Source: Selaginella moellendorffii
Taxonomy: Eukaryota > Plantae > Lycopodiophyta
NCBI RefSeq assembly: GCF_000143415.4
Contig: NW_003314275.1
Location: 625,955 to 689,954, forward strand
Direction: 5' to 3'
DNA length: 64,000 nt
The notes beneath the pieces were generated by a model. It searched no databases. It worked only from the letters and a program-made list of their open reading frames with translations, and had not been told where the DNA came from. Every line of letters begins with the position of its first letter. The stretch's first letter is position 1. Made by a program: the position numbers and the translations under genes. Positions 1 through 64,000 of the stretch are shown here, one piece after another.

Positions 1-1550
1 CTTTAAGATTATAGCAATTATGTATGAATTAAATAAGCATGAATATAAATTATACATCACATTATTTTATTAAAAATGTATAAAATATATTATTATTCCC
101 AGGTAATTTTCAATTTTATTTTTGAATTTTATTTTTATTTTTAAGTAACATTCTCTAATAAATATGCAATATTGCAATTTTTTATTGATAATATAAAAAA
201 ATAAAATATACTTTTATTGAAATAAGATTTAAATTTTGATCAATTTCATTTTTATTTTTAGATTGATGCCAAAATGTATATATATCATTGAGATACGATA
301 ACCATATTGTTACAGTTGTTTCAACACTAGAGTTCAAGTTCTTCAATGTCGCCAATTGCCTTTGTAGTTGTAAGAAAAATGAAAATTCTTATAAATATTT
401 TTATTTGTATTGATATTAAGAATAATAAATTATCCACTTTACATTAAAAAAATTCAAAAGTAATTTATATAGTTAATTCTAACATATATATTGTGAGGAT
501 CTTTTTTGCAATGTTGACATCATATGCCTTCTCCATGATCTTTGAGAACTTGTAAAATCTGACTTTATGTCTTAAAGTTATGCTATGTTTAATTAAAATA
601 TTAAAATTATATATTATAAGTTAAATTTTATCAAGAAATTCAACATCTACTGAAACTGCCCTGGAAAAAAAAGAGAAAAAGAATGTATTAGACAATGGTG
701 ACAATTATCCAAAGCACTCCATGCTCATCAATCCCTCATCTGAAAAAACAAAACCTCTAAAACTCCATCTCAAGCTTGCTTTCAACACCTCCGGTGGCCT
801 TCAGGAGATGCACATTCGCCTGGAGTGTGATCACTATGATATGCTTGTTTTCGTCCATGTATCTGCCCGAGAACAGATTTGCAGCCTCTGAAGGAACAGC
901 GAAGAACACGGTTACTACCACAGGAGTAGTGGTAACTTTGGCATATATGCGGGTTTGTAGCACAGGTATGAAAGCTCCATCCAGTGTATATGCTCCGAGG
1001 CGATCGCTACATATGCATTCTCCTCCTGTATGCACTCCTGGAAACACACTGTACGCAAGTTCGTGTACTTCCACAAGAAACTCACCTTGTGAAACAGAAC
1101 TTCTTCCTCGCTTTCAGAAACTGTAGCATCGCCCTTTTTCTTTCTAATTGCCACTCCAACGAATGCAGCTAAATGGGGTTAAAGCTTCTGCACGGGATAA
1201 CATTTGCACTGCGGTATAAATCCATCCGTTGTGAACCAGCACCACCATGCTATTAAGCCTCGTGTATAAGAACACCTCAAATTCCAAGGACATACTGGAC
1301 GGGATGACGCAATTCAACATGAGATAGAGAGAGAGAGAGAGCATATATATAATCCTTAAGGTTGAAAATCTTACTTTGAGACATGCCTTCTCGATCGATC
1401 CTTGTGAACAAAAGAGGCTTGCCAGTGCGGGCTAAGCAGGTCGAATGGGCCTTCTACAGCTACTTAAAAGGGCAAAGATGGTGGTGAATATATTTCGCTA
1501 GTATACGCTCAAATCCAATTTAGATTTATATATTTACTGTACAATATAGT

Positions 1551-2591
1551 TTATTCCAATTTTCTCCACAGAAACGCAGCTTCGTCTGGACGACAACACC
1601 GGTAATGTGCTGTATGTATCCACGAAGGCCAGACCAAATATTTCCCAGCTTGTGCGGACAATTCAAGCCCTTGGGGTTGTTGCTTGCTGGCTACCACAAC
1701 GTGTGTCACCGTATCATCTATATCGACTACGCACTCAGCTCCCAACGCCTGGCAAGAATCCCACAAAAGCTCATGAGCTGCTTGGGTTTTGGCGCATATC
1801 ACGATCTTGCAACCCGAGAGTGCATGCCCTTTGACCTCTCTCATTGTTTGTCGAACATCCCCCGCAAAGCATCCATATTCTTGGAAGAACTCGCTGTGAA
1901 TCCTCTTCAGCCCCTCCAAGAGTTTTGCGAGCGTGGCCTTCGTTGCCACCTCATCCTTCTTCTTGCTTGTCAAGCTAGAGCTTTCACGTAGGCCAAATAA
2001 ACCAGTGCTTGATCGAAAGAAACGGTATTGATCGTAGACAGGGATCAAGTTCTTGTGATGCTTCTTGGGCCAGACATAATCGCTATCATCCACGATCAGC
2101 GTGATCGATTCATCCCCCGGTACAGTATCCAAGTCTTTCATCGCCTTCATACAGTTGTGATCCCTGGAGAAAATATGGCCCTTGAACAAGCTTCCAGTCG
2201 GATCCAACAGCTTAGCCATGGTCTCGGCATAGATCTCGCGCCCATTGGTGTATATGTGCAAATCAAAGAATTTGCTAGCTTCCTCAAGAAACTTAAAGGC
2301 GAATGGCCGAATCTTGGTCCATACCTGCAGGCTCTCTACCTTGTGAAGGAGCTTTCTTCTCTTGGGTGCCTTCTCTTGCCAATCATAGATTTTCTCGAGA
2401 TACAAGCGTTCTTCCTCATCGACCTTTGAGAACGAAGCGGAATTGAGCAGTGTGTGATCCAGATCTAGCACAAGGATTAGTTTTTGCTGCTGTAGAACCT
2501 TCTGGGTGTACTCTTTCCGCAGCTGTGCATCGAAATCTTCTTCTTCTTCTCCGCCTTCAAACTCGCTCCTCCCTCTCTTCCTTGACGCCAT
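1551..2591 (-). CDS. FCP1/CPL4-like RNA polymerase II CTD phosphatase with C-terminal BRCT domain, intronless
   Basis: ORF has the HAD motif LVLDLDHTLL (DxDxT), WTKIRP, YTNG..YA, LLDP, IFSRD, LIVDDS..VW..H..NLI, then a BRCT-like tail (GAECV..D.TVTHVV...W.H.A). First ATG at 2591 (MASRKR...). Confidence 0.92.
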   Translation of the reverse strand: MASRKRGRSEFEGGEEEEDFDAQLRKEYTQKVLQQQKLILVLDLDHTLLNSASFSKVDEEERLYLEKIYDWQEKAPKRRKLLHKVESLQVWTKIRPFAFKFLEEASKFFDLHIYTNGREIYAETMAKLLDPTGSLFKGHIFSRDHNCMKAMKDLDTVPGDESITLIVDDSDYVWPKKHHKNLIPVYDQYRFFRSSTGLFGLRESSSLTSKKKDEVATKATLAKLLEGLKRIHSEFFQEYGCFAGDVRQTMREVKGHALSGCKIVICAKTQAAHELLWDSCQALGAECVVDIDDTVTHVVVASKQQPQGLELSAQAGKYLVWPSWIHTAHYRCCRPDEAAFLWRKLE

Positions 2592-2681
2592 GTCGAGAAA
2601 ACCTAAATCACCCTTTTGGCTCGTCACTTATATAGTGAAGGATAGAGAACGAATATTCCTGCCGGTGAAGAACCCTAATTT

Positions 2682-3954
2682 ATGGCGTCTAGCTCTACCG
2701 CCAACGACAGCGAGGACGAAGAGATTTGTGGTGAGCACTTTATTCATTCCATGGCGCTTGTTCTTGAGGATCTCGTGATTTTCAGACACGATGGTTGCCA
2801 TTCAGCTGATGCTCGCGCAATTCCCAAAGCTAGAACAGGTAAATCTTGCAGCTCCTTTTCTTTGTTCTTTCTCCCAATTGGAGTTTCTCTTTGGTGCTTG
2901 CTTTGTAAGTGGAACTTGCGGCCATTTGTGCTGCGCACGCAGCTCTACAGTAGTGTCAAGGACCGAACTACAGTGGATAAAGAACTAGAGGTACTCTTGG
3001 AAATCTTTTACTAGTTTTTGTCACTCTCCTCTTTTTTTTTCTGCTGGATCCAGGCATTGAAGCAGCAGCAAGTGGTCCGAATGTTCAAGCTCAATTCGGG
3101 GCGAGATGATTTTGCAGTGATGCTGCTGGAGNNNNNNNNNNNNNNNNNNNNNNNNNNNNNNNNNNNNNNNNNNNNNNNNNNNNNNNNNNNNNNNNNNNNN
3201 NNNNNNNNNNNNNNNNNNNNNNNNNNNNNNNAGGTAATCACTTCTCTCATCTCTGCATGGAATGGGTGGCTAGTTCTCAAGTTCTTTTCTGTTTCTTCTT
3301 CTTGCACAGATCGATGCTGCTAAGCAGAGAATGGAAAGTAAGCATTCAGCTGATACAACCATCGTTTTCGACTGGTTTCAAAACTACGTTCTTGGATCGA
3401 GCCCGGATTTGTCAATCTCAAACTCCCACCTGGTATGAAACATTTGTTTTCTCATTCTCGTTTTCACAGCTAGTTTATCTCAGGTTTCTCTCCTCTCGCG
3501 AGGTGGGAAAACAACTGATAAGCAAATCTCCGTGCTCATCAATGCCGGATTTCTGGTGCGTGCTCTTTACAATCTGTTTTTTTCTCGATGAAAAGTTTGG
3601 TGTCATTCAAAACAGGTGAGACAAATGTCCGATTCAGAAGACTATTGGTTTTCCATACCTGGAATTGGATGGGCGATGAAGAACTTGACACAGGTATAGT
3701 CTCTATAACGTTTTGAAAACTTCTTTTTGGTTCTTCTCTTAACAATCTTTGTGTTTTCCCAGGGAAGGAAAGAGGTGACTCAATTGCTGCGCAAGCGGCA
3801 GTCCAAAGAGGCCTTGCTATCAGTCCTGGAGAAGCGGAAGCTGCGAAGCTCAAGCCTGGGAATGCGGTTTCACTTGAGAGATTTACTGGGTTCCAGCGTC
3901 CTGGTATCTGTGGAGACAACCTCTGGAGCTCTCATTCGTCTTGCAAAGCGATGA
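2682..3954 (+). CDS. STK19: STK19-like protein (multi-exon, spans an assembly gap)
   Basis: Exons joined at GT-AG sites give MASSSTANDSEDEEIC / DTMVAIQLMLAQFPKLEQ / WNLRPFVLRTQLYSSVKDRTTVDKELE / ALKQQQVVRMFKLNSGRDDFAVMLLE ... VRQMSDSEDYWFSIPGIG / GRKEVTQLLRKR...LEKRKLRSSSLGMRFHLRDLLGS...TTSGALIRL*. These match motifs I recall from plant STK19 proteins. Confidence 0.85.
3132..3231. other. Assembly gap (100 N)
   Basis: Run of n inside the STK19-like gene. Confidence 1.
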
Positions 3955-4039
3955 AAACCAATCTTTGCGAGCTCAAAACCAGTCTTTGCGAGCTCAAGAA
4001 CCGATCTTTGCGAGCTCAAAAACCAATCTTTTGCAAGCG
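3954..4039 (+). repeat. About 21-22 bp minisatellite x4 (aaaccaatctttgcgagctc)
   Basis: Four imperfect tandem copies immediately after the STK19 stop codon. Confidence 0.85.
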
Positions 4040-4627
4040 TTGGCACCATTTCCAACCAAGTGTAGAGAAAGTGGTGAGCAAAAGTTTAGTTTTTTTACAG
4101 AGCAATGCGATGCATTGCAAATGTTTCTATGCATTTAATGGCGGTGGGTCGCCAAAGAAACAAAGCTTTTCATTCCCTGACCTCGGCAAAAATCAGTTAT
4201 TTTTCACACCAAACTTCCTCCTTTTCTTCTTTCCTTCTTTCTTCTCCGTGCCTTCTTTCTTTCTCCTTGGTTTGTTTACAAGGGCGATTGCTGCGCTGCG
4301 AAGCCGTCCACTTTGTCTCGTTGCCTTTAATTCAGTCATCGTCTGCTTGTGCTACGCCGTCACGCCCAGTTGTTACTCACTCTCCATCGCCAAGCTTTTT
4401 CTCCACTGGTCTCTCGTCTTTAAACTCGTTTCAGAGTCTCCTTGTCACAGCTGCGTTGCTCGTTTTCTCTCCCTCTCCACCGATCAAGCTCTCTCCTCCT
4501 TCTTCATCCTCTTCGATTCCTTTCATGCCCAGAGCTTGAATGCCTCCACCACCACCGTGCTGCGGTCCTCCACAACACCTGGTATGCGGCACATTTGCAT
4601 TTAAAGTCAGTCAGCCGAGCGAGTAAG

Positions 4628-7400
4628 ATGGCAGCGATGAGTAGAAGCAATAGCAACAGCAACAGCGTACCTCATGGAAGCCACGCTCGGATGGAGAGAA
4701 GCGCTGCTCAAACCAACACCATGGGAATGCTGAGCCCCCTCAGCTTGAGCCTGTGGAAGAACAAGACCGGGGACGAGGAGACCGACATATCTGCGCGGCT
4801 TACTTGGAGAGATCTCTTCGTCTCGGCCACCAATGCTAAGGGAGAGACGCGCTCGCTGCTCCACGGTCTCAATGGATACGCCGAGCCGGGATATCTCATG
4901 GCCGTCATGGGGCCGTCTGGATCCGGAAAGTCGACGTTACTGGACGCTCTAGCAGGTTTGCAAGCTTCGTCTTTTTGATCTCTTGATCGAGGCCGATCTG
5001 TCGCAGGGAGGCTGGCCAAGAACACGACGCAGAGTGGAGAAGTCCTGCTCAATGGAAGGCGGACTCGCTTGTCATACGGCATCGTTGTGAGTTCCCGGTT
5101 TCTCACTCCTATATTTTAAGAAAATTCCCCATCTTCTCGATCACCACGACTTAAGATATGTTTCTCCCTGTCCCAGGCATTCGTGACTCAAGATGATGCG
5201 CTGATAGGAACTCTGACGGTGAAGGAAACCATCACGTACTCGGCTAAATTGCGTCTCCCAGATCTCATGCCCCGGAAAGATAAGAAGGCCATTGTCGAGA
5301 GCACTATCATGGAGATGGGACTCCAAGAGTGCCAGAACACTCCCGTTGGAAACTGGCACCTTCGAGGCCTCAGTGGAGGAGAGAAGCGGCGGCTGAGCAT
5401 CGGTCTGGAAATTCTCACTCGTCCTCGTTTGCTGTTCCTCGATGAACCCACCAGCGGCCTCGACAGGTTGGTTGCAAGTTCTTAGCCTGCTAAACATTCC
5501 TGTTCCATCTTGGATGCAGTGCCTCGGCCTTCTTCGTCACCCAGACACTCAAGAACCTGGCCAGAGACGGAAGGACTGTCATAGCTTCCATCCATCAGCC
5601 CAGCAGCGAGGTTTTCGAGCTCTTCGACCGACTGTACTTGTTATCTCACGGGAAAACCATCTACTTTGGTGATGCCCCTGCTGCTAAAGAGGTAACGCAG
5701 TAAGTTCTTCTTCCCTTGGTTCTCTAAGTCCGAAGTTTCCGTCCTGATAGTTCTTCGCCTCCGCTGGATTCCCCTGTCCACCTCTTCGAAACCCCTCTGA
5801 CCATTACCTCAGAGCAATCAACTCAGACTTTGATCGAGTCAAGGACGCTCTGAGAAATTCCTTTGTGGCCAAGGTAAGTTAGCTGTGACCATAAAAATCC
5901 ATCTTTTCGACCGCGTTGATGCTGCTACTTCGCAGGACATGGAGTCGGCCGATGTCCTTGACAAAACCTCCACCGCACAAGTCATCAAGATCTTGATCGA
6001 CCACTACCAGTCTTCAGAGCACGCAATGCTGACAGCGTCCAAAATCCACGAGATTAACCAAACGGTGAGCAGACTTTCCATCTTCCTCCTCCACCTTAGC
6101 TGAAACAAGTGCGCCGGCCAGAAAGGAGTAGCTTTGGAGTCGGAAGGGAGCCAAGCGAGCTTCTTCATGCAGTCGTTCACGCTAACCCGCCGATCGTTCG
6201 TCAACATGTCTCGAGATATGGGCTACTACTGGCTTCGACTTGTCATCTACATCATCCTGGCCATCGGGATCGGTACGCTGTACTATGACATCGGCACCAG
6301 CTATAGCTCTATCATGGTAACAGCCCCTCCACTTCCATCATCTCGTCCCTGTGCTTAACTCCAAGACTGTTTTGTTGAAGGCCAGAGCTGCTTGTATGTC
6401 TTTTGTTGGAGGCTTCCTGATCTTCATGTCCATTGGAGGCTTCCCGTCGTTCATCGAAGACATGAAGGTCTGTTCTTCTCTTTCATGTTCTAGTTTCCGA
6501 TCGTCCACGGTGATATATGCTTGGTTATGTCTCAGGTCTTCTCTCGTGAGAGGCTGAATGGACACTACGGCGTCGTCGCGTTCGTCGTTGGAAACACCCT
6601 CTCGTCGCTACCGTTTCTCTTTCTCATAGCACTGGTGTCCGGGGCTATCACATACAACATGGTGAAGCTCCACCCGGGATTCATTCGCTTCTCGTACTTT
6701 GTGTTGAACCTTTTCGCGGCTGTCGCAGCTGTCGAGAGTCTGATGATGGCTGTGGCAAGTCTCGTCCCAAACTTCCTCATGGGGATCATTACGGGTGCCG
6801 GCATCCAGGTACGCTCGGCTTGCAACATCTGGCCTGGTGACATACTTTCGCTTGCTCTGACTTCTTGATGACAGGGTATCTTTCTGCTCGTTGCGGGATT
6901 TTTCCGTTTGCCAGGTGACTTGCCAAAGGCGTTCTGGAAGTTCCCGCTGTCCTACATTGGTTTCCACATGTATTCGTTGCAGGTAGCCTTTCATGCTTCT
7001 CTCTGCTCCCCCGAAAGCTGAACGAGAATTTTAATGTGCCTGGCAGGGAAACTTTGAAAACGACTTTCTCGGCTTGAACTTTGAAAACAAATTTCCAGGC
7101 TTACCAAAGATTCCAGGAAAATTTATTCTTCAGGACGTTTATGAGATACCAGTCGGCCGCTCGAAATGGTGGAACCTCGCAGTGGTGTTTTTGATGATTA
7201 TAGTCTACAGGTTCTTGTTCTTCCTCGCCATCAAGTACAGTGAGAGCGTTCAGCCATGGCTGCAAGGCATCATGGCTAAGCGGCGGGCAAGATTTTTGTC
7301 ATCCAATCACCTTACTCGTAAGAACTCGGCGCTCCAGAACACGATCAGGCCGGTTGTCCAGCAGTCTCCACTGAGAGAGCCTGCCACAGCAACAAGTTAG
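4628..7400 (+). CDS. ABCG (WBC) half-size transporter, ABCG11/12/15-like, multi-exon
   Basis: Walker [18 protein letters not shown]-loop VTQDD, signature LSGGEKRR, Walker [18 protein letters not shown], then TM domain ([54 protein letters not shown]). Short GT-AG introns. Confidence 0.95.
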
Positions 7401-8277
7401 TCAAGAAAGAAGGAGAGATTCTAAGGCGATAAAACCATACCCGACTTAAAATACACACGAAGTCAAACAGCGATCCCAACATCTCTTGTTTCGGATCAGT
7501 GGAGTGGAGGGCTCATCCTGTCTTGTTTGGTGAATCAAAGACGGTGGACTGGAGAATCAAAGTATTGTACTGGTAGCTGAGAGATAATGGAGCATCCTCG
7601 TGTCCCACACGGAGCAATCTAAAGAAAAACACAAGCATGAGTCCAAAAAGGCAAAGAAGAAAAGCACAAGCATTTTGCTAGCACGACGAAACCACCCATG
7701 TGGGAGGGAATAAATTCGCGATGTAGTGTAAAATGCGACTGGTACTCGACAGTTAAACCAAGTGGCAAGCCAAAAGGTTGAAGGAGGGGTGAAAAAATAA
7801 ACCATAAGATCCGTGAAATGAATGACCACCACTGACCTTTTTTGAGAGGCAACTTTTGCGTTACAAGGATGGAATTAAATGCATCCAGCGAGAAGAGAAC
7901 GACCTGAGCTGCTACTTTTCTGTGAGTTCTTCGGAGAAGCTGGGCTGCAATAAAATAAGAACTTTCATGTGAGCGAGCACTCAAACTCATCCATCAAATC
8001 AAACTCGAGCTACCGATCGACCAAACAAGATGCATACCAACGATTATCAATCAGCTAATAACTAAAGCAAACAGGTTAACGAAAAAGGAACAACTGGCAA
8101 GCAAAGAGCAAAATAAATGAATTTTACCGGACAAAGATCGCTTTTCTGCCAGCACAGATGTACACGTTGCTGCAAGGTACATAAATGTGAAAGGAGCACA
8201 AGGATTGGAAAAACTCTCCTACGGCTTTACTTACCTACGCTTCGTTGGCTTTTAGAAATACAGGGTGCTGCAAGAAG

Positions 8278-9146
<869 letters not shown>

Positions 9147-9328
9147 CTAGAAAATTTAGGGTTTAACGTATAGAATAAGGCTTTAGGCCGAATATTCTCA
9201 AGTCGTGTTCTTTCGTCACAGCGCAAGAGAATGGACCGGGTCTGGCATCGCGGAGCTAGGGTTCTACAATGCCCAGAGGAAGAAGTTTTCCATTCTTCCG
9301 TGCTACCGCTCGACGATCGATCAACGCC

Positions 9329-11800
9329 ATGGCCGATCCAGCTCCCCAGAGAGGTACTTGTAGTCTAGCAGCGATATTTCTAGCGATTCTATGCACGCGC
9401 GCGTCGTGCCAGCAGCAGGTGCTGGAGCAAAACCAGTTTCCCCGGGTGATTCCCGGCGATCCAAGGGGTCTTGACGGCCGGGCAGTGGAATTTGATGGCT
9501 ACACGGCACCCAATCTTTCACTGCTCAACATAGCGCAGTATAGCCTGGCGTTTGTGAATCACTCGTCGGGGCTCTTCACTCTCGCCATTGTGACAAACTC
9601 AAGCGCTGGTTCCTTGGCTAGAATCATCTGGGAAGCGAACCAAGACGATCCAGTGAGTGCGAATGCAACGCTTGGCTTCGAGGGCGATGGCGGCCTTGCG
9701 TTGCGAGACTCTGGCGGAAGATTGGTATGGACTACTGGACCGCTGAATGGACTTTCTACGACGCTCGAGTTGCAAGAGACAGGGAACTTGACGGTTCGAA
9801 ACGTCGACAACGAAGTCTTGTGGCAGAGTTTTGGCAGTCCGACCGACACACTCGTGCTCCAACAGCCTCTTTCGCCGGGAATGAGACTGGAGAGCCGCCG
9901 AAGCAGCACGAATTCTTCTTCGGGAACTTACAGCTTGGTGATGGAAGCCGGGGGACTTGTGCTCTACTCCAACTTTTCGGGACGGCAGGAACCTTACTGG
10001 ATCAGGGGGTACGATGGACTTGAAACTCTAGCAGCGGCTACTACGAACGCCTGCGAGTCCTTGACAGCAGCTCTTGCCAGAAACGAGAGCTCGTCAGCTC
10101 TAACTTTCACGTTTCGGTGTGGGAGCAACGAAACGCTGATCATACCTCTCCAGGTGGCTGGCGAAAACGGAAGTTTCATACGTCTGGAAGCTGATGGGAA
10201 TTTGCAAGCTTACACGCTGGGAAGTTCTGGAAACTGGACCGAGTCGCAGAAACTCTTTGAGCAGGCTGGTAGCTGTGGGCTTCCCGAGAGATGTCAACCA
10301 TTTGGAATCTGCTCCAACGGGTCATGCGTCGAGTGCTTGAGCGCAACTGGGACGAGAGTTCCTTGGAGCAACAGCTGCTCAGCTCCTGTCATTGATTCAT
10401 GCGGTAACTCCAGCTCTCTCGATTTTGTTTCACTGCCGGGGATCGAGCATTTCTCACACAGGTACCTCAATGGTTCTTCACTCAGCTTTCAGCTTTGCCG
10501 CAGCCAGTGCCTGCAAAACTGCTCGTGCTCGGCGTTTTTCTTCTGGGAAGAATCCAGCTCCTGCTTTCTGATGGATAGCCTTCGTACGCTTCAAGCCGTG
10601 CCCAACCATCGCCACGTTGCATACGTGAAAGTAGCGGCCACGAACACCACGAACGATGTCTTGCCTGTTCCAGCCACAGGATCGAAGCTTTCAGCTGGTG
10701 CCACTGCGGGGATCGTAGTTGGCAGCTTCTTTCTACTTCTGGTGGCCCTCCTGCCCATCATTTTGTGCATATCGAGAAAGCGGTCCAAGCAAGTGGAGGC
10801 TGTAGTCTACGACAGCGACAACTATCTCGAGACGATAGAGAACTTGAAACCAATGAGGTTCTGTCGAGCGGACTTAGAACGGATCACTGACAACTTCAGC
10901 AAGCTTATCGGAACTGGAAGCTTTGGAAGTGTGTACGAAGGTGTTCTTCCCGAGGGCAGGAAAGTGGCAGTCAAGAGGCTCGAAAGCACAGGACAGGGGA
11001 AGCGGAAGATCTTTGCTGAAGTTGCGGTGCTAGGAACGTTTCATCACTGGAACTTGGTGAGGCTGCTCGGTTTTTGCGACCAAGGATGTCACGGGTTTAT
11101 CATCTACGAGCATATTGGAAATGGTTCGCTGGACAGATGGATCTATCGTGACAACGGGGAAAACGTCTTGGACTGGGAACTGAGGATGGGAATCGTGATG
11201 GGAATAGCACGAGGATTGGCTTACTTGCACGAAGAATGCATGGAAGTTCATCTCAACTTGAAGCCTCAAAACGTGTTACTCGACTCTTCGTTCGTTCCCA
11301 AGCTTTCCGGCTACGGAGTCTCCAGGATCATGGCTCGAGAATCCCAGAGCTCAGCAGCTAAAACAGGTCTGGAGAGCTATCACCCACCAGAGTGGCTTCT
11401 CGACACCTCCATTACCGAGAAGTGCGACGTTTACAGCTTTGGAATTCTACTCTTGGAGATTATCAGCGGGAAAAGAAGCTCCAACAGCGACAAGTTTTAT
11501 CTTCCGGCCCATGCATTGGATCTCACAAGGCAAGGCAGGCAAATGCAACTTGTGGACACGAGGATCGTCAAGGACACGAGCGAGTCTAAAGTTCGTCAGG
11601 GTGTAAGTATTGCTTTCCAGTGCTTACAGGAAGATCCAAGATCCAGGCCGTCCATGGGGGACGTTGTCCAGATGCTCCAAGGCTCCTGTGAGATTCCAGA
11701 AGTTCCCAGGAACAGCGCTTTCTTCTGGCTCAAGGACAACGAAACTCGCTACTCGGAAGCTCACTCGCTGTTGATGGGCTTAAAGCACTCGATCGACTAG
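9329..11800 (+). CDS. G-type (bulb) lectin S-domain receptor-like kinase, SD2-5-like, intronless; probable pseudokinase
   Basis: Signal peptide, B-lectin (WEANQDDPV, LQETGNL, WQSF.SPTDTL), EGF and PAN cysteine motifs, TM helix, kinase with GTGSFGSVY and VAVK. Catalytic loop reads HLNLKPQN and DFG reads GYG. An upstream in-frame ATG at 9269 is also possible. Confidence 0.92.
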   Translation: MADPAPQRGTCSLAAIFLAILCTRASCQQQVLEQNQFPRVIPGDPRGLDGRAVEFDGYTAPNLSLLNIAQYSLAFVNHSSGLFTLAIVTNSSAGSLARIIWEANQDDPVSANATLGFEGDGGLALRDSGGRLVWTTGPLNGLSTTLELQETGNLTVRNVDNEVLWQSFGSPTDTLVLQQPLSPGMRLESRRSSTNSSSGTYSLVMEAGGLVLYSNFSGRQEPYWIRGYDGLETLAAATTNACESLTAALARNESSSALTFTFRCGSNETLIIPLQVAGENGSFIRLEADGNLQAYTLGSSGNWTESQKLFEQAGSCGLPERCQPFGICSNGSCVECLSATGTRVPWSNSCSAPVIDSCGNSSSLDFVSLPGIEHFSHRYLNGSSLSFQLCRSQCLQNCSCSAFFFWEESSSCFLMDSLRTLQAVPNHRHVAYVKVAATNTTNDVLPVPATGSKLSAGATAGIVVGSFFLLLVALLPIILCISRKRSKQVEAVVYDSDNYLETIENLKPMRFCRADLERITDNFSKLIGTGSFGSVYEGVLPEGRKVAVKRLESTGQGKRKIFAEVAVLGTFHHWNLVRLLGFCDQGCHGFIIYEHIGNGSLDRWIYRDNGENVLDWELRMGIVMGIARGLAYLHEECMEVHLNLKPQNVLLDSSFVPKLSGYGVSRIMARESQSSAAKTGLESYHPPEWLLDTSITEKCDVYSFGILLLEIISGKRSSNSDKFYLPAHALDLTRQGRQMQLVDTRIVKDTSESKVRQGVSIAFQCLQEDPRSRPSMGDVVQMLQGSCEIPEVPRNSAFFWLKDNETRYSEAHSLLMGLKHSID

Positions 11801-14697
11801 GAGAGGAATGTGTAAAGACTTTTTCTAATTGACGCAAAGAACAAGCCTTGGACAAGAACAGTGCTAGCACCATGCTCGCAGCAGCGACAGGATGCAGTCT
11901 GGAAACTTCGGCTCCAGCAGCAATCCGAGGATCAACCACGTCCCTTTCCTTCATAGCGAAGCACGCAGCCAGTGATCTTAGCTGAAGGTTTCAAGACCGT
12001 GCAAGTTGACTTATACACTAGTCACCGTTTACTGTAACTTAAAGCAAGTTTACCTTTCCCTTTACTTTAACTTTTGTGTTATTAAATTATGAAATATTTT
12101 AGGGTTTTAATCAGGGTAGTTTGGATTGTGATAAGGCACGATTAGTAAAATTGCATGCACTGTTTTTCACATAGAAATGAAGATGATTACTGTTTTCCAA
12201 AAAACATAAAATGCTTTAATTAGAATAATGGACAACAAAATTTGTAAACGTGAATATTAGCTTGTGTAGATGCCCCAATAGAATATTCTTTCTAATCTAT
12301 GATCACATCCACTCATGCCATTCATACTTCAACCCATCCCCATTTTGATCATTCCTTATACTAGGGTTTTCAATTTTTCCTCAGCAGTGTGAGCAAGCCC
12401 CATGGCACACTAGTGCATAGGTAAATTAATGTTGGGTGTTTTTTGGTTTATTTAGGTAGTGTATCTTTAGTTTTTTAGCCACTCCTCACCCATGGTTGAC
12501 TACAAAATCACTATTATAGCTCCATGTCCATATGCTGTCTCTTTTATTGAGATAATTCAAAGAACTAGCCTCTAGGATGTGATCTCTAACTAAGTTTTGG
12601 CATACAAAGGAATTCATCACTATATATACTATATATAAGTTTATGTAATTTATAATAATTACTTAACTGTGTAACTGAAAACTTGGAGGTTGGGTCTAGA
12701 GACTTGATGCAAGCAACTTCCCTTGAGGAAGAAAAAACTTGCACTTTGCAGAATTGAGTTGGATGCTGTAAAAATGATATAGCTGGAAAATGGTTTGCAA
12801 ATCCTCAATCTAGTGTTAAAGTTATATAAGTTGTCAAGTTATGAAAGGCAAAGTTTCCCTAAACTAGAATTTGTATTAAATAAGAATATTTGGAAATATA
12901 ATAAATAGAAAAATATTTTATGTTTATTTTGTTTATAAATATTTGATTTGATAAGAACTAAGAGAAGATAATCATTATAAAATTATAAACCTCTGCCAAG
13001 AGTAGATAAAATTTCTTAACTAAGATGATAACATAATAAGTAGAGCAACTCAAGGGTGGCAAAGAGATTAGAAGTTTTGCTAAAGTGAGGTTTAAGGTTT
13101 CTTTCTTAGTAAAATAGCACTTGTGCTTTTTAGGTATGTGTGTTAAATGTGTTTGTAATGAATAGATCTAAAACTGTAGTCATAGTGTATGGATCATAGC
13201 ATAGTAAACATTAAGTTTTTCTATGTTTTAGTTGATATAGAATATATTTGAGTTCTATTATGCAAGCATGTCTATGCATTACATAATATCATAAAGAAGT
13301 TATTTCTTTTTATCATATATGCATAGCTGAAGAAAGTCACATAATCTTAGAACTAGATATATTTGAACTAAATGTAGAACCAAATATCAGCAAAGCTAAT
13401 GTGAAAATAATTAATTGAAAGAATGTGATCTGCTATTAACTTGGATGGAGAACCTAGCAGCAAAATAGATATTAAAGTCAATAAAGGGGTGAGACAAGCA
13501 TTTTGACACATACAAATTATTAGAGTCATAACTGTTGAGTATCATAACTCCATTCCTCACAATATACACTAAACTAAATATTCCCATAAGAAGTAGATAC
13601 TCTTTCTTAGATTGATATCTTTGGAAGGAAATCAACTTGTATGCACAGTGTGGGAGATTCAAATTATAGCCATTCCACATGCAGTCTTTCCAAAATGAGT
13701 TGAGCTATCCCTATTGCATAATCTAAGTTTAGTTTTCACTCGGAAAATGAATATGCCCATCTATTGCCCATGACATGCTCATCATATAATACCCATAATC
13801 TATATGAGTGGACATTAAATATATTCATTAACCTATGTAGACAGATCATGATCAGATTACACAAGGTTAAGAGGGATATGTGCCAAAGTGTCCTTGGGGC
13901 GCTAGAGAGCTTCAGGGTATTTATATGGCACCTAGATTGAATCTCAAGGTGTGACTTGAGTGCCACTCTCCCAGTAGTAGCCATGTATTCTTTATTATTA
14001 TGGTTAACAAGAGATTTAGGAAAACTACACTTACACGCTTAGTAGCACAGGAATCTAGTGGTATAGATGATAGTCTTTTAAACTCAAAGAGTGATCAAGT
14101 GAAGGCATACTATAACTCTTTGTGAACTTATTGAAGAAGCACTGTGAATCATCTGTTGCGACCATGCCAATGTTCGAGAAAAGAAAAAAAAAAGCGAACT
14201 TGTATATAAAAAAAACTCATTTTTACAGTAAAAAATGTGTTCGTCAGCTTTTTACCTGACTCGAGACACTGAATTCTCGCCTCACTGCAAACAAAACCAC
14301 CGCTTCTCTCAATCCCAATCACCGAAAAAACTCAAAACAATCCATTTTTCTCTTGTTTTCGTTTTCCACGGCATTGTCAGTGATGGCTGCGTCGAGCAAA
14401 GTAGTCACAGCAAGCTTCCAGAAAAGGGAAATTCCATTCCATTCCTTCTGGAGACAAAGATCTCCCCAGCCAAAGTAAAACAAACAAACACTTCCGAAAT
14501 CCCCGTACGAGAAAAAGACTAGTTTCGTCCTCCAGTGAAGAAAGAGAAAAAAAGAAGAGAACGATCGATCCAATCATAGCTTCTCTTAGGAACGAACAGG
14601 AGAACTAAAATCTCACTCCTAGAGCTCGATCGCTCAATCAATCGATCAATCAATCAATCAGAGAATGCGAGGAGAAAACCCAGATCGATTCGTTCCA

Positions 14698-16155
14698 TCA
14701 GTGACCAGTGATCTCCTCTGCCGAGGATCGGTGATGGTGTTTGTCTCTACCCATTAACCATTGCAGCGTTCTCCTCGCAATCGACACGGTGGTCATTGAT
14801 GATGTCGCAGAGCCCGTACTCTTCATCTCCGCGTTCGTACTACACACCGACGCCTGGTCCCAACTGCATACCGCCGCGGTACCACCGGTGCCGCCGGCGG
14901 TACTGCCCTGCTGCTCGTGCGAGCTTCCCCTGTTCTTCCACCACCACACCGCCGGCTGCTGCGGCTCCTCGTGCTGCTGCTGCCCTTGATCCACATTCAG
15001 CCGGAACGAGAAGGATTTCACCTTGTCCGAATCGAAGCTCTTCTCGCCCACGCTGCTGGGCGCCTTGGAGTTCCTCCTCCACGGTGCCCAGCTCAGGAAC
15101 GATGACGCCCGCGACGTACCGCCGGCGGCTAGCATTGGTCGCGGATCAATGTCGATGGTGACCCACGGACTGCCGCCCTCGCGCTCAGGTATACACTCGG
15201 ACAGTGCCGCGCGGTGCCCGGGCGTACCGCGCGGCGGCGGCCACTTTCTGTGCATGGGCGTTGGCGCGATCACCACCAGTGCTACTTGCTGCTGCTCTCC
15301 TCCTCCCGCACCGCCAGTGGATGGATCCAGGACGTATTCGTAGGATCCCATGGAGTAGGATCGCCGGCTCAAGGCCGCGGTCTCGGAGGGCGCTGTCGAT
15401 TCTTCTCCCGAGTTTGCTGCCGCTGGGCAGAAGCGCCCGAGCTTGACTGGCAGCACTCGCAGCGATTCCTGGCGGCCGCCCGCGAGATCTAGCGATCCTC
15501 CCACGCCTCCCTCCTCGGCGATGGAGGACTCGGCCCCAAAGCTGGCGGCGCTGACGCTGCTACTGGCGCCGAAGGACTCGACCCTCATACCGCCCGGCAC
15601 CGCCGCGGTACAGCCCGAGCTGGAGGCGTCGGGCACGAGGCTGCAGCGGCACAGCGGGCAAGTGGAGTGGGACAGCAGCCAAGTGTCGATGCATTCGATG
15701 TGGAAGGCGTGGCTGCACTTAGGGAGGAGGCGCAAACGATCGTCGCCGGAGAACTCGTTGAGGCATACCGCGCAGTCCGCCCCCTCCTTGAGGCCGCGTA
15801 CCGCGCGGTACAGGAAGACGGGCAGCGCGTCGATGAATGCCTGCTCTACGCCCGAGTCGTGGAGGTGGAAGAGGTGCTGGAGCTGGCCCTGGAGCGAGTT
15901 GAGCGACCCACTGCTGTTGTTGCGCCGCGAGAGGCCATTGTTGGTGGATGCCGATGGGCGAGCGAAGCAGCGCGCGAGAAGATGGAGGAATCCCGAGAGG
16001 AAGAACACCACCGTGATGAGAACGATGATGACGACGACACTGGGGCTGAGCTGCGGCGTGCCGCTGGCGGCGCCGGCGGTACCGCCCGCGGCACCCGCGC
16101 CGGAAGGGCTGCTCGTCTCTGGATCGAGGTCCCGGATGCTGAAGGAGAGCGGCAT
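14698..16155 (-). CDS. ATL-family RING-H2 E3 ubiquitin ligase (ATL13/46-like), intronless
   Basis: N-terminal TM helix, LQGQLQHLFHLHDSGVEQAFIDALP (GLD region), RING-H2 CAVCL.EF...LRLLPKCSHAFHIECIDTWL.SHSTCPLCR, and RRSYSMGSYEYV motif. Confidence 0.95.
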   Translation of the reverse strand: MPLSFSIRDLDPETSSPSGAGAAGGTAGAASGTPQLSPSVVVIIVLITVVFFLSGFLHLLARCFARPSASTNNGLSRRNNSSGSLNSLQGQLQHLFHLHDSGVEQAFIDALPVFLYRAVRGLKEGADCAVCLNEFSGDDRLRLLPKCSHAFHIECIDTWLLSHSTCPLCRCSLVPDASSSGCTAAVPGGMRVESFGASSSVSAASFGAESSIAEEGGVGGSLDLAGGRQESLRVLPVKLGRFCPAAANSGEESTAPSETAALSRRSYSMGSYEYVLDPSTGGAGGGEQQQVALVVIAPTPMHRKWPPPRGTPGHRAALSECIPEREGGSPWVTIDIDPRPMLAAGGTSRASSFLSWAPWRRNSKAPSSVGEKSFDSDKVKSFSFRLNVDQGQQQHEEPQQPAVWWWKNRGSSHEQQGSTAGGTGGTAAVCSWDQASVCSTNAEMKSTGSATSSMTTVSIARRTLQWLMGRDKHHHRSSAEEITGH

Positions 16156-16672
16156 GACTGGCGACGCATGAATCGACCCAGATGGGCGAATCGAGAGAGG
16201 AGACTACCCAACAGCGCGATTCCTGTGAAGATCACAGCTTCTCACCGGCATTTCGATCTTCTGGAGCGAATTCCCCCCTTTTCCATCCTACCCAGTGGGG
16301 AGAAACCAATCAAGCTAGCGTAGATCTATCCCAGCCTACCAATGTCGATCGGATCGATCTAGCACGCGCTCCTCCTGGGAATTCTGGTTGCGGCATTGCG
16401 ATCCATCCAATCCAGTGATGCATTCAACCCAGCTGCTGGCTGGAATCTCTGGCCACAGTAGGTGGGTTTGTTGTAGAACATTCATTGCCCTCCCCTGCAA
16501 ATCTGGAAACAAACAAAAAGAAATTTCTTCCTGTGAGAGGGCAAAAATCTCTCCTTCACTCCTCCATCGCCCTCTCTCAATCTCGCTCGCTCGCTCGCTC
16601 GAATTGACCAGTAGGAGAAAGAACGAGACGAGAGAGAGAGAAAGCTTTAATTCGAGATTTTAGGGCAGGGCT

Positions 16673-16720
16673 CCCACGTCGTCATGGAGTTCGACGTGGC
16701 GCGCGGTGGTGCCACGTGGC
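16673..16720. promoter_or_regulatory. Cluster of ACGT-core elements (ABRE/G-box) upstream of the ATL gene
   Basis: cccacgtc, cgacgtggc and palindromic gccacgtggc within about 50 bp. The G-box recurs at the starts of repeat blocks 2 and 3. Function not shown. Confidence 0.45.
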
Positions 16721-18800
16721 GGGTTTGGCGGGCAGTCGTGTCACTGCAATTCAAAAAAACAGGAGGGTGCTTTCAGTTCAGACATGAAGAGCATTCAATG
16801 CAAACGATGCCTTTCCCAAAAAATCATAAAATAAAGATTTAAAAGAAACGTTTTGTTTCATCGTTGGTGAGTACCTAAGTTGTCAAATCCTTGCTTAGAA
16901 TCTGGGAATTTATTTTGATGACATGAGCAAAAATTCGGAGCTCAATCTTCCCAAGACTTTTCCGAATGCCAGAGTGAGGTGATCATTGGATACCCAAAGC
17001 AAGTTTACTAGTACTACGGTAGAAATTAAGAACCGAGGTTTTTTCTGTTTATTCCCACAAGTTCCTCGTTTCTTGCCCTTTGTTTGCAACACTCCATACA
17101 AGGAGTGATTTTTGGAGGGAAGTTTGCAACTTCAAGCCACTTGATTGATTTAACCAGACAAGAACTATCTCTTTGCTTAGAATATGGTCATCTTTGCCTT
17201 AACGAATATTCCTAAAATATCCAGCTATATTTTAGGAACAAAATTTTATACTTTAATTCTTTTATAATCCTGTTTTATACTAATTTACTAGAATTATATA
17301 CCTCAATTTGATTTCATGCTTCTACACCATACCACGATTTATAGCCCCAAAAGTATATATGGTTTCCATAGAGATTTTAGAAAAACTAAAGGTGAAAAGG
17401 ATATATCACAAATATCCAAGTCTATACCTCAATCTAATTATTGATTTTCTTAGTTAGTTAGATAACCACCTAATAAACACCAAAAGCCATTCCGGTTATT
17501 ATGTGGTTATTCCATTTTTCCCTGAAAATGGCAGGTAGGCAGCAGATTTCTCCATTATACATGGTAGGTTTTAATTTGTATACCTAAGAAAGTTTTAAGA
17601 TAACTGAGCAAAATGCCTAATTAAGTAAATAAGGAGAGCCCTAGTTTTAGTGAGAATATTACTATCAAATCAAAGTAAAATACTTCTCTATAGTTATTTG
17701 TATTGAATAAATTCTCTCAAATATTCCCAGAAAACTCTATGCCTATGATAATATAAAATTTATTCTAATTATATAATATAAAATATACAACTTATTTATA
17801 ATGCTAAATTTATAGCTTGTATTAATTAAAATCTTGTTTTTTTTTTCATTTGTGCAACTTCTTTTGTTCATATTATTAAGGACAGAATGTAAATATTCTT
17901 GATAGTTCTTAGGGTAATCATTCAAAAGTGACATGATAGTTTTAAGAAGAATCATTTATATTAATTATGTAATTACTTTAGTATTTAAAGATAATTAGGT
18001 TACTTTATAATGTATTATCTATTCTCATTTTATTTCTTACTTATGGCTGGGAAAAATGTTCTATATATGTTGACTTTACTTTTTCTTTTTATATTAACTT
18101 TTATTTTTATAGCTAAAAGTGCACCACTAAAAACATGTGGTGAACATTGTGAAACAGATGATGAATGCAAGGATCAAATTGCATGTGTTGATAAAATTTG
18201 CCAAGATGATCCAGATATGAATACTAATCTTTGTCCAAATATAGGTAAGAAAATTTCACCACCTCCATTTGATACTTTATCTCCTCCTGATGAGGATTTA
18301 ACTCCTCCCAATTTTAAATAAATGTAATGCTAAGAACCTTACCAAATAAAATAAAATAAAATAAAAATTATGTTATTCAAGTTAGTGTATTGATTAATGC
18401 ATGTTGCTTTAGACGATTTATATCAGATAACTTTTAAAAAATTCAAGGAATTTAAAATTGATTATTTTGTGAAATTTTCTTTAAAAATGTGTTAAATTAT
18501 AATTTATTCCTAATAATAGTAATTTGTTAGCTAATTTAAGGTTTAGGTATATCTTGAATATATTCAAAAACACTTCAATCTAACAATTGTGATTTTTCCA
18601 CTATAAAACCTTCTCTAATTCATTGATAATCACTTAGTTAATAATATTACAATTATTTTTTAAATTTCCTCTCAATTCTCAATTTAGGACCAACCACCCT
18701 TCTGATCTTATAAATTTAGCAAACTCTAAAAGTTTATTACGTTAGTTTCATATATTAGTTCTTTGTTAGCTATAGTTTTATTAATTTTAATACAAGTTTT
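16705..18800 (+). repeat. Segmental repeat block, copy 1 (promoter region + kissper-like gene + 3' flank)
   Basis: Colinear with 23942-25975 and 31233-32805, with substitutions and small indels. Confidence 0.92.
18043..18321 (+). CDS. Secreted cysteine-rich peptide, kissper-like domain only (92 aa), copy 1
   Basis: Hydrophobic signal peptide, then C-x3-C-x5-C-x5-C-x4-C-x10-C with DDP (CGEHCETDDECKDQIACVDKICQDDPDMNTNLC), then Pro/Asp-rich tail and stop, followed by AATAAA repeats. Confidence 0.8.
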   Translation: MAGKNVLYMLTLLFLFILTFIFIAKSAPLKTCGEHCETDDECKDQIACVDKICQDDPDMNTNLCPNIGKKISPPPFDTLSPPDEDLTPPNFK

Positions 18801-19404
18801 TATAATAAGAAATTTTGTTATGGGAATAACAATATTAATTAGGGTTAGACCCCTTATCATATACATGACACAAATCCCTAAGCCCTAAAGTGGAGCAGAA
18901 AAAGCACCATATTTTAGTAGTCAAAGCAAAAGTCTAATAAATGTAATATGTTTAGACCAAAGGCTTTAACTTAAAAAGTTGAGAATAGAAGTGAAATCCC
19001 AAAAAAAGTGCTCAAAGAATGAGTTTCTAAAAAGGGACACAAGAAGGACTACCATATGGCAAATGTCATGATGCATAGAAGTGTCAAAAACAAGGAGTCT
19101 GAGAAGGAATCTAAGATACAGTGCAAAAAAGAGTTCAAGATGGAGTCCAAGAAGGAATTTAAGTGTGAGACATAAAATCCCTAGGCCCCAAAGTGGAGCC
19201 AGAAGGGTGCCATGTGGTAGTGGCCGAAGCGAAAGCCAAACGAGTGTAACATGTTTGGGCCAAAAGCTCCGACTTGAAAGGTCGAGAGCGGGAGTGGAAC
19301 TCCTAACGAAGTGCTCGAGGAATGAGCACAAAGCGAGCAATAAGCGAGGCTCCAAAAAGGGACCCAAAAGGATCAACATATGACACGTGGAAGTGTCCGA
19401 GAAG

Positions 19405-19862
19405 GACCCCGAGATGGAGTCCGAGGTGGAGTCCGAGATGGAGTCGGATGTGGACCTAAGATGGATCCAAAATTGAGTCCAAGACGGACCCGAGATGGAG
19501 TCCGAGATGGACCCGAGATGGACCCGAGATGGACCCGAGATGGACCCGAGATGGAGTCCGAGATGGACCCGAGATGGAGTCCGAGATGGACCCGAGATGG
19601 AGTCCAAGATGGACCCGAGATGGAGTACGAGATGGACCCGAGATGGACCCGAGATGGAGTCCGAGATGGACCCGAGATGGAGTCCGAGATGGAGTCCAAG
19701 ATGGACCCGAGATGGAGTCCGAAGTCAAGACCGAGACTGGGGCCGAGACCGGGACCGAGGCCGGGACCGAGGCCGAGACCGAGATCGGGACCGAGACCGA
19801 GGCCGAGACCGAGTCCGAGTCCGAGTCCGAGTCCGAGTCCGAGTCTGAGTCCGAGTCCGAGC
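19405..19862 (+). repeat. Tandem array inside the LTR: 11/12-mers gagatggaccc/gagatggagtcc, then 6-mers gagacc/gagtcc
   Basis: Directly visible; a decayed version lies at about 26440-26950. Confidence 0.95.
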
Positions 19863-20340
19863 CTGAGAGGGTGAAAGCCCAAAGCGTTCGTCTCCCAGAC
19901 CCTGGGGGGTTTGGTGAGCTCCAAAAGTATAGTAAGGGGAGGACTGCAATGGAGCCAGTTTGGCCAGAAAAGGCCAGTTTGGCCCAGGAAGGCCGGACCC
20001 AGTGTTGGGTGATGAGCTGCCCACTGGGAAGTCCAAGACTAGAGTGAACACGGACCAACAAGTGGGGTAGCTTGGTGAAGTGTTCAAGAGCCGGGTCTAG
20101 TTCCCTCGGGAGATCGACTGGCCGATGCTCCTAGTCCAAGTGTGGGTGGCACTACCTACTTGGATACCTGGCGTGGCTCAACGGAACCTCACTCTAAGCC
20201 CATGGCTAGAGCACCCAAAGGCAGAAGGCGAGGAGAGTACCTATGAGGCCCGCGCAGGGCCACGGTGTTCCGAAATGTTGTCCCCAAAGGCCCAGACTGT
20301 GGAAAGGAGGAGGAGTAGTCCTCTAGTGTAGTGACCAAGG

Positions 20341-20933
20341 TGTAAGCAACCAAAGAGAACGACTTGAGAGATGATCCATAGGGTTCAAACATAGAGGGAA
20401 AGGGCCTATGAACAAGAGTGCACCCCCTTTTCCAATCGGTTAAGGGTCTTGGGATAATTAGAGTTAAGCGTCTTTGGGTTTGAATAGTACTGGGCTGGGT
20501 GACCTCTCGAGAAGTCTAAACTCAGGAGCTTACATTTGGTATCAGAGCGGTCTCGGGTCCAACTCTGTTGGTTGGCTAAGGGAATCACACCACATGTTAA
20601 TTGACATCTGGCTGGTCCAGTTTGCTCCCGCTGGGCTCGACCCGAGGGGTAGGGTGTCAAGAGAGCGAGGCTCTCGGGAGAGCTGCGGCTCTCAGCTTCT
20701 GTTCACGAGGGCGTGAACTTGCAGGGAAGCGTGGTGGATTGTAAGCAACCAAAGGGAACGACTCGAGAGACGATCCATGGGGTTCAAATATAGAGGGAAA
20801 GGGCCCATGAATAAGAGTGCATCCCCTTTTCCAAACGGTTAAGGGTCTTGGGATATTTGGGGTTAAGCGTCCTTGGGTTTGAATAGTACTGGGTTGGGTG
20901 ACCTCCTGGGAAGTCCAAACTCAGGAGCTTACA
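20341..20933 (+). mobile_element. Cassandra-type TRIM (non-autonomous LTR element with 5S rRNA-derived LTR core)
   Basis: Two 194-bp LTRs (20341-20534, 20740-20933; TGTAAG...CTTACA), PBS TGGTATCAGAGC (tRNA-iMet) at 20537-20548, purine-rich tract at about 20723-20738, TSD CAAGG on both sides, 205-bp non-coding interior. Each LTR contains a 5S rRNA boxA-IE-boxC-like segment. Confidence 0.93.
20862..20916 (+). ncRNA. 5S rRNA-derived fragment (internal Pol III promoter region) in the 3' LTR; second copy at about 20462-20516
   Basis: GTTAAGCGTCCTTGGGTTTGAATAGTACTGGGTTGGGTGACCTCCTGGGAAGTCC aligns without gaps to plant 5S GTTAAGCGTGCTTGGGCGAGAGTAGTACTAGGATGGGTGACCTCCTGGGAAGTCC (recalled sequence). 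Confidence 0.88.
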
Positions 20934-21612
20934 CAAGGATACAGTCGAGTGGTGAGGAAGTCCCAGAGGGCCGTGGGACTTAGTGGTCGGGCCTGTGGGC
21001 CTCGATTCAGTGGCAGTGTTGGCGAACACGGCCATGGGCAGAAAGGGACTTGGTGAAGGCCGGAAAAGGGATATTGGGAAGGTTATTCCCCATGTCTGTG
21101 GGCATCCTAAGGATGCTAAGGAGTGGATCTGGAATGATCACTCATGGACGGATGATCTAGTCCTTGAGAGATGGGACTGTGATGCAGATGGTGTTAGCCC
21201 ACTAGTGTGACTAAGGTAAAGGGGCATGGCCTTAGCGTAATGGGCTGATATGTTGGTGGTGCCTTGGGGTGTCGGTCATGGGATCGGACACGTGGAGCAC
21301 TTGGATCAAGTGCATAGGTTGAGTGGCGGGGATGCCATTCTCAGGGCTAGCAAGCCCAAGTCCGAAATAGGACTTATGGAGGTTGTGAGTGAGACTTCTC
21401 CAAGTGGTCGGAGGTGTGGTTAAATGACTAAAGTAGAATGGAAAATTTAGTCGCTTACATTAAGATGGAGTTTGAGAAAGAGTTTGAGATGGAGTTTGAT
21501 ATAAACCCCAGATGGAGTCTGATATAGACTTAGAGTCCGAGACCAAGTTTGAGTTCGAGTTGAGTCTGAGTCCAAAGGGTGAAAGCCTAAAGTGATTGTC
21601 TCCCAAACCCTG

Positions 21613-22417
21613 GTGTGGCGAATTTGACTTCGAGTATCAAAAGTTACCTGTTGGCCAGTCCTTATGGACACTCTTTCCTTACTGCCATGACAGCAGGAGG
21701 TAAGTATTGCTAGACCCTTTATCAGTCCCTCTTGTGCTAGTGGAGTTAAGTGGGCATTTCGAGTGTACTTAAACCGGACGAGCATAAGGACAGAATTCCT
21801 ACGTGCTATTAGCTAAACACACTTAGCCCGATAAGGAGTTCCTGTCTCATTGTGTCTTGCACTGGCTAGTGATAATAACCCTCCTATATTGAGACTAGTC
21901 CCTTAATATTGCTGGATAATAGCTTACTATGTTTGCCAAACACCTTTGCTATTATGCCCTTTGTGTTAGTTTCATTTTGATCTTAAATTCTATTTATGAA
22001 AAGTGTCTAGATTTGCTCATTTGGCATATCTACAGAATGTAAAGATTGTTCTGAACACAATGGTGTTCATCCCGTGTCCAAATTCACAATCTAGGGATAT
22101 TTCATATTTAGTAAATTTCAAACTTATCCCAGAGACTAACTCCTAATACTAAAGGATGCTTGGGGTGAAAGCCCAAAGCATGTTTTGCTCAAGGGGGGGG
22201 GGGGGGGGGATGTGGGATAGTAGGGATAGTGGGTAGGTCAGGCATGCCTGACCAATCGAAGGCATAATCTAGTTCCCACTTGTGTGCTTGTCCTTGTTCT
22301 ACGTCTGACTTGGGCCTAAGCCCAAGTTCCATTCCATACTAGTTGGTGGAATACCCATGTCCTTGCATTAGGCCACAGATATGCCGAAATAGCGCCAGGC
22401 TCCGTTTGGCTCCGTTT
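21613..22417 (+). mobile_element. Probable fragment of a different LTR retroelement (poly-G PPT followed by TGT start)
   Basis: Long G run at about 22193-22209 followed by a-TGTGGG; sequence unrelated to the flanking LTR family. No second LTR seen. Confidence 0.35.
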
Positions 22418-23941
22418 GGTTATTAAAATTGGGGAAGTAATTCTCAAGTGTTCAAAAAGATGGCTTTGAACAAAAGTTAATGGTTGAGGACTTACATGCT
22501 TATGCATTAAACCATATTACACTGGTCGGGTGACTTGCTAAGCGAGATTAACAAGTCAGGGGAGCAAAGACTTTAGTTAAAGGTATTGACTCCAAAAGGG
22601 ATGGCCCATGGGGCTAAATATGCATGATCATAGACTTGTAAAATGAGAGGACTTGGCAGTTTGAAGAAACTAAGTTCCTAAACTATGATCTGTAGTGCGC
22701 ATTAAGTATAAATTGGTGCATTGGCGTAAGGAGTCATGCCAAACATTCTTAGTGATACTACTTGTAGATGCATATACGAAGGTTGGGTTTGAGTCGTAAC
22801 TCTCTAATGCTTGGGTTTGAGTCCCAACTCACTAAGGGCATGGTGATGGTTTGAAATATGAAGACACTCATTTTTCAGTGGTTATAAACTCTCAATAAGG
22901 AGATTGGTTTGAGCACACTACCAAGTGGGGGATGCCTTGAAGTCGTGATGCACAGTTAAATTGTTTAGTGTGAAAGCTTGGCATATCTAACTTGAATAAC
23001 TTTGGTGCAAGTGGCATCAAGGACATAAATGAAATAGAGACACCCAATCTCAGTTGAAATGGACCCTTAGCCAAAAAGGTTGGCTTGGGTGCATTGCCAA
23101 GTGTGGGGGATGCCCCTAGGGTCATGGTTAACAACTTAAAAGTTTGGAAAACATAATATTGATTAGCAAATCTATTAAAGTGTTAAGATGAGATCACTAA
23201 GTGATTTTATGGTTAAACAAGGATAAAACCCTTGTGACATTAAGGAATAAGGTTCTTAGTTCAAATTATTGATTTAAACTATTGGTAATAATATAACTTG
23301 GTCAAGGTGACCAAGTGGAAAGGACACGTAAGAGAAATGAGATATAGCAATACAATAGTGTTGTGAGTCCAAGAAAATAGTCTCTAAAGAAAGACCTATA
23401 CATGGGTCGCAAAATTGGCCCGTGGATAGAGCCCACAACAGATAATGCTAGAAAGAATTACTAAGGGTGAACACCTTTTGAACTTAGTGAAACAAAGCTT
23501 TTACTACAAAACCAAAAAAATATCACGAATATGGAAATAGTGATCCTAAATTGTTTAGTACAATAATCAAAGGATAGGAGTAAAAGACTAATCACCAAGA
23601 ATGGGTTATGGAAATTATTAAAAGGAATCTAAATAACAAAGTTATGTCAAGAACACTCATGTGTTGGATGCTAACAAATTATGGAAAATGAAATATGTTT
23701 TTGAAAATAAATTCCCAAATGCTCCAATTTGGCAAACGTGAAAGCTCCAAAAGATGGAGTGGCAAAATAGCCAAATGATAAAGCCATGAATAACATTAGC
23801 ATGAATTATGGATAAGTGGAATTTAGTGCCAAGGGTGGCACGAAATAAAAGTATTAGTGTGACCAACATGTGGTGGGTGATGATATAACCACTAAGGAGT
23901 CCAAGGCTAAACTTAATACGGATGGACAAATGGGGTAACTT
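22418..23941 (+). repeat. Decayed retroelement internal segment, duplicated at 29708-31232
   Basis: Near-identical 1.5-kb copies, each ending in an LTR-derived piece (…ggatggacaaatggggtaactt) joined to a kissper block. Confidence 0.88.
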
Positions 23942-25975
23942 GGTGGTGGAGCCACGTGGCAGGTTTGGCGGGCAGTTGTGTCACTGCAATTCAAAAAAAC
24001 AGGAGGGTGCTTTCAGTTCAGACATGAAGAGCATTCAATGCAAACGTTGCCTTTCCCAAAAAATTATAAAATAAAGTTTTGTTTGATCTTTGGTGAGTAC
24101 CTAAGTTGTCAAATCCTTGCTTAGAATCTGGGAATTTATTTTGATGACATGAGCAAAATTCAGAGCTCAATCTTCCCAAGACTTTTCCAAATGCTAGAGT
24201 GAGGTGATCATTGGATACACAAAGCAATTTTACTAGTACTATAGGTTACGGTAGAAATTAAGAACTGAGGTTTTTTCTGTTTATTCCCACAAGTTCCTCG
24301 TTTCTTGCCCTTTGTTCGCAACGCTCCAGACAAGGAGTGATTTTTGGAGGGAAGCTTGCAACTTCAAGCTAACCAGACAAGAACTATCTCATATGGTCAC
24401 TTTGCCTTAACAAATATTCCTAGAATATTCAGTTATATTTTAGGAACAAAATTTTATACTTTAATTCTTTTATAATCCTGGTCTACTTAGAATTATATAC
24501 CTCAATCTTATTTCATGCTTCTGCACCATACCCAAAAGTATATATGGTTTTTAGAAAAACTAAAGGTGAAAAGAATATATCATGAATATCCAAGTATATC
24601 CTATACCTCAATCTAATGATTGATTTTCTTATTAGTTATTTAGATAACCACCTAATAAACACCAAAAACCATTCCGGTGATTAAGTGGTTATTCCATTTT
24701 TCCCTGAAAATGGCAGGTAGGCAGTACATTTCTCCATTATACATATCAGGTTTTAATTTGTATACCTAAGAAAGTTCAAAATGCCTAATTAAGTAAATAA
24801 GGAGAGCCCTAGTTTTAGTAAGAATATTACTATCAAATCAAAGTAAAATACTTCTCTATAGTTCTTTGTATTGAATAATTTCTTTCAAATATTCCCAGAA
24901 AACTCTATGCCTATGATAATATAAAATTTATTCTAATTATATAATATAAAATATACAACTTGTTTATAATGCTAAATGTATAGCTTGTACTAATTAATAT
25001 CTTTTTTTTATTTGTGCAACTTCTTTTGTTCATATTATTAAGGACAGAATGTAAATATTCTTGATAGTTCTTAGGGTAATCATTCAAAAGTTACATGTTA
25101 GTTTTAAGAAGAATCATTTATATTAATTATGTAATTACTTTCGTATTTAAAGACAATTAGGTTACTTTATAGTATATTATCTATTCTCATTTTATTTCTT
25201 ACTTATGGCTAGAAAAAATGTTCTATATATTATGACTTTACTTTTTCTTTTTATATTAACTTTTATTTTTATAGCTAAAAGTGCACCACTTAAAACATGT
25301 GGTGAACATTGTGAAACAGATGATGAATGCAAGGATCAAATTGCATGTGTTGATAAAATTTGCCAAGATGATCCAGATATGAATACTAATCTTTGTCCAA
25401 ATATAGGTAAGAAAATTTCACCACCTCCATTTGATACTTTATCTCCTCCTGATGAGGATTTAACTCCTCCCAATTTTAAATAAATGTAATGCTAAAAACC
25501 TTACTAAATAAAATAAAATAAAGTAAAAATTATGTTATTCAAGTTAGTGTATTGATTGGTGCAATTTTGTTATGCATGTTGCTTTAGATTATTTATATCA
25601 GATATCTTTTAAAAAATTCAAGGAATTTAAAATTGATTATTTTGTGAAATTTTCTTTTAAAATGTACTAAATTATAATTCAATCCTAATAATAATAATTT
25701 TTTAGCTAATTTAAAATTTTGGTATATCTTGAATATTTTAAAAAACACTTCAATCTCAAAATTGTGAATTTTCCACTATTAAACCTTCTCTAATTCATTG
25801 ATAATCACTTAGTTAATAATATTACAAATTTTTTCAAATTTCCTCTCAATTCTCAATTTAGGACCAACCACCCTTCTGACCTTATGAATTTACCAAACTC
25901 TAAAAGTTTATTACATTAGTTTCATATATTAGTTTTTTTATAGCTATAGTTTTATTAATTTTAATACAAGTTTTA
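23942..25975 (+). repeat. Segmental repeat block, copy 2
   Basis: Colinear with 16705-18800. Confidence 0.92.
25205..25483 (+). CDS. Secreted cysteine-rich peptide, kissper-like domain only (92 aa), copy 2
   Basis: Intact ORF; mature region identical in protein to copy 1. Confidence 0.8.
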   Translation: MARKNVLYIMTLLFLFILTFIFIAKSAPLKTCGEHCETDDECKDQIACVDKICQDDPDMNTNLCPNIGKKISPPPFDTLSPPDEDLTPPNFK

Positions 25976-26195
25976 GTAACTCAGGATAAGCAAAGCCCTG
26001 GAAGCTAGCCTCAAACGATACCATGCCTACGAGAGTGCCAAGAGCAGTGAAGACTAGACTATAGCAATCCTGGAGAATGCATTTCTGACCTAGTTTTTGG
26101 GGCAGAAAGCACCATTGAAATAAGCTGTAATCATAGGAGTGTCCTCTTCTCATATACAAGAATGGATGAACTAAATTTAGTTTAAATGAATAATC

Positions 26196-29100
26196 TGTGA
26201 GACAAAAATCCTTAAGCCCCAAAGTGGAGAAAAAAAGTACCACATGGTAGTGGTCGAAATGAAAGTCTAATAAACATAACATATTTGGACTAAAGGCTCT
26301 GATTTGAAAAATCAAGAGTAAGAATGCAACTCTAGAAAAAGTGCTTGAGGAATGAGCATGAAATAATTGGTGAATGAGTATCTAAAAAAGGACATAAGGA
26401 GGATTGACATATGGCAAGTGTCATAATGCATGGAAGAGTCTGAAAAGGAGTTTGAGAAAGAATCTGAGATAAAGTCCAAAATGGAGTACAAAATGGAGTC
26501 TGAGAAAGAATTTAAGATGGAGTTCAAGGAGTTTGAGATAGAGTCCAATATAGACCCAAGATAGAGTCTGATATGAACCTGAGATGGAGTTTAATATGGA
26601 CCCGAGATGGACCCGAGATGGAGTGTAATATGGACCCAAGATGGAGTTTAAGATGGAGTTCAAGATGGATCTTATGAGATGGACCCGAGATGGAGTGTAA
26701 TATGGACCCAAGATGGAGTTTAAAATGGAGTTCAAGATGGATCTTATGAGATGGACCCGAGATGGAATTTGAGATGCACCGGAGATGGAGTTTGAGGTCA
26801 AGTCCAAGATGGACCTTAAATGGAGTCTAAGGTTGAGGCCGAGAAAGAGACTGAGACTGAGATTGAGATTGAGACCAAGACTAAGATCGAGACCGAGTTC
26901 GAGACCAAGTTCAAGAATAAGTCTAAGTTTGAGTTTGAGTCTAAGTCTGAACTCAAGGGTGAAAGCCCAAAGCGATTGTCTCCTAGACCCTGAGGGGTTT
27001 GGTGAGCTAAAAGTATAATAAGGGGACAACTCTAATAGAGCCAATTTAGCTAGGAAAGGCTAATATGACCAAGAAATGTTATACCCACTCGGTGGGTGAT
27101 AATATAACCATTAAGGAGTCAAATAAAGATGGACAAATGGGGTAATTTAATAAAGTGTTTAAGAGTTAGCTTTAGCTCTTCCAAAAGATCAAATGGTCAA
27201 TGCTCCAATCCAAGTGTGAGTGGCACTACTTACTTAGATACTTGGTGTGGCTCATCAAAACCTTATTCTAGCCACATGGATAGGGCACCTAAAGGCACAA
27301 GATGGAGAGAGTACTCACAAGGCTTGTGTAAGAGCATAGTGTTTTAAAATGTTATCCTAAAGTTCTAGATTGTGGAAAGGAAGAGGAACAATCTTCTTGT
27401 GTAGTAACCAAGGATGCAATCATATGGCAAGTAAATCCCAAAGGTTAATAGGATGTAGTGGTTGGCCCTCGGGCCCTGACACAATAGTAATGTTAGTGAA
27501 CACGGCCGAGGACGAAGAAGAACTTGGTGTGGACTGAAAAAGGAATGTTGGGGAAAGTTGTTCCTCATGTTTTTAGCCATCCTAAGAATGTTAAGAAGTG
27601 GTTCTGGGATGACCATTCATGGATGGATGGCTTAATATTTGAGAGATAGGACTATGGCATAAGTGGCCTAGAACTACCAATGAGACAAAGATAAATGGAC
27701 ATGGCTTTAATATAACATACTGATATATTAAAAGTACCTTTGGTGTTTTGATCATGGGATCAAATACGTAGAGTACTTAAATCAAGTGCAAAGACTGAGT
27801 CTCGAAGTTTGGCATATGACTTATGGAGGTTGTGAGTGAGACTCCTCCAAATGGTCGAAAGTGTAGTTAAAAATTTAAAGCAAAGTGAAAATTTTAGTTA
27901 TTTACAATTTGATATCAAAGTTATTCTTTAGTCTGACTCTTATTAGTGGTTGAGTATATCACCACTCATATTGGCATCGGAAGGCCTTAAGAGTGGGCCT
28001 ATTCTCAAAGAGTAGCATGTCTAAATGGCATGACTCTCTACTTTAGTGCATATGCAAACATGTAAGATGTGATGGANNNNNNNNNNNNNNNNNNNNNNNN
28101 NNNNNNNNNNNNNNNNNNNNNNNNNNNNNNNNNNNNNNNNNNNNNNNNNNNNNNNNNNNNNNNNNNNNNNNNNNNNTCAAATGTTAGAGTAACACTTGCA
28201 AAGATGATCTTTATGAGTAAGACATAAATACAAGAAGTTGTATTCTAGCGAGTTGGCATATCAAAAGTAGTCATGAGGTTCAGACTTTACGGGTTATCAA
28301 ATTAACAAAGTTTAAAAGATAAATGACTCAAGTGAAGTTAAGGAATAGTCTTAAAGGATTGGTGGAAACATTTGGATTAAGGTGTATTGTACCCTATGAA
28401 GGATAGGGAGGATCATGAGATCCAAGTATGGGTATCTCATTAATGCTAGAATGTGCTATATTAAAGTCATGGGAAAGGTGTTTTCGGAAAAAAATAACTT
28501 TGGCACAGAGTTATATATGAACACTATAAAGCAATGCTAACTAGTAGTTGGTATAAAAAATGACTAGTTTGATTTTGATAAGACCTAGACACAAGTGGAA
28601 AGTGTTATTAAAATAGGATTAAAAAGCCAATAGGGTGAAGACCCCAAATGTCCCAAAGGATAATTTCATGAGAACCCCTTGTTAAAGGAACCCTAATGAA
28701 AACAATACCTTAGATATGGTAGAATTCAAGTCTTGGTAAAAGTGTAGAAGTATCAGCAATGAGTTGTAAAATATAATACTTATAAAGCAATTAAACAAAG
28801 GTTGAAAATGATTTGCTGGAATAGTGGGAGTTAACTTCTAGAGACTTCTTGGTTAGATAAAAAAAGAGGTTAAATACATTCTTTAAGGGATAGTATGCTT
28901 ATGTTGCGATATAGTGAGTTTGTATCAATAAGAAACATTCATTGTTGGGAAATTCTATCACGAAAACATATAATCATTTTAAAAACACCAAAGAAGTGAC
29001 GTTTGGGTATTAAAGGGGCATTAGATAAGACCCAAAAGATGAAGTCTCTAAAGAAGAATGGATATAAACTACTATCTAATATCCAAGGTTGACAAAGACA

Positions 29101-31232
29101 AGATAAGTTTAACTATCCAAAGTGGATCAAACTAAAAGGATTTTTGCATGGCTAGCAATGAGTATAAAGAAGCTTATGTATAGCAACATTAATCTTGATG
29201 TGTGGGATTATATAGTAAACATATCCAAATTAAAGAACCACTCCCTAAATCATTAAGTAAATTCATCCTTAAAAATACTTGCTAATGCATGGTTGAAAGG
29301 GCAAAGCTACCCTTCTAGTTAGGAAGAGAATAATTAAAGGGAACATATAAAGCCAAAATCAAGTAGTAAAGGGATAGAATTGAACCATAAAAATCAAAGA
29401 GTATAACCAAGGGTAATTATATAAGTTGGGAGTGGAAAATCAAGTGGTGCTCGAAAGTGTTGCTATTGGCAACTATAATGCCATAAAGACTCTAAAGTAT
29501 AAAATTGTTAATGTTAGACTATATGGCAATTAAAAGACATGTAAAAAGAAAGGTATTAGCAAAATAAAGAACAGAGTCCTTTTGAGGTTCTCAAAGACAA
29601 TTTTAGGTATGTTAATACTTAGAATGATAAATATAAATGTTTTATAAAAATGAGTGAAATCAAATTGGTATAGCGAAAACATGGTATTGAAGCTTGCCAT
29701 GAGATGAGGTTATCAAAATTGGGGAAGTAATTCTCAAGTGTTCAAAAAGATGGCTTTGAACAAAAGTTAATGGTTGAGGACTTACATGCTTATGCATTAA
29801 ACCATATTACGCTGGTCGGGTGACTTGCTAAGCGAGATTAACAAGTCAGGGGAGCAAAGACTTTAGTTAAAGGTATTGACTCCAAAAGGGATGGCCTATG
29901 GGGCTAAATATGCATGATCATAGACTTGTTAAATGAGAGGACTTGGCAGTTTGAAGAAACTAAATTCCTAAACTATGATCTGTAGTGCGCATTAAGTATA
30001 AATTGGTGCACTGGCGTAAAGAGTCACGCCAAAACATTCTTAGTGATACTATTTATAGATGTATATACGAAGGTTGGGTTTGAGTCGTAACTCTCTAATG
30101 CTTGGGTTTGAGTCCCAACTCACTAAGGGCATGGTGATGGTTTGAAATATGAAGACACTCATTTTTCAGTGGTTATAAACTCTCAATAAGGAGATTGGTT
30201 TGAGCACACTACCAAGTGGGGGATGCCTTGAAGTCGTGATGCACAGTTAAATTGTTTAGTGTGAAAGCTTGGCATATCTAACTTGAATAACTTTGGTGCA
30301 AGTGGCATCAAGGACATAGATGAAATAGAGACACCCAATCTCAATTGAAATGGACCCTTAGCCAAAAAGGTTGGCTTGGGTGCATTGCCAAGTGTGGGGG
30401 ATGCCCTTAAGGTCATGGTTAACAACTTAAAAGTTTAGAAAACGTAATATTGATTAGCAAATCTATTAAAGTGTTAAGATGAGATCACTAAGTGATTTTA
30501 TGGTTAAACAAGGATAAAACCCTTGTGACATTAAGGAATAAGGTTCCTAGTTCAAATTATTGATTTAAACTATTGGTAATAATATAACTTGGTCAAGATG
30601 ACCAAGTGGAAAGGACACATAAGAGAAATGAGTTATAGCAATACAATAGTGTTGTGAGTCCAAGAAAATAGTCTCTAAAGAAAGACTTATACATGGGTCG
30701 CAAAATTGGCCCGTGGATAGAGCCCACAACAGATAATGCTGGAAAGAATTACTAAGGGTGAACACCTTTTGGACTTAGTGAAACAAAGCTTTTACTACGA
30801 AACCAAAAAGATATCACGAATATGGAAGTAGTGATCCTAAATTGTTTAGTACAATAATCAAAGGATAGGAGTAAAAGACTAATCACCAAGAATGGGTTAT
30901 GGAAATTATTAAAAGGAATCTAAATAACAAAGTTATGTCAAGAACACTCATGTGTTGGATGCTAACAAATTATGGAAAATGAAATATGTTTTTGAAAATA
31001 AATTCTCAAATGCTCGAATTTGGCAAACGTGAAAGCTCCAAAAGATGGAGTGGCAAAATAGCCAAATGATAAAGCCATGAATAACATTAGCATGAATTAT
31101 GGATAAGTGGAATTTAGTGCCAAGGGTGGCACGAAATAAAAGTATTAGTGTGACCAACACGTGGTGGGTGATGATATAACCACTAAGGAGTCCAAGGCTA
31201 AAGTCAATATGGATGGACAAATGGGGTAACTT
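26196..31232 (+). mobile_element. Decayed LTR retrotransposon: 5' LTR 26196-27906, degenerate PBS, internal region without intact ORFs
   Basis: TGTGAG...TTTACA LTR (1711 bp) homologous to the solo LTR, followed by ttgatatcaaag (decayed TGGTATCAGAGC). Purine-rich internal sequence with many stops; superfamily not assignable by eye. Confidence 0.8.
28077..28176. other. Assembly gap (100 N)
   Basis: Run of n. Confidence 1.
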
Positions 31233-32805
31233 GGTGGTGGAGCCACGTGGTGGGTTTGGTGGGCAGTCGTGTCACTGCAATTCAAAAAAACAGGAGGGTG
31301 CTTTCAGTTTAGACATGAAGAGCATTCAATGCAAACGCTGCCTTTCCCAAAAAATTATAAAATAAAGATTTAAAAGCAACGTTCTGTTTGATCGTTGGTG
31401 AGTACCTAAGTTGTCAAATCCTTGCTTAGAATCTGGGAATTTATTTTGATGACATGAGCAAAATTCAGAGCTCAATCTTCCCAAGACTTTTCCAAATGCC
31501 AGAGTGAGGTGATCATTGGATACACAAAGCAATTTTACTAGTACTATAGGTTACGGTAGAAATTAAGAACCGAGGTTTTTTCTGTTTATTCCCACAAGTT
31601 CCTCATTTCTTGCCCTTTGTTCGCAACGCTCCAAACAAGGAGTGATTTTTGGAGGGAAGTTTGCAACTTCAAGCTAACCAGACAAGAACTATCTCATATG
31701 GTCACTTTGTCTTAACGAATATTCCTAGTTATATTTTAGGAACAAAATTTTATACTTTAATTCTTTTATAATCCTGGTCTACTTAGAATTATATACCTCA
31801 ATCTTATTTCATGCTTCTACACCATACCCAAAAGTATATATGGTTTTTAGAAAAACTAAAGGTGAAAAGAATATATCACGAATATCCAAGTATATCCTAT
31901 ACCTCAATCTAATGATTGATTTTCTTATTAGTTATTTAGATAACCACCTAATAAACACCAAAAACCATTCCGGTGATTAAGTGGTTATTCCATTTTTCCC
32001 TGAAAATGGCAGGTAGGCAGTACATTTCTCCATTATACATGTCAGGTTTTAATTTGTATACCTAAGAAAGTTCAAAATGCAAATATTCCCAGAAAACTCT
32101 ATGCCTATGATAATATAAAATTTATTCTAATTATATAATATAAAATATACAACTTGTTTATAATGCTAAATGTATAGCTTGTACTAATTAATATCTTTTT
32201 TTTATTTGTGCAACTTCTTTTGTTCATATTATTAAGGACAGAATGTAAATATTCTTGATAGTTCTTAGGGTAATCATTCAAAAGTTACATGATAGTTTTA
32301 AGAAGAATCATTTATATTAATTATGTAATTACTTTTGTATTTAAAGACAATTAGGTTACTTTATAGTATATTATCTATTCTCATTTTATTTCTTACTTAT
32401 GGCTAGAAAAAATGTTCTATATATTATGATTTTACTTTTTCTTTTTATATTAACTTTTATTTTTATAGCTAAAAGTGCACCACTTAAAACATGTGGTGAA
32501 CATTGTGAAACAGATGATGAATGCAAGGATCAAATTGCATGTGTTGATAAAATTTGCCAAGATGATCCAGATATGAATACTAATCTTTGTCCAAATATAG
32601 GTAAGAAAATTTCACCACCTCCATTTGATACTTTATCTCCTCCTGATGAGGATTTAACTCCTCCCAATTTTAAATAAATGTAATGCTAAAAACCTTACCA
32701 AATAAAATAAAATAAAGTAAAAATTATGTTATTCAAGTTAGTGTATTGATTGGTGCAATTTTGTTATGCATGTTGCTTTAGATGATTTATATCAAATAAC
32801 TTTTA
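31233..32805 (+). repeat. Segmental repeat block, copy 3 (internal deletion near 32080, 3' truncated)
   Basis: Shares copy-2-specific indels; joined at about 32810 to an LTR fragment. Confidence 0.9.
32399..32677 (+). CDS. Secreted cysteine-rich peptide, kissper-like domain only (92 aa), copy 3
   Basis: Intact ORF; differs from copy 2 by one residue (T to I) in the signal peptide. Confidence 0.8.
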   Translation: MARKNVLYIMILLFLFILTFIFIAKSAPLKTCGEHCETDDECKDQIACVDKICQDDPDMNTNLCPNIGKKISPPPFDTLSPPDEDLTPPNFK

Positions 32806-32809
32806 AGAA

Positions 32810-33344
32810 AGCCATGGTGTTTTGAAATGTTGTCCCAAAGTCTTAGACTATAGAAAAGGAGAGTAGTAACCAAGGATGCAATTATATAGCAAGGAAGTCC
32901 CAAAGGTTAATGGGATGTAATGGTTGGGCCTTTAGGCCCTAACCCAATGGTAGTGTTGGCAAACATAACTAGGGACAAAAAGAGATTTGGTGGGGACTGA
33001 AAAAGAGATGTTGGGGAAAGTTGTTCCCCATGTCTTTGGGCATTCTAAGGATACTAAAGAGTAATTTTAAAATGACCACTCATAAACGAATGATTTAGTC
33101 TTTGAAAGATGGGACTATGGCACAGATGATCTAAAATTACCAATAAGACAGGGTAAATGGACATAGTTTTAGTATAACATGTTGATATATTGGTAGTACC
33201 TTTAGGGTGTCAATCATAAGATTGAATACGTGAAGCATTTGGACCAAATGCAAAGTTAAGTGGCATAGATGCCATCCATGGGGCTAATAAGTCCTTAAGT
33301 CTAGAATAAGACTTATAAAGGTTGTAAATGAAACTCTCCCAAGT
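32810..33344 (+). mobile_element. 3'-half LTR fragment of the same family
   Basis: Colinear with 20260-20340 + 20939-21410 and with 27330-27850; lacks the Cassandra insertion (aaccaaggatgcaa). Confidence 0.8.
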
Positions 33345-33347
33345 ATA

Positions 33348-33382
<35 letters not shown>

Positions 33383-33389
33383 GTATATA
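33344..33389. repeat. (TG)n/(TA)n microsatellite
   Basis: Directly visible. Confidence 0.9.
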
Positions 33390-35089
33390 CCTTATACCAT
33401 CCTCAATAGAAAAGATGATGATGATAGGTCAAGTGGAATATTTATATCTTCTACTGGACAACTATAAATTACTACAAAAACTTAAAGTTCTTACAAAATC
33501 ACTTATATAATTGTTAAGAACCATGAGAAAAACAAAACCCAAAGTCATTGTATAAATATCAATCGATAACAAAATCCCAATAAATCAATTGCAACTCTGT
33601 GTGCTACTACCAAAAACTTAAACCATCCTTGAAGCCATAAACTTTACAATTCAAAAGCCATTATAATCCACAAAACACTCTTGTAGCAAATAATATATCA
33701 TGTCTTTAAGGTTGCATGTTAGCTTTCTTTTGAGACTATTATTAACTCAGACTCAAATTTATCATTAGAACTGACCTTTATATATTTTCTTTTGTTAAAT
33801 TCTAAAACTTATGTTAACTTAAAATTCACAATCTTTATCCTTCCTTATATAAGAGGTTGGATTCAGTCCATTTGTTTTCCACATGCTCTTTATCCCTTTA
33901 TCTAGGGAAAAATGTTTTTGAAACTTCAATTCTATTTAAATTCACAACATTTATCCTTTCCTTACTCCATTATCACATCCATTTGGCCTCATTATATTGA
34001 GGTTTAATGTCCTATTTGGACTAATTATGCTCATTGTCAATTTATAATCTATATCATTCATATTTGCTTCACTAACATATCCAGTCATCCTCACTCCAAC
34101 ATTAGCATTGAACTCTTATTCATCCCCTTTACCCCCTTCTCTGAAGAAAAAAAAATGTTTGAAACATCAAAGTAAATAGGAGAAAGCAATAAAAAATGAG
34201 CAAAAAACATTGTGGAAAAAATAGAAGTGGATAAGGAAGCATCAAAAGAGGATTTTTTAGTAGCTATTAAAGCAAAAATAAGAAAGTGCAAAAAAACATG
34301 TGTTAAAAGCTTAAATAACAAAGGACCTCTTATTATAAAATACTCAAAAAATTTGTATAATAGAGAATATTTTTTATAAAATACTTTGATCATCACTAAA
34401 TAAATAAAAAACTTATACCACTCAACCTCTTCCATATAAACTCAACACTTTAAATAAGAAACCAATAAAATAAGTCCATACCCTCAAAAGAATATAAAAA
34501 CTCTTTAGTAATGATGGTAAAACAAAGATTTTCAATGACACTCACCACCTAGGAAAACATACTCTACCTAAAACTTTGATAAAAATGACTCGACCCTTAG
34601 AAAAGGGGAACACTCAAAATCAAATTCTAAAGAAATGATCAAAAACTCTATAAAAGAAATAAATATAAGATTTTTAGCTACATATACACTCTTAAGAAAA
34701 GGATAAAGAACATTTAACTCAACATTGGATTGAGAATAAGAATTATCAAATGGTAAATTAAAGGATTTACACCTACTTTGCAAAATTTCTAATTCATCTT
34801 TAAAGTTATCTTTAATATCACAATCATACTCCACATTAGTGAGAGTTGGTAGGACACCAAGAGTAGAAAAAGTCATATAATCATGTCTTATAGAAATTCA
34901 ATACGGCAATACACAAAGAATTGGAGTAACCAATATAATTATGTTGCATAGCACTAAAAGCTTGATCCATCTACAACTTAAAGCTTTGACCTTCAGGAAG
35001 AAATTATAATACCCCTTTTGTCCACCAATATGAGTATTTAGTATATTAATTAGGGCTTAAACAGAATAAATATTATTATAATTCCTAAT

Positions 35090-35148
35090 ACACACACACA
35101 CACACAGATATATATATCTGTGTGTGTGTGTGTGTGTATGTGTGTGTG
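35090..35148. repeat. (CA)n-GATATATATATC-(TG)n palindromic microsatellite
   Basis: Perfect inverted repeat of about 46 bp centred near 35112. Confidence 0.9.
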
Positions 35149-35484
35149 AACCTTATAATTTATTATTAATAATAATAAAATAAAAATAAATGTAATATAT
35201 TTTATTTATTATGTAGGTGTTTTAGTTTTAATAGTTAAGTAAAGAGTGCTGAGTTTTTTCCCATAAATTCTAAATTATAATATAATACCATTATTAAAAT
35301 TCAATATAAAATGTTAAAATAATTTTCCAAAAACATTTATAAAAAATATATATAATTCACAAATTTAAATTAATTTTAAGATGGATATTGTAGAAAACTC
35401 TACTCTTGAAGACTAAAAATGAATTAGAATGTAATGCTATAGGGTCTTTTGTCAACTTCAGGACCATTTATGCTCAAGCTCTGT

Positions 35485-35768
35485 AACATAGCTTTTGATC
35501 CTTCATTTAGTAAAATGGACTTGTTCTCAAAAAAATATGTGTAACTTTTAAATCATTGAACCTATCTATGAATGTTCCTTTTTTACACCAAGCTCATGAT
35601 CCTTCATTTACTAAACTGGACTTGTTCTCAAAAAACATGATTGAGCCTATCTGGATATTCCTTTTTAACACCAAGCTCTTGATCTTTCATTTACTAAAAT
35701 GTCAAAAAACATGTATAACTTTTAAATCATTGAGCCTATCTATGAATGTTCCTTTTTAACACCAAGCT
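35485..35768 (+). repeat. Degenerate tandem repeat, about 85-100 bp units x3
   Basis: Recurring 'tgatccttcatttactaaa' and 'attgagcctatctatgaatgttccttttt-acaccaagct'. Confidence 0.75.
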
Positions 35769-36039
35769 GTTTCAAGACTTTATGTTGGACCCACTTCACC
35801 TTTTTTAGAGTATGCAAAGTTCACAAGGAATATCCTGGAGCATCATTCGTTAATTTACTTGCAAAGACTAGAACATATTTTAGGAAACAACAGGCCAGAA
35901 TCTGTTATTTTAAAACTAAGAACTACTGATTGTAAGAAAAAAATAATTTTGAGTTAAAATAGTAAGTACATCACCAGAAAAAAAATATTGTAAAATTATG
36001 CAATACAAAAATTAGAAAACTCAGTTAAAAAGAAAAGTG

Positions 36040-36811
36040 CTTGTCAAGAACCATAGCATTCCTCTTAGCCACACTTGATTGATTATAGAGTTTTAGATCA
36101 CTCTTGATTTGCTCATAGATTGTTAAACAAGTGTGATTCCTTGTAGGGACGGTGGGATCTTGCTGGACTTTTAGCACTACTGCTTTCTCAAGACTGGAAA
36201 GCTTGTTAGCTGGAGCAAGGAGCAACTGATTGATTGTGATTACAGGGTGCCTCTCACACTTGAGTTGAATACGCATTGAGCATATCCATATTTCCAGGAT
36301 GGCTGCTGTGAAGGTGGCGCAATACTACCCGCCTACGAGTGCGTCAAAACCAGGGGTCTGGAATCTGAGGAAGTCTACCCTTGTGAAGAACTAGGCTACG
36401 TTTCAGACCTTGTGAACCCGTTCGTGGTCGGTGTGATTTCCGCCCAAGCAAGGTGGCCGCCACCATTGCAAACTACTCAACAGTGTCCGAGGACGAGGAC
36501 CAAATCGCTGCCAATCTGGTGAAGAACGTCGAGTGAGTATCTTTTGTTCTCTGGAAAAAATCTGACATTGGGTGGTTTTTGCAGTCGCACTTAAAGGACA
36601 GTTTCTATTCACTTACAAGGTGCGCATTTGCCCTGGGGAGATGGACCATGCAGTGCTGCTTGTTGGCTATGGCACCGAGGATGGTGTGCCCTATTGGACC
36701 CTGAAGAATTCTTGGGCCGATAAGTTTGGTGAAGATGGGTATTTCCGGCTGTGTCGAGGTTTTGGTGCTTGTGACATGAAAGTTACTACTATCTCTGCCT
36801 ATTCTATGTGA
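36040..36811 (+). pseudogene. Papain-family (RD19-like) cysteine protease, 3' (mature) half
   Basis: GSCWTFSTT, (frameshift/deletion) FLKTGKLVS..EQLIDCD, C.GG, GLESEE.YP, DEDQIAANLVK, DHAVLLVGYG, PYW.LKNSW..FGEDGYFRLCRG...C. Confidence 0.85.
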
Positions 36812-36877
36812 AAAGATCGAGTTCCTTAAGTCGATTAATAAGTTTTACAATCCATATTCAAGTCCACGATGAAGATC

Positions 36878-37242
36878 ACAACTGCGCCATGCTCCCTCCA
36901 ATCGAAGCTGGGACCCGGTTTACAACCCGCTAGTACCTTTTACGGAATCCCATGAACCCTAAGAGTTCTTCTGGGGTGAGGTCCTGATTCCATGAATGGC
37001 AGTGGGATCCTAGTGCTGGAGTCTCTTGGCGCGTGCCAGATTCGCTTCAAACACCTTGAGCCGGTGCACGTACTCCTCGCGTTGCCAAACTTGTGCATGA
37101 AGTGTTTGAGGTGGCCTTCCACATCCTCCACTTCTACGTCGTCTATAACCTGTCGAATTCCACCGAGATCCAATCTACTTGTTGACGAGCAATAAATCAC
37201 GCTCGCTAGCAAGACCAAGATGATCACCAGAGCCTTTGCCAT
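36878..37242 (-). pseudogene. Papain-family (RD19-like) cysteine protease, 5' half (signal peptide + I29 prodomain)
   Basis: MAKALVIILVLL.. signal, IRQV, F..KFG, then frameshifted EEYVHRLKVFEANL.RAKR.Q.*DPTAIHGI, DLTPEE, and SFDWREHGAV. Confidence 0.85.
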
Positions 37243-37616
37243 CTTTCTACTTAGGGCTAGAAATCCTTTACGATAGATGGTATTATATACTTCAAATAAG
37301 AGATCCCTTTTTACCGTAAATTTAAAATAATTTTTCTTTCTATAAAATTATTGACAACAAAAAAAGAAAAGGAATCTAGCCGGAATCTCTAGAGACATGG
37401 TAAAGACTCGTCTCCATGGAGGACGCTCGTTCTATATGCGAGATGGGCACTAGCTCTTATAACATGACCGGCAGCAAAGCTCGAGGAGAAGGCTATCCAG
37501 CTTGAGAATTTCTCAAGCTTCTCCTCGACTAGAGTTGAGGAAGGCGCAGTGGCCATCGGTTGTGGATGGAAGCTCAACGTTCTCGACTTGAGGAGATGGA
37601 GCTTACGCATGGTTTC

Positions 37617-38420
37617 ACGACTTGAGCTTGTTGACAGGCAACGCGATGGACTTCATCCCTCTCCATACACTCGTCCGGAAGTTAAACGTCGCGTTATGCT
37701 CGAGGAATTCATTTGCTCTGTAGAAAGCAGGAAGACATTGATCCTATCTTACCAAAAACAAAACGAGAAACTCAAGGGACTTACCAGCGTACGATCAAAG
37801 TCCTGAGCACCTGGCGGCCGTGTACGTAACGACGATGAATACGGGAAAGGAAGATCTCATCGCAGGCATCGTAGTTCTGTTACCTTTCCCTTGGCCATAA
37901 AAGCTTCCACCGTATCACAATTAATACTGGCGGATCATCCTCAATGCATGATGCTGCCACCACCTGTCGGTTCCTTTTCAAGACTTTGAAGCCTTGGATT
38001 GTAATTTGGAGCCTTGGACCGCACCACCAGGTATCACCTAATCACCAACACGAGCGTCCAATTAATCGAAAAGCCAGTGCTCTAAAGAGTTATAACTTAC
38101 GCTCACCAAAAGTCCACCTTTCCGAGTTTGAATTGAACCAAGAAACGCTTTATCGCTTTGCTCGAGTCGAGCGATGGCTGCTGCTGCTGCTGGCTGGCGA
38201 CGGTGGTGCTGGCAGACGACGAGTAATTGTTGATAAATTCCTGGCGAGCGACACCTTCCTTTATCTTCCTCCTGTCCTGGAAACCAAGCAACCATATCTC
38301 ATTCTCTCTCCCGATTCCTGTTCTTACTGTTCTGACTCGTCTCTTCGTCTGATTACCATCGCTATCGTGTCACTGTAATGGCGGTCTCGGTTGATCGTCT
38401 TTCCCTCCAAAACGAAAAAC
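37617..38420 (-). CDS. Hypothetical multi-exon gene of unknown function
   Basis: Exon-like segments bounded by GT/AG sites (…QQQQQPSLDSSKAIKRFLVQFKLGKVDF / GDTWWCGPRLQITIQGF… / …ANEFLEHNATFNFRTSVW…*). No family recognised; start uncertain. Confidence 0.3.
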
Positions 38421-38804
38421 CAGGCCCCTCTCAATCAATCTGTTGCCAGTCCTATGTTCGTGCTGAGACATCGCATTCAGTCGCTTCAGCCATGTCTCCG
38501 TTCCCCCCAACTCTCCATTTTTTAATTCACTGAGAGTCACTGATTCACTGCCCTGTCGAAGTAAACTTCCTTCCCGACCTCTGCTCAGGCTGGCTGATGT
38601 ATACCCCGGCCACCATAACACAACCCAACCGTCCCCGATGAAAATATACCACTACAAATCATTGGTCGGCTTGTCGAAGCAGTGTCCTCTTCTAGCTGCT
38701 TGCAAACTCCAGCTCCGTTTCTACGGGGTGTAGAAGGAGCGTCCTAAGCTAAAACTACTTCGCTGGAACGAAAGCAAAATGAAAGGAAAAAAGCAACTCG
38801 AAAG

Positions 38805-41200
38805 TTACCTCCAACGTCTTGATTTGAAAATGTCCGGAGTTGATGGCCCGTCATCTCTCGAACTGTAGTGAAAGAAACGGGGACTGGCAAGCGTCGAGCC
38901 CAACCTTTTCAGCCCACAGCCCCACGAAGACGACGACGCGGAGCTGCGCTTGCTTGGCTTGAGCAGTTTCTGCAGGTCCTGCTTGATGTGGTTGTAGCCA
39001 GTCCGGAGCTCTAAGAATTGCTCCTTGATCTTTTCGATGTCTTTCTTCAGGGACCTGATGTCTTGGGACGCTGTTTCCCACGTAGCTTCTGAGTAGGGGG
39101 GAGTGACTTGCGTACCACCACCACCGAAAGAGCCATACCCGTATATGTTCTTTAGCTTGAGGTGTTCACTGAAGAGTACCTGAACCACTGTCCTGAGAGG
39201 AAGACGTTCGTTCTGGGAGGCATGCAAGCGAGCCTCGGAAGATAGCCTTTGACAGTCCATAATCCTGCATAGCCTCTTACGATCCTGTTCGGTCGCTGTC
39301 GGATGTGCCTGTAGATAATAAAAAAAACAAAGGGAAAGCAATAAGATTGTATCTTCCAGCAAAATGCCAAACCGAGCAGCTTTTACGAACCTTGAGGTAC
39401 ATGTCGATAGCTCTATACAGTCCGTCGTGACAGGCTCGTGAGTAAACTGGTAAAGCGTCGGCGAGAGCTTGGAACTTGGTCAGTGGCAGCTGAGGATCGT
39501 GTGCAACTTCCGCTAGGTAGCTGTCCAGCAGCTTGGCAACCTTCATCTTGCTCCCGGACGAATGCTCGTTGAGAACCGAGATGGAGGAGCTCTTGTTGTC
39601 GAAACTTAACTTTGCCTTGTCTACGCTCGACGGAGTTTCGGCATCAGGGCTCCGATCCGGACTGGTTTCCTCCTCGTGTGCAAGAAAGTATTCCACTAGC
39701 CTTTGAACGAGGCCGACATCATACCGTGTGTCGGAAACATGGGGAGCGGAAGGAATGAGCAAGTCACCCAGTGTCGCTTGCTCGAGCTGTATGGCGATCC
39801 TCTTCTCCAGCTCAACTTTGCAAGGACCACTCGCGTTTAGCATGCTAGCTATACGGAGCATCTGGAGTAAAAAACCGCAGCTGACCGAGTTCTTCTGTCC
39901 GGGAAGTAGGCCGACCATACTCTCCACTACCAGCTTACTCCTGGCTTGCAGCCAGGTAAAATCCTCCTTGGTCACTATGGCTGGAGAACTTGTAGCAACC
40001 GCACGGCCTGTTTTGCTGGACTCGTGGCATCCGTTGGATAGAGTCGGGATCCACTTGAGAGCGTAGCACATTATCACAGCTCCGACAAGCTCCGACTTCA
40101 TTCCTTTGGCCTTGATCGCCGTGAGAACTTTAGTGAAGTGGTCGATGCACAGCATACAGACGTCCTCGAACCACCAGTCCTGCGGAACCTGCTTCAGTGC
40201 CAAATTGCGCCCGTCTTTCGCAATATAGCTCGAAGGACTGACGAAGTTTTTCTTGCCGCCAGTGATCGTCGGCCAATTGTTGAGCCCCTTTGGATCGGTG
40301 CATGCCTTCCAGGCAATCGACTCGCTGCACCGTCTCACAATCTGCAAGTCCTCTGCCCATGGATGGAGTTTCTCGCAACTCAGCAGCACCGTGAGCGTGT
40401 CTTTCCACGAAGCAAGAACTACCAGTGCCAGAAACGCCTCAGTCTTCGCAATGAGATTGCCTTCTTCGAGCTCTTCTACCATCTCGAGATACTCCGCCGC
40501 ACAACGCAATGCTGCAACGTTGGAAGCGTTAAGGTCGATTGGCATGCCATAGCAGAATCTGGCTGCCAATTCAAATGCTTCGGGGCCGCCGGGGACTCCT
40601 ACGAGTTTAATCTCGTCAGTCTCGGTATCACGAGACTCAAACACAAGCCGGTTGAGTCTACCACTCCTTGAAAGTAGAGGAAACTGCAAGCGAGCGAGCA
40701 GCAAAGTATTTAGTTTCAATAGCAGCAACTCTTAAATTCTCGCCGGTGGGAGATTCAAAAGGCGAGTAGGAAAAAGGAACGTTACTGGCGTATCAACGAG
40801 ACGAACCTTGTGAAGATGAAACTTGAGATCATCGACCTCCACAACCAAATCGCTCTGAAGCTCTGTCGCCACGAACCTGAAGCGACATTTGTGAGCTCGA
40901 GGGGATGGGAAAAAGACCACGAAGGAGAAGAGCTCACTCGCTCGGAAAGGAATGAGAGAGGAAGAACAAAAGAAATTACCACGCTTGGCCTTTCCTCTGG
41001 AAGCTGTTGTGACCAGCAGGAACCGCAGCTTCTTCATCCAGTTTCAGACGGCTCATGCTGAGATACTTGTTGCTCTTCTCATCAGTGACATTTTCAGCAT
41101 TGCTCGGCACCCTGTTGCACGCTCGGCCGCTGATCCGAGCATTGTACACTCCTATCCTCTGCTGTTGCTGTTGCCTTGGAACATTTTCCCTTCTCTTCAT
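38805..41200 (-). CDS. NPH3: NPH3/RPT3/CPT1-type BTB-NPH3 coiled-coil phototropin-interacting protein
   Basis: SDLVVEVDD.KFHLHK/FPLLSRSG, PGGPEAFELAARFCYG, LQIVRRCSESIAWKAC.DPKG, DWWFEDV..L.IDHF..V.TAIK.KGM, ELEKR...QLEQA, DGLYRAID.YLK/AHP, HASQNERLPLR.VVQVLFSE, and C-terminal RRWR. Start codon and last exon uncertain. Confidence 0.9.
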
Positions 41201-41816
41201 GCTTTTTTGAGATCCAACGGAACCAGCCCAGCGCAACAGCACAAAATGGTCTCCCTCTTTCTGCTCAGCACGCTACAAGCCTTAAACTTCGGAGCAAGGC
41301 GTCTATCCACGTGAGCTGTGACGTGCCACTACACGTGTGATGCCCTGCTGGCAATGGTACGACCACCACCACCTAAAAGCACCTATGAAACCGAACCCAC
41401 CGCCGCTTTGTGGTGAAAGATCTCTTGACAAAAAACGTTGTGCCGTTTGAAGGCGTTCACGAAGCTGGAAAATGAGTTCCACCTACGGCAAAAGATGAAG
41501 AGGTAATCCAATTGTCTTGACTTCCAAAAAAGAATTGTCTTTAACTCGTACCTCGGTTAACTTTGGATCTTGAATTCCTGGAGCGAAGACCTGAAAGCGT
41601 CCGCAAGCTTAGGAATAAAACAAAGCAAAGATCCCAAATAACCTGCTTTGTAAACATCTGTTGACTCTTTACAGAACGCATTAGACCCAATGCTTGTCCA
41701 GAAAGTTATTCTTGAGATCGTTGTTTGACATGGCAACAAAAATGCGGCCTTTAGCTGTGAATTACCAAAAAAACGAGCATACCTGGGACTAGAGTAACTA
41801 CAAAAATTATTAAGGA

Positions 41817-42912
41817 TCATATTAGAAGATCGTAATGGTTGCTACCACTGAAGAGTAACCTCACTGGCTTTCTACCCTTGCGCTCTTTGCTCGATTTGCT
41901 GAACTCGCTTCCATATTCCGCGATTGGAATGTAGCCTGTGCCCCAGCGAGCTCCCTGCTTGAGCTGAAAGAAAAGAAACATTACTCCAGTTGTTTGCAAC
42001 CATATTTGCTACCTCGGATTCGGGAATGTATACTGTAATTGGTTGTCCAAGCATCCGTGACAAAACCTGAAGCCAGCCTTGCCATGAGCTTGCCTGACCA
42101 AACACAAGCTTAGCAACTTTACCAGAAGTTCCGAGTCGCCTCCCCAAAAATCTTGTCTCACTATTCTCTGGCAGTATCTGGCAGTTCCAGTTGGAGCAAG
42201 GATGTTGTTTGTTTTCGATCAGTACCTTTTAAGAGACTCGTCCACCGTCACTGAGATAAGAGCGTCTTCATGCTGTCGACGTTCTTGCTCACTTGTACAG
42301 AGTGCCTCTCGCACAGCCATTTTCAGTTGATCTGCGAGAAACGAGCTTTTGAAGGAGAGAAGAAAATTACAAAGTGCTCTTACCAGCCTCTTCCTTCTCC
42401 TCTTTACCGCTCATTCGGACTCCCTTGTTTGCAGCGAGACCTTGCGCCTACTCAAACAAAGAGAACAAATAAAACAGAAAAAGAGAGGTAGCGGTAGACA
42501 CATACAAAGAAAAAGAACGAGAAAGAAATCACTTACCAAAGCTCTAAACATGCATCGTCCATCGCCAGCGATTCGAAACACCGTATAATGCTCGACCTTC
42601 TTCGCGGCTGGAGGAGCCTGCCTGTGGGATAAGTGAGTGTTTTACTGGAAATCGATCCAATGCGGCCGAAATATTCACCTCGTTGCTGAATCCGACCCGA
42701 TCCTAGCAAAAAAGAGCGATCTAGGCTTGAAAAGAGGGCGCTGGATCGCCACGGCGGGGAATGGAGGGCTCAATTGCACTCCGCTTCCACTTTCAACGAT
42801 CTCAAACCAGGCGCCGGGCTCCAGCGCTTTCCCTGAATCCGATCGATTGGATCGATCGAAGCGAAAGCGAGACGAAAGAATGCATACCTGACGAAGCTCT
42901 CTCCTCCGCCAT
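41817..42912 (-). CDS. OTU-domain deubiquitinase (OTU3-like), multi-exon
   Basis: Catalytic GDGRCMFRAL, AQGLA, DQLKMAVREALC, WGGDSELL, VLSRML.QPITVYIPE, IPIAEYG, PVRLLFSG.NHYDLL*. ATG follows a telo-box (tagggttt). Confidence 0.9.
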
Positions 42913-42979
42913 AAACCCTAGCTAAATTTTCCCTTCTGTTAGGGTTCTTCGTTTTAAGGCCGGGATAGTGTTTGCTCAA

Positions 42980-44400
42980 GGAGAGGTGGTGGAAGAAGAA
43001 TCTCAAGCACAGAATGCTCAGCAGTGAAGTGTGCTCCTTGCGATGCAAGGCGCACAGTTTTCCAGCATCAGCAAGTCTTTTCCAGAGATCACGCTCGAGA
43101 TGACAGCCTGTGGGTTTGATGGAGAAAATCACCAACGAAGTCCTTTCGTCGCTCTTCGAGGCTCAAGCTTGCTTCAAAACACGAGTCGATCTAGACGACC
43201 ATCTCTCGAATCTATACCGAGTGATTCCAACTCAAGCGTGTTGATCAGTGACATGTTATGAGAAGTGCTGGGATCCTCTAACCGAGAAGTTCGTGTATGC
43301 GTCAATCCCTGGAACACAAGAACAGAGAAAAGGCTTAAGAACTCGGGTAAAACCTTCCAACTTTGTGTGCTTTCCATTGTCAAGGAGCAGAAGCTCTGAG
43401 ATTTCTAATGCTTTGTCATGTTTCAGAGGTGGAGAACGGATTTCATATCGTACGCACTGAGAGCTGGGTTCCAAGAGCTCATGTTGAGGCAACGCAAGAT
43501 GGAAGGAAGTGTTCGTTAGTGTTTTCATGGTTTGACGATGGCAAGTCTTCCGAAAAACAGGATGAGATCCGAAGATATCTTCCAGGCAGTGTTGAGTGCG
43601 GCAGGGCTGTTGCTCAAGGACTCACGCCCTGTGGATCGGATATATCCATTCGTTTGGGCGGAATCGAAATATAAGTATTCGATCCTGGACGTTTTTGGTT
43701 TCGTGCTTGTCAAACAGGTCGAGTGGACGAGCTTCCATACAGAAGGTACAGTTTTTCATTTTAATAGAACGATGCATTGGTTGTGCATTCACTAGATACC
43801 TTGCCAATGTTGCTGCAATGCGTTCACAGTCATTGGGAGAGATTTCGACCGGACGAATGAGCAGTTCCATATAAAGTTTCGTAATAGTATGTTGCCCGAG
43901 GAAGGGGAGTTCCCTGTAGGCGTGCTGCACTTAAACAATAAGGTAGGCTCTCGCTTCATATCTTTTACGTTGTTTCAATGTTTGCTACAGCTTGGATCCT
44001 TGTAGATCTTTCAGAGGCTGCTGAATTCGTTCAGGGCGTGTTGCGAATATCGATAGGCAACCTTGTCCTAACGTGGAAAGAAGAAAACCTCCAGGTATCT
44101 TTTCATTGTGTTTGGAGCTTTCTCTACATGTTTGGAGCTTTCTAATGTGTTCTTCAGGAGGCTACGAGGTTGCGAAAGCTGTCCATCGCTGCCTGCAGGG
44201 TGTTCCAGTCTGCACGAGTGGAAGCTGAGAGAGTTGCAGCTCATAACATCGTCTGGATCTTACGAGCAATTGAAACAAAAAGGTCCAGAGGAAGATTCCG
44301 AAGTTCTGCGAAAACGAAAGCAGTGGTAATTCCTTTGATTGTATGCTAACATACACTGACTGTTGGTCCAATGCAGCTCATAAGGTGATTGCTGAGGTTC
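42980..44400 (+). CDS. Hypothetical multi-exon gene or pseudogene
   Basis: Coding-like segments separated by short T-rich GT-AG introns; no family recognised. Confidence 0.3.
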
Positions 44401-44481
44401 TCTGAGCAAACAAAAGTTTAGAAAGCTTACCACAAGTTCTTGTCTCTGGCAGTGTAAGACTGTCGTCTGTTTTCATCAAAC

Positions 44482-44700
44482 TTAGAAGTACCATTCGTCC
44501 AGCTTAACCGAGATAAGAGCGCCTACAAGCTGTCTACGTTTTTTCTCGCTTGTGCAAAGTGCCTTTCTTACAGCCATTTTCAATTGATCTGCGAAGACAG
44601 GCTTTGGAAGTGAAAAGAAAATTGCGAGTCTCTCCTCTCTAGATGGTTTGCAGCGAGTCCTTGTGCCTACAAGAAGCGCAGTGATAGCCACACACGCACA
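44482..44700 (-). pseudogene. Partial duplicate of the OTU gene (two exons)
   Basis: AQGLAAN… and DQLKMAVRKALCTSEKKRRQLVGALISVKLDE parallel 42225-42450; early stop, and catalytic exon not recognisable. Confidence 0.75.
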
Positions 44701-44821
44701 AAAAAGAGAGAAAGAAGCTTTAGGATAGAATCACCACATAAGCTCCATTGCACCGGGAATATACCAATTTCACTTGGCGGGACCACGTTAGAACCCTAAT
44801 TTTGAGATTGATCGTGAATGG

Positions 44822-47095
44822 ATGGATACGACCGAATTCCTGGGGCGCGTGAAATCGTGCTCCTCGCTCGCGATGGCGCGCCAGCTCCACCAGCAGATCC
44901 CCTGCAAGCCCAGCGATGGCGCATTCGTGTGGAACAAGCTGATCGAGATGTATGGGCGCTGCGGGAGCGTCACGCACGCCCGCCAGGTCTTCGAGCTCAT
45001 GGGCGATTCTCACGTCCGGGATCTCTTCTCCTGGAGCGCGATCCTCCATGCCTACATTCGAAACGGGCATTTGGAGGAGGCCAAGGCGCTGTTCGATTCC
45101 ATGGATCGCTGGAACGTCGCCGTGTGCACGACGATGATCGTGGGCTTTGCCGCCGCGCGGAAGATCGAGGCGGCGAGAGGGGTTTTCGATTCGATGCCGC
45201 TGCTCGACACCGCCGCGATGAATTCGATGATCTCCGCGTATGCCCAGTGTGGCTGTTTCCAGGAATCGATTGAGCTGTTCGCATCAATCCCCCACAAGGA
45301 TGTGTTCTCGTGGAATGCGATCCTCGCGGCGATCATCAGGGCTCGCCCAATCGCGGAAGCGCGAGAGTTCTTCGCGGCGATGGAGGAGCGAGATCTCGTG
45401 TCGTGGAACCAGATGGTGTCGGCATTCGCGGAGCTGGGCTTCTCGGACGATGCCAGGAGCTCGTTTGATTCCATGCCACTGCACGATCTGGCGTCCTGGA
45501 ACTCGATGCTCGCAGTCGCCGACGGATCAACAGCGCGAGCGCTCTTCCAATCGATGCCCGAGTGGAATCTCTTGTCCTGGAACGGGCTTCTCAGCAACAC
45601 CACCATGGAATCGCTCCCCTCGATCAAAGAGATCTTTGCTCAAATGCCCCGGAGGGATTCCTTCTCCTGGAACGCGATGCTCGCAGCACTTGCCCGCTCT
45701 GGGGAACTCCGCGAAGCCGAAGAGATCTTCGCAAGAATGCCACAGCGCAGCCTCACATCCTTCAACATCATGCTGTCAATTCAATCGATCGATCGCGCGA
45801 AAAAAACCTTCGATTCCATGCCCGAGCGCGATGTGATCTCTTGGACTTCGATGCTCGACGCATATGCCCGGGCTGGGGATCATGCCGGCGCCAAGCGGCT
45901 ATTCGATTCCATCCCCTACCACAACCTGGTGACGTGGAACTCCATGCTCGCCACGTACGCCCACCATCGCCATGTCACCGAGGCCGAGGCCACGTTTCGT
46001 GCCATGCTGTCGGGCTTGCAGCACGACGTCGTGACGTGGAACACGATGCTCTCGCTGTACGTGCAGCTGGGCGACGTGCGCCGGGCCGCGCGGCACTTTG
46101 ACGGCATGCCGCGGCGGAACCTCGTTACGTGGAATGCTCTGATGGCAGCTTACGTGGACGCTGGTGACATGGACCGGGCAAAGCGATTGTTTGGTGCTAT
46201 GCCCGAGAAGGATATTGTGTCGTGGTCTCTCTTGCTATTTCTTGCCGCCACAATGGAATCCATCGAAACCATGGAAGGGATATTCGATCAAATGCCTGAA
46301 AGAAACCTTGTGTCGTGGAACACGATGCTATCTGGCTATGGCGGGAGTGGGCATCTAGAAATGGCGAGACACATCTTTTTAATAATGCCTTCTAGAGACG
46401 TTATTTCTTGGACAGCGTTGTTAACGTCTTACGTGCATGGCCACCTTTTAATGGAAGCGAAGATAGTGTTTGATACCATGCCCATGCACAACGTTGTGAC
46501 GAGGAATGCGTTGCTATCAGCATATGCCCAGAACGGGCATTTGCTGCAATCGCGAAAGTTCTTCGATCAAATGCCCGAGGTTGACGATCCCGTCTCGTGG
46601 AGCGCGATGCTGGCTGGGTACTCCTCCAGCGCTGATTTCTCACAGGCGGCAGTGGAGCTCTTCTGGCGGATGAATCTGGCGGCTGTTCTTCCTGATCAGG
46701 CGTGCTTCCTCTCTATCCTGATCGCTTGCAGCCACGCCGGGAGTGTCAAATCCGCCAGGAGTTTCTTCGGATCCATGGATGTGGACTTCCAGATCGATCG
46801 CACCAAGCAGCACTACTGCTGCGTGATCGACTTGCTCAGCCGGGGCGGCTATCTGGACGACGCGCGAGAGCTCGTCGCGACCATGCCCTTCGATGCCAGT
46901 GCCTATGAGTGGAGCTGTTTGCTTGGGGCTTGCCGCAATGGCGGCCACAATCTTGGCCACGCTCGCGACGCCGCCAAATCGGTTCTAGGCATAGGCGTGG
47001 ATTCTTCCTCCCAATCTTCTTCTTCTTTGTGTTCTTCCCAAGAATCTTACGCCTATGTTCTTCTTAGTAATGCTTTCGCCGAGAGTTTAAACTAG
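44822..47095 (+). CDS. PLS-class PPR protein, S-motif-rich, E domain, no DYW
   Basis: About 20 31-aa repeats (FDSMP.RD.VSWN.ML.AYA), FLSILIACSHAG, HYCCVIDLLSRGG.L..A.EL...MPF, W..LLGACR, YVLLSN. Confidence 0.95.
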   Translation: MDTTEFLGRVKSCSSLAMARQLHQQIPCKPSDGAFVWNKLIEMYGRCGSVTHARQVFELMGDSHVRDLFSWSAILHAYIRNGHLEEAKALFDSMDRWNVAVCTTMIVGFAAARKIEAARGVFDSMPLLDTAAMNSMISAYAQCGCFQESIELFASIPHKDVFSWNAILAAIIRARPIAEAREFFAAMEERDLVSWNQMVSAFAELGFSDDARSSFDSMPLHDLASWNSMLAVADGSTARALFQSMPEWNLLSWNGLLSNTTMESLPSIKEIFAQMPRRDSFSWNAMLAALARSGELREAEEIFARMPQRSLTSFNIMLSIQSIDRAKKTFDSMPERDVISWTSMLDAYARAGDHAGAKRLFDSIPYHNLVTWNSMLATYAHHRHVTEAEATFRAMLSGLQHDVVTWNTMLSLYVQLGDVRRAARHFDGMPRRNLVTWNALMAAYVDAGDMDRAKRLFGAMPEKDIVSWSLLLFLAATMESIETMEGIFDQMPERNLVSWNTMLSGYGGSGHLEMARHIFLIMPSRDVISWTALLTSYVHGHLLMEAKIVFDTMPMHNVVTRNALLSAYAQNGHLLQSRKFFDQMPEVDDPVSWSAMLAGYSSSADFSQAAVELFWRMNLAAVLPDQACFLSILIACSHAGSVKSARSFFGSMDVDFQIDRTKQHYCCVIDLLSRGGYLDDARELVATMPFDASAYEWSCLLGACRNGGHNLGHARDAAKSVLGIGVDSSSQSSSSLCSSQESYAYVLLSNAFAESLN

Positions 47096-47449
47096 CCGCC
47101 ATTGGGCTAGGGTTTTCAAGAGAGCAATGCCGATCCGCGAGGCGCCGGTGGATTATCTGCCGCTCGCCGCCATGGATCGCCATTTCCGAGCTCCAAGGAT
47201 GGAATGCAGGTCGCGTACGTCCCATCGTCTTGCGATCCCGCCCAGGGAAAATCCAGCACTTCAACGGTGTATTCCACGCTTTCGAAGGGATTGGAAGGCT
47301 GAATTCTAGCGGTCGAAAGGCTGGAAACTGGATCGAAGGGTAAGTTGGAAATTTTCTTTCTTTCATGTGCAAACAAAGCATGAATGGCATTTCCTCGAAC
47401 AGGCAACAGGATCGTCTTATATGAGCACTACAAACTTACTTCTTTTGGG

Positions 47450-48270
47450 ACTTGCTTCTATGTCGATTCTAGAGTTGTAAGTGGGCTGAAAGATTTCCAG
47501 GTTCTCGTGATTCCTCGTTTCTAAGATACTGAAGCACGGGTTTGTCTCCTCTTGTGCTTTATTGCTTGTTTTGCAGCTCCAGTTCACAATCGCTATGCGA
47601 GTTGATGGATTTTCTTGCACCATAGCTTCCGTATGATCAACCTCTGATAAGAGTCTTGGCCATCGGAGGTAAGTAATTTATCATTTTTCTATCTGCCAGA
47701 CAATCCTCCAGATAAGATAATGCATTTCGCAAAACCGGATTCTAGGCTCAAGAACTCTGAAGAGAATGCTTCCAAAAGTGAGACTCGCCTCGTCCTGTGA
47801 AAAGTAAAGCCTGGCGAAAGATTGAGCAAAATGATAACATTCAAAGTAAGATTTAAGATCCATGTTAGAACATTCTAATGCGGGTCATACTCTTTATGCA
47901 GGAGTCAGGCAATTCTGTGCTTCTACGCGTCACTTGTCGATTCTAGAGTTGTAAATGAGCTAAAAAATTTCAGGTGCTCGCGATTCATCATTTCTATAGA
48001 CACTGAAGTACGCAGTCGAGGTAACTACAATTTTCTAATTGCATCGCATCTGACAATCTCATATAATGCAAACCGGATTCTAAGCGCAAAAGCTCTGAAG
48101 AGAATGCTTCCAAAAGTGAGACGCGCCGTGAAAAGTGAAGCTTGCCGAGAGTCCCTGGGGGAAAGGCTTGAGTGTGACAACATTCAACGTAAGATTTGAG
48201 ATCTATTTGAGAACATTCTAATACGGGCCATACTCTTTATGCAGGAGTCTGGCAATCTTGTGTGATACCT
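47450..48270. repeat. Imperfect tandem duplication of the GH3 3' end and 3' flank
   Basis: tgtcgattctagagttgtaa at about 47461 and 47935; ctctgaagagaatgcttccaaaagtgagac at about 47755 and 48093; catactctttatgcaggagtc at about 47886 and 48229. Confidence 0.8.
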
Positions 48271-50037
48271 GCTTGTAGGATGGCAATCATCTCTGGACTG
48301 GTGATGCATCTTGGGGTCTTATATTGAGTGGGATTTATTCCCTTTTCAAGGCTGTATTGTTGGAGAGCCTTGAATGTCTTACCACGGACGATGCATAACC
48401 GAAGTGGACCAATCAAGCCGTTCTCACGACGCTGTTTATATCTCTCGGTCAGTGAGGTGTCGAGAACGCAGCAGCAGGTTTCCAGGATCATGGGATTCAG
48501 GCTATCACCGTTTTTAATCTCCCAGAAGATCAGGTACCTCTGGCCGTCTTGGTGGCAAGTGAAGTCGACGAGCTCTTGTGAAGCAGGCAGGCAGTGCTGA
48601 GACTTCTGGACCGCTACCTGTAGCTCGGCTTCAGTGCTTCTTTCGCCTGCTATATCAAGCTCCGCATTGAGACGATGGACGAACGATATGTTGGGAGAGA
48701 AGTTGTGGAACCCGGTTACACGGACGATGTCTCCAACTTTGTACCGATAAAGTCCTGGTTGAGAAAGACAACTTCCGTGAGAAGACTACAACAGTGACGG
48801 ATTGTTCTACATTTACCGGACCAGGTGCTGACAACGAGCTCGTATTCCTCGCCGACCTTCACGTCTACGAGCTTCACGGTGGATCCGTCGGTCAGCTTTT
48901 GGGGATAGTGGAGAAACTCGTAGTATGCATACTCCGGATGAATGGTGAAGCTGACGCTCTCAGGTGGACAGAATGGATCCAGGTTGAAGCCGAGAACACA
49001 CTCCGTGCAGACGTAGTCTCCAGAAACTATGGGAACACTTCCTCCATATTTTCTTACAGCAGGAGCATATGGTGCCATTCCTCCAGTGGTGATGGTCACT
49101 ATAACCTTGGTTTTCGGCCACAAGCGCTCTACAATACCGCACCATGCGTTATCGGCTGTGCATTCCTTGCGAATACTCTGCGCTAGCTTGAGATTTGGTC
49201 GTAAGCAGAGCGACAAGGAACTTCTCAAAGTCGGGTCGGTGATCTTCGAGTTGAGAGTTCCGGTCTGGACGTCATCAGCTAGCTCGCTCCACGCCTCCTC
49301 CAACAATCGAAGCGCTTCTACCAGTGTTATGGCCAGTGCTGCGAATACTTGAGTGACGTCCTCGGATCGAATGAGGCCGCAAAGCAGTTGGCAGTACAAA
49401 GACTGGTTGATATCAGGTGCCAGAAGAAGTTTCATGGGACTGGTGAACATTTTCTCCAGATTTTCACCTTGGACTTTGAAGAACATTGAGGAGGTTGTCG
49501 ATACTGGAAGGCCGCCAGGGCTCTTGTTTTCTGGTTTTGCAAACAAGAAGCCGAGACACACATCGGACTCCATCATATATACCGGCCTGCAGACAACCAG
49601 ATAGTGGCAAAGTCACAAGCTATCAGCAACGCATACCGACGGAATAGCAGCTCGAGAGACTTCGAAGTAGCAGGAATGAGTTTGGGCTCTCCAGTGACTG
49701 TGCCGGAGCTGCACACCAAGTGGGAAAAAGCACGACATTGGACTCATCACAACAACGTCGTCGCAGCATACCTCTTGAAGAAACGGACGACTGGCTCGGC
49801 AGTCAGAATGGGAGAAGTGTCGCCATTGGCAATGCGCTGGACTTCGTCTGCAACGTCGTGGTATTCGATGATGGGAAGGCTGTCGAAGCGGCCTCCATAC
49901 CTTCGCAGGTACTCGGTCTCGCCGTTGAGCTCCATCATCTGACTAAGCAAGTTCGCTTGCACAGCTGCAGCATCCTTGGTCTTGGACTCTATATCGTCCC
50001 GGAACAAAGCTGGATCCATTGTTGTTGGTGGATTCAC
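48237..50037 (-). CDS. GH3: GH3 acyl-acid amido synthetase, multi-exon
   Basis: ETEYLRR, RIANGD.SPIL, SSGTVTGEPKLIP, QSLYCQLLCGL, RLWP.TK....TG.M.PY, YVCTE..LG.NL.P, YYEFL, LVDVKVGEEYELVV.T..G/LYRYKVGD...VTGFHN.SP, TEAELQ.AV, GPLRL.IV...TF, QYKTPRC. Confidence 0.95.
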
Positions 50038-50200
50038 AACAGAGGTATTTATGCGGAGGGCCGATGTTGATAGGCGTGCAGAAACTTTGCATGAAAACTG
50101 GCCTTACAGGCAGTGTGAACCATGATGGTGTTGACCAGACAGGTGAGAGAAGTGGAATTGAGTATTGTGTTTGTTTCTTGGTCAGCTAATTCCGAAGTTT

Positions 50201-51865
50201 ATGGTTGATGCAGTATTCTTCGGAGGATCTTTGGTTGCGGACAACCTCAAAGCAAAACAAAAGGAGTCACAGTGGCAAGCAATTGAAAGATATGCATCTC
50301 TCATAAGGAAGTGTTCCGGCGAAGGAAATTTGGCACCGGGAAAGTGTGTACACTCGCAACTTGTCTCGGATGGCTGGGGGCATGTCACCTTTCTCCAAAA
50401 TCTCCTGGTGGAGATGTATGGCAGGTGCGGGAGCCTGTGTGACGCTTTGTCGGTGTTCCGGGGGATCGAGATGCCCAGCATTTTCTCGTGGACCCTGGTA
50501 ATCTCAGCAAGTTCCCGCAACGGGGACTTTGGAGGTGCCTTGGATCTCATCCGGAGAATGCTGCTGGGTGGAGTGAAGCCAGACGAGGCTGCTCTTGTAG
50601 CGGTTGTCAACGTTGCTGCTGGTCTGGAAGACATTTCATTCTCAAGACAAGTTCATGCCTGGGTTGTGGAAGCTAAACATGGCTGCGACCTTGTTGTTGA
50701 GAACGCATTGATCAGCATGCACTGCAAGTGCCGGGACAGTGGCTGGGCCGAGCGAGTGTTCTACGGCATGCAAGAGACCGATGTGATCAGTTGGACATCT
50801 ATGGCTGCTGCCTACGCTCAGAACGGACAGCACGCAGAGACTCTTCAGCTGTTCCGCAAGATGGACTTGGAAGGTGTCAAGCGCAACTTTGTCACTTTCG
50901 TCACGCTGGTCGAAGCTTGCACACGGTTCCTGGACTTGGAGAATGGAAGGGTGACGCACTCGAGAATCAAAAGCTCCGGTTTCTGCTCGGTGGTGATCGT
51001 CAGCAACAGCCTCATCCACATGTATACGAAGTGTGGAGATTTGGCGAGCGCCATCGACGTGTTTCGAGGCATGGCGGACAGGAACACAATCTCCTGGACT
51101 GCTATGGTTGCTGCTTACACTCAACACGGTCACTGCAACGAGGCAATCAAGCATTTCCAGTTCATGGACTTGGAAGGTGTGAAGCCCGACGTTGTGACTC
51201 TGGTGGCCGTCGTTGATGCCTGCGGGGGCCTCATGGTGCTGTCCAAGGCCAGGGAGATCCACGCTCGGGTTTCCGACAGTGGCTACCTCGACTCCAACGT
51301 TCCTCTGGCCAATGCTGTGATAAGCATGTATGGCAGATGTGGAGGCCTGGACGACGCAAGAGATTGCTTCAAAAGGTTGAGGTTGAAGAACACGATATCG
51401 TGGAGTTCTCTCATTGCAATCTATGCGCAAGACGGACAAGGCGAGGAGGCGATCCGGCTGTTTAAGCTGATGGTTCTGGATGGAGTGAGGCCGAATTCTA
51501 GCAGCTGCGCTAGCCTCTTGTCCGCTTACAGCCACGAAGGTGACGTTCACGACTGCCGAGAGTGCTTCGCGGCTATAAGTGACTTCGGCCTGGAACCAAC
51601 GAAGGATCACTTTGCCGGCGTGGTTGATCTCCTGGCAAGGCTTGGAATGCTGGACAGAGCCTTGGAGTTGATCAACACGATGCCGTTTTTCCCAGACGCA
51701 GCGGTGTTCTTGGCTTTGCTATCAGCGTGCTGCGTCCACGAGGACTTGGAGCTGGGAAGAGCCGCGGCAGAGCAAGCGTTTTCGCTGGACCCAGCGGACG
51801 AGTCATCTTATGTGCTGCTGTCCAACGTTTACGCTGCGCTGGGAGTGTGGGGCGAGGTGCTGTGA
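50201..51865 (+). CDS. PLS-class PPR protein with E domain, no DYW, intronless
   Basis: P-L-S triplets (NLLVEMYGRCGSL, VISWT.M.AAY.Q.G, GVKPD.VT), HFAGVVDLLARLG.L..A.ELI..MPF, LLSAC..H, YVLLSNVYA..G.W. Start uncertain. Confidence 0.95.
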   Translation: MVDAVFFGGSLVADNLKAKQKESQWQAIERYASLIRKCSGEGNLAPGKCVHSQLVSDGWGHVTFLQNLLVEMYGRCGSLCDALSVFRGIEMPSIFSWTLVISASSRNGDFGGALDLIRRMLLGGVKPDEAALVAVVNVAAGLEDISFSRQVHAWVVEAKHGCDLVVENALISMHCKCRDSGWAERVFYGMQETDVISWTSMAAAYAQNGQHAETLQLFRKMDLEGVKRNFVTFVTLVEACTRFLDLENGRVTHSRIKSSGFCSVVIVSNSLIHMYTKCGDLASAIDVFRGMADRNTISWTAMVAAYTQHGHCNEAIKHFQFMDLEGVKPDVVTLVAVVDACGGLMVLSKAREIHARVSDSGYLDSNVPLANAVISMYGRCGGLDDARDCFKRLRLKNTISWSSLIAIYAQDGQGEEAIRLFKLMVLDGVRPNSSSCASLLSAYSHEGDVHDCRECFAAISDFGLEPTKDHFAGVVDLLARLGMLDRALELINTMPFFPDAAVFLALLSACCVHEDLELGRAAAEQAFSLDPADESSYVLLSNVYAALGVWGEVL

Positions 51866-51877
51866 TTCCTGGGTGGA

Positions 51878-52200
51878 AGAGCACGGTACGTAAAGCTTAC
51901 AATTCTTTCAACTACAGGATATAGAGTTTTAAACTCTTCAATTCTTTCAACTGTAGGTAGATCCCTGGAGATCGAGCGTGGAAGAGCGTGCACGGTACGT
52001 AAAGTTCTAAACTTCCAATTCTTTCCATTGGAGATCAAACAGGACGTAGAGTTCTAAACTAACAATTTTTTCAACTCTGGCTTCCTGGAGATCGAGCATT
52101 GAAGTGCAAGTTTTTTTGTATCGAGCAGCACGTAAAGTTCTAACGATCTTTCAACTGTAGATTCCTGGCGATCGACCATGGAAGCATCGGGACGTTCTAC
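51878..52200 (+). repeat. Degenerate tandem repeats between the PPR and COP1 3' ends
   Basis: Recurring cacggtacgtaaag, attctttcaact and cctggagatcgagc modules. Confidence 0.7.
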
Positions 52201-52351
52201 TTTTATTCTTTGAAAGATTTCCATTGGAACGATTTGTGGTAGAGTTTATGTTGGATTCTTCGTCGACATTTCCTATCAATGGCTACAAAATTTTCTAATG
52301 TTCTTGTCTAGGCAAAGATTGTACAGAGAAGTCGTCCTTCCTCCTCGTTTT

Positions 52352-55139
52352 TCACGGAGCAAGCACCAGAACCTTGATCGTCCCTTGGCTGTTTGCCGCA
52401 AGCATCGTTGGGCTATCGCTCTTCCAGCACACAGCACTGATGAAGTGGAACACATCGTCGTCGCTCTCCTCCGAGTCATGGTTTGTGAATCTGTGCCTTG
52501 CTGCTGGCTTGGGAACTTCCTGCTCGCAACAAACAAACAAAAGCCTCAGATTGATTCTCTTTTTCTCTAAAATCAATCAAATGGACTTACCTTGTGATAC
52601 ACCACGACTTCGTTCGTTTCACTACCGCACGCAATGTACTCGCTGTTAACTGTCAAGCCTACAAAGTTCTTCTCGTTAGCATGGCCTGTGAGGCTGCGTA
52701 TCTGCATAGACAAAGCACGGTGTTTGATTTGATCGATCAGGAAACCTTCGAGCTAAAGAGCTGTAGAGATATGCATACCTGGGAGCTCTTCTGGACGTCC
52801 CACAATCGCAGTGTACTGTCAGTGGAAGCCGAGGCCAACTCGTTGGGGGATACAAACTTTACATACGAGACGGCTTTTCGGTGACCACTAAAGACATGTA
52901 GAGGCGACTTGGAGTTCCGGAGATCGTAATAGTGGATATGATGATCGGCCGAGCCCACCTAGAAAAAGTAAACAAAGGCACTGTCAAACACAACAAGAAT
53001 CTTTGCTAGTTGAAAGAAATACCGCGACAAAATTGCTAGATCCGGGATTGTATTTGACACAGCAAATGTTTGCCTTCATGTCAATGTTCAGGACACTTGT
53101 CTCCTGCCTGGTGCACCACAGCTTGACCTGTGCGTCAAAAACACAAACAGTGAATTCGGGTGTGTAAGTAATAATAAAACACTACCTTTCCGTCGTCACT
53201 CCCAGACACTAGCATTGTCGGGTCCGTCCTGGAGAAATCGACGCTCCAGGCTCTTCTCTCGTGCTCTTCGTACTCCATGACACTCTGCAAGGAGAAACGT
53301 ACAAAAGTAAACAAACAAGCAAAGAAAGAGTTCCCAAGAGACAACTACCTGGCAAGAATTTACATCCCAAACAGTTACAGTGCCTTCATAATCGCTGCTC
53401 GCGATTTGTCCCTTGATGTACTTGTTCCAACTTAGGCAGCTTAGCTTTGACCGCGTAGACATCTCGGCAACAGGACAATGGACGTCTGCAAGCTCGTTGA
53501 CAACCTGTTAGAAAAAACAAAGTATTAGAAAACAAAACATCGCATGCTCACATACCGTTGCAAATTCGAAAATTTTGATTCGCCGCGAAACTCCTGCAGT
53601 GGCAAAGAGTTCGTCGTCCCTGTCAAATTCAATACTGAAAACAATACACCACTGGTGTTAGAAACTCTAGAGATAATTGAAGACCTCACCTTGAAACAAT
53701 GTTAGAAGAATGAAATAAGTCTCCGTGTCGTAGCTCAGCCACCAGCTCCAAACGACTAAGCAAAAATCCAGCTTGAGAAAAACCTTCAAGAAAAGAAGAA
53801 AAGTGAAGGTACCTATATCTGGTGAAGCCAGCGAGAATAGATCTAAAGTCCTCAAGGCCTGAAGGTTGATTAAACCCACCACAGCCTTCTTCGTCTTTCT
53901 CCTTTTTAACAATGGCTTCAAGCTTTTTCATCTGACGATCACGTCGTCTCTTATTCAAGTAACAATCTTGCAAGTCTTCAAACTGTCAGATCAGATCCAG
54001 AACATAACATTAGTCGCCACTTTCACTGCACTGAGACACACCATACCTGGTTTAGCATCCTCTTTTTCTTTGCGGTCTTACAAGGCAGCGGTTCAAAGTC
54101 AGAGGTACCATTTGAAATGCCACCATTCTTCTTCACGAGAGGACCTCTCGTTGCTTTCCTTTGTTCTCCACCGAGCAAGGCTGCCCCTGCTTGGCCGACA
54201 CGATGCAAGGGAACCGCAGGACGGTTGTACGGGTTCTCTTGAGCCGCACAGTCGAGAGCCGGGCAGTCAAGAAGAAAGCGCCACTTCAGCGAGCTTGTTT
54301 GTCTCGATTTGAGCAGCTCCTGCCTCTGGATCTCAACAGCAGAGATGTCCTCCCTCAGCGACTGCAAGTCCCCTTGAATCTGAGAAACAAGACGGTTAGC
54401 ATTTGCTCATCTTACAAATCTCTGGTCGGTGTCATCCCAAATGACTCACGACAACTGACCTCAGAAAGTTCTTCCATCTTTTGCTGCCTAGATCTCTGCA
54501 AAAACTCGAGAAGAACCTCCATGTTCACCTCGGCTTCCTCGTGCTCGGCTTTTCGCTTCTTATCGCTCAACAAAACCAGCAATGAATCGATCTCTTTGAG
54601 TGGAACGTCGACCCCCTGTGGGAAAAAAGAATCGAAATCACGCCATAGCAGATCACTGGAGGAAGAAGACCACAAACCTGTTGTAGAGCAAAACGAAGCT
54701 GCTCTGTCGGGGACGCACACGAGATTTGCGACGTAGCAACCTTCTTAAGTATCTGCATGGAAAGACCATTGGATTTTTAGATTGGTAGCACGAAGAACAA
54801 CGTAAAAACAAAAGAACAAAACAAGATCTAAGGAAAGAGGGGAAAACTTACTTTGTTCAATAGAAAATTGGGGTAAAGCTGACTGCTAGTGAGGTAGACT
54901 CCACAGCACGGGCAGTTCTTCTTGTTGTTGAGGTGCGTGATGATACACATGTAGCAAAAGCTGTGGCCGCAAGCCGTGAGAAACGCATCCTTCATCGTCT
55001 GGATGCAAATCGGGCACTGGAAATCCTTATCCGCCAACAGCCGCGGCCCTTGCTGCTGCTGTTGCTGCTGTTGCTGCTCGGACGAGAAACTCATCGGCTC
55101 CTTCTTGATACACATTGCTCTTGATCGCGCTACATCCAT
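52352..55139 (-). CDS. COP1: E3 ubiquitin ligase COP1 (RING, coiled coil, WD40), multi-exon
   Basis: [151 protein letters not shown]. Confidence 0.97.
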
Positions 55140-57877
55140 ACCCGAGCCCAGCAGCCGCGCCTAAAATCTCGTCTCAAGGACAAATGCCGCCAAGATTTCC
55201 ATTCCAATCCTCGCCAATCCCTAGCTGCGAATCCCGGATCATCGAAATTCCTTCCCGCTGCTCCTGGTGAGAGAAATATTTACCTATCCCGCCGCGGCGC
55301 CAAGAATCATCCAAATCTCAGCTCGAATTCTCGCGAGCCAGGGATTCACGCGGCTGCCGTGGTTATAGATCGTCCGCCATAGCCGTCGAGGACGAGACGC
55401 TCCACCAGAAAGAAGCGCGGCCAAACATAATTTCCACCCTCAAAAACTTATACCCGGCCTCGAGAAAAATGCCTTAAAGGAGAAGGCTGGTGACGTGGGG
55501 GCGCCCGCGTCCGTCCAGATCGGGATGGAGCTAACGGCGCGATGTGCGTGTGCGTAACGCCAGCAACGACCACGGAACCAAAATGGCGGGGGTGGCTGAC
55601 TGTGCCGCGAGTGGCCTGGAAATATCCCGTTGGGCACGGTGCCAGCTCAGACCCAATCAAGAATGGCGGCCAATGGGAGCGAGGCTTCTGATTACAGGCG
55701 TGACGTGGATGGCCTGGGGCCTTTGTTTTCGATACGGTATGACAAGGGAAATCTGTGGTCGTCGTACGATCTGACGGCCTCTTTTATTTTCTGTATCCGA
55801 CGGTCACGATTTGATGATGACAGGTAAACTTTATTGAAACTTCCAAATACAAAATGCCTAGTATATTCTTTGATTCTATTTCACTTGGAAATTGTAGTTC
55901 AAGAATGGAAGGTGGACCAACAATAGCTGATGTTTTTGAACTTCTTTATGGATTTGGTAGTCTAAGGATATTTTCTGAATCAAATTCTTGACAAAAAGAT
56001 CAAGATAATACAACTTGAGTTTCATCTTACACAAGAAAAAAAGTTTGTTATATATTGTTCATGCCTATATAAGTCCAAGTCTTATAGTGTGCAATTTGTA
56101 AATGTAGTTGTTTTCACGCATGCCAAAAGGATGTATGCCACTTGGCATGCTCGTTGCCATGTGTTCTTATGCCATTGGCCATTGTCAATTTTTGAATGGC
56201 CATAGCTTTCAGATGGCCATGAAATGGGTATGGATGGCACAAACATGGGTGTCAGCCATTTGTGATTACAATGTATGTATGCATAACCATTTGTGTGTTT
56301 GGCCTTTGACTTGTGTCTGTTAACTTAGGGATTAGTCATGTTTTAGTATGACTTGTTAATCCATATTAAAGTGGTGCATACTACCATTTTCCTCCATATA
56401 AAGTACATTCAAACTAACATGGCTATAAATCATGTGGGTAAAACATAGGGATTATCAATTCTCACTCAAGTTGTCAAGTGGCAAGACATCATTTTAGTTG
56501 TTGTCAAATTTGCAATATTTTATATACAACCCAATACAATTACATGATAGGCATCTCAAAAAAGTTAACAATAGATATACACAAGTGAAGCCTTCTATAT
56601 TGTGCCATATGAATTGTGAGTAATATTTCATTATACCAATTTATGTTTGAACCCAAGCATTTGACATTGTGTAAGCTTGTGACATATAGATTTTACATCC
56701 ATGTGATGATATATGATGCTACATATTATATTATAGCATATGAACTTTCAACCACAAAGCAGTCTTACAATTTACATACCAAAAAATATCACAGCAATGT
56801 CTAGCCCCTGGACAAAAAACATATAATTTCACGTCATTTTCAAATACTTAAAAATTTGTACCTAGTCCCATTTTACTGAATGTGTCAAGGAAGATGATGG
56901 TGGTTTATACTCATGAAAGTGTCTTTGAGTGATCAAAGCTCTTTTTTGACAGAAACAATCTTCACCTCAAAAACTAGGTATTTGTGAATATGAAAATATA
57001 AGTTGCATTATCACAATGCCACTATTCATTGGCACCTCATGAAAGCAATAGGAAGAGCCTTCCAAGTTAAACTAAAACTATGAGTTTTACTTTTAGCTAT
57101 ACTTTTCACCAACTACTGTTTTAGCCCTTGCAAAACTTTTATTAAACCGATATTAAAAATCAGTTAGATTTGTTTTGGAATCAAATTCCTCCACTTCTCC
57201 AAAGTTATTTTTGTTATTCGGCATAAAATACATCTTTGCATAATTTAGGAAAGCCTCATGAATTTGCACTACCTTGTTTCTTGGATTGTATGCTTCCTCC
57301 ATCTATTATATCCCTAACATACAACTTACTCCTGTAACTTGCTGATATTACCAATTGCCTACACAATCCTTCTTTCATCTCCCATTTGAGCCCCAAACTA
57401 TATCCAGCCCTCTTTCTAGAACTCTAATGCTTCCAATTCACAATCTTCTCTAACAAGGCTTCAAGATTTTATGTGAGACAACACCCTTTAATAAACTCAG
57501 TGACACAATTGGATATTAGATTCTTAAAGTCTTTAGGAAGTTCTTATTGCACAACACCTACAATAAACAATTAGAAACCACATCCAAAAACACACCAATA
57601 GAAAACACACTCATAATCATAACCAAGAAACAGGACCACAAGAACCTAATATCAAAGAAAGTGACAAACTATAGAAAGCAATGGCTCCGACAAAAAGCGT
57701 AAAAAGTAAACTTATCTATACCTTATTTCATTCCTATTGCTCCTAGTATCTAATAAGACCCACAAACAGAATATATGTATGGAAGATCTTTGCACCACTC
57801 CAGCTAAACTCTCACCAAACTAACACCATAATATGCCTTCCAAAATTAAATGCTGTTAAAGTCCTCTTGACTTGTAG

Positions 57878-58517
57878 CTTTTGAAAAACATTCACCACAG
57901 CTTTGATCCTATAAGACCAATACAAAAGCCAATAAAAATCTTATACAAAGTCATATATAAAAAATGAGGAGAAGAATAAAAGCCACACCATCCTATGTTT
58001 AAAAACATTGTACTAGTGATTTTTGGATTTAGATCATGCAGTGTCCTCTACAAAGGATGTCACAACATAGAAGTGGCACAGGCCAGTTCTCCCTCGTGTT
58101 TCTCCTGGAGAATCTCATGGCAGTGGCTTCTAGGTCATCCCTATCTATCTGCAGTGCTTCTGATGCCAGGAGAGCTTGCAGGCCTGCAGATGCATGCATC
58201 AAGACTATGTCTTTTAGCTTTCGAAAAACATTCACCATGGCTTTGTTCCTATAAAACCAACACAAAAGCCAACAAAAAAATTATACAAAGTCATATATAA
58301 AAGATGAGGAGACCACCTCATCCCATGTTTAAAGGCATTTTACTAGTGATTCTTGGATTTAGATCATGGAGTGTCCTCCACTGCATAAAAGTGGCAACAC
58401 AGTGGCCACATGCCAGTGTTTCTCCTGGAGAATCTCATGGCAGTGCCTTCTGATGATAGGTCATCCCTATCTATCTGCAGTGCTTCTGATGCCTCTCGCA
58501 GGCCTGCACAAGACTAG
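57878..58517 (+). repeat. About 340-bp imperfect tandem duplication
   Basis: gaaaaacattcacca...ttatacaaagtcatatataaaa...ttggatttagatcatg...tttctcctggagaatctcatggcagtg...taggtcatccctatctatctgcagtgcttctgatgcc occurs twice. Confidence 0.85.
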
Positions 58518-59156
58518 GGCTTTTTGTTAAATTTCCAACAGGGACTTGTTCTTGACGATATCGCCATTCTCGGTTTCTTCCTTGCGAACTTGTTCTTCTC
58601 TCTTGGCGACAGTGGCAGCTGCCCCGCGGATGGGCTCTCAAACGCGGAAAACGAGAAGACTTTTCTCGTTGAGATCTTCACTTACCAGCGCGGAATTCTT
58701 GTGCAACTTCCTCCAAGCTCTCACCCAAGATTCTCTGCTTCGTTGCCTCCAAGCTCTGGAATTGCCACTCCTGCAAGCACCCAACTCGCCGAATTCCCCT
58801 TCAGCACCGCAAAGATCTAGGGCGATGGCAGCAGCAGATGCGGCGGATGTTAGGGCGGGTATCATTGTGCCAGGCAATGTGATCGTGTCAAGGTGCTTAG
58901 TGTGAGGGAAGTTTTCGCTCTACAACGAGATTGTTACGCGAGTTCCTCCTGTGCCACTAGAACAGGAATCCTGGTATGCCGCATTATCTGGACGGGGATT
59001 GAACGGCCACAGTCAGTCATTCTCTACGAGACATAGATCGACGAGATCGAATCGCCTGAAGTTACCTTCCATCTGATCAACCAACAGAGCTCTCCTGACT
59101 GAATTGGCAACCGAGTTCTTCTTGCTGCCTTGTTGGACGGGCACAACTCCAGAGCC

Positions 59157-60559
59157 ATGAGGAAACTTCGTCGCACGTACACACGCTATCTGCCTCCATG
59201 GGACAGGAGACAGTTCGGTTTGCTTGTCGACTTGTGGAAGTTGCGAGCGGACAAGATGGCCCCTAGAGACGCAAACGAGATCAAGGAGAAGATGCAGGCT
59301 GCCGACTTAGCATGCTCTTGGTTGGGTGGCATCCCAAGTTTTCTGTGGGATCATGAGCCTGGAACGCTCACACGTTCAGATGCAAGGAAGTGCCTGGCCA
59401 ACACCAAGCTCAGGAAAGTGTCTTGCATCCTGCAGAGCTCTGCCGACGTCTCGTGGACGCTGTTCCACTTCAACGTGATGCCTAGCTGCTGTTTCAGTTG
59501 TTTCCAATATACATTTTGCTCGGGAAAGGTGGCCACTCTCTACTCTGGGTACTTGTGTAAAACCAATGTGGACAAAATCCGCAGCTTTCTCAAGGCTTCT
59601 CAAGGCTTCAGCAAGTACTCGGTGCTGAGAGGCTTCCTTTTTTAGCAGTATGTGATTAGACAAGCGTTGGCACTGGACACTATGGGTATACCGATGGTAA
59701 GATGTTAATAATTTTTCACCCTTTGATGCTTTTTATCTGCGTGTTTTAGGTTGACACTGCTTGTTGCCAATGTTGTGATGATCGAGGTAAGGGTAAGATG
59801 ATTCAATGTGCAACTTGTCGCAAGTGGTATCATACTAAATGTGTTGTTAGGGAATTCGAGTTCAGAGTTTGAGTTCAAATATGAGTGTGGAAATTGTCAA
59901 AATACATCTCCTTCTGGTTTGTTGTTATAATACTATGAAAGTGATCTTGAAGATGCTTTGCTCGCAGCTGGTTGGTATATTATTTATTTATTTCGGTCTT
60001 TGATTTTGTGCTGTTACCACACACGCTGGAACAGGCTAATGTCGCTCATTATAGTCACAGGCCAGTTCTTGAGGCTAAAATTAAGGCGCAGCAGGCTCTC
60101 AAAGCCTGGAGAGATGAGTTTTATCAGGGCCACAACAATAACGATGACACCCTACTGGTTTTCTTTTTACCTCCAGATTCTTATGTTGACTTCTACCATT
60201 CATCTCGAAAGGTTTCTCAGAAAGTTGTCAAAGGTGATTGATTTCATATGCGCAAGAAGTATGTTGAGTTACAGATTGTGCAGTGTAAGGTCGCTATACC
60301 GGTATCTTGAAGTCCTTGTGTAGTGAAGGTTACCCATGACATGGAGGATGTTTCTCCAGATCCAAACTTACCAGAAATTTGGGAGGAGGCTTTTGGCTGC
60401 ATAGAATGCATAGAGAATGCTTTTGAGAAGTTGCTCGTGGAGGAAAGATTTGAATATTGGTTGGTTTCTGATGGAGACAAGCAGGACGAGTTAGAACAAA
60501 TCTCTGACCCAGCCAATAAGCGCAACCTTCAGGCCTTCTCAGCTTGTAAAAGGTCATAA
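59157..60559 (+). pseudogene. Degraded multi-exon gene containing a PHD finger
   Basis: 59750-59900 reads C.CCDD....MIQCATCRKWYHTKCV then, after a frameshift, YECGNCQ; in-frame stops follow. Confidence 0.55.
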
Positions 60560-62349
60560 TTTAAAAATAAAAATAATAAATTGCTATGCATCACATGTAG
60601 TGTTATTCTTACTTATTAATCTAATTGATCAAATAAAGTTTATAATTATAAGCATGTTTATAATTTGTGAACACAAGATTAATCTTATTGCATATCAACC
60701 ATTAGATGATAGAATAAAAAAGAATATACTAGAAAGGGTCTAAGAAAATTTATAAATTATAAACATGTTTATAAATTATAAATACAAATTAATCTCAATG
60801 AATAACAACTGTTAGATGGTAGAATATCCTAGAATATTCAAATATATTCTAAATATATTCACTACCATCCAAGCAAACCAAAAATACAAGAAGAGTATTT
60901 TTTAGTTCTCATGGAAAATCATCATACTCCCTTTACTAAATTTGCTATTTGTTAATCACGCATAAGCTTGGAACCGTAACTTCTTACGGAAGTACATGAC
61001 TACCCAGGGTGGTGGTACAAATCTAACTCATCACAACTGACCCTATGTGTCACCAGCCTAACAACTCAACCTGGAAAATGTGGAAACATTAGCCAGGGCT
61101 TCATTAGGCCCCTACAGCTCTAGAAGAGCCACTAAAGGCACAGGCACAACCTCGGGATACAGCATCCTGGAATCGCTAATGTCTTAGCTATTGTGACTTT
61201 GTGAGGTCCGACCTGTGTTTTAAAGTGTTTACTGGCGGTTAACAGTGATAGCAGTGTGTTTAGAGCTTGTGTCCCGTGTTTCAGAGTGAAGGAGAGTGGC
61301 TTGAGGCTTGCAACATCCCATGCAAGTGCCTTGAGCTATGTCGCTGTGTGTGAGAGCTGCTGGTGTTGTTTTTCTGGCGTGTGGGGAATCCCTTTGCACG
61401 GCATCTGATGCACTTCAGTGCCTCGACGTGGGGTTTCTCATGGTTTTTGCCACCGGCTGGGGAAATCCAGTGGCCCCAAGAGTTCTATGAGTGTCAGAGC
61501 GAGAGTTTGACCCTAACATCACTTCTTTTCCCAACTGTGAGGCTTTTGCAATAATCCCTCACCATATACCTAAACCTACCAGGTTTTTTCGATAGACGAC
61601 TCAACGCAAGTTTTATAACTAGCAAGTCCTACCATGATAAGGACCACTTGCCATTATCAATCGTGTGCGAAAGAATCAAAACCTTTAAGTGTGACTTTAT
61701 GTCCAATCTTGGCGTCGAGAACTATTGCTTTGAATGTTCTTCAGAGATCTCCGAGAGCTTTTCAAAGTCACGAAACTCTGGTCAACTTCTTCTGAAAGCA
61801 TTTTCCTTCTCTATCGCAGCGATATTTTGCGCCTGGAAACGTTGGTGTTGGTCGTTCACAAGAGAAAAACTAAATCGATCGAAAATCGCTCGGCAGCCAA
61901 ACAGCGGCCTCATGGACGAAGCTTGAGGAATTAGCACAGCTACCATGTTGAAACGTTGATAATAGCAGTCTTATATAAAACACAAGAAAACGAACACAAT
62001 CTTTGAAAAAAGAAACACACAGCTAATTCTTCCACATGCCGATTGCGTGAGTTTTGGCTAAAGGCCTTGATACTCTTTTGTCCTAGAGAACTATCACTCT
62101 CGAAAAACAAAGAAAAACAAAGGGACAGCAAAAGAAAAGCCGTGTGATCTGCCTATCGTCAAATCATTCGAGAACCTTACCTGCATTTCATCGGCTGTTT
62201 CTCGCTTCGTGGAATCAAGACAAACCAAGGAAGTTGAGTTTCGCAGAAAACAAAGAACAATGGTCCTTATTTTTATCCGATGATGATGCCTTTTTCGGTG
62301 CAGGGTAGTCTAAAAACCAAAGGAGGTTTGTAAGTAACAGCAGCAGGCA

Positions 62350-63381
62350 ATGTTTCCAGCGGATGTAGAGGATAGGATTCTAGTGTTCTTGCATGTAAAA
62401 GCTCTGCTGCGTGCAAGATCTGTGTGCCACAGGTGGAAAGTAGTGATTGACAGTAAGGAATTTGCGAAAGCCAAGGTAGAGACGTCCAGACAGCATCCAC
62501 TCGTCCTTGAATGCACACAACATGTACAACGCCACTGCTTGTCCTTAAGGATCTACAATCCTTTCACTGGCGATGATGCAACTGTTTTGCCACTGCCAGA
62601 TCCAGATTTTCTCCCCAACTGGGAGCCCGTTGCCTCTGCCGGTGGCCTGCTTTGTTTCTCCGACCGCTTTCTTTCTGGTGCACAAGAAGGGAAGTTTGGA
62701 GTGTGGAATCCCCTCAAGCGTAACTCATTTGTCGAGCTGCCAGGTATATCGCCCATCAGATTCAAAGCAAACATGAAAGTCTCAGCTGACGACCTCTCCT
62801 ACACGATCTACTCCCCAACAGGGGGGGGCATTGACGTGTTCGACTCGTTGACCTGGTCGTGGCGGCGCCACCAGGAGTACTCGCCGCCAGATGGCTGGGC
62901 CTTGTGGATGAGGTCAGCGCCATACACATGGCTACTGGAGGGCAGCACTGCATACTTCGTCGGCGTGAAGGGTCAACAATTTGGCGTGATAGGCTGTGAG
63001 CTGGGATCAAATCGGTGTTGGATCGAGCATGAATGGAACATTGCTCCTGACAACATGGAGTTACTTCAGGCTATTGTACGGCATGACAATGGTGATATGA
63101 TCGTCTTTATTTCGGAGACAGGGTTTGTTTCAAGGCCCGGTAGTTTGGAGAGGGTGCACAATTTCGTTTGTCCTCAAGGATCGTTTCGAGGGGAATTAAT
63201 AACCGTCTTTACTGGGATACAACACAAGTCCCTCTACTTGTGTACAGGTTATTCCAGCTTTAGGAACCTAACATTTGATTACAGAAACAAAGAGTGGATA
63301 GAATCGATCAGACAAGTCAGGGAATTAGAATCGCATCCCAAGAGACGCTTTGTTTTACCTTATGTAGCCACTTTAATTTGA
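62350..63381 (+). CDS. F-box protein, intronless
   Basis: FPADVEDRILVFLHVKALLRARSVCHRWK.VI.S.EF F-box; VASAGGLLCF and VWNPL....ELP typical of plant F-box-associated regions. Confidence 0.9.
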   Translation: MFPADVEDRILVFLHVKALLRARSVCHRWKVVIDSKEFAKAKVETSRQHPLVLECTQHVQRHCLSLRIYNPFTGDDATVLPLPDPDFLPNWEPVASAGGLLCFSDRFLSGAQEGKFGVWNPLKRNSFVELPGISPIRFKANMKVSADDLSYTIYSPTGGGIDVFDSLTWSWRRHQEYSPPDGWALWMRSAPYTWLLEGSTAYFVGVKGQQFGVIGCELGSNRCWIEHEWNIAPDNMELLQAIVRHDNGDMIVFISETGFVSRPGSLERVHNFVCPQGSFRGELITVFTGIQHKSLYLCTGYSSFRNLTFDYRNKEWIESIRQVRELESHPKRRFVLPYVATLI

Positions 63382-63714
63382 TTTTTGTTTACTTTATGAC
63401 TACATTTGTGATTGGCAATGTGAGACAGGGAGAAACTGAACAAACATCAACAAAGCTGTTCAAGATCTTTCACATCACATTTGATAATGGATGTTGCCAG
63501 AATCATTACAGAGTTGGATCGCTCTGCGTAGTAGCCGATACGGAAAGAAACAAGCATTTAACCCTGGTATGATGAACAAGCAAGGGTACAGACTTTTCCC
63601 GCCCGGACCTCACACCGCCTCCAAATTCCAATGGATAATTTCCCTCATCGACGGACGCCAGCCCCCATTCCAATCCGGCTAAATCCAGCTTGGGTTTGGT
63701 CCTTCCCTTGCCGC

Positions 63715-64000
63715 CCAGCGTTCTTTGGCACCCCAGGTATGGCTTCTTGCCTCGATTCGGTCCAATGTAGGGTACATTTCGATCTAATCTACTCGCAATC
63801 TACTAGCTCGATCGAGCGGAGTTTTTCCATCTTTCCTCGCCGCCAAGCGTTCTTCGATACTCCAGGTATGATTTCTTGCCTCGATCCGGTCCAATGTAGG
63901 CTACATTTCGATCTAATATCGCAATTTACTAGCTCCATCGATCGAAGCGAGGGTTTGCCAGTTCTTTCCTTGCCGTCAAGCGTATCCTGGTATGGTTTCT
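63715..64000 (+). repeat. About 130-bp tandem repeat, 2+ copies, running off the window
   Basis: ccaggtatg-tt-cttgcctcgat-cggtccaatgtagg-tacatttcgatctaat repeated. Confidence 0.8.

What the first reader, a model, noticed from the sequence alone, without database searches (positions are those of the whole stretch)
18043..32677. Three-copy array of stand-alone kissper-like secreted peptide genes lacking the kiwellin barrel domain
Seen: three intact intronless 92-aa ORFs (18043, 25205, 32399), each with a signal peptide, CGEHCETDDECKDQIACVDKICQDDPDMNTNLC and a Pro/Asp-rich tail. Established: kiwifruit kissper (CNGPCRDLNDCDGQLICIKGKCNDDPQVGTHIC, recalled) has the same C-x3-C-x5-C-x5-C-x4-C-x10-C spacing, Q and DDP. 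Kissper is normally the N-terminal module of kiwellin, released by proteolysis, and is followed by a Pro-rich linker and a barwin-like double-psi beta-barrel. Here a stop follows the linker and no barrel exon is visible. Inference: a genomically encoded, acidic, kissper-only peptide family (defence or signalling), amplified in a transposon island and easily missed by gene finders.
Basis: partly seen in the sequence, partly recalled or inferred. Interest (0 to 1): 0.85.

Follow-up and report, generated by a model that had tools for sequence, protein, structure and literature searches.

The report
Barrel-less kissper peptide genes, three copies
Three near-identical small genes in a land-plant genome encode a secreted, disulfide-knotted peptide truly related to kissper, the N-terminal piece of the kiwifruit defence protein kiwellin, with no kiwellin body attached and no RNA found in any sampled run.

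Summary
Three intact 92-aa ORFs (18043, 25205, 32399, + strand) lie in a ~7.2 kb tandem duplication and are identical from residue 12 on.

The kissper reading holds statistically:
- phmmer against 1.84 billion proteins gives 18 hits (best E 1.8e-10). Sixteen carry the kissper motif; two (P0007, P0010) are other Cys-rich repeat proteins.
- A profile that includes the ORF hits kiwifruit kiwellin residues 2-37 at E 5e-17.
- An HMM of 15 full-length Kissper-Kiwellins hits the ORFs at E ~3e-15, only over signal peptide plus kissper.
- No kiwellin barrel is encoded anywhere in the 64 kb.

The relatives checked are intronless, so the GT after the last Cys is probably just Gly-Lys codons.

For a working gene: the mature region shows 1 synonymous change in 201 nt against 5.1% flank divergence, and GC1/GC2/GC3 is 43/35/10%. 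Against: no reads in three RNA-seq runs, and no indexed RNA run holds the sequence.

Barrel-less kissper proteins already sit unnamed in public protein sets (Selaginella, cotton, hibiscus). The open literature treats kissper as a kiwellin-only domain. The same scan noted three other kissper-only loci elsewhere in this genome; I did not test them.

Verdict: a real, divergent, barrel-less kissper gene cluster; function and expression unproven.

The parts
18043..18321 (+). Copy 1 of the 92-aa kissper-only ORF; an extra in-frame ATG at 18010 would add 11 residues
   Evidence: Kissper-Kiwellin HMM E 6e-15
25205..25483 (+). Copy 2 of the ORF, used as reference for the sub-parts below
   Evidence: phmmer hits to kissper proteins, best E 1.8e-10; HMM E 4e-15
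32399..32677 (+). Copy 3 of the ORF; last unit of the array, similarity ends at 32810
   Evidence: HMM E 3e-15. A public run's contig shows this copy's form, with the 102-bp skip and the T at 25236
25205..25282 (+). Signal peptide, residues 1-26: MARKN, a 19-residue hydrophobic core, then A-K-S before the likely cleavage site. This is the only part of the protein that varies between copies
   Evidence: read from the sequence; aligns to the signal peptides of Kissper-Kiwellins (HMM positions 3-66). No signal-peptide predictor was available
25298..25396 (+). Kissper core, residues 32-64: six Cys, DDP and T conserved; Asp and Asn replace two near-invariant Gly
   Evidence: ungapped alignment A2; per-position table; AF2 pLDDT 80-86 with a beta-hairpin
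25397..25480 (+). Pro/Asp-rich tail, residues 65-92, with SPPP, SPP and TPP motifs; predicted disordered. It corresponds to the Pro-rich linker or tail of relatives
   Evidence: 0 differences between copies
25406..25408 (+). Donor-like AG|GTAAGA, phase 1, in codon 68 (also 18244|18245 and 32600|32601). No evidence that it is used
   Evidence: read from the sequence; no reads; relatives intronless. Celery's kissper-kinase gene does splice 4 codons after its last Cys
24886..25204 (+). Upstream block conserved in all three copies (also 17718-18042 and 32080-32398), with TATA-like TATTTAAA at 25144-25151, 54-61 nt before the ATG
   Evidence: 2-11 substitutions per 319 nt between copies. Promoter function is inferred
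25484..25616 (+). Downstream block shared by all three copies, with three overlapping AATAAA signals about 25-45 nt after the stop (25507-25528)
   Evidence: Polyadenylation is inferred, not observed
16705..32810 (.). Tandem array: unit 1 at 16705-23944, unit 2 at 23945-31235, partial unit 3 at 31236-32810. AT-rich (20-31% GC around the ORFs)
   Evidence: self-BLAST; composition
28077..28176 (.). Assembly gap inside unit 2's intergenic part. It interrupts no ORF, but spacing and copy number across it are unverified

Best explanation
Each copy is a compact, intronless gene for a secreted mini-protein. It has a cleavable signal peptide, one kissper domain and a disordered Pro/Asp-rich tail. The kissper domain is a 33-residue, three-disulfide unit of knottin type, homologous to the N-terminal module of Kissper-Kiwellins. 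There is no kiwellin double-psi beta-barrel. The predicted mature product is about 7.3 kDa with pI about 4.2. The gene was amplified to at least three copies by tandem duplication of a ~7.2 kb unit. Shown: homology, absence of the barrel, tandem structure, low divergence of the mature-peptide region, and a coding-type base periodicity. Inferred: the peptide is exported to the apoplast. There it would act as a stable disulfide-knotted defence peptide, either membrane-active like kiwifruit kissper or a binder/inhibitor like related knottins. Expression would be restricted to a tissue, stage or stress not yet sampled.
For: Homology: phmmer of the ORF against 1.84e9 representatives gives 18 hits at E<=1e-3, best 1.8e-10. 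Sixteen carry the same Cys spacing with the DDP..T motif, and several are Kissper-Kiwellins whose barrel matches Pfam KWL1 PF24300. The alignment to 20 kissper domains has no gap within the ORF's domain, and the 6 Cys, DD and T are invariant. The profile hits kiwellin 4pmk/4x9u residues 2-37 at E 5e-17. An HMM of 15 full-length Kissper-Kiwellins hits the three ORFs at E 3e-15 to 6e-15 over HMM positions 3-66 only; every other piece of the six-frame window scores E>0.2. Fold: AF2 with the alignment gives pLDDT 80-86 over the core with a beta-hairpin. The best Foldseek matches are knottins, and 4x9u aligns over 38 columns at rmsd 1.2 A. Selection: copy 1 against copy 2 shows 92/1801 (5.1%) substitutions in the flanks, 4/78 in the signal peptide, and 1/201 (synonymous) in mature peptide plus tail. 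GC1/GC2/GC3 is 43/35/10%, chi-square p 1e-6. Gene form: the Selaginella barrel-less gene, a Xanthoceras Kissper-Kiwellin and a Gossypium barrel-less gene are all single-exon. Barrel-less relatives that also end in a Pro-rich tail exist in Selaginella and Gossypium.
Against: There is no transcript evidence. Zero reads lie on the ORF in three RNA-seq runs, with 1.38 Gb read from each. Nineteen further RNA contig sets of the species hold 0.00 of the sampled words. A search with the transcript region alone finds only a genomic-looking contig set. The ORFs have no CpG and GC3 of 10%, against 47-79% for every neighbouring gene; that would also fit a silenced, methylated region. The invariance of the mature region could come from local gene conversion rather than selection. 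Two near-invariant Gly and the invariant Leu of the family are replaced, and the domain sits on a long branch. The structural match is not independent, because the model was built from an alignment of kissper domains. Function is extrapolated from in-vitro work on kiwifruit kissper as cited in PMC9813671.
Confidence: 0.6

Rival explanations
1. Silent relics: the three ORFs are unexpressed duplicates of a decaying kissper gene in a methylated, AT-rich, transposon-bearing stretch, and are intact only because the duplications are recent.
For: No RNA in any sampled or indexed run. No CpG, and a GC3 of 10% unlike all neighbouring genes. Transposon insertions lie within the units. Consensus Gly and Leu positions are replaced.
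Against: At 5.1% flank divergence, about 10 substitutions are expected in the 201-nt mature region; 1 synonymous change is seen. All three frames are intact. The strong GC1>GC2>GC3 periodicity (p 1e-6) means the frame was kept while silent sites drifted to AT, which takes far longer than the age of the array. All family-defining residues are retained despite a long branch.
Confidence: 0.2
2. First exon of a larger spliced gene: the AG|GTAAGA four codons after the last Cys is a real phase-1 donor, and the Pro-rich tail is intron read-through. The precedent is celery, where a double-kissper exon is spliced to transmembrane and kinase exons.
For: The donor-like site is a perfect consensus. In celery, exon 1 of the kissper-kinase gene ends in phase 1 four codons after the last Cys. 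The 115-aa ORF calls from short contigs are that exon read through into the intron.
Against: No barrel, transmembrane-kinase or other recognisable coding piece lies downstream of any copy. The only kinase in the window is upstream at 9269-11800. Copy 3 shares only 133 bp beyond its stop with the other copies. The 77-nt tail has 0 differences where about 4 are expected for intron-like drift. The Selaginella, Xanthoceras and Gossypium relatives checked are intronless. No spliced or loose-ended reads were seen, though there were no reads at all.
Confidence: 0.08
3. Convergent look-alike: an unrelated cysteine-rich peptide (defensin-like, late-nodulin-like or another knottin) that happens to share the kissper Cys spacing.
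For: Pfam gives only sub-threshold hits: AtDEF-like 21 bits (cutoff 25), EB, Nodulin_late. phmmer of the single ORF against PDB sequences misses kiwellin. The direct BLASTP to kissper is only 25 bits.
Against: The hits are library-wide significant and mostly of one family (16 of 18 carry the motif). There is a strong transitive link to the solved kissper. The alignment has no gap within the ORF's domain and conserves non-Cys residues D, D, P, T and Q. The signal peptide and the Pro-rich segment are in the same order as in relatives.
Confidence: 0.03

Closest known systems
Kissper, the N-terminal 39-residue module of kiwifruit kiwellin (Act d 5; PDB 4pmk, 4x9u) and of Kissper-Kwl1 kiwellins
   Same: Identical Cys spacing. 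Conserved DDP, T and Q. A signal peptide directly upstream and a Pro-rich segment directly downstream. Acidic. Predicted small disulfide-rich fold with a beta-hairpin. Intronless gene in the one Kissper-Kiwellin checked.
   Different: No kiwellin core: the frame stops after a 28-residue tail and no barrel is encoded in 64 kb. The free peptide would therefore need no proteolytic release. The core is only about 33-39% identical. Two near-invariant Gly are replaced by Asp and Asn, and the invariant Leu by Ile.
Selaginella moellendorffii hypothetical proteins EFJ07084.1 / EFJ05927.1 (132-138 aa), and the C-terminal part of EFJ32885.1
   Same: Secreted, barrel-less, intronless, ending in a Pro-rich tail. 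They share the ACV/ACM signature after the third Cys. They are the closest sequences found: 55% over 33 residues, and sister in the domain tree at 99/95 support.
   Different: They carry two kissper domains in tandem; the window ORF has one. Their gene is GC-rich (GC3 68%) against GC3 10% here. They are annotated, though unnamed.
Malvaceae barrel-less kissper proteins (Gossypium KAB2050541.1 and relatives, Hibiscus trionum; 91-104 aa)
   Same: The same architecture of signal peptide, one kissper domain and a Pro-rich tail, in an intronless gene.
   Different: Their kissper is of the angiosperm type and forms its own clade, so barrel loss was probably independent. UniRef names them only 'Carboxypeptidase A inhibitor-like domain-containing'.
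Apiaceae kissper-kinase proteins (celery XP_074325755.1, carrot XP_017235062.1, annotated as G-type lectin S-receptor-like kinase B120)
   Same: The kissper module is used without a kiwellin barrel.
   Different: Two kissper domains form the ectodomain of a transmembrane kinase. The module is a separate first exon. Nothing of that kind lies downstream here.
Potato metallocarboxypeptidase inhibitor and other plant knottins (PDB 4cpa, 1h20; squash trypsin inhibitors)
   Same: The kissper profile matches the first half of the potato inhibitor at E about 1e-3. The best structural matches of the model are knottins.
   Different: The second half has a different loop pattern. The C-terminal residues that the potato inhibitor inserts into the enzyme are not conserved. 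Pfam CarbpepA_inh does not reach its threshold on any relative.

Membership tests
Kissper domain (N-terminal module of Kissper-Kiwellins) | Six Cys spaced C-x3-C-x5-C-x5-C-x4-C-x10-C | tested here: met
   Residues 32-64 in all three copies. The alignment with 20 family domains has no gap within the ORF's domain.
Kissper domain (N-terminal module of Kissper-Kiwellins) | Conserved non-Cys residues: DDP after Cys5, T before Cys6, Q in the third loop | tested here: met
   DDP is 86/86, T 83/86 and Q 79/86 in the family, and all are present here. The near-invariant Gly13, Leu15 and Gly29 are replaced by Asp, Ile and Asn.
Kissper domain (N-terminal module of Kissper-Kiwellins) | Statistically significant sequence similarity to accepted members | tested here: met
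   phmmer best E 1.8e-10 over 1.84e9 proteins, with Kissper-Kiwellins among the hits. Profile to 4pmk residues 2-37 at E 5e-17. Kissper-Kiwellin HMM at E 3e-15.
Kissper domain (N-terminal module of Kissper-Kiwellins) | Small three-disulfide fold as in 4pmk/4x9u residues 1-39 | tested here: inconclusive
   AF2 core pLDDT is 80-86, and 4x9u aligns over 38 columns at rmsd 1.2 A. The Foldseek E-value is 0.56, and the model depends on an alignment of kissper domains. Disulfide pairing was not read out.
Kissper domain (N-terminal module of Kissper-Kiwellins) | pH-dependent, voltage-gated pore formation in lipid bilayers (reported for kiwifruit kissper; cited in PMC9813671) | not testable with these tools
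   Needs synthetic or recombinant peptide and planar-bilayer recording.
Kiwellin (Pfam KWL1 PF24300, double-psi beta-barrel core) | Kiwellin core domain following the N-terminal region | tested here: not met
   No PF24300 hit on the ORFs. An HMM of full-length Kissper-Kiwellins matches only positions 3-66. There is no barrel-region hit better than E 0.2 in the six-frame translation of the whole window. tblastn with 15 kiwellins gives only noise.
Plant defensin-like / late-nodulin cysteine-rich peptides (PF25052, PF07127) | Score above the curated Pfam threshold | tested here: not met
   AtDEF-like scores 21.2-21.5 bits against a cutoff of 25; Nodulin_late 10.6-11.6 against 30.4.
Potato-type metallocarboxypeptidase inhibitor knottins (PF02977) | Full-length match including the C-terminal inhibitory tail | tested here: not met
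   No PF02977 hit on the ORFs. The kissper profile matches only residues 6-24 of the inhibitors, at E about 1e-3.

The most novel reading that the evidence does not exclude
Kissper is an autonomous, mobile extracellular module, not a kiwellin appendage. In this plant the free peptides might work with S-domain receptor kinases, in the manner of a cysteine-rich ligand encoded beside its receptor. The hints are three. A G-type lectin S-receptor kinase gene lies 6 kb upstream of the array (9269-11800). In celery and carrot a double-kissper exon has replaced the ectodomain of exactly this kinase class. In celery that gene sits next to a G-type lectin kinase gene.
Probability: 0.08. Interest if true: 0.75.

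Novelty: new variant of a known kind. Interest (0 to 1): 0.5.

Why it matters
The biological role of kissper is unknown. The one family-wide study found in the held paper library (PMC9813671) states that the domain is restricted to the Kwl1 kiwellins.

This locus and the relatives it led to show otherwise. The module also occurs:
- on its own, with a Pro-rich tail, in a probable lycophyte, in Selaginella and in Malvaceae;
- as the ectodomain of a receptor kinase in Apiaceae.

That makes kissper a free-standing domain whose function can be studied apart from the kiwellin barrel. It also suggests the free peptide seen in kiwifruit may reflect an older, independent activity.

The extreme AT-richness of the gene (GC3 10% beside neighbours at 47-79%) may also help explain why annotation missed it.

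Tried and rejected
- **Single-sequence searches that missed the family.** phmmer against PDB sequences found only omwaprin at E 1.7. The word-indexed 5.8-billion-protein search found nothing. The protein-atlas feature search gave only sub-0.9 leads to assorted toxins. Single-sequence AF2 gave a meaningless all-helix model, pLDDT 62.
- **Exact-product look-up:** not on record.
- **Bacterial promoter/terminator scan:** irrelevant for a plant gene.
- **Downstream barrel exon:** rejected. I read stop-to-stop ORFs by eye, then ran tblastn and an HMM over six frames.
- **Downstream kinase or transmembrane exons, as in Apiaceae:** none found.
- **The cotton gene as first exon of the kinase 2.2 kb downstream:** that kinase is only weakly similar to the celery one, so this is not supported.
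- **Naming the organism:** run and organism names are coded. A neighbouring PPR gene's best hits are Selaginella moellendorffii at only 27-41% identity. The species' own proteome is therefore absent from the collection, and 'lycophyte' is only probable.
- **Earlier scan notes by sequence:** blank.
- **Domain tree:** 33 columns resolve few forks and the window ORF has a long branch, so I use it only as a hint.
Full report
**1. Observation**

The window holds three 92-aa ORFs on the + strand, at 18043-18321, 25205-25483 and 32399-32677.
- They are identical from residue 12 onward.
- The only differences are four signal-peptide positions (residues 3, 9, 10 and 11) and one synonymous site.
- tblastn finds no further copy.
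- They lie in a tandem duplication of about 7.2 kb. Units start near 16705, 23945 and 31236, and the third unit ends at 32810, 133 bp after its stop.

**2. The assembly gap**

The gap at 28077-28176 touches no ORF.
- Sequence on its left (27409-27906) and right (29708 onward) is colinear with unit 1 in the same order and orientation.
- The gap itself sits in a stretch where the two units do not align.
- Continuity, spacing and true copy number therefore stay unverified.
- A contig from a public run reproduces copy 3's form. It looks genomic and may come from the same sample as the assembly.

**3. Is it kissper?**

Weak methods missed the link:
- phmmer against PDB sequences;
- Pfam, which gave only sub-threshold defensin-like, EB and late-nodulin hits;
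- the word-indexed search;
- direct BLASTP, which gave only 25 bits.

An exhaustive phmmer of the ORF against 1.84 billion representatives gave 18 hits at E<=1e-3, the best at 1.8e-10.
- Sixteen of them carry C-x3-C-x5-C-x5-C-x4-C-x10-C with DDP and T. The other two (P0007, P0010) are other Cys-rich repeat proteins.
- Several are Kissper-Kiwellins whose C-terminal part matches Pfam KWL1 at E 1e-49 to 8e-55.

The ORF aligns to 20 such domains with no gap within its own domain. That profile hits kiwifruit kiwellin residues 2-37 at E 5e-17. An HMM of 15 full-length Kissper-Kiwellins scores the three ORFs at E 3e-15 to 6e-15, over signal peptide plus kissper only. Homology to kissper is therefore established, not merely a shared Cys pattern.

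This is a divergent member.
- It is 39% identical (median) to kiwellin-type domains and 55% to the nearest one, from Selaginella.
- Asp and Asn replace two Gly that are near-invariant in the family (85/86 and 81/86).
- Ile replaces an invariant Leu.
- From general structural knowledge, Asp and Asn are the usual substitutes for Gly at positive-phi turn positions, so these changes need not break the fold.

**4. No barrel**

The same HMM finds nothing of the barrel in any frame of the 64 kb; all other pieces score E>0.2. tblastn with 15 kiwellins gives only noise. No kinase or transmembrane exon follows any copy.

**5. The donor-like site**

AG|GTAAGA lies in codon 68, in phase 1. Such a site can be real: in celery a double-kissper first exon ends in phase 1 four codons after its last Cys and is spliced to kinase exons.

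Four points argue against use of the site here.
- The Selaginella barrel-less gene, a Xanthoceras Kissper-Kiwellin and a Gossypium barrel-less gene are all single-exon.
- The 77-nt tail shows no difference between copies, where about 4 would be expected from flank divergence.
- Copy 3 shares only 133 bp beyond its stop with the others.
- Pro-rich tails or linkers follow kissper in relatives.

I read the GT as Gly-Lys codons, with a residual probability of about 8% that it is used.

**6. Is it a working gene?**

For:
- Copy 1 against copy 2 shows 5.1% substitutions in 1801 flanking positions and 4/78 in the signal peptide. Mature peptide plus tail shows 1/201, and that change is synonymous.
- About 10 substitutions were expected there, so the Poisson probability is about 4e-4.
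- GC at codon positions 1/2/3 is 43/35/10% (p 1e-6). This means the frame was maintained while silent sites ran to AT.
- A TATA-like TATTTAAA sits 54-61 nt before the ATG, and three AATAAA follow the stop.

Against:
- Three RNA-seq runs of the species, with 1.38 Gb read from each, put no read on the ORF.
- Nineteen RNA contig sets hold none of its sampled words.
- A search with the transcript region alone returns only the genomic-looking set.
- The ORFs have no CpG, and their GC3 of 10% contrasts with 47-79% in all nine neighbouring coding regions measured. That would also fit a methylated, silent region.
- Gene conversion could mimic the conservation.

I put a functional gene with narrow expression at about 0.6 and silent relics at about 0.2.

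**7. Fold and likely mechanism**

- With the family alignment, AF2 gives pLDDT 80-86 over the core, a beta-hairpin, and a disordered tail.
- The best Foldseek matches are knottins: squash trypsin inhibitor and spider toxins. Kiwellin 4x9u aligns over 38 columns at rmsd 1.2 A. All E-values are 0.2-0.6, and the model is not independent of the family.
- The kissper profile also touches the first half of potato carboxypeptidase inhibitor at E about 1e-3.
- The predicted mature peptide has pI 4.2, and 14 of its 66 residues are acidic.

The reported activity of kiwifruit kissper is pore formation in artificial bilayers, and its role in the plant is unknown (PMC9813671). The most likely reading is a secreted, protease-stable, disulfide-knotted defence peptide. 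Whether it acts on membranes or binds a protein target is open.

**8. Comparison with what is known**

PMC9813671 counts 143 kissper-bearing proteins among 915 kiwellins and calls the domain restricted to Kwl1. None of the 19 papers in the held library that mention kissper appears, by title and abstract, to describe a barrel-less gene.

Public protein sets nevertheless already hold such proteins, unnamed:
- Selaginella moellendorffii: two kissper domains, 132-138 aa.
- Gossypium and Hibiscus: one domain plus a Pro-rich tail.
- Possibly Trifolium.
- Apiaceae: kissper as a kinase ectodomain.

A 33-column tree puts the window ORF sister to a Selaginella domain (99/95) and the Malvaceae proteins in their own clade. 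That hints at separate losses or origins, but the tree is weak and the ORF has a long branch.

**9. Organism**

Names are coded by the tools. The peptide's nearest relatives, and those of a neighbouring PPR gene, are in Selaginella moellendorffii, but at low identity. This is a non-seed land plant, probably a lycophyte, whose proteome is not in the collections searched.

**10. Earlier notes of this scan**

Three other notes report kissper-only loci on other pieces of the same genome. I could not read those sequences. Another note on this window reports the invariant, CpG-free mature region; I tested that here and it holds.

**11. Verdict**

This is a real, statistically supported, barrel-less kissper gene in three tandem copies. 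It is a new variant of a known kind. Expression and function are unproven.

Noticed in passing
window 20341-20933; empty site at 27409-27413: A 593-bp element with TG...CA ends is inserted in unit 1 only. It is flanked by a 5-bp duplication, CAAGG, and unit 2 keeps the empty site. The insertion is therefore younger than the unit 1/2 duplication.
   Followed up: partly
window 9269-11800 (+): An intronless 843-aa G-type lectin S-receptor-like kinase (B_lectin, PAN, kinase) lies 6 kb upstream of the first kissper copy. In celery, a kissper-ectodomain kinase of the same kinase class sits next to a G-type lectin kinase gene (L006).
   Followed up: partly
window, all coding regions measured: Composition is sharply bimodal. 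The kissper ORFs have GC3 10-12% and no CpG. The nine neighbouring coding regions measured (NIF phosphatase, kinase, RING, papain exon, NPH3, two PPR, GH3, F-box) have GC3 47-79% and 6-217 CpG each.
   Followed up: partly
window 36566-36808 (+): An exon of a papain-family cysteine protease (Peptidase_C1, E 1e-18) lies about 4 kb downstream of copy 3. In kiwifruit, kissper is released from kiwellin by a papain-family protease. The Selaginella barrel-less kissper gene has a subtilase gene just upstream (L001 2974-5734). Either may be coincidence.
   Followed up: no
L006 2001-4423 (celery); P0002, P0019, P0021: Celery and carrot proteins annotated as 'G-type lectin S-receptor-like kinase B120' have no lectin domain. 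Their ectodomain is two kissper domains encoded by a separate first exon. The 115-aa 'stand-alone' ORFs from short contigs (P0001, P0020, P0022) are that exon read into the intron.
   Followed up: partly
P0003 / P0024 (Selaginella EFJ32885.1, EFJ05711.1): These 236-aa gene models join an EAF7-like N-terminal part to two kissper domains. RefSeq isoforms of the same loci (P0025, P0026) stop before the kissper part. The fusion is probably an annotation artefact hiding another barrel-less kissper gene.
   Followed up: no
window 19395-19870 and 26538-27044: A low-complexity stretch with repeats offset by about 12 bp and by 70-160 bp gives long spurious ORFs on both strands. It is present in units 1 and 2 at about 72% identity.
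   Followed up: no
window 18010-18042: Copy 1 alone has an in-frame ATG 33 nt upstream, giving a 103-aa ORF. It is created by substitutions relative to copies 2 and 3. It lies only about 20 nt downstream of the TATA-like box, so it may fall outside the transcript.
   Followed up: no
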